A stretch of DNA of 32,000 nucleotides from Methanobrevibacter olleyae. Lineage in GTDB: Archaea > Methanobacteriota > Methanobacteria > Methanobacteriales > Methanobacteriaceae. Below are positions 1 through 32,000 of this stretch, one piece after another. The notes below the pieces were generated by a model. The model saw nothing but the letters and a program-made list of their open reading frames with translations, was not told the DNA's origin and did no database searches. The stretch is from contig NZ_FOTL01000021.1 in the NCBI RefSeq assembly GCF_900114585.1, positions 6,746-38,745 on the forward strand. The letters are read 5' to 3'. The number at the start of each line of letters is the position of its first letter. Position 1 is the stretch's first letter. A program made the translations under genes and the position numbers.

Positions 1-2
1 AA

Positions 3-3000
3 TGGTACACTTTAGATGAGTATATTTCTGAGTTTTTCAATCCAAATAATAATCGTACAATTGGTATTTTAGAAAGTACTATGTATATTTCATCTCAGCA
101 GTTACATCCATGTAATAAAATTATGGAATATTTAGAATCAAAAGGATATAATGTTATACCTGTTTTTGCTGCAGGAGCTACACCTGAACAATTAAAAGTT
201 ATGGTTGAATCTTTTACTAGTGCAGGTACTAATGTATCAGGATTCATTTCAAACTCATCTAACTATGATATTTATGTTGATGCTATCATATCTGTTGTAG
301 CATATGGTGTTGGCGGAGAAAATTTCACAGCTACTAAAAAATTTTTTGAAGAACTTGGTGTTCCAGTATTTAGAGCCGTTCATTCTGATTATGTTTCTAA
401 TGAAAAATGGGAATTAGGAACTACTGGTTTAACTAGTGAAAGAAGTGATAAATGGTGGCATGTCTCTATTGCTGAAGCTCAAGGAATCATTGATGCAACA
501 TTTATCGGCGGTGCCGCTTTTTATATCTCAAATACTACTGGCGCTAGAATTTTAACTTATATTCCCCACAAGGAAAATATTGAACTACTATGTGATAGAA
601 TTGATTCATGGGTTGATTTACAATATATGAATAATAGTGAAAAACTTATTTCATTAATTTATTATAACTACCCTCCTGGAAAACAAAACATTGGATCCAG
701 TTATTTAGATACTATTACAAGTATTTATAACATGCTTTATACTTTAAATGCAGCAGGTTATAATCTTGGTGAATTACCTTCAAGTGTATCTGAATTAGAA
801 GATTTAATGTTAAAATGTGGTATCAATGTTGCTACTTGGGCTCCAGGAGAACTTGAAAAGTTAGCAAACCAATCTAATATTGTTTTACTACCGGTTAGTG
901 AATATACCGATTGGTTTAATACATTACCTGAAATTGTAAAAATCCAGGTAAAACAAGGCCCTATCCCATATATCGGTGAACTAGCTAAAAGAGCAGTTGA
1001 GTTAAAATATACAGTTACTATTGGAGATACAATAGATGATTGGTATAACCAGATTGTTGCTCTACTTCCAGAAGATAAAGCAGTTGAGGCAACTAAAATA
1101 TTAGATAATATTGTTGCATCTTTAAAAAATTATACCGCCACATATGATGAGGGGCATTATAATTCATTCTTACAATATTATGAAGAATTTAAAGAACTAA
1201 ATGTTGAAGGATTAACAGGTTGGGGTGATTCTCCAGGAAATGTTATGGTTGTTAATAGGGATAGTATTGATTACTTTGTTATTCCTGGTTTAAAATTTGG
1301 TAACATTTACATAGCTCCAGAACCTCAAAGAGGATGGGAATCTGATATTGAAAATCTTTATCATTGTACTGCTGTTGCACCTACCCACCAATATTTAGCA
1401 GCTTACTATTATATGCAAACTTATTATCCCAATGGGATGGTATTTGTAGGAAGGCATGCAACTCACGAATGGTTACCTGGTAAAGAAATTCTTTTATCTT
1501 CAACTGATTATGGATCTATCGTTGTAGGTAAAGCACCTCAATTGTATTTCTATATTAGTGATGGTTTAGGAGAAGCTATTCAAGCTAAAAGAAGAGGATT
1601 CGCTGTTATAATTTCACATTTAACTTCTCCATTATCCTATACTCATCTATATGGCAATTTAACTGTTGCAGCTAATTTAATAGAGGAATACTTAAATTCA
1701 AATAATCAAAATTTAAAAGATGAAATTAGTGAAGAATTACGTAATTTAATTATTGATAATGATTATTCAATGAACCTTGGTTTAACTAAAGAAGAGGTTC
1801 AAAATCTTTCATCAGATGAATTGTTAAATAAAGTAAATAATTTCTTAAAGTCAGCTCAATCTACAATATACCCTTTAGGTCTTCATGCTATTGGACAGTA
1901 TTGGAATGAACAAGATTTAGCAAGTACTGTTACAGTTATGATGTCCTTTGATTTTGATTTAAAAAATAATAAGGGTGAAACAAACCTCTTTAAAGAACTT
2001 TCTAAAGTTTACTTTAATTCAGATTACAACAGTTTAACAGCTTTTGAAAGAGAATTCATATTAAATAGAGCTTATGATATTTCTAAAGCTTTAATTTACT
2101 GGGATGTTGAAACAGTACACTACGTTTTGATAGATTCAAATAGGGGATTAAATAATTCTAACTTTACAGCATGTTTAAATTTAGCTAAAGAATATATAAA
2201 TTTAATTAATGCTAGTATTCAAGCAGAATTAGATGGAATGCTTGACGGTTTAAATGGGAAATATATTCCAATTAGTGAAGGTGGAGAGATTATTGCAAAA
2301 CCTAGCATTATGCCAACTGGAAGAAATATGTTCCAAGACCAATCATGTGAACTTCCAACACAAGAAGCTTATGAATATGCTAAAATCCTCGCACTTTTAA
2401 CATTATCAGATTTAAATGATACTACTGAAAAAATTATAATGGGGATTTGGTGTGTTGAAACTGCAAGAGACGATGGCGCTTTAGTTTCCACAGTTCTTTA
2501 TTTACTTGGAATGAAACCTGTATGGACAGATTCACCAAGTGCAGGTATTGATGATAATCATGACCACGATGATGAATCTACAAGTGGTAAAAAAGTTAAA
2601 AATATGCCAGTATATCTAAAATTAGAAGATTTAGAACGTCCTGAAGCTTGGGCTAAAAAAAGAATTGATCTTACAATAATTACAAGTGGATTGTTTAGAG
2701 ATCTATACTCCTCTCAAACAATTCTTCTTGACAATGCATTTAGAGTTGCACTAGCAAGATCTTATCTTACCATTACCTCTAATAAAACATTAATGGATGG
2801 TGAATATGGAGTTCAAGTTAAAGAAGCTATTGATTATATAATGGAAGGAATTGGATATTATGGAGTTAGTGGTGCTTATAGAGAATCCTTAGAAGATAAT
2901 TATGTAGCTAAACATTGGCTTGAAGATTGTTTATACTATTTAAGCATTGGTTATAATGCAACTTATGCAGGCGAATGTGCTATTACAAGAATTTTCGCAC

Positions 3001-4364
3001 CGCCTAATGGAGATTATGGTGCAGGTATATCTAAATTAGTGTCAATGTCTTGGACTTGGAATACAACTGATGAATTAGCTGATTTCTACTTAGGAAGAAT
3101 GGGCAATATGTATTCTAAAAACTACTGGGGAGATACCAATCCATTAGTATTCTTAAGGGCATTATCTAATTCAGATACAATTATAGCTAGTCGTAACACT
3201 AATCAATATGGAGTACTTGACAATGATGACTTCTTTGATTATTGGGGCGGTTTATCAATGACTGTCGAAAAAATCTCTGGTAAAGCTCCTAAGTTCAATG
3301 TTTTAATGTATGCTAATAGAAACAATGCTTATATTTCATCTTTAGAAGAAGTAATGTATCAAGAAATTGCAGCAAGGTATGATAATCCTGAATGGATTAA
3401 AGGAATGATGGGTGAAGGTTACAGTGGAGCTCGTTATATATCAAATAAATTTGTAACTAATTTATATGGTTGGCAAGTAACTAGGCCTTCTGCAGTAAGT
3501 GATGATTTATGGAATAGACTTTACAATACTTATTATAATGATAAATATGATTTAGGTGTTAAAGAGTGGTTAAAAACTGGAAATAATGCATATTCACTTA
3601 TTTCTATGAGTGGAACCATGCTAACTACAATTAAAGAAGGTTATTGGAATGCAGATGATGCAACTATAAGAGATATTGCAAATACATGGGCACAAGCTAC
3701 AGTTCAAAATGGTGTAGCATGTTGTGATTGTAGTTGTGGAAATATTGCGATGATGCAATGGGCAATTCAATATGTAAATCCAGATATTTTAGCTCAATTA
3801 TTACCAAAACTATATGAATCTACTAGAAATCCAGTATTTTTAAATAATAGTCAAAATGTCCAACCACAGGATAAGGAGGATGGTTCAAATACTGAAGCTT
3901 CATCCCCAAATCCAGTTGAAGGCTCTGATTCAGCAAAAGTTATTGCTTCAAATTCTACAACAACTACAGAAACTAACTCACAAAGTAGTAGTAGCAGCAG
4001 TAGTAGCAGCAGTAGCAGTAGCAGCAGTTCACAAAATTCAATAAACTCTAGAGGAGAATCAGCATCAAATGTAGGAGTTGATGGTCAAATTGGCAATCCA
4101 CAAGGACAATCTGCTTCAGATGGTGGTGAAAAGGGCGAAGCTGGAGAGGTAGCTAGTTCTTCCTCACAAGGTGCTGATGTTAAAAGAGCAGTAGAAATAA
4201 ATCCAATCACAGCAAAATCAGCAAGTAAAGTTGGTTTATCAATAATTGCAGTAATTGGAGTATTATGTTTAATAGGAGTAATCGCTTTAGGTTACTTTAG
4301 AAACAGAGATGATGAAGAAAAAATTAAAGATTTAGATAAATTATACAATGAAAAAGTTATTTAA
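3..4364 (+). CDS. CobN/Mg-chelatase-family large-subunit homologue, 5'-truncated by the window edge, with a C-terminal Ser/Thr/Asn-rich linker and a single TM anchor
   Basis: The reading frame is open from nt 3 (no stop between 3 and the ATG at 81), so the true start lies upstream. CobN/ChlH-like blocks are visible: RTIGILES...KIMEYLESKGYNVIPVFA, GRHATHEWLPGK, MPTGRNMFQD, TSGLFRD, YGVLDNDDFFDYWGG. About aa 1245-1370 of the listed ORF is low-complexity S/T/N/Q/G, including 16 consecutive Ser. A hydrophobic helix and a charged tail follow. Confidence 0.85.
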   Translation, partial: WYTLDEYISEFFNPNNNRTIGILESTMYISSQQLHPCNKIMEYLESKGYNVIPVFAAGATPEQLKVMVESFTSAGTNVSGFISNSSNYDIYVDAIISVVAYGVGGENFTATKKFFEELGVPVFRAVHSDYVSNEKWELGTTGLTSERSDKWWHVSIAEAQGIIDATFIGGAAFYISNTTGARILTYIPHKENIELLCDRIDSWVDLQYMNNSEKLISLIYYNYPPGKQNIGSSYLDTITSIYNMLYTLNAAGYNLGELPSSVSELEDLMLKCGINVATWAPGELEKLANQSNIVLLPVSEYTDWFNTLPEIVKIQVKQGPIPYIGELAKRAVELKYTVTIGDTIDDWYNQIVALLPEDKAVEATKILDNIVASLKNYTATYDEGHYNSFLQYYEEFKELNVEGLTGWGDSPGNVMVVNRDSIDYFVIPGLKFGNIYIAPEPQRGWESDIENLYHCTAVAPTHQYLAAYYYMQTYYPNGMVFVGRHATHEWLPGKEILLSSTDYGSIVVGKAPQLYFYISDGLGEAIQAKRRGFAVIISHLTSPLSYTHLYGNLTVAANLIEEYLNSNNQNLKDEISEELRNLIIDNDYSMNLGLTKEEVQNLSSDELLNKVNNFLKSAQSTIYPLGLHAIGQYWNEQDLASTVTVMMSFDFDLKNNKGETNLFKELSKVYFNSDYNSLTAFEREFILNRAYDISKALIYWDVETVHYVLIDSNRGLNNSNFTACLNLAKEYINLINASIQAELDGMLDGLNGKYIPISEGGEIIAKPSIMPTGRNMFQDQSCELPTQEAYEYAKILALLTLSDLNDTTEKIIMGIWCVETARDDGALVSTVLYLLGMKPVWTDSPSAGIDDNHDHDDESTSGKKVKNMPVYLKLEDLERPEAWAKKRIDLTIITSGLFRDLYSSQTILLDNAFRVALARSYLTITSNKTLMDGEYGVQVKEAIDYIMEGIGYYGVSGAYRESLEDNYVAKHWLEDCLYYLSIGYNATYAGECAITRIFAPPNGDYGAGISKLVSMSWTWNTTDELADFYLGRMGNMYSKNYWGDTNPLVFLRALSNSDTIIASRNTNQYGVLDNDDFFDYWGGLSMTVEKISGKAPKFNVLMYANRNNAYISSLEEVMYQEIAARYDNPEWIKGMMGEGYSGARYISNKFVTNLYGWQVTRPSAVSDDLWNRLYNTYYNDKYDLGVKEWLKTGNNAYSLISMSGTMLTTIKEGYWNADDATIRDIANTWAQATVQNGVACCDCSCGNIAMMQWAIQYVNPDILAQLLPKLYESTRNPVFLNNSQNVQPQDKEDGSNTEASSPNPVEGSDSAKVIASNSTTTTETNSQSSSSSSSSSSSSSSSSQNSINSRGESASNVGVDGQIGNPQGQSASDGGEKGEAGEVASSSSQGADVKRAVEINPITAKSASKVGLSIIAVIGVLCLIGVIALGYFRNRDDEEKIKDLDKLYNEKVI
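3984..4028 (+). repeat. In-frame (AGY)15 serine-codon microsatellite inside the CobN-like stalk region
   Basis: The direct read is agtagtagtagcagcagtagtagcagcagtagcagtagcagcagt, followed by tca, giving 16 Ser. Confidence 0.95.
4230..4298 (+). other. Predicted C-terminal transmembrane anchor of the CobN-like protein
   Basis: The 23 hydrophobic residues VGLSIIAVIGVLCLIGVIALGYF are followed by RNRDDEEKIKDLDKLYNEKVI (basic then acidic tail). They are preceded by a long hydrophilic S/T/Q/G linker. Confidence 0.7.
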
Positions 4365-4469
4365 GGTGTTTGAATGGATGTAATTAGTATTTTATGGCAA
4401 TTAGGGATTTTATCTTAAGGTGTTTGAATGGATGTAATTAGCATTTTATGGCAATTAGGGATTTTATCC
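4362..4469 (+). repeat. 54-bp tandem duplication (2 copies) spanning a stop codon, a Shine-Dalgarno and the first 14 codons of the downstream gene
   Basis: Copy 1 (4362-4415) and copy 2 (4416-4469) read taaggtgtttgaatggatgtaattag(t/c)attttatggcaattagggattttatc(t/c). They differ at only two positions (4388/4442 and 4415/4469). Confidence 0.97.
4374..4418 (+). CDS. 14-codon upstream ORF (MDVISILWQLGILS) created by the 54-bp duplication; translation unproven
   Basis: It has its own AAGGTG Shine-Dalgarno (4363-4368) 5 nt before the ATG at 4374. The stop TAA at 4416-4418 is the first triplet of copy 2 and abuts the SD of the real gene. Confidence 0.3.
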   Translation: MDVISILWQLGILS

Positions 4470-5135
4470 GCTGTTTTAATCTTTGGAATTAAATTAGGTT
4501 TAGCTACTGGTTTAGCAAACATGTCTAAAAAGTATTTGGCTTTAGTTTCAATCGGGTATGGTGCTGGAGTTTTAATTTTAACTGAAATTGCTTCATTTTA
4601 TACAACAGTAATAACTGATTTAATTTATTCATATAATTTTGAATTCTTTTTAATAATGGCAATTATTATGATTTTAGCAGGTATCTTCACAATTAGGGAA
4701 TACAAAGTATTTGAGAGAAATACAACTGCAGCAACATGTATGGCTGTTATTGCACCATGTCCATGTTGTTTTGGATCAATTTTAGTAAGTATATTGTTAG
4801 TAGCTCCTACTGTGGGATTAGGTCTTATGAATCTAAGTGCCATAGTAGCTTCAGCATTAGTTTTAACTATTGTGGGAACTTACTTTGCATCAAATTTCTT
4901 GATAAAGTTCATCAATAAGCCTTATCCAATAGTTTTAGGTAATTTCATGTTCTTTTTAGGAATTTACTTCTTATTATCTGCTTTATTCCTTCCAAATATC
5001 ACTGCTATGATTCAAAATCCAATGAATGAAATATCAATCGCATCTGTTGATTATTTAAGTATTGCAATAATTGTGATACTGGTTTTTATGGCAATAGGTG
5101 GGATTATATCCAAGAGAAATACTAATTTTAGGTGA
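4428..5135 (+). CDS. Polytopic membrane protein with an intramembrane Cys cluster C-x6-C-P-C-C (DUF2162-like, function unknown)
   Basis: AAGGTG SD at 4417-4422. The 235-aa product is almost entirely hydrophobic with roughly 6-7 predicted helices. The motif ATCMAVIAPCPCCFGSILV lies at codons 104-114. Confidence 0.85.
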   Translation: MDVISILWQLGILSAVLIFGIKLGLATGLANMSKKYLALVSIGYGAGVLILTEIASFYTTVITDLIYSYNFEFFLIMAIIMILAGIFTIREYKVFERNTTAATCMAVIAPCPCCFGSILVSILLVAPTVGLGLMNLSAIVASALVLTIVGTYFASNFLIKFINKPYPIVLGNFMFFLGIYFLLSALFLPNITAMIQNPMNEISIASVDYLSIAIIVILVFMAIGGIISKRNTNFR

Positions 5136-5141
5136 TTATTT

Positions 5142-5786
5142 ATGGTTACATCCGTTCCAGGTAGTGAAATTATAACTTCAGGGCTAAATATGATTTCCCA
5201 GAGTTTACAGATTCCTGTAATAATCTTTTTACTTATCTTTGCAATTTTTGCAGTAATTACATTGGGAGGCCTTGTATCTGAATATAGTTCTCGAAGAAAG
5301 ATTTCAGTAGATTCACTTGAAAAAATCATCTATTCAATAACAAATGCAAACTCCTATGATGAAATCTTAAGCATTGTTAAAAATGCAAGAATATACGAAT
5401 CACAAAAAGTAATTTTAATTAAAGTTTTACGTGCAAATTCATTACCTAGCGAAGCTAGACATACTTTAGCTAAAAAATTAATTGAAGTAGAAGAAGATAA
5501 ATTTACTAAAATAATTGAAAAAACAGATATTGTAACAAAAATTGGCCCCACTCTTGGATTAATGGGTACGCTTATTCCTATGGGTCCGGGACTTGCTGCA
5601 TTAGGTGCTGGTGATGTTAATACATTAGCTAATGCAATCATTGTTGCTTTTGATACAACTGTTGTAGGTATTGGATCTGGTGCTGTTGCATACTTTGTCT
5701 CTAAAGTAAGACGTAGATGGTATGAAGAATATTTATCCGATTTAGATGCTCTAATTGATGTAATATTGGTTAAATTGAAAAATTAG
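5142..5786 (+). CDS. MotA/TolQ/ExbB-family proton-channel protein
   Basis: The AGGTGAT SD overlaps the upstream TGA stop, leaving a 6-nt gap. There is one N-terminal TM and two C-terminal TMs. The family-typical block is KIGPTLGLMGTLIPMGPGLAALG followed by AIIVAFDTTVVGIGSGAVAYF. Confidence 0.8.
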   Translation: MVTSVPGSEIITSGLNMISQSLQIPVIIFLLIFAIFAVITLGGLVSEYSSRRKISVDSLEKIIYSITNANSYDEILSIVKNARIYESQKVILIKVLRANSLPSEARHTLAKKLIEVEEDKFTKIIEKTDIVTKIGPTLGLMGTLIPMGPGLAALGAGDVNTLANAIIVAFDTTVVGIGSGAVAYFVSKVRRRWYEEYLSDLDALIDVILVKLKN

Positions 5787-5797
5787 AGGTTTTTCCA

Positions 5798-6130
5798 ATG
5801 GTTAGAGAAAAAAATAAAAAAAGATTTGCTGAAGGTGAAGATGACCCTATGTCAGGTACAACAAATCTTGTAGATGCAATGCTAGTTATTGCAGTAGGAC
5901 TTTTAATTTTTGTTGTAATTAGTTGGAATATGCAAAGTGTAATATTTCAAGATAATTCTCAAAATCCAAACCAAGCTATTCAAGACTCACAGCAAACCAC
6001 TGAAGTTAGTGAGGGACAAGTATTAAATGAAACCCCAGATACATCTAATACATCAGGAAAAGGATATATGGAAATGGGTAAAGTTTATAAAGATCCTTCA
6101 ACGGGTAAATTGATTATGGTTGAAGAATAA
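5798..6130 (+). CDS. Small single-pass membrane protein, ExbD/TolR-like (DUF2149-like)
   Basis: The GAGGT SD (5786-5790) overlaps the upstream TAG, leaving an 11-nt gap. The N-terminus DPMSGTTNLVDAMLVIAVGLLIFVV resembles the ExbD/TolR N-terminal helix with its conserved Asp. The external domain is short and Q/S/T-rich. Confidence 0.65.
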   Translation: MVREKNKKRFAEGEDDPMSGTTNLVDAMLVIAVGLLIFVVISWNMQSVIFQDNSQNPNQAIQDSQQTTEVSEGQVLNETPDTSNTSGKGYMEMGKVYKDPSTGKLIMVEE

Positions 6131-6420
6131 TTTAATATTTATATATTTTCTTCTATAGTTTCTTCTTTCTTTTCATTATAAAAAAATTATCTTTAATTTT
6201 TCAATTTTTTACTTTTATATTAAAATTATTTTTAATTTATTTATTATTTTTCACAATACTTTTTTAATATTTTTCTCATTTTTCTAATTATTTTTTAATT
6301 TTATAATTTATTTTAGACTTATTTTTAATTCTCTCCCTATTTTACTTATTTTTTTAATTTATAGTTAATTTTATACCTCTTTTTTGATTTATATGATATC
6401 ATATTCTTTTTTTTAAATTT
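6131..6420 (+). terminator. T-rich tract with multiple oligo-T runs downstream of the four-gene cluster (archaeal oligo-T termination signals)
   Basis: The sense strand is strongly T-biased with many T5-T7 runs (for example caatttttt, ctttttt, attttttaatttt, atttttttaattt). The motif TTATTTTT(T)AATT recurs about 4-5 times. Confidence 0.4.
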
Positions 6421-6618
6421 AAATTATTGAGTATTATTTTTTAAGCTAAATTAGGTCATTTAGTAATAATATAATTAATTTTAAATATATTATTAAACAA
6501 TAATATAGTATATATGTAGTAATAATTGTATTCATTTTTTTATTACATATGAAATAGTGAATAATTTTTATTATTTTTAAATTAATTTGCTATTTTTATA
6601 AAAATTTGGAGGAATTTT

Positions 6619-9600
6619 TTGCGAAACAATGTTAAGAATTCATCGTTATTTTTAATATTGCTAATTGTATTAGTTTTATCTATATCTTCGACTTTTGCAC
6701 AAGATTTAGATAATTCCACTGATGATTTAGCTGTTTATAATGATGGTGAATCTATTTCAATTGAAAATCAAGACTATGAATACGAAGATATATCTAGTGT
6801 AAATGATGATGTTTATACTGCAGAGAGTACCTCTGTAGTAAATGATGACGAATATGAAACGGATACTTTATCTGTAGCTAATGAGGGGCCAAATGCTATG
6901 GATACTGTATATAGCGTAAATTATGAAGAAAACTTAGGTTATGGTGAAACTGTCCCACCTATGCCTGAAGTAGATAGTGGTGTTGTTTCAGGAGGTATTG
7001 ATTTCACTGCTGTTAATCCTTGGACTACATCAGGTAATTTAGTTTATACCATTCCAGATGGAATGACAAACCTTAAATCAGCAATTGTAATTGTTAATGT
7101 CTATTCTGGTAGTGGTGCTAATACTTATGCTCTTTATTCTAATGTATCTTTAGATACTAAAAATGGATTAGAGGAATTAGGATATGAAGCATTATACTTT
7201 GATACAACAACTACTAATGACCCTAATGTTTATCTCATCAATGATCATACTACAAAGCAATATTCCGATTGTCAAATGGTTTATAACATCACCAATAAAG
7301 TAAATAGTCTAAGTTCTGGAGATTTAATTAAAATTAATGTTGTTGACTCTCCATATCCAGATAAAAATTTCGATGGAAAAATTAAGTTAATTTCTTTATT
7401 ATTTGCATTTGATGATGGAGATAATGATAAATATGCTTACTGGTTACATGCTGGTCAATTATGGACTCAAGATACTGCTAATTTTGATTTCAATACTCAA
7501 GATTATACCGGTGCAACAAACAATATGACTTTAAGAACTATTGCTTTATCAAGTTCAGTTGCTAATTCTTATAAAATAAACAATATTACAGCTCCTTATG
7601 ACTCATCAAGTCAAGGTTCTTATTATTTAGATATCAAATGGAATAATCTTAGAACTTATTTCAATGAAGGAAATAAGACTAACTTCTGGTATCAAAATAC
7701 TGCTGCTTCATATAAAACAAATGTTGCTTTATTAACTGCAAGCGAACTTGAATCTGAACAACCTTTAACTGAAGTTTATGTTGATTATGCTAATGGTAAT
7801 GATGGTAACCTTGGTACTAGTCTTTCTACTGCTTTCAAAACTATTTCTCATGCCTTAAGTGTTGTAGAAGAAAATGGTATTATTAATATAAATGGCGTTA
7901 ATTATTTAGATGATGTTGATGTTAATGGTTTAAACATTGATAAAAACATTTCAATTATTGGTTTAGGTGATGATGCTACTATTGATGCTAAAAATATTAG
8001 TAGAATATTCAATATCGGCGCTTACACTGTTAACTTATCTAATTTAGCATTTACTAATGCTAATGTTGCTAGTGCTAGTGATAAACGTGGAGGGGCACTA
8101 TGGGTTAATGGTGCTACTTTAACTATCGATAATTGTAAATTTATTAATAACACTGCAGGTGCTAGTTCATCTTATGGTGGAGCTATTAATTTAAAATCAA
8201 CCAGTACAACTATTAAAAACTCATACTTCGAAAACAATTCAGCATTTTATACAGGTGGTGGAATAAATGCTGAAAATAACAATGTCTTATTAAATATTTC
8301 TGATAGTATTTTCACTCTTAATGAAGTTTTAAATACTGGTTGGGCAACTGGTGCTGGAATTTGTGCATATAATACTGTAATAATTGATAGATCCTCATTT
8401 TACGGCAATAAGTTAGCAGAAGGTAAAAATGGTAGGTCTATTAATGAATATTCAACTGGTAATTTAACCATCACTAATTCTATTTTATTAGATGGAACTA
8501 ACTCTGTTTATGTAACAACTGGCCCTACTACTTTAGAAAACAATTGGTGGGGAAATAACGACACTACCAAAGATTCAACTCCTAAAGACTTAGGATACAC
8601 AAATGCAGATCTAAGTTCATACTTATACCTTAATATGACTGCTTTTGCTAGTGGCATGGGTGTAGGTGATACTGCATCTATTAATATTAATTTAGTTTCA
8701 ACTGATGATGAAACAATTAATATAATGAACTTGCCAGCTACACTTACTGCTGTAAATGGTAATGTTAATCCAGAAGAAACTGAACTTGTAAACGGTCTAG
8801 GTTCTGCAGTATACACAATCACAACTGCTGGTGACAATTCTGTAACCGTCCATGTTTTAGGTATTGAAGATACTTATTCATTATCTTCTGAGGATATTAT
8901 TTCTACTGAAGTTGTTTATGTAAATTCTACTGGCGGATCTGATACAAATCCAGGAAATAGTTGGGATAATGCTGTTAAAACAATTGAAAAGGCAATAAGC
9001 ATTGTAGATGATAATGGCACTATTTATGTTGCAGATGGTCTTTATCAATTAAGCGATTCAACTCCTGCAACTGGTATTGCAATAACTAAAAATATTTCTA
9101 TTATTGGCCAAAGTGTAAATGCAGTAATTTCTGGTGGAAATACAAAAAGAATATTCACCATAGGCGTAAATAAAACTTTAAATATCACTAGTTTAACTTT
9201 AACAAATGCTCATGCTTCAGGCTCAGCCTACGACTTTGGTGGAGCTATTTTAATTGAAGATAGCGGAAATACTAATCCTATCGTTGCTGGAAATTTAATA
9301 ATAACTGATTCTGTAATTTCTAACTCCTATGCATCTTATGGTGGTGCTATTGGTACTAATAGAGGAACAATTGATAATATTAACAATGTAACATTTATTA
9401 ACAATAGTGCTTTATCAGGCGGAGTCTTTTATATACAACAAAAAGGAACTTTAACCATTGGGGACAATTGTAAGTTTATAAATAACACTGCTAGTGGTCG
9501 TGGTTCTGTAACTTATGCTCAAGCAAAAGTAACTACTGGTAAAAATAATTTCTTCTATGGAAATATTGCAACTGGAAATTATGGTTACGGTACTGTATTT

Positions 9601-12600
9601 GGTTATGGATTCGAAATAGGTCCAGCTAATGTATTTGTTAATAACAAAGCAACACAAGGAGGAGCATTATATCTCGGCGGTAATTCATTTACTGGATTTG
9701 GTAGTTATTGTATATTTATAAATAGCACAGATGATAATGGTCGCCCAGTTGTAAAACAAAGTGCAGGCCGTGCATTAACTCTTGATAATTGTTATTGGGG
9801 AACTAACACCCCTGATTTCAGTGCTTTATGTAATGGAGCAATAAACTACACTAGTTATTTAATATTAAATATTAGTTCAGATGTAAATAGTGTTCGTGTT
9901 GGAGATAGTGCAGTAATTACTGTTGATTTAACTAAAAACCAAAATGGAACAACTGTTGATATTAACTCACTTCCAAGTGTTCTTCCTTTAATATTCACTG
10001 TTGAAAATGGTAATGTTAACCCTATAGAAACTGAACTTCTAAATGGCATTGGATTAACTGCATATTCCCCTGCCGTAATGGGTGAAGGTTCTGTAACTGC
10101 TAATATTTATGCAATAGCTGAAACTTTAAGCTTAGAAGTATTACCTGAGTTAGGAACTGTATTTGTTAATTACACTGGTGGTTTAGATACTAATGATGGT
10201 AGTAGTTGGGATAATGCTATAAAAACAATAAGTCATGCTTTAGAAATTGTTGGTGAAGGAAAAACAATCTACATTGCAGATGGACTTAACTATTTAGATG
10301 ATTCTACAGCTGATGGTTTAGATATTGGTAAAAATCTTTCTATTGTTGGTATGGGAGATGATGTTGTAATCGATGCGAATAATAATGGTAGAATATTCAG
10401 CATTGGTGCTTATACTGTTAATTTATCTAATTTAATCTTTATTAATGGTAACTCTTCTACTGCTACTGATAAACGTGGTGGTGCTTTATATGTTAATGGT
10501 ACTACATTAATTATTGATAATTGTAAATTCATTAATAACACTGCAGGTACTAAAGCTGCAGCCGGTAATGTTTCAACTTATGCTGGAGCTATTAATTTAA
10601 AATCTTCAACAACCACCATTATCAATTCAGAATTTGAGGGTAATACTGCATGGTCTACTGGTGCTGGCATTAATGCCGAAAATTCAAATGTTTTATTAAA
10701 CATTTCAGATTCAACATTTATAAACAATATACTCTTAAACAATGGTTGGTCTGCAGGAGCTGCAATCTGTGCTTATAATACTGTCATAATTAATAAATCT
10801 GTATTCTATGGTAATAGATTAACTGATGAAACTAGAAATGGTAGAACTATTAATCAATATGGAAATGGTAGTTTAACAATCACTAACTCCATTTTATTAG
10901 ATGGTGAAAAAGGTGTATGGATTGCAGCTGGCCCTACTACTTTAGAAAACAATTGGTGGGGAAATAACAATGCTAACAAAGATACCAATCCAGAAGACTT
11001 AGGATACACAAATGCAAATGTAAACTCATACTTAGTATTATCTTCTAAAATAGAACAAGAAAATATTTACAATGGTGATTTAGTAACAGTTACTACTACT
11101 TTAGAAAACAATGAAATTGAATTACCTATAACATTAAATGTAAATATAGGTGAAATTACACCTAATGAAGCTACCATAACTTCTAGTGAAGTATCTATTT
11201 ATAATGCTACTACTTTAGGTGATGCAGTAATCACCATAGATGTTTTAGGCATTAAAAATGAAATTAATTTCTTTGTAAAAGAAACTCTTCCTAATGTTAA
11301 CATTAGCCAAATTAAAACTCAATGGGCTGATGGCATCTATCCTGGAGTAAACAATACTTTCAATATTACATTAAACAATGGAGGAGATGAAAGTGTTGAA
11401 AATTTAGTACTTGAAGTTTATTCAAATGAAACCGGTGAATTAATTGCTAGTTACACTATTGATTCAATAGTAACTGGAACTTCATCAATTTTAGTAACTG
11501 ATCCTACAATCCGTCCAATAACAGAAGAAAGCCTATGGCCAGCTCCTCAAAATAATAAAATTAAATTTACATTTAATTTAATTAGAGGTGAAGATTTAGT
11601 TACTAGTGTAAGTGTTGATAAAATGCTTGCATATAATGGTTACTTCAATAAAACCTATGCATATGGTGGCCATGATAATATTATTAATAGAAATTACACA
11701 ATTTCTGGAGATATAATCATTGCTACTCAAGATGTAAGTACTTATGGTGATCAATATACAAGATTCAGAAATGAAACTTGGAACATTGAAACACCAGAAG
11801 ATGCAGAAATTGTAAAAGTTTTATTATACTTTAACTATAACTGGGATACATCATTCTTCCCTAATGGTTGGAATTTAACATTTAATGATGTTGATATCCT
11901 TAATGATTATCTCACTCATGAAACTGATAGAGGTAACCTTGGTGGATGGGGAGCATATAATTATGGTCTCTTAGTCTTTGATGTAACAGACTATTACAAA
12001 ACTAATGAAAATAATAGTTTTGTTATAAATAAAACAGGAAATTGTGCATTATATCCATCTACATTATATGTTTTATATAATCTAACTGATAGTGCTTATG
12101 TTAAAGATGTATACTTCTCAGATATCTGTGATGTATATTATCCTAACTACAATCAATTTGGATATGATGACTTACTCAAAACAGTTGTTAACTATAATGA
12201 TATTAATTTAGATAATTTAGCTAATGCTATATGGTATGTATTTACTGGATCAAGTAGTATGAATAATAATTTAACATTTAACGATGGAGTAGTAGTTAAT
12301 CCATTCAATGGTTACACAGCTAATGATTGTCGCCCATACATCTATGATGTAACTAGTTTGATTAAAAATAATAATGAAGCTTGGTTTATCACAGGTACTC
12401 AATCATCAACTACTGTTGCTTATGAACAAGTTTTAGTTGTTGGAAGAATAATTAAAACTGAAACTTCTATCACTGTAGCTAATGACACTGTCAATTTAAC
12501 TTATGGTGATGAATTTGAAATCGGAGCTACATTAACTCCTACAGAAGCTGGTGAATTAACATATACAAGCAGTAACGAATCTGTTGCCATTGTTGAAAAT

Positions 12601-14313
12601 GGTAAAATTATTGCTAAAGCATTCGGAAATGCAATTATAACAGTTTCATTCGAAGGAAACGAATATTACGAGCCTTCAAGTGCTACTATAGACGTAACCG
12701 TTAACAAAAAGGCTGTGAATATTGTTCCTGATCTAGTTCTCAATGATAAGTACTACCCGGGAGTGGTTACTATTATTATTAGATCTGATGTCGATGGTCT
12801 TTATAATGTAACTGTTGGTAAAGATACCGCTGAAGTTAACGTTACTGATGGTTTAGGATATGAATCATTCATAGGAATTGATGCAGGTATACAAAATGCA
12901 ACTGTAAAATTCTTAGGTAATGAAATCTATAATGAAATTACTGTTAATAGAGAATTTGAAATTTTAAAGCAAGTAGTACCTAACTTTAATGTTGAATTTG
13001 GTGATGCAACTTATCCAGATAATGTTACTGTCTTAATCAATGGTCCTTCTGGAACTTATACTGTTAAAATTGACGATGAACACTCTGTTGAAATCGTAGT
13101 TGATGAAGATAATGTTGGAATTGGCAGTATCAGTGGTTTAGCTGCTGGTACTTACTCTAATGTAAATGTATCTTATGGTGGTAATGATAATGTAGAAGAG
13201 GGTTTTAAACTCTACACTATCACAGTTAAAAAACCGGATTCCAAAGAAAACATATCTGATATTATAGAAATTAACACAACTGTTCTTGAAAACTCAACTG
13301 ATACTGTATTTAGTATTATTTTACCTAAAAATGCTACTGGTTACTTATTAGTGGATGTTAATGGTAAACATTATTATGCTCCAGTTGAAAACGGTACTGC
13401 TTCTCTTGCTATCCCAGGATTAGCTCCTGGAAACTACAGTGCAACAGTTACTTACACTGGTGATGATAACTATGCTTCCGTTACAAAGACAACAACTATT
13501 AGTGTTCCTTCAAATGTTCCAGATAATGCTTTTGATATTCCTAAAACCAGTGAAAGCAGTTCCGCAACTTATTCAGTTAAATTACCTCCAGATGCTACTG
13601 GTTATCTTGAAGTAGATGTTGATGGAACTAAATATGTTGCTGCTTTAAATAATGGATTTGCTAGTGTTACTGTAGCTGGTTTATCTGAAGGAAAACATAA
13701 TGTAACCGTTACTTACACTGGTGATGGTAAATACTCTAGTGTTAGAAAATCTACAACTTTAAATGTTCATATTCCTGTATATAAAATTACAAAAAATAAG
13801 AACGTTGCAGCAATTTATTCAGCTAAAACATCTTACAAAGTTCTTATAACTAAAGATGGAAAAGCTGTTGGTGCTGGTGAAAAAGTAACTATCAAATATA
13901 ATGGTAAAACATACACCGTTAAAACTGATAGTAAAGGTTATGCAAGCTTAAAACTTAACACTAAAATAAAAGTCAAAAAATATACTATTACCGCAACATA
14001 CAAAGGTGTAAAAGTATCTAACAAAGTTACAATCAAACACGTAATTAAAGCATCCAACAAAAAAGTCAAAAAGTCCAAAAAAGTTACTAAAGTAAAAGTT
14101 TCCTTGAAAAAAGTTAACGGCAAATATCTTAAAGCTAAAAAACTTAAAATCAAATTCAGTGGAAAAAATTACAAAGTAAAAACCAACAAAAAAGGAGTAG
14201 CTACTTGGAAAGTTAAAAAATCCATGCTTAAAAAACTTAAAGTTGGTAAAAAATACAAATACAAAGTAACTTACGGAAAAGACAGTTTAACTAAAAAATT
14301 AACCATTAAATAA
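6619..14313 (+). CDS. Giant secreted adhesin-like surface protein (2564 aa)
   Basis: TTG start with a GGAGG SD at 6608-6612. Signal peptide MRNNVKNSSLFLILLIVLVLSISSTFA. Reading order: an acidic N-terminal region; module A (about 6969-7755, VSGGIDF...VNVYSGSG...FDGKIKLISLLFAFDDGD); three beta-helix-type units with recurrent NxT/GGA turns, each ending in NNWWG or CYWG (about 7771-11030), each followed by an Ig-like segment; a CARDB-like segment plus module B (about 11290-12450); a Big_2-like domain (about 12465-12705); further Ig-like repeats; and a Lys-rich tail (13768-14310). Modules A and B may be DUF3344-type. Confidence 0.9.
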   Translation: MRNNVKNSSLFLILLIVLVLSISSTFAQDLDNSTDDLAVYNDGESISIENQDYEYEDISSVNDDVYTAESTSVVNDDEYETDTLSVANEGPNAMDTVYSVNYEENLGYGETVPPMPEVDSGVVSGGIDFTAVNPWTTSGNLVYTIPDGMTNLKSAIVIVNVYSGSGANTYALYSNVSLDTKNGLEELGYEALYFDTTTTNDPNVYLINDHTTKQYSDCQMVYNITNKVNSLSSGDLIKINVVDSPYPDKNFDGKIKLISLLFAFDDGDNDKYAYWLHAGQLWTQDTANFDFNTQDYTGATNNMTLRTIALSSSVANSYKINNITAPYDSSSQGSYYLDIKWNNLRTYFNEGNKTNFWYQNTAASYKTNVALLTASELESEQPLTEVYVDYANGNDGNLGTSLSTAFKTISHALSVVEENGIININGVNYLDDVDVNGLNIDKNISIIGLGDDATIDAKNISRIFNIGAYTVNLSNLAFTNANVASASDKRGGALWVNGATLTIDNCKFINNTAGASSSYGGAINLKSTSTTIKNSYFENNSAFYTGGGINAENNNVLLNISDSIFTLNEVLNTGWATGAGICAYNTVIIDRSSFYGNKLAEGKNGRSINEYSTGNLTITNSILLDGTNSVYVTTGPTTLENNWWGNNDTTKDSTPKDLGYTNADLSSYLYLNMTAFASGMGVGDTASININLVSTDDETINIMNLPATLTAVNGNVNPEETELVNGLGSAVYTITTAGDNSVTVHVLGIEDTYSLSSEDIISTEVVYVNSTGGSDTNPGNSWDNAVKTIEKAISIVDDNGTIYVADGLYQLSDSTPATGIAITKNISIIGQSVNAVISGGNTKRIFTIGVNKTLNITSLTLTNAHASGSAYDFGGAILIEDSGNTNPIVAGNLIITDSVISNSYASYGGAIGTNRGTIDNINNVTFINNSALSGGVFYIQQKGTLTIGDNCKFINNTASGRGSVTYAQAKVTTGKNNFFYGNIATGNYGYGTVFGYGFEIGPANVFVNNKATQGGALYLGGNSFTGFGSYCIFINSTDDNGRPVVKQSAGRALTLDNCYWGTNTPDFSALCNGAINYTSYLILNISSDVNSVRVGDSAVITVDLTKNQNGTTVDINSLPSVLPLIFTVENGNVNPIETELLNGIGLTAYSPAVMGEGSVTANIYAIAETLSLEVLPELGTVFVNYTGGLDTNDGSSWDNAIKTISHALEIVGEGKTIYIADGLNYLDDSTADGLDIGKNLSIVGMGDDVVIDANNNGRIFSIGAYTVNLSNLIFINGNSSTATDKRGGALYVNGTTLIIDNCKFINNTAGTKAAAGNVSTYAGAINLKSSTTTIINSEFEGNTAWSTGAGINAENSNVLLNISDSTFINNILLNNGWSAGAAICAYNTVIINKSVFYGNRLTDETRNGRTINQYGNGSLTITNSILLDGEKGVWIAAGPTTLENNWWGNNNANKDTNPEDLGYTNANVNSYLVLSSKIEQENIYNGDLVTVTTTLENNEIELPITLNVNIGEITPNEATITSSEVSIYNATTLGDAVITIDVLGIKNEINFFVKETLPNVNISQIKTQWADGIYPGVNNTFNITLNNGGDESVENLVLEVYSNETGELIASYTIDSIVTGTSSILVTDPTIRPITEESLWPAPQNNKIKFTFNLIRGEDLVTSVSVDKMLAYNGYFNKTYAYGGHDNIINRNYTISGDIIIATQDVSTYGDQYTRFRNETWNIETPEDAEIVKVLLYFNYNWDTSFFPNGWNLTFNDVDILNDYLTHETDRGNLGGWGAYNYGLLVFDVTDYYKTNENNSFVINKTGNCALYPSTLYVLYNLTDSAYVKDVYFSDICDVYYPNYNQFGYDDLLKTVVNYNDINLDNLANAIWYVFTGSSSMNNNLTFNDGVVVNPFNGYTANDCRPYIYDVTSLIKNNNEAWFITGTQSSTTVAYEQVLVVGRIIKTETSITVANDTVNLTYGDEFEIGATLTPTEAGELTYTSSNESVAIVENGKIIAKAFGNAIITVSFEGNEYYEPSSATIDVTVNKKAVNIVPDLVLNDKYYPGVVTIIIRSDVDGLYNVTVGKDTAEVNVTDGLGYESFIGIDAGIQNATVKFLGNEIYNEITVNREFEILKQVVPNFNVEFGDATYPDNVTVLINGPSGTYTVKIDDEHSVEIVVDEDNVGIGSISGLAAGTYSNVNVSYGGNDNVEEGFKLYTITVKKPDSKENISDIIEINTTVLENSTDTVFSIILPKNATGYLLVDVNGKHYYAPVENGTASLAIPGLAPGNYSATVTYTGDDNYASVTKTTTISVPSNVPDNAFDIPKTSESSSATYSVKLPPDATGYLEVDVDGTKYVAALNNGFASVTVAGLSEGKHNVTVTYTGDGKYSSVRKSTTLNVHIPVYKITKNKNVAAIYSAKTSYKVLITKDGKAVGAGEKVTIKYNGKTYTVKTDSKGYASLKLNTKIKVKKYTITATYKGVKVSNKVTIKHVIKASNKKVKKSKKVTKVKVSLKKVNGKYLKAKKLKIKFSGKNYKVKTNKKGVATWKVKKSMLKKLKVGKKYKYKVTYGKDSLTKKLTIK
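7771..11030 (+). repeat. Three intragenic beta-helix units; units 1 and 3 share long near-identical nucleotide stretches
   Basis: The 39-mer ggccctactactttagaaaacaattggtggggaaataac occurs at 8521-8559 and 10930-10968. gataattgtaaatt(t/c)attaataacactgcaggt occurs at 8128 and 10516. The offset is 2388-2409 bp, and unit 2 (about 8908-9850) is more divergent. Confidence 0.85.
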
Positions 14314-14326
14314 TAAACAATTTTTT

Positions 14327-14359
14327 GGAAGTATTAATTTACTTCCATTTTTTATTTTT
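14327..14359 (+). terminator. Stem-loop plus T-run downstream of the first adhesin-like gene
   Basis: ggaagta-ttaatt-tacttcc forms a perfect 7-bp stem (14327-14346). It is preceded by tttttt and followed by attttttattttt. Confidence 0.55.
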
Positions 14360-14400
14360 AAAATTGGCTAAATAAAAATAAAATAAAAGATTTTGTTTTT

Positions 14401-14484
14401 TGTTATAATTATATAATTAAATGAAAAATAAAAAAATACTTAATTTTTTGTATAATTACATAATTAAATGAAAAATAAAAAAAT
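14401..14484 (+). repeat. Imperfect 47-bp direct repeat that duplicates the TATA-like leader and start codon region of the second adhesin-like gene
   Basis: tgt(t)ataatta(t/c)ataattaaatgaaaaataaaaaaat occurs at 14401-14437 and 14449-14484. The true gene start ttaatgaaaaataaaaat at 14509 is a third partial copy. Confidence 0.9.
14421..14471 (+). CDS. Upstream ORF 1, 16 codons (MKNKKILNFLYNYIIK); translation unproven
   Basis: I read it codon by codon. Its TGA stop (14469-14471) overlaps the ATG of upstream ORF 2 (14468-14470) as ATGA. Confidence 0.3.
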   Translation: MKNKKILNFLYNYIIK

Positions 14485-14512
14485 TATATTTGAGGAAAAT
14501 GAGGAGATTTAA
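14468..14512 (+). CDS. Upstream ORF 2, 14 codons (MKNKKIIFEENEEI); translation unproven
   Basis: Its TAA stop (14510-14512) shares the A at 14512 with the ATG of the main gene (TAATG). The GAGGAG SD of the main gene lies inside this ORF (14501-14506). Confidence 0.3.
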   Translation: MKNKKIIFEENEEI

Positions 14513-17500
14513 TGAAAAATAAAAATATTTTATTAGCATTATTTTTGCTTTTATTAGCTTGTTTAAGTATACAAACAATTTCTGCTGAAAATATCGCTGA
14601 TAACCTTAATGAAATTGAAGCACTTGATTCATATTCAGATGACTTAAGTGTAAATACTCATTCAAATGATTTGAATATAGATTCCTATAAAAAATCAGAA
14701 CTATTATCCAATTCAAATCAAGAAACAATACCTGATGAAGAAAGAAATATATTGATCAACACAAACCAAGAAACAATCCTAAAGCAAAACACAAACCAAG
14801 AAACAATATCTGCACAAGGTAGTGATCCTTTACCTAATGTTGAGAATGGAACTGTTTCTGGAGGGATTGATTTTGTAAATATTCACCCATGGGCCCCTTC
14901 TGATGCTATTAATGGTAATAAAGGAAATATCACATATAACATTCCAAGTAATGCAAACATAAAATCTGCATATATCTATGTAAATATCTACTCTGGAAGT
15001 GGTGGAACCGCTTATGGTGCTTATGCAAATACTACCATTACAACTGCAAATGGTGAACAACTTCTCGGAAATGAATATTTATGGACATCTACTTCATCAC
15101 AAGATGGAGTTAATTATATTGTTAATGACCATATTACAAGATGTTATTCAGACTATATGATATTTTATAATGTTACAGAGATGCTTCAAGGTTTAAATGG
15201 TAGTTCTGTATCAGTAGATGTAATTTCTTACCCAATACCAGATAAGAGTTTTGATGGTAGAATTAAATTAATATCTCTATTTGTTGCATGGGACGATGGA
15301 GATGAGGATGAAATTTATTATTGGCTAAATGCAGGTCAAGCATGGAGTGATGATACTGAAAATGGTTTATCCCATAGCTTTGAGAATTTACCTGAGCTTA
15401 ATTATCTTGAAAAATTATCTACTTTAATAAATGTAGGAGCTTCAAGCACTGATGCAATGTATTATCTCGATGGAAGTATTCTGTTTTCCGAAAGTGAAGA
15501 TGATGAATATTTAAGTGGAGCATATTATCAATATCATAAATGGGATATTAGCCATTACATTATACCTGATAGTTTAGAATTAACTTATAAACCAGTTGGT
15601 GGAGCTTATGGCCCATCTTTTAAAGAGTTAATTTCCATTTTGACAATTCAAGACATTCCAACTTATGAGGAGGATGTAGCTGAAATTTCTATAACTCCAG
15701 AATTTACTGAAATTCCTTGTGCTTATGCAGGTACTAATAATACTTTAACTATTAAAATCACCACTAAAGCAGGAAATTACACTGTTAGATTATTAGCTGA
15801 TGGTCATGTTGTAAAACAAACTGAAATGAATTTGAATAATGGAACTAATCTTCTATTATTAACAGATTCTACTATTAGACCAGTTGATGAGTTTACTGTT
15901 AATGGTGAAGAGAATGAAAAAGTTAATTATACTGTTGAAGTTCTATCAAGAGGCAATTTAATCAATTCATCATCAATTATTCTTCCTATTTTGTACAATG
16001 GTTATTTAGGTAAAGATCTAGCTTATCCAAGTGGAGGGATTGAATCTTTCTTAAATATCACCATTAATGGAGATATTGTAATTGATATTCAAAATTATTC
16101 CCAGTATATAAGCCATAATATTCTTAATCGTAGCGAAGTTTGGAATGTTGATTTAGATGCTAATTCAAACATTGTAAAATCTTTTATTTATATTCCATAT
16201 TATGAGTTTAATTCTAAAACTTATGATGAAGACATTTATATGTTTAATGTTACATTTAATAATGTAAATATTAGTCCAATTGAATTATATAAAGACCATA
16301 GCAATTTAGGTATAGATTATTATTCTGGTTATGGAGTATTGCTTTATGATGTAACTAATCTAATTAGGAATGGGGAAAATGTTTTAGAATTGAATAAGAA
16401 ATTTGACACCCCTGCTGTTTACCCAAGTGCATTAATTTACATGTATAACACTACTCTAAGCAATTATATTAAAGAAATTTTTATTTATAATGGTGCTGAT
16501 TTACTTGAAAATATAAATAATCTCGCTAATAGAACTGTCCATAGTGATAGCGAAATTAATGTTAATTCACAGCTAGTATCAAATGCAAGTCTTTATGTTT
16601 TTGCAGGAGGTCCGCAAAATAACGAAGGAGATTTAATATTTAATGATGAAGTATACGAGAATATTTGGAATGGAACAATGGCATCTAATGAAGCATATTC
16701 TTTAGATATTACTAATAGTCTAAGAGATAATAATTCTATTTCTTTTCTAGCAACAGGTTCTAGAATTATAGCATTACAACAGATCATGGTTCTTACTAAA
16801 AATTTGGACATGTTAGATATTATATTAGAAAGCGAATATCCAGACACTTGTTATGCAGGTACAAATAATTCCATATTTGCAAATATTGCAGCTAATAGTG
16901 AAAAAAGGCTAACAGCAAGATTATTAGCTGATGGTGAAATTCTTAATGAAAGTGAAATTGATTTAATTTATGGTTTTAATGAATTTATATTTGTTGATTC
17001 CACCATTAGGACAGCTGATGAGTTTAGTGTTAATGGTGCTCAAAATAATATTGTGAATTATACTCTCCAATTATTATCTGATGATGGAATAATAGCTAAT
17101 AAGTCAATTTATCTTAACATTTTATATAATGGTTATCTATCTAAAGATTTAGCCTATCCTAAAGGAGCTATTGAATCTTTCTTAAATATCACCATCAATG
17201 GAGATATTGTAATTGATGTTAAAAATGCTTCATCATATATGAGTGATTTTGATATTGAACGAACTGATATTTGGAAAATTGATTTAGATAATAAATCTAG
17301 AATTGTTAAAGCTTTTGTTTATGTTCCATATGAATGGTGTAATATTAATCTCATAACAGAAAATGAAGACATATTTAATGTTAAATTTAATAATAATGAA
17401 ATAAGCCCTATTGCATGGTATAGAGATCAAAGTAATTTAGGGCAATATGGCAAATATGGTTATGGTTTATTTGTTTATGATGTTACTAATTTAGTTCTTA

Positions 17501-19335
17501 ATGGCAATAATTCATTTATATTAAATAAAATAGAACCTACTCCGAGAGTTTATCCATCTACATTAGTTTACATCTACAACACTACAGGTAGCTCTGTAAT
17601 TAAAAATATTTATATTTCTAATGGTGCTGATTTACTCTCAAAAGATCCTAATAGATTAGTTCAAATGAAATCAACAATCGATGTAGATTCTATAGCTGAT
17701 GTGGCTAAACTATATATTTTTGCAGCTAATGCTCAAGATGGGGAAGGGGATATTATTTTCAATGATGAAATCTATGAAAATGTATGGAATGGTTCTACTA
17801 CCACCACTAGTTTATACACTTTAAATATTTCTAATACAATAAAAAATAATAATAATTTATCCTTTGTAGTAAGAAACGGTTCAATTTTAGCATTACAACA
17901 AATGATCATCACTACTCAAAAAGCTCAAAGCCAAATAATTGCATCTGATTTAACAACAGTTTATAATAGTAATGATACTTTAGTTATAGGTTTAAATGAG
18001 CCTAATGGAATTCCTATTTCAAATGCAAATTTAACTGTAGTTTTCAATGGCAATACAAATATTTTAACCACAAATAATGAAGGACAAATTAGTTTAGATA
18101 TTCCACCTACACTAAGTCCAAATACTTATGATGTAGATATATCCTATGAAGGAGATGATAGTCACAATGAATCAACTGCTAAGGTTAAAGTAACTATTGA
18201 AAAAATAGCAACTAAAATTATAGCATCTGATTTAAGAACAGTTTATAAAGATAGTGGTACTTTAGTTATAGGTTTAAATGAGTCTAATGGAATTCCTATT
18301 TCAAATTCAAATTTAACTGTAGTTTTCAATGGCAATACAAATATTTTAACCACAGATGACAATGGAGAAATTAGTTTAGATATTCCACCTACACTAAGTC
18401 CAAATAGTTATGATGTAGATATATCCTATGAAGGAGATGATATTCATAAAGAATCCTCCCTTAAAGTTAAAGTAATTGTTGAAAAGAGCCCAACTACTAT
18501 TACTGCCCCTAGTGTAACAACAGTTTATAATACCAATAAAAAATTGCTTGTCACTTTAAAAGATAGCGGCGAAAATGCTATTGCCAATGCCAAAGTGACC
18601 GTTGTTTTAAATGGCGCTTCAAAAGTCTTAACAACTAATGCTAATGGCCAAGCTAGTTTAGCTATTCCACCTACACTAAGTCCAAATAGTTATGATGTAG
18701 ATATTTCATACAGTGGAAATGATATTCATAAAGAATCCTCCCTTAAAGTTAAAGTAATTGTTGAAAAGAGCCCAACTGTCATTACTGCCCCTAGTGTAAC
18801 AACAGTTTATAATACCAATAAAAAATTGCTTGTCACTTTAAAAGATAGCGACGGAAATGCTATTGCCAATGCCAAAGTGACCGTTGTTTTAAATGGCGCT
18901 TCAAAAGTCTTAACAACTAATGCTAATGGCCAAGCTAGTTTAGCTATTCCAAGTAATCTAGTTCCTAAAACTTATACTGCTACCATTAGCTATCCTGGTG
19001 ATGGTAATTACATTAAATCATCATTTAGTACTAAAGTATTGGTTAAAAAAGCTTCTGTTAAATTAGCTGCAGCTAAAAAAACCTTTAAAGCCAAAGTTAA
19101 AACTAAAAAATATACTGTTACTTTAAAAAATAATAAAAATAAAGTAATGAAAAAAGTTAAGCTCACATTAAAACTTAAAGGTAAAACCTATAAAGCAAGT
19201 ACTAATACTAAGGGTAAAGCTACCTTTAAAATTAAAAATTTAAGTAAAAAAGGAAGATATACTGCTAAAGTTATTTACAAAGGCAATAAATACTTTAACA
19301 AATTAACTAAAAAAGTTAAAATTAAAATTAAATAA
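14512..19335 (+). CDS. Secreted adhesin-like surface protein (1607 aa), paralogue of the upstream gene
   Basis: GAGGAG SD. Signal peptide MKNKNILLALFLLLLACLSIQTISA. Module A (about 14839-15660) is homologous to that of the upstream gene (VSGGIDF, YVNIYSGSGG, FDGRIKLISLFVAWDDGDEDE). Two CARDB-like plus module B copies follow, then four 94-aa Ig-like repeats and a Lys-rich tail (19030-19332). Confidence 0.9.
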   Translation: MKNKNILLALFLLLLACLSIQTISAENIADNLNEIEALDSYSDDLSVNTHSNDLNIDSYKKSELLSNSNQETIPDEERNILINTNQETILKQNTNQETISAQGSDPLPNVENGTVSGGIDFVNIHPWAPSDAINGNKGNITYNIPSNANIKSAYIYVNIYSGSGGTAYGAYANTTITTANGEQLLGNEYLWTSTSSQDGVNYIVNDHITRCYSDYMIFYNVTEMLQGLNGSSVSVDVISYPIPDKSFDGRIKLISLFVAWDDGDEDEIYYWLNAGQAWSDDTENGLSHSFENLPELNYLEKLSTLINVGASSTDAMYYLDGSILFSESEDDEYLSGAYYQYHKWDISHYIIPDSLELTYKPVGGAYGPSFKELISILTIQDIPTYEEDVAEISITPEFTEIPCAYAGTNNTLTIKITTKAGNYTVRLLADGHVVKQTEMNLNNGTNLLLLTDSTIRPVDEFTVNGEENEKVNYTVEVLSRGNLINSSSIILPILYNGYLGKDLAYPSGGIESFLNITINGDIVIDIQNYSQYISHNILNRSEVWNVDLDANSNIVKSFIYIPYYEFNSKTYDEDIYMFNVTFNNVNISPIELYKDHSNLGIDYYSGYGVLLYDVTNLIRNGENVLELNKKFDTPAVYPSALIYMYNTTLSNYIKEIFIYNGADLLENINNLANRTVHSDSEINVNSQLVSNASLYVFAGGPQNNEGDLIFNDEVYENIWNGTMASNEAYSLDITNSLRDNNSISFLATGSRIIALQQIMVLTKNLDMLDIILESEYPDTCYAGTNNSIFANIAANSEKRLTARLLADGEILNESEIDLIYGFNEFIFVDSTIRTADEFSVNGAQNNIVNYTLQLLSDDGIIANKSIYLNILYNGYLSKDLAYPKGAIESFLNITINGDIVIDVKNASSYMSDFDIERTDIWKIDLDNKSRIVKAFVYVPYEWCNINLITENEDIFNVKFNNNEISPIAWYRDQSNLGQYGKYGYGLFVYDVTNLVLNGNNSFILNKIEPTPRVYPSTLVYIYNTTGSSVIKNIYISNGADLLSKDPNRLVQMKSTIDVDSIADVAKLYIFAANAQDGEGDIIFNDEIYENVWNGSTTTTSLYTLNISNTIKNNNNLSFVVRNGSILALQQMIITTQKAQSQIIASDLTTVYNSNDTLVIGLNEPNGIPISNANLTVVFNGNTNILTTNNEGQISLDIPPTLSPNTYDVDISYEGDDSHNESTAKVKVTIEKIATKIIASDLRTVYKDSGTLVIGLNESNGIPISNSNLTVVFNGNTNILTTDDNGEISLDIPPTLSPNSYDVDISYEGDDIHKESSLKVKVIVEKSPTTITAPSVTTVYNTNKKLLVTLKDSGENAIANAKVTVVLNGASKVLTTNANGQASLAIPPTLSPNSYDVDISYSGNDIHKESSLKVKVIVEKSPTVITAPSVTTVYNTNKKLLVTLKDSDGNAIANAKVTVVLNGASKVLTTNANGQASLAIPSNLVPKTYTATISYPGDGNYIKSSFSTKVLVKKASVKLAAAKKTFKAKVKTKKYTVTLKNNKNKVMKKVKLTLKLKGKTYKASTNTKGKATFKIKNLSKKGRYTAKVIYKGNKYFNKLTKKVKIKIK
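15670..17931 (+). repeat. Intragenic tandem duplication of about 1131 bp (CARDB-like plus module B, 2 copies)
   Basis: LYNGYLGKDLAYPSGGIESFLNITINGDIVIDIQN (nt about 15991) matches LYNGYLSKDLAYPKGAIESFLNITINGDIVIDVKN (nt about 17122). The offset is 1131 bp (377 codons), and the boundaries are approximate. Confidence 0.8.
17941..19068 (+). repeat. Four tandem 282-bp (94-codon) Ig-like repeats with mosaic near-identity
   Basis: gcatctga occurs at 17941 and 18223. gatattcataaagaatcc occurs at 18439 and 18721. ccacctacactaagtccaaata occurs at about 18105, 18387 and 18669. Copies 1/2 and 3/4 are pairwise nearly identical, and 18439-18669 versus 18721-18951 differ at only a handful of bases. Confidence 0.92.
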
Positions 19336-19336
19336 T

Positions 19337-19360
19337 AGAGATCAATCTCTTTATTTTTAT
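19337..19360 (+). terminator. Stem-loop plus T-run after the second adhesin-like gene, in a convergent intergenic region
   Basis: agaga-tcaa-tctct forms a 5-bp stem (19337-19350) followed by ttatttttat. The 22-bp direct repeat ttatttactcttcaaaa x2 follows at 19361 and 19383. Confidence 0.45.
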
Positions 19361-19603
19361 TTATTTACTCTTCAAAATTTATTTATTTACTCTTCAAAAA
19401 TTTTCTATTTTTATATTCCTAAAAAAATAATTTTCAATAAAATATAATAAAAAAATAGTTTAAAAAATATTTTTTCCAAAATTTAATAAAAAATTATAAG
19501 TAAAAAAATTCTATTGTTTTAATTGTAAAGGAATATAATAAAATTGAATAAAAAATAGCAAAATATAAAATAACTATAGCTATCTTTAAAATAATGAAAA
19601 TTA

Positions 19604-20302
19604 TTATTTAAAATAAGAAATTAAAATTTCTGTATCTATATCAAGCCTTAGATTTGTATCATTTTGATAAACTTTTGCTATAACTGGAACATCACAAAGC
19701 CCTTCAACCATTTTGATATTATCATTTTCCATAAGTTCATCTTTATAATTATTCATTATTATAGCACATAGATGAATATTTCTATTTTTCAAATATTCAA
19801 CTGTAGTAACAATTGAGTTAATAGTACCAAGTCCTGCATCTGCAATAAGTATAACATCAAGATTAAGATATTTTACTATGTCTTCTAACATAATATTGTT
19901 TTCATTGCCTTTTCCTTCATAACGTATAGGGCAAACTATTCCTCCACTACCTTCCATTACAATATAATCATATCTCTCAGATACATTATCATAAGCTTCT
20001 TTAACTCTTTTCAGATTTACTGGATTTCCTTCAATCTGACTTGCAAGGTGTGGTGAAACTGCAGTTTCATAGATATATGGAACTAAAAAGTCCGTATCTT
20101 CATCTAAATTAGCTATAGTTAATACTTCTACAGCATCACCAGGAATAAGATTATCGTTTTCATCTCTTATAGCTCCACTTAAAGCAGCTTTAAAGTATGT
20201 AGCATTAAAATCATGGTCTCTGAGATATTTAAGTAATAAGCCAGTTACATATGTTTTTCCAATATCCGTACCAGTTCCTAAAATGAATAGTCCTTTAGAC
20301 AT
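19604..20302 (-). CDS. bioD: Dethiobiotin synthetase
   Basis: The N-terminal P-loop LFILGTGTDIGKTYVTG and the 232-aa length are typical of BioD. The TAGGTGAT SD overlaps the bioB stop, leaving an 8-nt gap. Confidence 0.88.
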   Translation of the reverse strand: MSKGLFILGTGTDIGKTYVTGLLLKYLRDHDFNATYFKAALSGAIRDENDNLIPGDAVEVLTIANLDEDTDFLVPYIYETAVSPHLASQIEGNPVNLKRVKEAYDNVSERYDYIVMEGSGGIVCPIRYEGKGNENNIMLEDIVKYLNLDVILIADAGLGTINSIVTTVEYLKNRNIHLCAIIMNNYKDELMENDNIKMVEGLCDVPVIAKVYQNDTNLRLDIDTEILISYFK

Positions 20303-20310
20303 AATATCAC

Positions 20311-21288
20311 CTATCTTTCAGCCGAATAACTAATCTTGAAGCCTAATTTCCCTAAAAGTTTCAGGTCTTCTTCTAGTCCCACTCCATCAGTTGTTAACAT
20401 ATCCCCTAGAATTGCCGCATTAGCTCCAGACTGGAATGCTTTTCTACCATTATCCCCCAATAGTGCTCTTCCACCAGCCATACGAATATAAGCATCTGGA
20501 TTGATAAATCTAAAAATTCCAATTAATCTACAAGCTTCATCATTAGATAAAATCTCATTATTCTCTACAGGAGTTCCTTTAATCGGATTTAAAATATTAA
20601 TAGGTATGGATTTAACTCCAAGGTCTCTTAGCTCTAATGCTAAATCAATCCTGTCTTCAAAGCTTTCACCCATTCCAAATATTCCGCCACTACAAATCAT
20701 AAGATTTTCATTATCTATCAAGTTGATAGTGTCTAATTTTTCATCATAAGAATGAGTTGTGCAAATCTCTTTAAAATAATCTCTTGAGCTTTCTAAATTA
20801 TTATGGATTCTATCTACACCAACATCATTTAATCTAGCTATTTGATCTTTAGTTAAAAGACCTAATGAAACGCATATCTTAATATCATCATTTGATTCAG
20901 TTAATTCTTTAATCAAATCAGACAGTTGATTAAATTCTTTTTCATTTACTTTTCTACCTGAAGCTACATAGGATATTCTTTTAAAGCCTGCACTATAAAT
21001 AGTTAAAGTTTTTTCTTTTAATTCCTCCTCAGATAAAAGAGGATAAATTTCTATATCTGTATTATAATAATTAGATTGAGCACAGAATTTACAATTTTCA
21101 CTACATCTTCCACTTTTTACATTGATTATGCTACATGCATCGAATATATTTCCACAAAATGATTGTCTTATTTCATTTGCTGCATTTGTTAAATCATCTA
21201 ATGGCACATCAACAAGATTTAATGCATCTTCTTTAGTAACTTTGTAATTATTTAATACTTTATTTTTTAGCTCAGCAAGATCAAACAT
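20311..21288 (-). CDS. bioB: Biotin synthase (radical SAM)
   Basis: CSENCKFC radical-SAM CxxxCxxC motif, the RIHNNLES block and 325-aa length are BioB-like. It lies directly upstream of bioD. Confidence 0.9.
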   Translation of the reverse strand: MFDLAELKNKVLNNYKVTKEDALNLVDVPLDDLTNAANEIRQSFCGNIFDACSIINVKSGRCSENCKFCAQSNYYNTDIEIYPLLSEEELKEKTLTIYSAGFKRISYVASGRKVNEKEFNQLSDLIKELTESNDDIKICVSLGLLTKDQIARLNDVGVDRIHNNLESSRDYFKEICTTHSYDEKLDTINLIDNENLMICSGGIFGMGESFEDRIDLALELRDLGVKSIPINILNPIKGTPVENNEILSNDEACRLIGIFRFINPDAYIRMAGGRALLGDNGRKAFQSGANAAILGDMLTTDGVGLEEDLKLLGKLGFKISYSAER

Positions 21289-21340
21289 AATAATACCTAA
21301 AAATAATAATACCCAAAAATAATAATACCTATTTAAATAA
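21289..21340 (-). promoter_or_regulatory. bioB leader: a TATA-like box followed by three 16-nt tandem copies of an SD-containing unit
   Basis: The minus strand reads TTATTTAAAT AGGTATTATTATTTTT GGGTATTATTATTTTT AGGTATTATT ATG. TTTAAATA resembles the archaeal TATA consensus. Confidence 0.4.
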
Positions 21341-21474
21341 AACCACCATAAAAGTGAAAAAATAATTAATTAAAATAAATTTTAAAAATAGAAAAATAAT
21401 TAAAAATTAATTCTAGATTCAAATGAAAAAACTTTAGTCCAGCTTTTACAATGGGAAGACTCCTAAAAGGTAGG

Positions 21475-22206
21475 TTAAAGCTTTCTTGCAAAAACCAGAT
21501 AGCCACTATGACCGACCATTCTTGTTTTTGGCCTAGTTCCTTGTGGTTTTATTTCCATTTCACGTTCTAATGTTTCAAGAATTGTAAGATCTCTAAAACC
21601 TAACTTTTTTGCAATTCTATATGCTGTTTCTGCTTGATCAATATAGGGTGCATAAACTGCTAAGCAACCCCCAAGTCTTAAAGCTTTTTTAACATCTTCA
21701 AATATTTCAAATGGTTTTGGAAGGTCTAGGAAGACTAAATCAATCTCTTCTTCATCAATTCCATCTTTTATATTTTGATTCTTAACTTCAATATTTTTAA
21801 TACCAAAATCATCAATGTTTTTCTGTGCTACTTCAGCAAAATCTTCTCTTATCTCATAGGTGAAAACTTTACCTTTATCCCCAACAACATTTCCAAAATT
21901 TAAAGCAATTGCTCCTGCACCTGTACCTGCATCTATTACCCGATCACCTGAACCTAATCCAGTATGTGCAAGAACAGTTCCAATATCCTTTTGAATAAGA
22001 ATAGAACAGCGCCTATCCATTAAATCAATAAAATCATTCACTGTTGGTTTAATAACCTTAAATTCTTTATTTAAATGAGTGATTATTGTATCACCAATAG
22101 TAGCTCTTTCCATTTGTTCTTTCTTAATAATACCTAAATCAGATTGAAACTCTCTATCTTCTTTAATAAGGTATTTTTTTCCTCGCTCATCCATTAAAAT
22201 CTTCAA
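21475..22206 (-). CDS. trmI: tRNA (adenine-N1)-methyltransferase, TrmI/Gcd14 family
   Basis: SAM-binding motif RVIDAGTGAGAIAL, an N-terminal small beta domain and a C-terminal HSGYLVFARK. The listed start is TTG preceded by GGTGGT, and an alternative ATG lies 4 codons downstream (22194). Confidence 0.8.
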   Translation of the reverse strand: MKILMDERGKKYLIKEDREFQSDLGIIKKEQMERATIGDTIITHLNKEFKVIKPTVNDFIDLMDRRCSILIQKDIGTVLAHTGLGSGDRVIDAGTGAGAIALNFGNVVGDKGKVFTYEIREDFAEVAQKNIDDFGIKNIEVKNQNIKDGIDEEEIDLVFLDLPKPFEIFEDVKKALRLGGCLAVYAPYIDQAETAYRIAKKLGFRDLTILETLEREMEIKPQGTRPKTRMVGHSGYLVFARKL

Positions 22207-22360
22207 ATAACCACCATCTAAATGAAATTTATGAAAAATAACCAGTATAAATTATTAAAATTTTATATTTTAATTTATTATTTAAATTAAATGATATTTT
22301 AAAACTAATATCTATTTATATTATTTATAATATATAATAATTTTTTAAAATAATTAAAAA

Positions 22361-22500
22361 TAAAATAAATAAAAATAAAATAACTAAAAAATGAGAAAAA
22401 CTGATAAAAAAAATAAAAATAAAATAACTAAAAATAAAATAACTAAAAATAAAATAAATAAAAAATGAGAAAAACTGATAAAAAAATAAAAATATAATAA
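22361..22500. repeat. A-rich nested direct repeats between hef and trmI (T-rich on the gene-sense strand)
   Basis: The exact 22-mer atgagaaaaactgataaaaaaa occurs at 22391-22412 and 22465-22486 (period 74). It is embedded in repeated ataaaataa(c/a)taaaaa units. On the minus strand these form many oligo-T runs immediately 3' of hef. Confidence 0.85.
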
Positions 22501-22542
22501 CTAAAAAAAGATAAATTAATAAAAATAGGTAGCAATAATTAT

Positions 22543-25071
22543 TTATTTAAGCTTCTTTTGATTTTTATCTTTTTTGAAATAGAGATATTTTCCTTCTATA
22601 ACTTCTCTAATATTCTTAGCTGTTTTTTTACCAATTCCATTCACTTCTTGTAATTGTTTTTCATCTGCCTCTAAAACTGCTTTTACAGAACCAAAGTGTT
22701 CTAATAAGTTCTTTGCATTAACAGGACCAATATTAGGTAATGATTCAATGATAAATAACTGTTGTTCCCAAAGATTTTGAGGTTTTTTCTCTGTTCTAAT
22801 TTGAATGCTACGTTTTTCTCCTTTTTGTTCCCTAACTGCAATTCTCTTAATCATTGCAGCAGTATCTTCAGCAGTTCTTGTAGGAATAATACTTATACCA
22901 TAATCAAGTACAATTGATGTCATAGCTCCTCTAATTGCATTAGGATTGATAAATCCAGAATAAAAATCATCCCCTTCAAGAATTATAATTGGTTTTTTAA
23001 ACTCTTCCATCATCATTCTTGCTTGTTTAAATAATCTTTTATCTACAATAGAGTCTACAAAATCTTTAGCAGTTTTTCTTTCTATAGCAACTTCTTCACT
23101 TACTTGATAATCTGCAACAGACATAGTATTAATCTTCACTTTAACCCCAATAGTGTCTAATGCACGTATAACTTTAGAATTCCCTTCTCTTGAATCAACA
23201 TAAACAACTAATTCTTGATTTTGAGGATTTTTAGCAAGTTCTTCATAGATAGCATCTTCTAAAGCTTGTTCTTCTTTATCTTCTAAAGCTTGTTCTTCTT
23301 TACCCTTTTTTTCTTTAAATTCTGCTAGTCTTTCTTCATTCTCATTTTCCAAATCAATTTCTTCAAGATCTTCATCTTTAGTTTCTTCATCTAATTCCTC
23401 TTCTATATCAGAATTAACTGGTTCCTCTACAATTGATTTTTCTTTTTTGCCTAAAACTCTAACAGAACGTTCAGCCTCAATCTTTTCAACAGCATTAAGT
23501 TTTAACTCTTCAATTGCTTCTTGGGTTGCAAGTTGTGTTTTCATCCTAGACTCTCTACGAACACTAGTCCAATAATAACCTTCATCAATTGTATTTTTAG
23601 TTATTAATACTTTCATTCTACCAGAGGATTTACGTCCAGTTCTACCTCTCCTTTGAATCATACGAATTTCAGAGGGAACTGGTTCATATAAAATAACTAA
23701 ATCAACTGCAGGTATATCTATACCTTCCTCTGCAACACTTGTAGATATTAAAACATCATAATTTCCTGTTTTAAATGATTTAATAATATTCTTTTGCTCT
23801 TTTTGAGTTAATCCTTTCTTTCCATCACTTGTTCCTTGACCATAAAATCTTACACTTTTAATACCTTCTTTTTCACATCTCTCATGAATCATGTCTAGAG
23901 TGTCTCTAAATTGTGTAAACACTATAATTTTAGGACTGTCTTTATTTTTTCCTTCATCTCTTAGAGATTTTAATCTTGTTTGACCATCTAAGCCCAATTC
24001 TAATTTAAGAAGTTCTATAAGTTTTTTCATTTTAGGGTGTTCTAAACCATATTCCTCTGCTTCTTTTGCATAATAAACTGCTTTTGAAAAATTAGGATCA
24101 GCTAAGATATTTTTGGCAGCCCTTGTAGTTTTCTTTCTTAAGCGTACTACATAATCATTAAATGGAGCAACACCCTGAGTTTCTAATAAATTTAAAGCAT
24201 GCTGAAGATTAATTACAGCAGATAATATTGACATTGCTTGGAAACATTCTTTAGGTGGATTTACAGATTGCCCTATTCTTCTTTGAACCTTAGACCTTGC
24301 TTTTAATATATCCCTTTTATTTACAGCTACTGTATTAATAACCCCTAAAGTTTTCAGGCCTTTTAGACGGACTTTTAAAGCTTTATTTGCTAAATCTCTA
24401 ATTTTTTCAAGTTGTGGCCCCATTTCTACCTTAACCCAATCAATATTAATTGGATTGAAATAAGGTTTTACATCCGGGTCTTCTTCAGTTTTAATCGTAA
24501 TATCTTGGATGAATAAATTTTCACAAACTTCTTTAATCTTATTTTTATCATGTCCTGGAGATGCAGTAAGTCCTAAAATAAGATGATTTTGACATTCTTT
24601 AATATACCTTGATGCAAGATAAACATAAGAATATGATCCTACAGCATGGTGGCATTCATCAAAAACAACTAAAGATACATCATCTAAACTGTACCTTTCA
24701 TTTAATAAATCAGATTCTACAGTTTGTGGAGTTGCACAAATAACCTGTGACTCATTCCAACGTTTTTCTCTTTCAGAGGTCTTTACAGCTCCTGTAATAG
24801 AAGTACAGTGAACATTTAAAAAGTCTTTAAAATTTTCTTCATGCTGTATGGTTAATGGCTTACTTGGAGCTAAAACAAGAATTTTCGATCTGTTAAATTT
24901 TTGAAGCCTATCTGCAGCTACGAGCATTGCTATGATTGTCTTACCTAATGCTGTTGGAGCTACAATCATAGTATTCCCATTTTTTAATACATCCGCTGCT
25001 AAAACTTGCTGATAAATTCTAGCCTCTGCTGAATTAGGCCTAATTAAAGGATGTTCAATATAAGTAACCAT
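22543..25071 (-). CDS. hef: Hef-type helicase/nuclease (DEAH helicase fused to an ERCC4/XPF nuclease and HhH2)
   Basis: Walker A APTALGKT, FDECHH box, QRRGRTGR motif VI, ERCC4 motif AIERKTAKDF, and the C-terminal tandem helix-hairpin-helix LPNIGPVNAKNLL / VNGIGKKTAKNI. An acidic linker separates the helicase and nuclease parts. Confidence 0.9.
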   Translation of the reverse strand: MVTYIEHPLIRPNSAEARIYQQVLAADVLKNGNTMIVAPTALGKTIIAMLVAADRLQKFNRSKILVLAPSKPLTIQHEENFKDFLNVHCTSITGAVKTSEREKRWNESQVICATPQTVESDLLNERYSLDDVSLVVFDECHHAVGSYSYVYLASRYIKECQNHLILGLTASPGHDKNKIKEVCENLFIQDITIKTEEDPDVKPYFNPINIDWVKVEMGPQLEKIRDLANKALKVRLKGLKTLGVINTVAVNKRDILKARSKVQRRIGQSVNPPKECFQAMSILSAVINLQHALNLLETQGVAPFNDYVVRLRKKTTRAAKNILADPNFSKAVYYAKEAEEYGLEHPKMKKLIELLKLELGLDGQTRLKSLRDEGKNKDSPKIIVFTQFRDTLDMIHERCEKEGIKSVRFYGQGTSDGKKGLTQKEQKNIIKSFKTGNYDVLISTSVAEEGIDIPAVDLVILYEPVPSEIRMIQRRGRTGRKSSGRMKVLITKNTIDEGYYWTSVRRESRMKTQLATQEAIEELKLNAVEKIEAERSVRVLGKKEKSIVEEPVNSDIEEELDEETKDEDLEEIDLENENEERLAEFKEKKGKEEQALEDKEEQALEDAIYEELAKNPQNQELVVYVDSREGNSKVIRALDTIGVKVKINTMSVADYQVSEEVAIERKTAKDFVDSIVDKRLFKQARMMMEEFKKPIIILEGDDFYSGFINPNAIRGAMTSIVLDYGISIIPTRTAEDTAAMIKRIAVREQKGEKRSIQIRTEKKPQNLWEQQLFIIESLPNIGPVNAKNLLEHFGSVKAVLEADEKQLQEVNGIGKKTAKNIREVIEGKYLYFKKDKNQKKLK
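23255..23302 (-). repeat. In-frame 24-bp tandem duplication (KEEQALED x2) in the acidic Hef linker
   Basis: tcttctaaagcttgttcttcttta occurs at 23255-23278 and again at 23279-23302. Confidence 0.95.
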
Positions 25072-25233
25072 AAAATAATATATGTTAATAAATCTTATTT
25101 AAATATTTAAGTCAGAGAGTATTTGAAAAGTATTGTTTAATTTTAATATTAAGTTAAGATTATAATTTATAAAAAATTTTAAAAAATTAAAAAAAAAGCT
25201 ATGATTAATTATAAATCAAGTATACATAAATCT

Positions 25234-25340
25234 CTCTACAATAATTATAACTAAAGTTCCATACAATATCTACAATAATTATAACTAAAGTTTCCTACAA
25301 TAATATTAACTAAAGCTCTCTACAGTAATTAATGATTGCT
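25234..25340 (-). repeat. Degenerate tandem copies of the last 25 nt (including the stop codon) of the Mur-ligase-family gene, extending downstream of it
   Basis: The minus strand reads attaattactgtagagagctttag (gene end, INYCREL*), then ttaatattattgtaggaaactttag, ttataattattgtagatattgtatggaactttag and ttataattattgtagagaga. On the plus strand ctacaataattataactaaag occurs at 25236 and 25270, with variants at 25295 and 25320. Confidence 0.8.
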
Positions 25341-26956
25341 GATCTAAACTTAAATCCAGCCTCACCAAGTATTATAATAATATTAGAATCAGTTTTTAAA
25401 GCAGCTTTCACACCTTCAATCACTTGTTCTGTATTTGCACCTAAAGTAAAATTAGAAGCTTGTTTAAGACTTATATCTGTAAAAACAAACGTGTTTTTTA
25501 AAGTTTCATAGTCAAAATCAGCACTAGCTTCTTTGGCAGATTTTAACAATTCATCTGCAACTAATCTAGAATCATGAGAAGCTGGAACAATATATTTAAC
25601 ATTATCTAATGCTTTTTCTAAAATTCCAATATCTCCTTCATGACCAGACTCAGAAGTAATTGTAATAACAACAGTTGTATCCCCATAAATTTTTCTTATT
25701 TCTTTTAAAATAGTCTCTACACCTGCAGGATTATGAGCATAATCAACCATAATAGGTTTACCATCTACTTCAGCTACAATATCCATTCTTCCTACAGCAC
25801 CTTTAAAACTTAAAAGTCCTTTTTGTATTTCTTCATCAGAGAGTTTCAAGAATCGGCGTGCTGCAATAATAGATCCAACTGCATTATAAACATTGTGCAA
25901 GCCATCAAGAGATATAGTAAATTCACTTTCCCCTTCAGGTGATTCAAGGGTAAAAGTTCTGTCTTTAATTGAAATGTTTTTAGCTAAATACATTGGTTTT
26001 TCATACTTAATACCACATTCACACTCAAAGCTTCCACAACCTGAAATAAGCTCATTTATTTCAATATCTCTACCACACCAACAGGGTTTAGTGCCTACTC
26101 TAGAAAGCTCATCTTCAATACCAAAGCTTATTGCATTTCCTTTAAAATCTATCTCTTTAAAAAGACCTACAATGGTTGGATCATCGCTGTTATAAATTAA
26201 AGTGCCATTATTTTCTCCAATGCCCTTTAAAAGTTCTCCTTTAACTTTAGCATACTCTAAAAAGCTTCTTGTAATAAAGTCTTCCTCATCATTTTCATGA
26301 GGATTTTGTAGGTGGTCAACAGTAATATTTGTTAAAATACCGAAATTAGCATGAGTTAAATCTATAATAGATTTTAAACCACCAGAAGTACCATCAGTAC
26401 CAGTTTCTAAAATAGCCAAATCACCATTTAATCTAGTTTGAAGTGAGGGGATAAATTCATTATTACCTTGCATGCCTTTTAAATTATGTTCACAAGGTTT
26501 AATACCTGCAGAGTAAGCAATATGCTTTAAAAGAGTAGTGGTGGTGGTTTTGCCATTAGTTCCACTAATACAAATTACAGGTTTTTCTGGCTTAAACAGT
26601 TTAAAAATATCTCCAAGTTCAATGATTTTTATTCCTTTTTTTAAAGCTAAATCTAAAACTTTAGCATTTTCAGACATACTTGGAGGAGGAACAATAAAAT
26701 CTATTTTTTTAAAGAATTCTTCAGGATGTCCCCCAAAGAATATTTCAATGTCATAGTCTTCAAATGAGGAATAGAACCTACAATCTTCTTTTGAAGAGAT
26801 ATCGGTTCCAACAACAGTAAATCCTCTATCCATAAGAATTCTTGCAACTAAGTTTCCTACAACTCCACAAACACCAATTACACCAAAGGTTTTATTATCT
26901 AAATCTAATGAATCTAATTCTTCATCAGACATAGAAGAGAGCTCTAAACTATTCAA
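25310..26956 (-). CDS. Mur ligase family protein (pseudomurein peptide ligase candidate) with a MurD-like Rossmann N-domain and an inserted Cys cluster
   Basis: TTG start preceded by a GAAGGTG SD. GxGxxG-like GVIGVCGVVGNLVARIL. Mur-ligase P-loop ICISGTNGKTTTTT. The central-domain insertion is CWCGRDIEINELISGCGSFECECG. Confidence 0.85.
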   Translation of the reverse strand: MNSLELSSMSDEELDSLDLDNKTFGVIGVCGVVGNLVARILMDRGFTVVGTDISSKEDCRFYSSFEDYDIEIFFGGHPEEFFKKIDFIVPPPSMSENAKVLDLALKKGIKIIELGDIFKLFKPEKPVICISGTNGKTTTTTLLKHIAYSAGIKPCEHNLKGMQGNNEFIPSLQTRLNGDLAILETGTDGTSGGLKSIIDLTHANFGILTNITVDHLQNPHENDEEDFITRSFLEYAKVKGELLKGIGENNGTLIYNSDDPTIVGLFKEIDFKGNAISFGIEDELSRVGTKPCWCGRDIEINELISGCGSFECECGIKYEKPMYLAKNISIKDRTFTLESPEGESEFTISLDGLHNVYNAVGSIIAARRFLKLSDEEIQKGLLSFKGAVGRMDIVAEVDGKPIMVDYAHNPAGVETILKEIRKIYGDTTVVITITSESGHEGDIGILEKALDNVKYIVPASHDSRLVADELLKSAKEASADFDYETLKNTFVFTDISLKQASNFTLGANTEQVIEGVKAALKTDSNIIIILGEAGFKFRSAIINYCREL

Positions 26957-27077
26957 TTTAACACCTTCATCTTTAAAAAATAAAATTGATTAAAAAATTA
27001 ACTATTATGAAAATAAAAATATGAAAAAATAGTTAATATTAAATATACTAAAACTAGTAAAAAGATTTTGCTTAAGG

Positions 27078-27122
27078 TTTTTTGCCGAAGGCAAAAGACT
27101 CAGTAGAAGGGAAAAAGCTTGT
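27078..27122 (-). terminator. Short GC-containing hairpin and a T5 run between the two Mur-ligase-family genes
   Basis: The plus strand ttttgcc-gaa-ggcaaaa forms a 7-bp stem (27080-27096). On the sense (minus) strand a T5 run lies about 8 nt after the stop of the upstream gene. Function is uncertain. Confidence 0.3.
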
Positions 27123-28619
27123 CTATTCGTACTTTTTACAGCCTTCTTCTAAACCTGTAACTATTTTTTCCATGATTCCTTCTGGATCTTGCATGAGTTG
27201 TGGCCCTAAGTGAAGAATGGTATCTCCAGGTTTAGAATGTTTAATTGCAAGTTCTGCACCTTCTTCCATAGTTCCTGCAATTACTTTAACTGCCTTTGAA
27301 TCTACTGCAGCATCAAGTAATTCTTGAGCAGGTTCAATATCCACTCTTTGATAAACTTCATTAAAACCAGTTGCTACCATAACATCAGCATATTGACCCA
27401 TCAACTTACCAGTTTCTTTTTTATCCCTATATGTAGAAGTATCAAAGTTATCCAGTAATAATACAAGACTTCTATCACCTAAGAAATCCAGTGCCGCTGT
27501 AATACCTTCAATTAAGTATGAAGCGTCAATATAAACTTCTCTTCCATTATAATCTCCAATATATTCCATATGTACAGAAAGTCCTTTAAAGTTAGCAAGC
27601 CCTTCTTTAATAATCTCTACATTTAAGCCATATGCCATTGTAATAGCTGTTGCAGCAACGGCATTTTCATAATAATAACTCATCATATGGAACTCAGATT
27701 GGAAACTACCTTTTTTAAGTTCATCTGATCTATTTCTAAATTTATAAGCAATATCAATAGCCCCTTTAGCACTATCACCAATAAAATTACATACTTGACC
27801 TTCACCGATAGCAATTTCTTCAAAGTTTGCTACTTTATCAAAGTATTCAGATTTTTTAGATGGTTCATATCTTGGTAAATCTTTAACCATTGCATAAAAG
27901 ATTGCATCAGGTCTTGCTTCTTTTACAGTATCTTTACAATGAATGCTTGTAATAAAGTTTTCGCTATTTTTAGCAATGAACATTTTTCTTTGGGTGTATC
28001 TTTCCATTGAACCTCCAAACTCAGACAAGTGTTCTTCATAAATATTTAAAAGAGCACCAACTTTAAGCTTAAGCTCAGCCATTAAACCTGCAGTACCATG
28101 AGGAAGTTCTAAAACAGCTATATCTGATTTTTTTGGAATTCCTTTAATAATTCCGTCAACAATAACTTCACTAACAAGGTTTTGAGTCATAGAAGAACAA
28201 ATCCAAACTTGATAGCCAGCTGTTCTAAAGATTTCAGTAACCATATGAGTGGTACTAGTTTTACCTACACTACCAGTGATTCCAATAATATCAATATCAA
28301 TAAAACTATCTGCTAATCTTCCAAAATCATCATTTGTGAACACATTTAAATTAGCTTCCTTAATTATTTTATAGGCTGGAGCATTTTCAGGTACAGTTGG
28401 AGATAAGTAAACTGTATCAATTCCATCAAGACTTGGTTCAAATACTCCTAAATCTAATTCCACTCCTTCACTTTCCATAAGTCTTAAAGTTTTTTGAACA
28501 TCCATGTGGAAGTCTTCAATATTCTTTGGATCAGTTATCTTTACCATGTGCCCAGCATAGTTCAATAATCTTGCAACAGGACGACCTGCATTTCCTGCTC
28601 CTACAACAATAACATTCAT
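27123..28619 (-). CDS. Mur ligase family protein (pseudomurein peptide ligase candidate) with a MurD-like N-domain
   Basis: AGGAGTG SD. The N-terminal Rossmann motif is MNVIVVGAGNAGRPVARLL. The P-loop is IIGITGSVGKTSTTHMV. At 498 aa it has the three-domain Mur ligase size. Confidence 0.85.
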   Translation of the reverse strand: MNVIVVGAGNAGRPVARLLNYAGHMVKITDPKNIEDFHMDVQKTLRLMESEGVELDLGVFEPSLDGIDTVYLSPTVPENAPAYKIIKEANLNVFTNDDFGRLADSFIDIDIIGITGSVGKTSTTHMVTEIFRTAGYQVWICSSMTQNLVSEVIVDGIIKGIPKKSDIAVLELPHGTAGLMAELKLKVGALLNIYEEHLSEFGGSMERYTQRKMFIAKNSENFITSIHCKDTVKEARPDAIFYAMVKDLPRYEPSKKSEYFDKVANFEEIAIGEGQVCNFIGDSAKGAIDIAYKFRNRSDELKKGSFQSEFHMMSYYYENAVAATAITMAYGLNVEIIKEGLANFKGLSVHMEYIGDYNGREVYIDASYLIEGITAALDFLGDRSLVLLLDNFDTSTYRDKKETGKLMGQYADVMVATGFNEVYQRVDIEPAQELLDAAVDSKAVKVIAGTMEEGAELAIKHSKPGDTILHLGPQLMQDPEGIMEKIVTGLEEGCKKYE

Positions 28620-29142
28620 TAATTAACACTCCTAAAAGGTTTATGTAATTTTATTAGAATTTTTAAATAATTTATTTATTTAAATTTATAAAGCATTAAA
28701 TGGCTCATAAATATAATTTTTTATAAATTTTAAATTTATAAACACAAAATGATTCATAAATTTATATGTTATTATTTATTATTTTTATATAACTTAAACT
28801 TTATTAAAAATTAAGGAATTTAAACTAAAATTAGTTAAAAAATAGTAAAAATGTATTAAGATTTAATAGTTTTAAAAAATAAGTTAAAGAATTAAGATAG
28901 GAACTTAGGAAATGTTTTTAAGTTAAAATTAAACTAATAATCCTACATATTCTCATATTCATATAAGGTTTTTATTATATCAATTCCCCCAAATACACCA
29001 ATTCCCACTAAATTCATATAGTAATTTATTTAAAGAAATATATAAAGCTTGTTTAGAAAATAAATTAATATTTAGGTTTAAATCAAAAATTATAAGTATA
29101 TTGTTAATATTTTGATATATAGCTAACCATATATTATAAAAA

Positions 29143-29244
29143 TAGAAAAATAAATAAAATAAATAAGAAAAATTGTAAAAATAGAAAAATAAATAAAATA
29201 AATAAGAAAAATTGTAAAAATAGAAAAATAAATAAAATAAATAA
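29143..29244. repeat. 39-bp tandem repeat, 2 perfect copies plus a 24-nt partial third, immediately 3' of the aconitase-X gene
   Basis: tagaaaaataaataaaataaataagaaaaattgtaaaaa occurs at 29143-29181 and 29182-29220, with a partial copy from 29221. On the minus (sense) strand it is a series of oligo-T runs. Confidence 0.95.
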
Positions 29245-29287
29245 AATAAATAATAAAAATTTATAAAAAGGAGAATAAAAATAAAAA

Positions 29288-30523
29288 CTATTCAAAGTCT
29301 AATAAGTTTTCTATATCATTATAAATAACTTTTAAACCACACATTGAAGGTACATAATTAGCTGCTTTTGCAGAATTAACCCCAATAACTTCATAACCCA
29401 TTTCTTCTATTGGAGCAACTACCATACAAGTATCACAACAAATCTTACCTCCTGCATCTTCGATTTGTTCAATGTATCCTAAACGTTTAGCAGCTTCTTT
29501 AATATTAATAGAAGTACAGACCCAAAGTTCATTTTTAATCTTTTTACCTTTAACAATCTCTGCCAATTCTTTAATCTCCTCTAAAGAAGCATGTGGGCAA
29601 CCTAAACAAACAAGGTCTCCATATCCCTCAGCTGTAGAGAGCTTTTCTCGAGTATTTATAATATCTTCTTTAGTAATTCTAATCTTCTCTCCAACATTGG
29701 AAATATCTGCATTTTTATACTCTGGAGTGATGTCTTCTACATGATATAATGCTACTGCACCAGAAGATGCAAGTGCTGCACCAAGAGCTTTTAAATTATC
29801 ATTAGAAATATTCCATGCTTTATTTTGCATTTTAAAGTAAGGAACTCCATCTTTAACAACTTGGCCAACTGTATAACCTAAAGCACCGAAATCAGCTCTT
29901 TCAAGTTCACATTCTACATCAACTAAAAGATTAGAATTTCTATTTTCATCTAAATGAAAACCATATAAAGGAGTTTTACCAACAATAGCTGCAGCTAATG
30001 CTCCGGGACCTCCTTCACGATTAGTTCTAGCCCCAATTACAGAATTTACATAAGCAACTGCAGAAGATTCAGACCAAGAAACATGATCACCAAATCTTGG
30101 AACATTTCCAATTAAATAAGGAGTACAAGTACAAGTGGTACTTATTCCAAGCAGACCATAAGCATTACAAATATCTACTTGTTTTTTTGCAAAATCTGCT
30201 GGGAAACCAAAGTCTTCCCAATTATCGAGGTCAGTTCCAGCAGGGTTGAGTGTTGCAGATATAGTTGCAATTCCACTTTTATCACTGATTGTACCATTTT
30301 CATTATAAATAATTTCAGCAGTACGAGCTAAATCTTCAAGATATTCAAGACCTGCTTGACCTATAGTTTTATAAGATACACCAGATACTTGTGCAGATTT
30401 AATATCAACAAATCTTTCTGCACCATAAATATCTCCTAAAGCAATTAAAATATCCATACTTTTCCTAATGGTTTCACCATATTCCCCATTAGCCATCTTT
30501 TCTTCTTCTTTAGTTAAAAACAT
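29288..30523 (-). CDS. Aconitase X catalytic subunit (DUF521); in archaea this family includes the phosphomevalonate dehydratase large subunit
   Basis: The family-typical N-terminus is [17 protein letters not shown]. Cys-containing blocks are TCTCTPY, CLGCPH and CCDTCM. I prefer the ATG at 30523 (GGGGA 8 nt upstream) to the track start at 30535, which adds MGIF. Confidence 0.75.
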
Positions 30524-30636
30524 AAAAATCCCCATATGAATTAAATAAAATGATTATAAGTTCTAAATTTTAGAAAAATAAATAATTCTAAAATAAAAAT
30601 AGGAAAAATTTTAATCAAAGTTTTTTAAAAGTTTGT

Positions 30637-31596
30637 TTAAATCACTTCAAAACCAATTAATTTAACTTTATTAGAAATTAATTTAGGATTTTCGTCAATA
30701 CCTTCAGATAATTTTGTAGTAATATATTTTTTATTATCATCTGGAAAGACAGTAGCTATCTTTAAATCATCATTATCCATTATAATACTAGCTAGGAAGT
30801 TTGCTCCACTAGAAATGCCAATACCTAAACCAAATTCATTAGCAATTATTTTAGACATATTTATAGCATCTAAATCATCAATTAAAACAATATCATCTAT
30901 TAAATTTTCATCAACAATTCCTGGAATAAAGTCATCTCCAATACCTTCAATCATATGACTACCTTCCATCATTCCCATTTTAAGAATAGATAATGTACTT
31001 GGTTCCAATGCAAATACTTTGGAATTAGGATTATTATCTTTCAATCTTTTACCAATCCCCATAAGAGTTCCACCAGTCCCAATACCTGAAACAAAAGCAT
31101 TTACATCGGGAATAGCATCAACAATTTCTTGACCTGTTGTTTTATATTGAGCTTCCACATTTAATTCATTATCAAATTGAAGTGGCTTATATGCACCAAT
31201 TTCCTCTGCAAATTCATCTACACGCTCAAGAGCTCTTTTAAATCCACCTTCTTCTTTAGATACAAGGTGAATATGAGCGCCATACATTTGAATAAGTTTC
31301 CTTCTCTCAAGAGATACCCAATCTGGCATGAATATATGAACATCATGACCATAAAGAGCACCAATAGCACTAAAAGCAATGCCAGTATTTCCACTTGTAA
31401 CTTCTATAATAGCTTGACCTTCTTTTAAATTACCATTTTCCCTCTCTTTTTCTATAATGTATAATGCTATTCTGTCTTTTATGCTTCCAGAATAGTTGTA
31501 AAATTCAAGTTTAGTGTATATACTTCCTATACGCCCTTCATATTCATAATTAATCTTTATCATTGGCGTATTGCCAACTAATTTTTCTAAATTCAT
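30637..31596 (-). CDS. cysK: PLP-dependent cysteine synthase family protein (CysK/CysM-like)
   Basis: PLP-lysine motif SGSIKDR, substrate loop TSGNTG and glycine loop GIGTGGT, at 319 aa. The exact specificity (O-acetylserine versus O-phosphoserine) cannot be told from sequence alone. Confidence 0.8.
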   Translation of the reverse strand: MNLEKLVGNTPMIKINYEYEGRIGSIYTKLEFYNYSGSIKDRIALYIIEKERENGNLKEGQAIIEVTSGNTGIAFSAIGALYGHDVHIFMPDWVSLERRKLIQMYGAHIHLVSKEEGGFKRALERVDEFAEEIGAYKPLQFDNELNVEAQYKTTGQEIVDAIPDVNAFVSGIGTGGTLMGIGKRLKDNNPNSKVFALEPSTLSILKMGMMEGSHMIEGIGDDFIPGIVDENLIDDIVLIDDLDAINMSKIIANEFGLGIGISSGANFLASIIMDNDDLKIATVFPDDNKKYITTKLSEGIDENPKLISNKVKLIGFEVI

Positions 31597-31856
31597 AAGA
31601 TTCCATCCAATTCAATAATAAAATAATAATCAATAAATATAATCGAATATTGTAATTTATGTATTTTAATTATAAAATACTTTTTTAAAAATAGGCAATA
31701 AATAAATTTTTTTGAGACTGTAAAATTTTATAGGCTTTTTTTATTTTTTTATTTTTTTCTTCGTTAAATAAAAATAGGTTATTTTTTTCTTTAATTTTGA
31801 AATAAAGGATTTAAAAATAGTAAATTACTTAAATAAGTGAGGACAAATAATATTTT

Positions 31857-32000
31857 ATGACTAAACAAAACAAATTTGTCCTCAATACTAATATAAACTT
31901 CATACAACTTAAACTTTTTGATTTTAAAAATGAAAAAATAAATCCCAATGAAATTATTGAGAAAAGGCTCAATAAAAGACCAAAAATTAAAAATAATAAT
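31857..32000 (+). CDS. Possible 5' end of an unidentified gene running off the window (MTKQNKFVLNTNINFIQLKLFDFKNEKINPNEIIEKRLNKRPKIKNNN...)
   Basis: The ATG at 31857 has a GTGAGG SD about 14 nt upstream, and 48 codons are open to the window end. The sequence is AT-rich with no recognisable motif. Confidence 0.3.
   Translation, partial: MTKQNKFVLNTNINFIQLKLFDFKNEKINPNEIIEKRLNKRPKIKNNN

Follow-up and report, generated by a model that had tools for sequence, protein, structure and literature searches.

CobN acts in the cytoplasm with AAA+ partners, CobS/CobT or ChlI/ChlD, in the aerobic cobalamin route. ExbB/ExbD normally energize TonB and outer membrane receptors, which are absent from pseudomurein archaea. 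A member of the CobN superfamily that works elsewhere in the cell is HmuS, encoded in the hmuYRSTUV heme operon of Bacteroidota. HmuS from Bacteroides thetaiotaomicron was shown experimentally to be a membrane-anchored periplasmic heme dechelatase (PDB 9d26; PMC12583661), and the H538A substitution abolishes dechelation (PMC12583661). For CobN-like proteins called BtuS, a role in metalloporphyrin salvage was predicted (Rodionov et al. 2003, as cited in PMC6460266), and a B. fragilis btuS1 btuS2 double mutant still dechelated heme (PMC6460266). In methanogens, a 2010 study of M. ruminantium remarked on a "BchH with N- and C-terminal TMHs" exposed at the surface (PMC2812497), and "BtuS" proteins of M. 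barkeri vary in abundance with the Fe/S source (PMC10846266).

We analyzed a 32,000-nucleotide stretch of the Methanobrevibacter olleyae genome (the window), which differs from M. olleyae CP014265.1 by 6 substitutions in 15,135 nt compared. It opens with gene S (positions 3 to 4364; CobN-Mg_chel), whose 5' end lies beyond the window edge, followed by gene T (4428 to 5135; DUF2162), gene U (5142 to 5786; MotA_ExbB), and gene V (5798 to 6130; DUF2149). These genes and all features described below are on the plus strand. ORF coordinates and tandem repeat analysis (TRF) agree with the original prediction of four same-strand genes separated by 63, 6, and 11 nt, with a 54-nt duplication at the first junction. 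The Shine-Dalgarno sites claimed to overlap upstream stop codons are also present, as AGGTG/GAGGT at TAA (4362-4364), TGA (5133-5135), and TAG (5784-5786). An AT-rich and T-rich spacer of 488 nt (6131 to 6618), read directly from the sequence, is probably the operon end, and the gene that follows it has its own Shine-Dalgarno site. The motifs GPTLGLMGTLIPMG and NLVDAMLVIAVGLL were both found in genes of the window.

By sequence, S, U, and V have HmuS, HmuU, and HmuV as their respective homologues, in the same gene order. With moderate confidence, and by analogy to the systems above, we propose that the operon encodes a BtuS/HmuS-type system that would handle metallated tetrapyrroles outside the membrane, with proton motive force-assisted (de)metallation and salvage. 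The original prediction had considered such a system novel in kind. This does not hold, since the HmuS, HmuU, and HmuV homologues, the 2003 BtuS prediction, and the 2010 remark on M. ruminantium all precede it. What is new is the pairing of U with V across archaea and monoderm and diderm bacteria, the lack of TonB-dependent receptors at archaeal and monoderm loci, the cobalamin riboswitches before homologous operons in Firmicutes and Proteobacteria, the position of archaeal relatives beside CbiM and BtuFCD-like importers, the restriction of V-ExbD likeness to the helix with the invariant transmembrane (TM) Asp, and the findings that T is unrelated to Bacteroides HmuT and that S lacks HmuS-specific residues. 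The searchable literature contained no discussion of an obligatory U-V motor pair or of DUF2162.

The window holds the 3' 1,453 codons of S, which encodes a 1,763-aa protein; the 928 nt upstream of the window (L001:4646) add its start codon, its signal peptide, and repeats rich in Asn/Glu at the N terminus. A signal peptide, on which display of S outside the membrane depends, was found in the full-length translation (MFKNSEKILLIFIIIGLITISSNIAFA, with predicted cleavage between AFA and QS), together with a C-terminal TM helix. Because the upstream sequence supplies this signal peptide, the prediction for S is a location outside the cytoplasm with a C-terminal anchor. Both termini are predicted to be membrane anchoring, with the body of the protein outside the cytoplasm, as is expected of the HmuS family, and HmuS likewise has a hydrophobic N terminus and a C-terminal TM anchor. 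The Ser/Thr/Asn/Gln/Gly stalk, single TM helix, and charged tail that had been described for S were seen in the translation and in hydropathy analysis. The low-complexity stalk (3843 to 4229) lies between the chelatase body and the anchor and ends with KRAVEINP; it is followed by the TM helix VGLSIIAVIGVLCLIGVIALGYF (hydropathy score of 2.88) and a 21-aa charged tail, predicted to be cytoplasmic (4230 to 4361). The linker of S is 168 aa long (57% STNQGP), versus 63 aa in HmuS, and comparable linkers of 63 to 195 aa are found in all U-V-linked S proteins, nearly all of which share the design of hydrophobic N terminus, chelatase body, linker, and C-terminal TM helix. The chelatase body ends with a Cys cluster, ACCDCSCGN (3717 to 3743), and CC(D/H)(C/H)xC occurs at this position in most S proteins of archaea, Firmicutes, and Actinomycetota. 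The His/Asp-rich insert DDNHDHDDE is present where it had been reported (2550 to 2576), in a variable surface loop of domain V, but it is lineage specific rather than conserved and is missing from the closest subfamily members (L015 and L081).

The CobN/ChlH blocks that had been recognized in S correspond to a Pfam CobN-Mg_chel match (PF02514, E = 2e-217), and S is, by sequence, a member of the class I chelatase large-subunit superfamily (CobN/ChlH/HmuS/"BtuS"). It shares with the CobNST and ChlHID enzymes this fold family, the His motif, and the LDxDD(F/Y) cleft motif. NCBI names its homologues "cobaltochelatase subunit CobN", and both Pfam CobN-Mg_chel and NCBIfam CobN models match S; if this annotation were right, S would be a cytoplasmic cobaltochelatase of B12 biosynthesis and its neighbors would be unrelated. 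However, S scores far below the cutoffs of all nine NCBIfam CobN/BchH equivalog models (best, 727 bits versus a cutoff of 1619), carries a signal peptide, a stalk, and a C-terminal TM anchor, and retains synteny with U-V across domains of life. The reported absence of an AAA+ chelatase partner was confirmed, with neither CobS/CobT nor ChlI/ChlD found in the window or in 10 kb upstream. In contrast to the cytoplasmic, AAA+-powered CobNST and ChlHID enzymes, S would be exported and anchored. Methanogens use an early-insertion CbiX route (PMC3087415). We consider the public annotation highly improbable. S is distinct from both CobN and ChlH, which is one part of the definition of BtuS given second-hand in PMC6460266, the other being a link to B12-regulated transport loci.

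Comparison with HmuS bears on whether the M. olleyae operon could be a strict orthologue of Hmu, in which S would be a dechelatase freeing Fe(II) from rumen heme and leaving protoporphyrin IX outside. Among solved structures, a PDB search ranked HmuS (9d26) closest to S (309 bits versus 257 for CobN and 256 for ChlH), with 28% identity over the best 526-aa segment. The S motif VFVGRHATHEWLPGK (1440 to 1484) contains a His that aligns with the catalytic His-538 of HmuS (HFG(T/A)HG), a residue conserved across the chelatase superfamily; S keeps it within VFVGRHATHEW, where four of the six motif positions differ from HmuS. In the alignment, S retains equivalents of His-538, Glu-577, Ser-1067, and Asp-1208 and has the conservative changes Q1198N, S1199T, and W1202Y. 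Judged by alignment, S keeps the catalytic His-carboxylate dyad of the superfamily and the central cleft. The residues that distinguish HmuS are different. The S motif LDNDDFFDYWGG (3216 to 3251) is the CobN/ChlH-type counterpart of HmuS LSLDHxxEFMGG, in which the axial His-1209 and Glu-1212 are both replaced by Asp, as in CobN/ChlH. Met-79 and His-254 of HmuS are absent, the aligned residues being Ile and Ala in a weak head-domain alignment, and so is the Met-rich insertion (at most 7 Met per 120 aa versus 21 in HmuS). The dechelatase activity of HmuS cannot be transferred to S, whose cleft looks CobN/ChlH-like, i.e., chelatase-like.

Several further points bear on strict orthology with Hmu. 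The homology and order of U and V, the gut or rumen habitat, HmuS biochemistry (PMC12583661), and the shift of M. barkeri "BtuS" protein abundance with the Fe/S source (PMC10846266) agree with it. Against it, no homologue of HmuY, HmuR, or HmuT was found in the window or in 10 kb upstream, so that the operon has neither the hemophore nor the TonB-dependent receptor of the Hmu system. CobN or ChlH is as near as HmuS, or nearer, to other anchored S subfamilies, the nearest bacterial four-gene homologues are under B12 riboswitches and not iron control, and free-living Methanobacterium species carry the system too. This combination makes strict orthology with Hmu unlikely in our view. Like the Hmu system, the operon has no AAA+ partner; unlike it, it belongs to a monoderm archaeon.

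Gene U matched Pfam MotA_ExbB (PF01618, E = 7.6e-10, 39.1 bits versus a cutoff of 22.9), contains the channel motif GPTLGLMGTLIPMGPGL of the MotA/ExbB/TolQ superfamily (5544-5594), and is 35% identical to B. thetaiotaomicron HmuU (E = 4e-35). It is distant from every solved stator; a U-family profile reached MotA stators in the PDB at only E~0.003, with the alignment over the channel helices in the C-terminal third. The original assignment of U to a three-TM MotA/TolQ/ExbB type stands with respect to family, but in Kyte-Doolittle analysis only two segments are strong and the third, GPTLGLMGT, is weaker, as is usual for the MotA/ExbB family. Hydropathy and charge together suggest an ExbB/TolQ-like three-TM layout.

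Gene V matched only Pfam DUF2149 (E = 3e-22) and is 30% identical to B. thetaiotaomicron HmuV (E = 9e-9). It is a single-pass protein, predicted N-in, whose TM Asp-26 (codon 5873-5875) is invariant in 45 diverse DUF2149 proteins, and it has a conserved motif at the C terminus, GxVYxDPxTGK (6077-6121). Its external part consists of a variable linker of ~45 aa and a 20-aa conserved motif. The ExbD/TolR-like character attributed to V holds for its TM helix, which aligns with the ExbD Asp25 helix and has the invariant Asp in common with it; the ExbD family was not reached by HMM or profile-profile comparison, and no ExbD likeness was detected by these methods outside the helix, including to the periplasmic domains of ExbD/TolR. 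A V-family profile found only a 22-mer ExbD TM peptide in the PDB (E = 4.9), and hhalign with a hand-entered E. coli ExbD sequence aligned 22 TM columns at 15.8% probability. V is not placed in the ExbD/TolR family proper, as only DUF2149 matched and only the TM helix aligns. By its single pass, TM Asp, and position immediately downstream of the channel gene, as for exbD, tolR, and motB, V can nevertheless be placed tentatively in the broader ExbD/TolR/MotB class. Family, topology, and the invariant Asp mark U and V as components of a MotA/ExbB-type proton channel in which the single-pass partner bears the Asp. U shares the MotA_ExbB family with the 5:2 motors TonB-ExbB-ExbD, TolQRA, and MotAB; the assembly and stoichiometry of U-V are what we infer. 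In each of the 79 loci that include sequence upstream of V, drawn from archaea and monoderm and diderm bacteria, a U gene comes before V.

Gene T matched Pfam DUF2162 (PF09930, E = 1.7e-61, 208 bits versus a gathering score of 34.4), as did all 31 diverse T proteins. The C-x6-CPCC motif that had been placed in a hydrophobic segment of this polytopic protein lies in TM4 of seven predicted TM helices (C104-x6-C111-P-C113-C114, 4734-4775). An AF2 model (pLDDT of 77.5) has a helix break at residues 109-110, directly before PCPCC. S-linked and DUF169-linked subfamilies keep the Cys motif; family-wide, only C114 is nearly invariant. Neither sequence nor fold searches found relatives of T. It occupies the slot of HmuT in the operon, but comparison with B. 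thetaiotaomicron HmuT gave a BLASTP E value of 19 and an hhalign probability of 1.4%, and a Pfam search with HmuT had no match. On these comparisons T is not homologous to Bacteroides HmuT. It is absent from diderm loci.

The CobN-like/DUF2162/MotA-ExbB/DUF2149 neighborhood recurs, as had been expected for methanogens, across the Methanobacteriaceae; archaeal loci were found in that family only. Firmicutes and Actinomycetota have T-U-V-S or S-T-U-V operons with homologues of all four genes. A TonB-dependent receptor was found within 9 kb in 0 of 71 loci labeled archaeal or monoderm and in 5 of 9 diderm loci. A TonB-dependent uptake system is not supported at these 71 loci, where the motor must act on something else encoded nearby. 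U-V also differs from the TonB and Tol motors in having no TonB, TolA, or outer membrane partner.

The genes around related loci supported the proposed role in acquiring metals or tetrapyrroles. At archaeal paralogous loci we found CbiM+PDGLE, Peripla_BP_2/FecCD/ABC, and FmdE genes; in Methanobacteriaceae, CbiM+PDGLE directly adjoins S-T-U-V or T-U-V, and BtuFCD-like genes adjoin T-U-V. Diderm loci carry CobO, CobB/CbiA, CobQ, CobT, CobS, and BtuFCD-like genes. Cobalamin riboswitches (60 to 138 bits) lie directly upstream of homologous operons in five Firmicutes loci and in eight of nine diderm loci. The bacterial relatives resemble BtuS in this regulation and in the adjacent btu-like transport genes. 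These observations raise the possibility that S captures corrinoids or strips or inserts Co (or Ni) outside the cell and would feed CbiM- or BtuFCD-type importers. The CobN-type cleft motif of S and the 2003 BtuS prediction, as it is cited in PMC6460266, are consistent with this. Methanogens need Co and Ni in large amounts. However, the M. olleyae subfamily of S (VGRHA...DYWGG) is neither CbiM adjacent nor riboswitch preceded, and no importer or Co-related gene adjoins the M. olleyae locus. Unlike the bacterial BtuS relatives, the M. olleyae locus and seven further archaeal loci had no cobalamin riboswitch that could report on regulation; nor was a recognizable metal-regulator site found at the M. 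olleyae locus. A dedicated Co, corrinoid, or Ni system is possible, but we hold this reading tentatively. The genomic context of relatives favors Co or Ni as the metal, while the analogy to HmuS favors Fe.

The (T)U-V module is not confined to S. It also lies downstream of unrelated anchored DUF11-type proteins, and in Methanobacteriaceae loci that lack S, the ORF before (T)U-V encodes a secreted, C-terminally anchored protein of the DUF11 or 160-aa "c18" type. S and many such proteins have in common a C-terminal module, KAYE[IV]...TM...GY[YF][KR], and giant adhesin-like genes flank S-T-U-V in both M. olleyae and Methanobacterium. (T)U-V might thus be a generic, Tol/Ton-like envelope motor serving many anchored surface proteins, with S as a noncatalytic binding or adhesin-like module and with the motor driving ligand release, positioning in the pseudomurein wall, or turnover. 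Yet the GY[YF] ending is unspecific, occurring in 17 of 34 U-V-adjacent and 8 of 26 nonadjacent proteins. Very distant lineages keep the His/Glu dyad and cleft residues of S, and the strong, repeated link to metal-chelate importers and B12 riboswitches points to nutrient acquisition. A noncatalytic S served by a generic motor seems improbable to us.

Under the BtuS/HmuS-type system that we prefer, S would bind an external metallo-tetrapyrrole (corrinoid, heme, or Ni-porphinoid) and remove or exchange its metal. U-V would supply the proton motive force that drives S. It would take over from the AAA+ partner that powers cytoplasmic CobN/ChlH with ATP, since there is no ATP outside the cell. T may transfer the soft metal ion across the membrane once it is released, or else it may transfer reducing equivalents; this role is a guess, and the Cys motif of T is subfamily specific. 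A further suggestion, which we regard as doubtful, is that U-V is a distinct class of proton-driven motor that operates without TonB or an outer membrane, an extracellular stand-in for ChlI/ChlD and CobS/CobT. It would then give mechanical energy for metal insertion or extraction by a class I chelatase-fold protein and might act through a TonB-like tether formed by the long stalk of S and its C-terminal TM helix. If this is true, the target of HmuU and HmuV in Bacteroidota would likewise be HmuS rather than the receptor HmuR, and the Methanobacteriaceae would have expanded U-V to serve several kinds of anchored surface proteins.

The junction of S and T, which comprises the S stop codon, the Shine-Dalgarno site, and the start of T, is duplicated in tandem (4362 to 4469; copies at 4362-4415 and 4416-4469; 2.1 copies at 96% identity by TRF). 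The first copy creates a 14-codon upstream ORF, MDVISILWQLGILS (4374-4418, including its stop), whose stop codon overlaps the Shine-Dalgarno site of gene T. Two metagenome contigs from this species (L002 and L003) also have 63 nt between S and T.

The operon lies at the start of the window on the plus strand and comprises S (gene 1, 3 to 4364; Pfam CobN-Mg_chel, E = 2e-217), T (gene 2, 4428 to 5135; DUF2162, E = 1.7e-61), U (gene 3, 5142 to 5786; MotA_ExbB, E = 7.6e-10, over the gathering score), and V (gene 4, 5798 to 6130; DUF2149, E = 3e-22). These Pfam assignments are exactly the four families named in the original prediction, and every motif quoted there was found in its place. The ORF coordinates give intergenic gaps of 63, 6, and 11 nt, and purine-rich Shine-Dalgarno sites (AGGTG, AGGTG, and GAGGT) overlap the stop codons of S, T, and U, respectively. 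A tandem duplication accounts for 54 of the 63 nt at the S-T junction (TRF, 2.1 copies, 96% identity). It gives rise to a 14-codon upstream ORF that copies the first 13 codons of gene 2 and whose stop falls within the gene 2 Shine-Dalgarno site. Gene 4 is followed by an AT-rich and T-rich spacer of 488 nt and a gene with its own ribosome-binding site. The short gaps, the overlaps with stop codons, and this spacer before a separately initiated gene make cotranscription of S-T-U-V likely.

The DUF names were traced to the haem operon hmuYRSTUV of Porphyromonas, Prevotella, and Bacteroides, in which NCBI labels HmuS as "cobaltochelatase subunit CobN," HmuU as "MotA/TolQ/ExbB," and HmuV as "DUF2149" (PMC10434189, PMC11681262). 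HmuS of B. thetaiotaomicron is an NADH-dependent haem dechelatase that is bound to the membrane and has a TM region at each end; its cryo-EM structure is available (PDB 9d26; PMC12583661). For P. gingivalis HmuS, a periplasmic location is likewise predicted, along with a signal peptide and TM helices at the termini (PMC13227078). Current reviews state the roles of HmuT, HmuU, and HmuV as unknown (PMC12094164, PMC13227078). The B. thetaiotaomicron hmu locus was reached on a gut-metagenome contig (L085) via the HmuS stretch from the PDB alignment. U is 35% identical to its HmuU (E = 4e-35), V is 30% identical to HmuV (E = 9e-9), and S is 28% identical to HmuS over a best segment of 526 aa. HmuT matches gene 2 in size and position without detectable relation: it has no Pfam hit, BLASTP gave E = 19, and the hhalign probability was 1.4%, which together rule out HmuT as a DUF2162 protein. 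Since S, U, and V match their Hmu counterparts and T is not detectably related to HmuT, the archaeal operon shares the S-U-V core and has another polytopic protein in place of HmuT. Unlike hmuYRSTUV, it includes neither a hemophore nor a receptor.

Gene 1 was completed with 928 nt upstream of the window from the public contig holding that flank (L001), giving a full-length S of 1763 aa. Display of S outside the membrane had been proposed, and the N-terminus agrees with it: MFKNSEKILLIFIIIGLITISSNIAFA directly before QSVDE has the classical signal-peptide pattern of basic n-region, hydrophobic h-region, and AxA site. Asn/Glu-rich repeats, the chelatase body, a 168-aa linker (57% Ser/Thr/Asn/Gln/Gly/Pro), a single C-terminal TM helix with a hydropathy of 2.88, and a charged tail of 21 aa follow in that order. 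On the basis of the signal-peptide pattern, the helix, and the tail, S is predicted to be a type I membrane protein with an extracellular chelatase-like body on a long stalk.

The best solved match of gene 1 is HmuS (309 bits), versus 257 bits for CobN and 256 bits for ChlH. Residues were compared by aligning 26 U-V-linked S proteins to HmuS. Gene 1 keeps the superfamily-wide catalytic His-538 (within VFVGRHATHEW), its partner Glu-577, Ser-1067, and Asp-1208 (HmuS numbering), and three of its cleft residues carry conservative substitutions relative to HmuS. The second axial His-1209 and Glu-1212 that define HmuS are missing, and LSLDHxxEFMGG of HmuS is replaced by LDNDDFFDYWGG, the form of CobN and ChlH. 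Scores against the NCBIfam CobN and BchH equivalog models were all far under the cutoffs. Because the HmuS-defining residues are missing and the equivalog scores fall so low, gene 1 is classed by its sequence outside HmuS, CobN, and ChlH in the strict sense, as a deep-branching superfamily member that is predicted to be exported and whose cleft is intact. The remaining anchored S subfamilies are approximately equidistant from HmuS, CobN, and ChlH or are closest to CobN. Proteins like gene 1 already have a literature name, "BtuS," proposed by Rodionov et al. in 2003 for a CobN-like chelatase in metalloporphyrin salvage, as cited in PMC6460266 and PMC10846266.

Several features of S were recorded alongside these comparisons. 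The DDNHDHDDE insert, which had been singled out in the original prediction, is an embellishment peculiar to one lineage in a variable loop. The repeats after the signal peptide, NENTN(D/P)(L/Q)SI, are encoded by a 30-nt unit present in 3.4 copies (L001:4827-4927, 5' in gene 1 and outside the window). A Cys/His cluster, GV(A/T/V)CC(D/H)(C/H)(S/T)C(G/A)N, closes the chelatase body (window 3717 to 3743) and could be a metal hand-off site. It is kept in nearly all archaeal, Firmicutes, and Actinomycetota S proteins (L005, L008, L015, L022-L027, L033-L038, and L045; L010 is an exception), and the same column reads GLPGSGHTRPDHP in proteobacterial S and SCSGFVCDN in HmuS. The C-terminus of M. olleyae S (KRAVEINP...LGYFRNR, window 4182 to 4310) carries a module of [KR]-A/S-Y-E-[IV], 12 to 18 aa, a TM helix, and G-Y-[YF]-[KR] that recurs on otherwise unrelated secreted proteins (CobN-like, DUF11-type, and FmdE-containing). 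It was seen on S proteins and on proteins encoded upstream of (T)U-V in L008, L010, L015, L022-L024, L031-L035, L041, L044, L048, L051, L055, L067, L070, and L073. The module may be a Methanobacteriales surface-anchor or sorting signal, and no NCBIfam sorting-signal model matched it. A motor-coupling role for its GY[YF][KR] ending was rejected, as the ending is enriched beside U-V yet not specific. Over 15,135 nt compared with M. olleyae CP014265.1, the window differs at six single bases (3685, 6452, 13059, 13125, 13258, and 13497), one of which alters a gene 1 residue (Thr in ANTWAQ of the window versus Ile in ANIWAQ of CP014265.1).

By hydropathy, gene 3 has an ExbB/TolQ-like layout of TM1, a charged loop of about 80 aa, and two putative channel helices. 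Gene 3 alone had no match in PDB, and a profile of the U family reached MotA stators weakly, aligning with their channel helices (E = 0.003). For gene 4, hydropathy and the positive-inside rule predict a single TM helix that follows a charged N-terminus and leads into an external tail. The DUF2149 family is small, with 337 representatives at 50% clustering (E ≤ 0.001), and 45 diverse members share invariant Pro17, Asn23, Asp26, Met28, and Gly34 in or before the TM helix as well as Gly94 and Asp99 in a C-terminal GxVYxDPxTGK. The TM helix of V, NLVDAMLVIAVGLL, aligns with the Asp25-bearing helix of ExbD, PFIDVMLVLLIIFMV; the match is weak and confined to 19 to 22 residues (PDB profile, E = 4.9; hhalign probability, 15.8%), and no ExbD-like periplasmic domain was found in gene 4 by PDB profile search or hhalign. 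The predicted resemblance of an Asp-bearing helix to that of ExbD therefore holds, but membership in the ExbD family does not, since the similarity is limited to this helix. Like ExbD, TolR, and MotB, V combines one TM helix and an invariant acidic residue with a gene position directly after the channel gene, the traits on which the function of those proteins depends. A DUF2149 profile search of 185,579 species genomes gave 80 loci, and a MotA_ExbB gene of U's subfamily precedes DUF2149 in 79 of them, i.e., in all that have upstream sequence. Cluster look-ups of remote DUF2149 members yielded hardly any taxon names and did not confirm the system in Methanococcales. By analogy, a 5:2-type proton-driven assembly of U and V is a reasonable inference.

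Gene 2 has about seven TM segments by hydropathy, and its charged loops suggest an N-out, C-in orientation under positive-inside reasoning. With this orientation, the cytoplasmic half of TM4 would contain the Cys motif (C104, C111-P-C113-C114). An AlphaFold model of moderate confidence (pLDDT 77.5) has a helix break at residues 109 and 110, directly before PCPCC. A homologue search with gene 2 returned close Methanobrevibacter proteins only (83 to 100% identity) and added no context. No second family for T was found in a Pfam scan of 31 T proteins (E ≤ 10) or a PDB profile search.

Gene neighborhoods were compared by counting Pfam families within 9 kb of V in the 80 loci. The Methanobacteriaceae (Methanobacterium, Methanobrevibacter, and Methanosphaera) contribute 52 loci, all with U, 38 with T, and 11 with S; neighbors include Peripla_BP_2 (16), FecCD (14), ABC ATPase (13), FmdE (16), CbiM (7, with PDGLE in L007-L009), and DUF169 (8). 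Another 19 loci are labeled bacterial and nondiderm, mostly Firmicutes and Actinomycetota with three probably misbinned, and contain U in 18, T in 7, and S in 7, with Peripla_BP_2 (4), FecCD (3), ABC ATPase (5), CbiM (2), and FmdE (2) as neighbors. No TonB-dependent receptor gene occurs in either set. The nine loci of Gammaproteobacteria and Verrucomicrobiota all have S and U and none has T; five contain a TonB-dependent receptor and six BtuF/C/D-like genes, and CobO/BtuR, CobB/CbiA, CobQ, CobT, and CobS are also neighbors. In every group, nearly all U-V-linked S proteins are built alike: the chelatase body follows a hydrophobic N-terminus and is joined by a low-complexity linker of 63 to 195 aa to a C-terminal TM helix, after which comes a short basic tail. 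Each of the four M. olleyae proteins has homologues in the Firmicutes and Actinomycetota operons (S 36%, T 36%, U 49%, and V 43% identity to L045), and single Methanobacterium genomes contain two or three paralogous systems of differing type. These data show that the conserved core is S with U-V rather than the outer-membrane parts, that it occurs in organisms lacking an outer membrane, and that beyond the Bacteroidota it is linked to the supply of cobalamin and metals. HmuU and HmuV have been suggested to power HmuR (PMC12583661, figure legend). That suggestion cannot hold for the pair in general, since U-V is present in archaea and Firmicutes, which have neither a receptor nor TonB. In archaeal loci without S, (T)U-V also lies 3' of unrelated secreted, C-terminally anchored proteins, so the motor may serve anchored surface proteins more generally.

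Outside the Bacteroidota, homologous bacterial operons are preceded by cobalamin riboswitches (60 to 138 bits; Rfam gathering score, 31.5). One lies directly upstream of S or of the operon-heading receptor gene in eight of the nine diderm loci. In four Firmicutes loci, T-U-V-S is immediately preceded by one or, in two of them, by tandem copies (L026:8037-8228 and 8314-8499; L027:8036-8228 and 8315-8500); in a fifth, a riboswitch precedes a BtuF/D/C-like-T-U-V-S cluster. A third cobalamin aptamer lies on the other strand in L027, and a c-di-GMP-I riboswitch is located 4 kb upstream in L026. Rfam searches of the window, the flank upstream of it, and seven further archaeal loci found no riboswitch, and none of the cobalamin type was found in the B. 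thetaiotaomicron hmu locus. By these riboswitch matches, the module is tied to cobalamin status outside the Bacteroidota. This bacterial wiring, which fits the BtuS idea, and the archaeal CbiM neighbors favor Co, corrinoid, or Ni rather than haem iron as the general theme. The M. olleyae S subfamily has neither an importer nor a riboswitch adjoining, and the general theme does not settle its substrate. The 680 nt that separate gene 1 from a divergently oriented aminotransferase gene contain, about 445 to 535 nt 5' of the gene 1 start, 4.2 copies of a 22-nt unit (AATCTTTCTAATTGAATTAAAA, containing the palindrome TAATTGAATTA; L001:4110-4201, outside the window). This repeat could be an array of regulator sites; it was not found elsewhere in the window or among 163 loci and is therefore silent on which metal regulates the operon.

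We propose that S would bind a metallated tetrapyrrole outside the membrane and remove or exchange its metal, with U-V using the proton gradient to drive either this step or the release and hand-off of the ligand. The intramembrane thiols of T might pass on a soft metal ion; alternatively, T might deliver the reducing equivalents that dechelation of the HmuS type requires. An attractive and more novel possibility is that U-V would stand in, outside the cytoplasm, for the AAA+ motor that class I chelatases use. The original prediction was largely right in substance but overstated both the ExbD assignment and the novelty: an exported CobN-like protein (the 2003 BtuS prediction, as relayed by the citing papers), the Hmu operon, and HmuS activity were known, and a M. 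ruminantium "BchH with N- and C-terminal TMHs" was listed as a vaccine target in 2010, the M. ruminantium homologue having already been tried as an antigen (PMC2812497). In the literature searched, we found no report of an S plus U-V core reaching archaea and monoderm bacteria, of DUF2162 in place of HmuT, or of cobalamin riboswitches together with the motor genes in non-Bacteroidota operons. The S-U-V core suggests in concrete terms how a (de)chelatase outside the cytoplasm, where ATP is lacking, could be energized, a hypothesis for which Methanobacteriales or Firmicutes offer tractable hosts. For rumen methanogens, S bears on methane mitigation, as it is predicted to be exposed at the surface and putatively linked to the supply of Ni, Co, or Fe for cofactors.

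Other observations concern the loci themselves. A DUF169 gene (COG2043) lies directly 3' of T-U-V in eight Methanobacteriaceae loci (L016-L021, L028, and L029), in which a 566-aa DUF11 protein is encoded upstream where S would be and T keeps APCPCCF. Eleven other loci encode, 3' of U-V, a protein of about 233 aa with weak similarity to methanogenesis marker 11 and the TiaS TCKD domain. Between CbiM and T-U-V, a secreted, C-terminally anchored protein of about 160 aa (L004:4850-5365, L006:8143-8625, L013:7960-8433, and L014:8062-8547) had no Pfam or NCBIfam match; its predicted mature N-terminus is HG(V/I)DVT, whose His could be a metal ligand. The DUF2149 gene of the "Bacteroidales" contig L069 gave no route to Bacteroidota hmu loci, and this contig is probably misbinned because all its DUF2149 relatives are Firmicutes. 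The MAG contigs L004 (labeled Bacillales) and L083 (Bacillota) also appear to be misbinned, with gene content and 50 to 60% identities typical of Methanosphaera/Methanobacterium loci. Directly downstream of the M. olleyae operon are genes for two giant adhesin-like proteins of 2564 and 1607 aa (window 6619 to 14313 and 14512 to 19335; DUF3344 and Big_3_5). Large DUF11-type surface proteins likewise flank S-T-U-V in Methanobacterium L034 and L038, and the M. ruminantium homologue mru2047 adjoins adhesin-like mru2048 and mru2049; this proximity could reflect a functional link or the abundance of such genes. The minus-strand genes at 19604 to 31596 are housekeeping genes, none related to the operon: bioD-like, bioB, a GCD14-type tRNA methyltransferase, a Hef-type helicase/ERCC4 nuclease, AcnX, a PLP enzyme, and two Mur-ligase-like (pseudomurein) genes.

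Follow-up and report, generated by a model that had tools for sequence, protein, structure and literature searches.

An adhesin-like gene of the archaeon Methanobrevibacter olleyae is preceded by two short open reading frames (ORFs) that are chained to each other and to the gene by stop/start overlaps, and the locus raises the question of whether this chain controls translation of the gene or is a side product of the way in which its leader arose. Rumen and gut methanogens have dozens of adhesin-like proteins, and M. olleyae strain YLM1 has 64 of them (PMC4824261). The leader lies in a 32,000-nt stretch of M. olleyae DNA that is called the window below, and the parts of the leader and the gene itself are on its + strand.

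The adhesin-like gene (14512–19335) encodes a protein of 1607 aa with a signal peptide (MKNKNILLALFLLLLACLSIQTISA), DUF3344 domains and Ig-like repeats (Pfam), and its Shine-Dalgarno motif, GAGGAG at 14501–14506, is positioned 5 nt before ATG 14512. Orthologue N-termini start at the codon homologous to this ATG, a start conserved in ten orthologues, and a G-rich motif is found 3–8 nt before the homologous start in every orthologue inspected. Among the called proteins, that of L017 carries a 15-aa N-terminal extension, and P0059 is cut short. An exact look-up of the 1607-aa protein returned no record, protein searches with its N-terminal 463 aa and 200 aa found no near-identical fragments, and genomes and metagenomes scanned with the same 463 aa gave only relatives of at most 65% identity. 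The copy in strain YLM1 encodes 1513 aa and is 93.5% identical in the coding region; when other adhesin-like genes of YLM1 were searched for, this orthologue was the only one of them among the 120 matches listed. A mosaic of the window and YLM1 downstream of the gene was ruled out, as BioD, BioB and Hef are 99.1–99.9% identical. Upstream, another adhesin-like gene (6619–14313) is followed at 14326–14359 by a hairpin (GGAAGTAT-loop-ACTTCC) and a T-run that resemble an intrinsic terminator. The hairpin folds with −10.4 kcal/mol (z = −4.9) and is the sole terminator-like site in 14200–14700, with none in shuffled sequence; its sequence is identical in L017 and near-identical in L001 and L023.

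A tandem array and its overlapping ORFs

The leader has a G+C content of 13% and contains a tandem array of a 47-nt unit in 2.4 copies at 14369–14484 (Tandem Repeats Finder score 165, 87% matches), consisting of a degenerate copy 0 and copies 1 and 2. With head-to-tail, imperfect copies detected beyond chance expectation, it is a minisatellite. The original prediction had pointed to a three-fold repetition of the start motif, and this repetition is real and stems from tandem duplication: the 17-nt motif TAAATGAAAAATAAAAA has three matches with at most 2 mismatches against 0.33 expected, a number reached in 0 of 100 shuffles. The copies at 14404–14437 and 14451–14484 are 97% identical across 34 nt. 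Copy 0 (14369–14417; TAAAT-AAAAATAAAA), which had been overlooked, has lost the G of its ATG and aligns to copy 1 with a score of 56, compared with a null of 21 ± 4. The real start (14509–14525) has the last 17 nt of the repeat module in common, the upstream copies being identical to it at 17 of 17 positions, and ATTAAATGAAAAATAAAAAAAT matches the real start of the orthologue L001 at 21 of 22. The upstream copies resemble gene starts, either former or alternative ones. Orthologous gene starts excepted, the 47-nt unit was not found elsewhere in the window or in the fetched loci, and a dispersed repeat was rejected.

Upstream ORF 1 (14421–14471; 16 codons, MKNKKILNFLYNYIIK) ends in a TGA at 14469–14471 that overlaps ATG 14468 as ATGA, and upstream ORF 2 (14468–14512; 14 codons, MKNKKIIFEENEEI) ends in a TAA at 14510–14512 whose last A is shared with the main ATG as TAATG. 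The gene's GAGGAG falls within upstream ORF 2. The predicted ATGs at 14421, 14468 and 14512, both overlaps and the location of GAGGAG can all be read directly from the sequence, and the overlaps, ATGA at 14468–14471 and TAATG at 14510–14514, are of the kind that characterizes termination-reinitiation pairs. A Shine-Dalgarno motif is absent from both upstream ORFs, and the 17–18 nt preceding each of ATG 14421 and ATG 14468 contain not a single G. A third small ORF that had escaped notice (14499–14522; MRRFNEK, then stop) crosses the main start out of frame and has a counterpart, MRGFDEK and stop, in L023.

The three ATGs are spaced by 47 and 44 nt, both of which equal 2 mod 3, and the stop/start contexts at the next ATGs are TAAATGA and TAATG. 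The overlaps exist because these spacings are 2 mod 3 and a stop in the matching frame is present at each next ATG; ATGA and TAATG are thus an arithmetic by-product of tandem duplication. The A7 runs of the leader (14430–14436 and 14477–14483) are nothing unusual for the window, which has 29 runs of at least 7 A or T, 18 of these within 3.2 kb of intergenic DNA. A frameshift by slippage in an A7 run that would join upstream ORF 2 to the main gene was ruled out, the main frame having a TGA at 14500–14502.

Tandem arrays are a general property of the window, where they cover 37% of intergenic but 4% of coding bases and are present in 9 of the 10 intergenic regions that exceed 60 nt. Besides the leader array, two of them span gene starts: a 54-nt duplication at 4357–4468 creates an upstream ORF in which codons 1–14 of the next gene are repeated, and an array of 3.1 copies of a 16-nt unit at 21283–21331 crosses the start of bioB.

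Conservation of the leader and candidate core promoters

Within the species, the comparison comprised the window strain and YLM1. Their leaders are 100% identical, including the length of the repeat tract, and since the two strains differ here at just 6 of 15,786 positions this identity is uninformative on selection and has little power as regards tract length. Among other species, the leaders of L001, L002, L008, L018, L021 and L022 have no start copies. The closest relative, L017, has a 52-nt duplication of its own whose two copies are distinguished solely by a run of A8 in one and A10 in the other; the ATG of upstream ORF 2 (14468) aligns with its in-frame ATG 1501, the ATG at −45 is in frame with the gene, the overlaps are absent and clear palindromes are missing. 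L023 has the same TATA doublet, with its elements 46 nt apart and about 460 nt from the gene start; its first upstream ORF stops 4 nt short of the next ATG and its second about 410 nt short of the gene, and its array includes short chains of ATGA-overlapping mini-ORFs. Array sizes in the species sharing this leader type amount to 2–3 × 44–47 nt in M. olleyae, 2 × 52 nt in L017 and at least 8 × 37–39 nt plus an assembly gap in L023. The overlaps are accordingly not maintained in L017 and L023, and conservation of the upstream peptides was not found among these relatives (MKNKKILNFLYNYIIK and MKNKKIIFEENEEI versus MENIINLVFDIII and MRNELQTQKYFTYK in L023 and MSDKKNYF in L017).

What is shared with L023 is a pair of blocks. 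Block 1 (14394–14423; a T-run, the TATA palindrome TAATTATATAATTA at 14406–14419, and AAATG) is identical at 26 of 30 positions and is a candidate distal core promoter; block 2 (14444–14470; a T6 run, the TATA palindrome TAATTACATAATTA at 14453–14466, and AAATG) is identical at 23 of 27 and is a candidate proximal one, with a T-to-C change inside the TATA core of its palindrome. In this single species pair, identity is 87 and 85% in the TATA blocks but 42, 55 and 45% in the spacer and the A-rich tails, the pattern expected of promoter elements that are conserved over flanking non-coding DNA. The suggestion of alternative promoters, a side remark in the original prediction, has become the best-supported functional reading of the leader.

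In methanogen promoters as mapped in M. jannaschii, the TATA box reads TWTATATA, its 3′ edge is 23 ± 2 nt from the transcription start in 94% of cases, transcripts begin with A or G after a T at −1, and the G's of the ribosome-binding site are at +14 to +19 (PMC2699501). The M. olleyae leader fits this arrangement, but such matches are frequent in the DNA of the window: matches of at least 7/8 to TWTATATA occur at 1.7% of intergenic positions, or about 3 expected per 198 nt, so that the scan alone does not discriminate. At 14408–14415, ATTATATA matches at 7 of 8 positions and predicts a start at about 14438–14439 (A14438 after T14437). For the proximal block, TTTGTATA at 14447–14454 (7/8) predicts a start at 14478 and ATTACATA at 14455–14462 (6/8) one at A14486, after T14485. 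From position 14486, GAGGAG would be at +16 to +21, approximating the G-rich +14 to +19 of M. jannaschii leaders, and the main ATG at +27. By the same geometry, each upstream ATG is followed, after about 17 nt, by a predicted transcription start. A weaker TATA-like stretch is present at 14349–14362. As a recurring operator, TAATTATATAATTA was not significant (7 matches versus 3.7 expected; 7 of 100 shuffles as high), a sigma-70 promoter scan of the leader gave background level with a model irrelevant to an archaeon, and no literature on Methanobrevibacter transcription starts was found.

At the RNA level, 13800–15000 had no Rfam match at E-values up to 1, and the leader folds had z-scores of −1.7 (a long A-U helix between the copies, not significant), +0.2 and +0.2. 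Leaders beginning at the predicted transcription starts have no structure, and the ribosome-binding site is therefore predicted to be free.

Weighing the explanations

The reading we favour, with a probability of roughly 0.6, is that of a tandemly duplicated module of core promoter and pseudo-start in which the upstream ORFs are incidental. Tandem duplication within the very AT-rich leader generated the feature, the repeated module extending from a T-run over a palindromic TATA box (TAATTAYATAATTA) and AAATG to an A-rich tail that resembles the Lys-rich start of the gene. The leader has two good copies (14404–14437 and 14451–14484) and a decayed third upstream, with the real start matching the last 17 nt of the module, and the two upstream ORFs and their overlaps follow from the copy spacing. 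The constrained parts are the two TATA-palindrome blocks, most likely tandem archaeal core promoters; that they drive transcription, and where it begins, is what we infer here. Transcription from the proximal promoter would start at about 14478–14486 and provide a normal leader of 26–34 nt with the AGGAG ribosome-binding site, and from the distal promoter it would begin at about 14438. Each upstream ATG would then sit between its own TATA box and transcription start, such that ATG 14421 is on neither transcript and ATG 14468 is carried by the longer one alone, with no ribosome-binding site in front of it.

Some observations speak against such a promoter module. Among them are the frequency of TATA matches in this DNA, block conservation with a single other species, L023, the missing palindromes of L017 and the T-to-C change in the proximal TATA core. 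With its doublet about 460 nt from the start, L023 would have a very long leader; the upstream copies, identical to the gene's start at 17/17 positions, could be mere pseudo-starts that play no part as promoters; and the TATA-like stretch at 14349–14362, or read-through of the terminator, could join all three ATGs on one RNA. The strongest alternative, which we regard as unlikely, takes the array to be a neutral minisatellite of decaying pseudo-starts, with transcription from elsewhere (such as the T-run/A-run region past the terminator, or read-through) and all ATGs lying in a long leader whose upstream ORFs are essentially untranslated and of no consequence. The wealth of tandem arrays in the intergenic DNA of the window, the start-spanning duplications at unrelated genes, the likeness of the copies to real gene starts, including that of L001, and the commonness of chance TATA-like matches all favour it, as does the observation that upstream ORFs in M. 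jannaschii leaders occur at the frequency expected at random and have no ribosome-binding sites (PMC2699501). Decay does not, however, predict TATA blocks that stand out from 42–55% identity in the neighbouring leader in the comparison with L023, nor a proximal block at approximately the distance of a methanogen promoter from the ribosome-binding site and ATG.

The relay originally proposed, in which translation of upstream ORF 1 leads to reinitiation at upstream ORF 2 through ATGA and then at the adhesin-like gene through TAATG, tuning or gating its translation, is the explanation to which we give least credence. Both overlap types are present, coupling was strict in 13 of 14 tested ATGA/TGATG pairs in Haloferax volcanii and Escherichia coli (PMC6728339), and the L023 array likewise holds mini-ORF chains. 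Repeat spacings of 2 mod 3 nevertheless yield overlaps automatically, and the main ORF has a strong AGGAG of its own 5 nt upstream, which argues against dependence on translation of upstream ORFs that have no ribosome-binding site. A lack of conserved ORFs or overlaps in relatives, which the original prediction itself took as counting against it, is what the leaders show in L017, where the upstream ATG is in frame, and in L023, where the stops are elsewhere and a unit length varying between 37 and 39 nt means that the chain is repeatedly broken. Methanogen promoter geometry, moreover, places the likely transcription starts 3′ of each upstream ATG, excluding ATG 14421 and probably ATG 14468 from the main mRNA.

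Only marginally more credible, and still very improbable, is a contingency locus in which the adhesin-like gene would be switched or tuned in its expression within populations as the leader changes in copy number or in the length of its A-runs, in the way known for repeats in bacterial promoters and leaders. Unit and copy number vary widely across the three species with this leader type, the L017 copies differ in A-run length alone, and the target is a surface protein gene that differs from the YLM1 copy in its coding region. Set against this are the identical leaders of the two M. olleyae strains, the similar arrays at housekeeping genes, the lack of rapid slippage in 37–52-nt units that are present in few copies, and the literature, in which neither phase variation nor repeat-mediated expression variation was found to be reported for methanogens. 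The homopolymer switch of the original prediction has gained no support either, A7 runs being common in the window and the two strains, with identical leaders, too close to be informative. A bolder version, improbable in our estimation though somewhat less so, regards the leader as a hypervariable, self-copying minisatellite of promoter and start whose copy number determines a set of tandem promoters and a mini-ORF train that sets or switches surface-protein expression. If true, archaea would have an equivalent of the contingency loci of bacteria, for which no methanogen report was found.

Should the promoter-module reading hold, the leader is what repeat-prone, AT-rich intergenic DNA ordinarily produces, and its main value is one of caution, in that the arithmetic of duplication can by itself yield ATGA/TAATG chains. 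Its importance would be greater if the leader arrays of this adhesin-like lineage modulate expression.

Comparison with known systems

The hmw genes of Haemophilus influenzae, with 7-bp repeats upstream, and nadA of Neisseria meningitidis, with upstream TAAA repeats, are bacterial contingency loci. Similar to these, the M. olleyae leader has tandem repeats between promoter and adhesin start and a copy number that depends on the lineage. Its units, however, are long (37–52 nt), M. olleyae has few of them, housekeeping genes of the window have arrays of this kind too, and no within-species polymorphism was seen in the two near-identical strains.

Termination-reinitiation coupling has been described at overlapping ATGA/TGATG gene pairs in archaea and bacteria (Huber et al. 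2019, PMC6728339; Huber et al. 2023, PMC10666635), and the M. olleyae leader resembles these pairs in having co-directional ORFs with overlaps of 4 nt (ATGA) and 1 nt (TAATG). The pairs studied by Huber et al. are real, conserved protein genes on one mRNA, whereas the upstream ORFs of M. olleyae are duplication products of 14–16 codons with no ribosome-binding site. They are also not conserved and are probably off the main transcript, and the gene that follows them is equipped with a ribosome-binding site of its own.

Multiple core promoters, with BRE and TATA box, are known from methanogens, with 131 promoters for 107 genes in M. jannaschii (Zhang, Li and Olsen 2009, PMC2699501), and the M. 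olleyae leader is similar in its near-consensus TATA boxes, the proximal one lying about as far from the ribosome-binding site and ATG as expected. Unlike the M. jannaschii promoters, the M. olleyae candidates are 97%-identical tandem copies 47 nt apart, and their activity is inferred. In size range, imperfect copies and non-coding location, the array is like the ordinary minisatellites of AT-rich prokaryotic intergenic DNA, being one of many in the window; it differs from them in that its unit includes the start-codon context, and hence gives rise to upstream ORFs, and in that this unit is partly conserved across species.

Origin of the repeated start and its overlaps

The adhesin-like gene at 14512-19335 encodes a protein of 1607 aa that combines a signal peptide with DUF3344 domains and Ig-like repeats. 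It follows a gene at 6619-14313 that also encodes an adhesin-like protein and is ended by a significant hairpin and T-run at 14326-14359 (-10.4 kcal/mol, z = -4.9). The leader measures 198 nt and has 13% G+C. Reading the sequence confirmed the coordinates and strings of the original prediction for the small ORFs of this leader. Upstream ORF 1 (ATG 14421, 16 codons) ends in a TGA that overlaps ATG 14468 (ATGA), and upstream ORF 2 (ATG 14468, 14 codons) ends in a TAA whose last A is the first base of the main ATG at 14512 (TAATG); GAGGAG lies at 14501-14506, 5 nt ahead of the main ATG. A third small ORF, from ATG 14499 (MRRFNEK and a stop), spans the main start out of frame, and the minus strand here holds only a 40-codon AT-rich ORF. 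The claimed threefold repetition of the 17-nt start motif TAAATGAAAAATAAAAA also held: two occurrences are exact and the third has a single mismatch, where 0.33 would be expected by chance, and three was never reached in the shuffles. The underlying 47-nt array, scored 165 by Tandem Repeats Finder, spans 14369-14484 with 2.4 copies at 87% matches; it extends far enough upstream to include a decayed copy 0 (TAAAT-AAAAATAAAA) that had been overlooked, and 14404-14437 and 14451-14484 are 97% identical across 34 nt. The repetition in the leader is real and non-random.

From each ATG to the next the distance is 47 and then 44 nt, and either value leaves a remainder of 2 when divided by 3. Given a spacing of 47 and the context TAAATGA, an ORF that is still open must end at the TGA of ATGA, and given a spacing of 44 and the context TTTAATG, an ORF starting 44 nt upstream must end at the TAA of TAATG. 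The open frames are undemanding, the chance of 13-15 codons without a stop being ~0.2-0.3 per ORF when ~40% each of A and T is assumed, and the overlap geometry therefore needs no selective explanation. The first 22 nt of upstream ORF 1 match the true start of the orthologue at locus L001 at 21 of 22 positions, and this ORF may be open by descent.

G is absent from the 17-18 nt preceding ATG 14421 and ATG 14468, so neither upstream ATG has a Shine-Dalgarno motif. The main ATG is preceded, at 5-nt spacing, by AGGAG, which is complementary to the CCUCC of the archaeal 16S 3' end. A G-rich motif stands ahead of every orthologue start inspected (the start codon is TTG in L021), and orthologue N-termini start at the homologous codon except in L017, with a called 15-aa extension, and in the orthologue protein P0059, which is cut short. 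In the mapped leaders of M. jannaschii, upstream ORFs number 232 against a random expectation of 226, and just one carries a ribosome-binding site (PMC2699501).

Leaders of relatives and of strain YLM1

Leaders lacking copies of their own start precede the relatives at L001 (60% protein identity to the window gene, 59-nt leader), L002 and L007 (59%, 94 nt), L008 (65%, 236 nt), L022 (63%, 234 nt), L018 (67%, at least 339 nt) and L021 (66%, at least 201 nt), the upstream gene end being off the contig in the last two. The leader type of M. olleyae is common to two relatives, L017 (70%) and L023 (63%), whose homologous leaders both come with the hairpin and gene end found upstream in M. olleyae. 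L017, the closest non-conspecific orthologue, carries its own independent 52-nt duplication (1449-1536), with the unit ATGAGCGATAAAAAAAA(AA)CTATTTCTAAAAACAAA at 1449 and 1501; the copies differ only in A8 versus A10, and homopolymer length has thus changed since the duplication. ATG 14468 aligns to the L017 ATG 1501, which is at -45 and in frame with the gene, hence the N-terminal extension of the gene caller (MSDKKKTISKNKGDK-MKYK...); this protein is probably called 15 codons too early. The 608-nt leader of L023, on a metagenome contig, combines a doublet as in M. olleyae (TAATTATATAATTAAATGG and TATAATTATATAATCAAATGAG, spaced 46 nt) with a large array at 1065-1521 of at least eight units, a lower bound because a run of Ns (assembly gap) interrupts it. 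Each unit of 37-39 nt comprises the ribosome-binding-site region of the gene, the ATG and the first ~18 nt, and, as unit length changes along the array, mini-ORFs that overlap by ATGA join into short chains and separate again. The L023 upstream ORFs differ from those of M. olleyae in sequence and stop position. With L017 in frame and L023 using other stops, the overlap geometry is not conserved in relatives, an outcome that the original prediction itself had held to speak against it.

Other leader elements were seen among the relatives. In a distant paralogue/orthologue group (41-43% identity), AAAAAAGTATTAC...GTAATACTTTTAATAAAC is conserved just upstream of the start (L003 2925-2975; L004 195-245; L005 435-485; L010 about 1440-1490; L012 about 1945-1995); this imperfect inverted repeat (GTATTAC / GTAATAC), about 30-60 nt ahead of the ATG, may form a conserved hairpin in the leader or serve as an operator. 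By eye only, a module TTATGA(W)TAATTTTAAATATTTTATTATTC(W)AATAATA was found ~80-100 nt upstream of the start in three orthologue leaders free of start copies (L008 1895-1945; L018 225-285; L022 1390-1445), and may be the promoter of that leader type.

Positions 1-15786 of the window are 99.96% identical to the second M. olleyae strain, YLM1 (CP014265, 2.2 Mb), which carries identical versions of several window proteins; other window proteins fall in the same 90%-identity cluster as named YLM1 proteins. The two strains do not differ in the leader or over the gene's first 1275 nt. Divergence in the 3' part of the gene is much faster than around it: the YLM1 orthologue has 1513 aa against 1607, with only 93.5% identity over the aligned part, and identity is 99.1-99.9% for the neighbouring BioD, BioB and Hef. 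Ig-like coding repeats of 282 nt (94 aa) occupy 17933-18951.

Candidate tandem promoters

Compared with L023, the T-run, TATA palindrome and AAATG are 87% identical in copy 1 (26/30, 14394-14423) and 85% in copy 2 (23/27, 14444-14470), against 42% for the spacer after the terminator (14361-14393) and 55 and 45% for the A-rich tails (14424-14443 and 14471-14484). This pattern points to the TATA-like palindromes, rather than the bodies of the ORFs, as the constrained part. M. olleyae is a rumen methanogen and an archaeon, and the appropriate promoter model is therefore BRE plus TATA box rather than sigma-70. M. jannaschii promoters have a TWTATATA box whose 3' edge lies 23 +/- 2 nt from the transcription start in 94%, with T at -1 and A or G at +1. 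The G's of the ribosome-binding site fall at +14 to +19, and genes there often have two or more promoters (131 promoters for 107 genes; PMC2699501). No transcription-start map for the genus Methanobrevibacter was found in the literature, and the leader was scanned with the M. jannaschii-derived rules. The candidates were ATTATATA (14408-14415, 7/8, predicted start ~14438-14439 with T14437 and A14438), TTTGTATA (14447-14454, 7/8, ~14478) and ATTACATA (14455-14462, 6/8, ~14486 with T14485 and A14486), although such TATA-like matches are common in this DNA, those of at least 7/8 occurring at 1.7% of intergenic positions.

The two palindromes are candidate tandem core promoters. Counted from the predicted start at 14486, GAGGAG would span +16 to +21 and the ATG would begin at +27, as is ordinary for a methanogen leader. 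Both upstream ATGs follow their TATA boxes by 5-6 nt and precede the predicted starts by ~17 nt; owing to this position, ATG 14421 would be on neither predicted transcript and ATG 14468 on the longer one only, where it would lack a ribosome-binding site. Transcription could instead start near 14380, or read through the terminator. Alternative promoters, a side remark of the original prediction, are the best functional reading, the promoter role itself being inferred. No Rfam family matches the leader, and folding of its RNA gave no significant structure.

Arrays across the window and known systems

Tandem Repeats Finder returned 30 rows for the entire window; arrays cover 37% of intergenic and 4% of coding bases and are present in 9/10 intergenic regions >60 nt. 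Besides the leader array, two span gene starts. At the DUF2162 gene (4428-5135), a 54-nt tandem duplication (4357-4468, 2.1 copies, 96% identity) repeats the TAA of the upstream gene, a GGTG ribosome-binding site, the ATG and the first 14 codons. It yields an upstream ORF, MDVISILWQLGILS and a stop (4374-4418), which has the same ribosome-binding site as the gene and stops 9 nt ahead of the real ATG; the 63-nt intergenic spacing is the same in YLM1, in a stretch 99.96% identical. This is a cleaner start-spanning duplication than the main leader, with an upstream ORF that is probably translated. The bioB start (21288, minus strand) is covered by a 16-nt x 3.1 array (21283-21331, unit GGTATTATTATTTTT-like) that abuts the ATG, with the GGT of a putative ribosome-binding site in each copy. 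Large A-rich compound arrays occupy intergenic DNA at 22346-22527 (periods 15, 44, 59 and 74), adjoining the Hef gene end, and at 29133-29287 (periods 9, 39 and 48), adjoining the gene at 29288-30535. The other adhesin-like gene starts at 6619 with TTG, preceded by GGAGG as ribosome-binding site; its leader (6196-6608) holds several tandem arrays of periods 19-32, one stopping at the ribosome-binding site, and three near-matches to the palindrome TAATTATATAATTA (6296, 6464 and 6482). A or T runs of at least 7 number 18 in 3.2 kb of intergenic DNA; the two A7 runs of the main leader are copies of one another and unremarkable.

The leader fits best a tandem duplication (minisatellite) that has doubled a candidate core promoter; methanogen genes with several promoters are known. 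The termination-reinitiation relay originally proposed is unsupported, given a geometry that is not conserved, upstream ORFs without a Shine-Dalgarno motif and overlaps that follow from spacing arithmetic. A further reading, in which a hypervariable promoter-and-start minisatellite of this gene lineage modulates surface-protein expression in methanogens, seems improbable. The leader shows no polymorphism between the window strain and YLM1, a comparison of low power between two near-identical strains.

The overlaps resemble those of termination-reinitiation gene pairs (PMC6728339). Unlike in such pairs, the overlap in the leader is not conserved in relatives, and translation of the upstream ORF and co-transcription are doubtful; the leader is for these reasons not classed with them. 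The likeness to bacterial contingency loci is confined to a repeat tract ahead of an adhesin gene.
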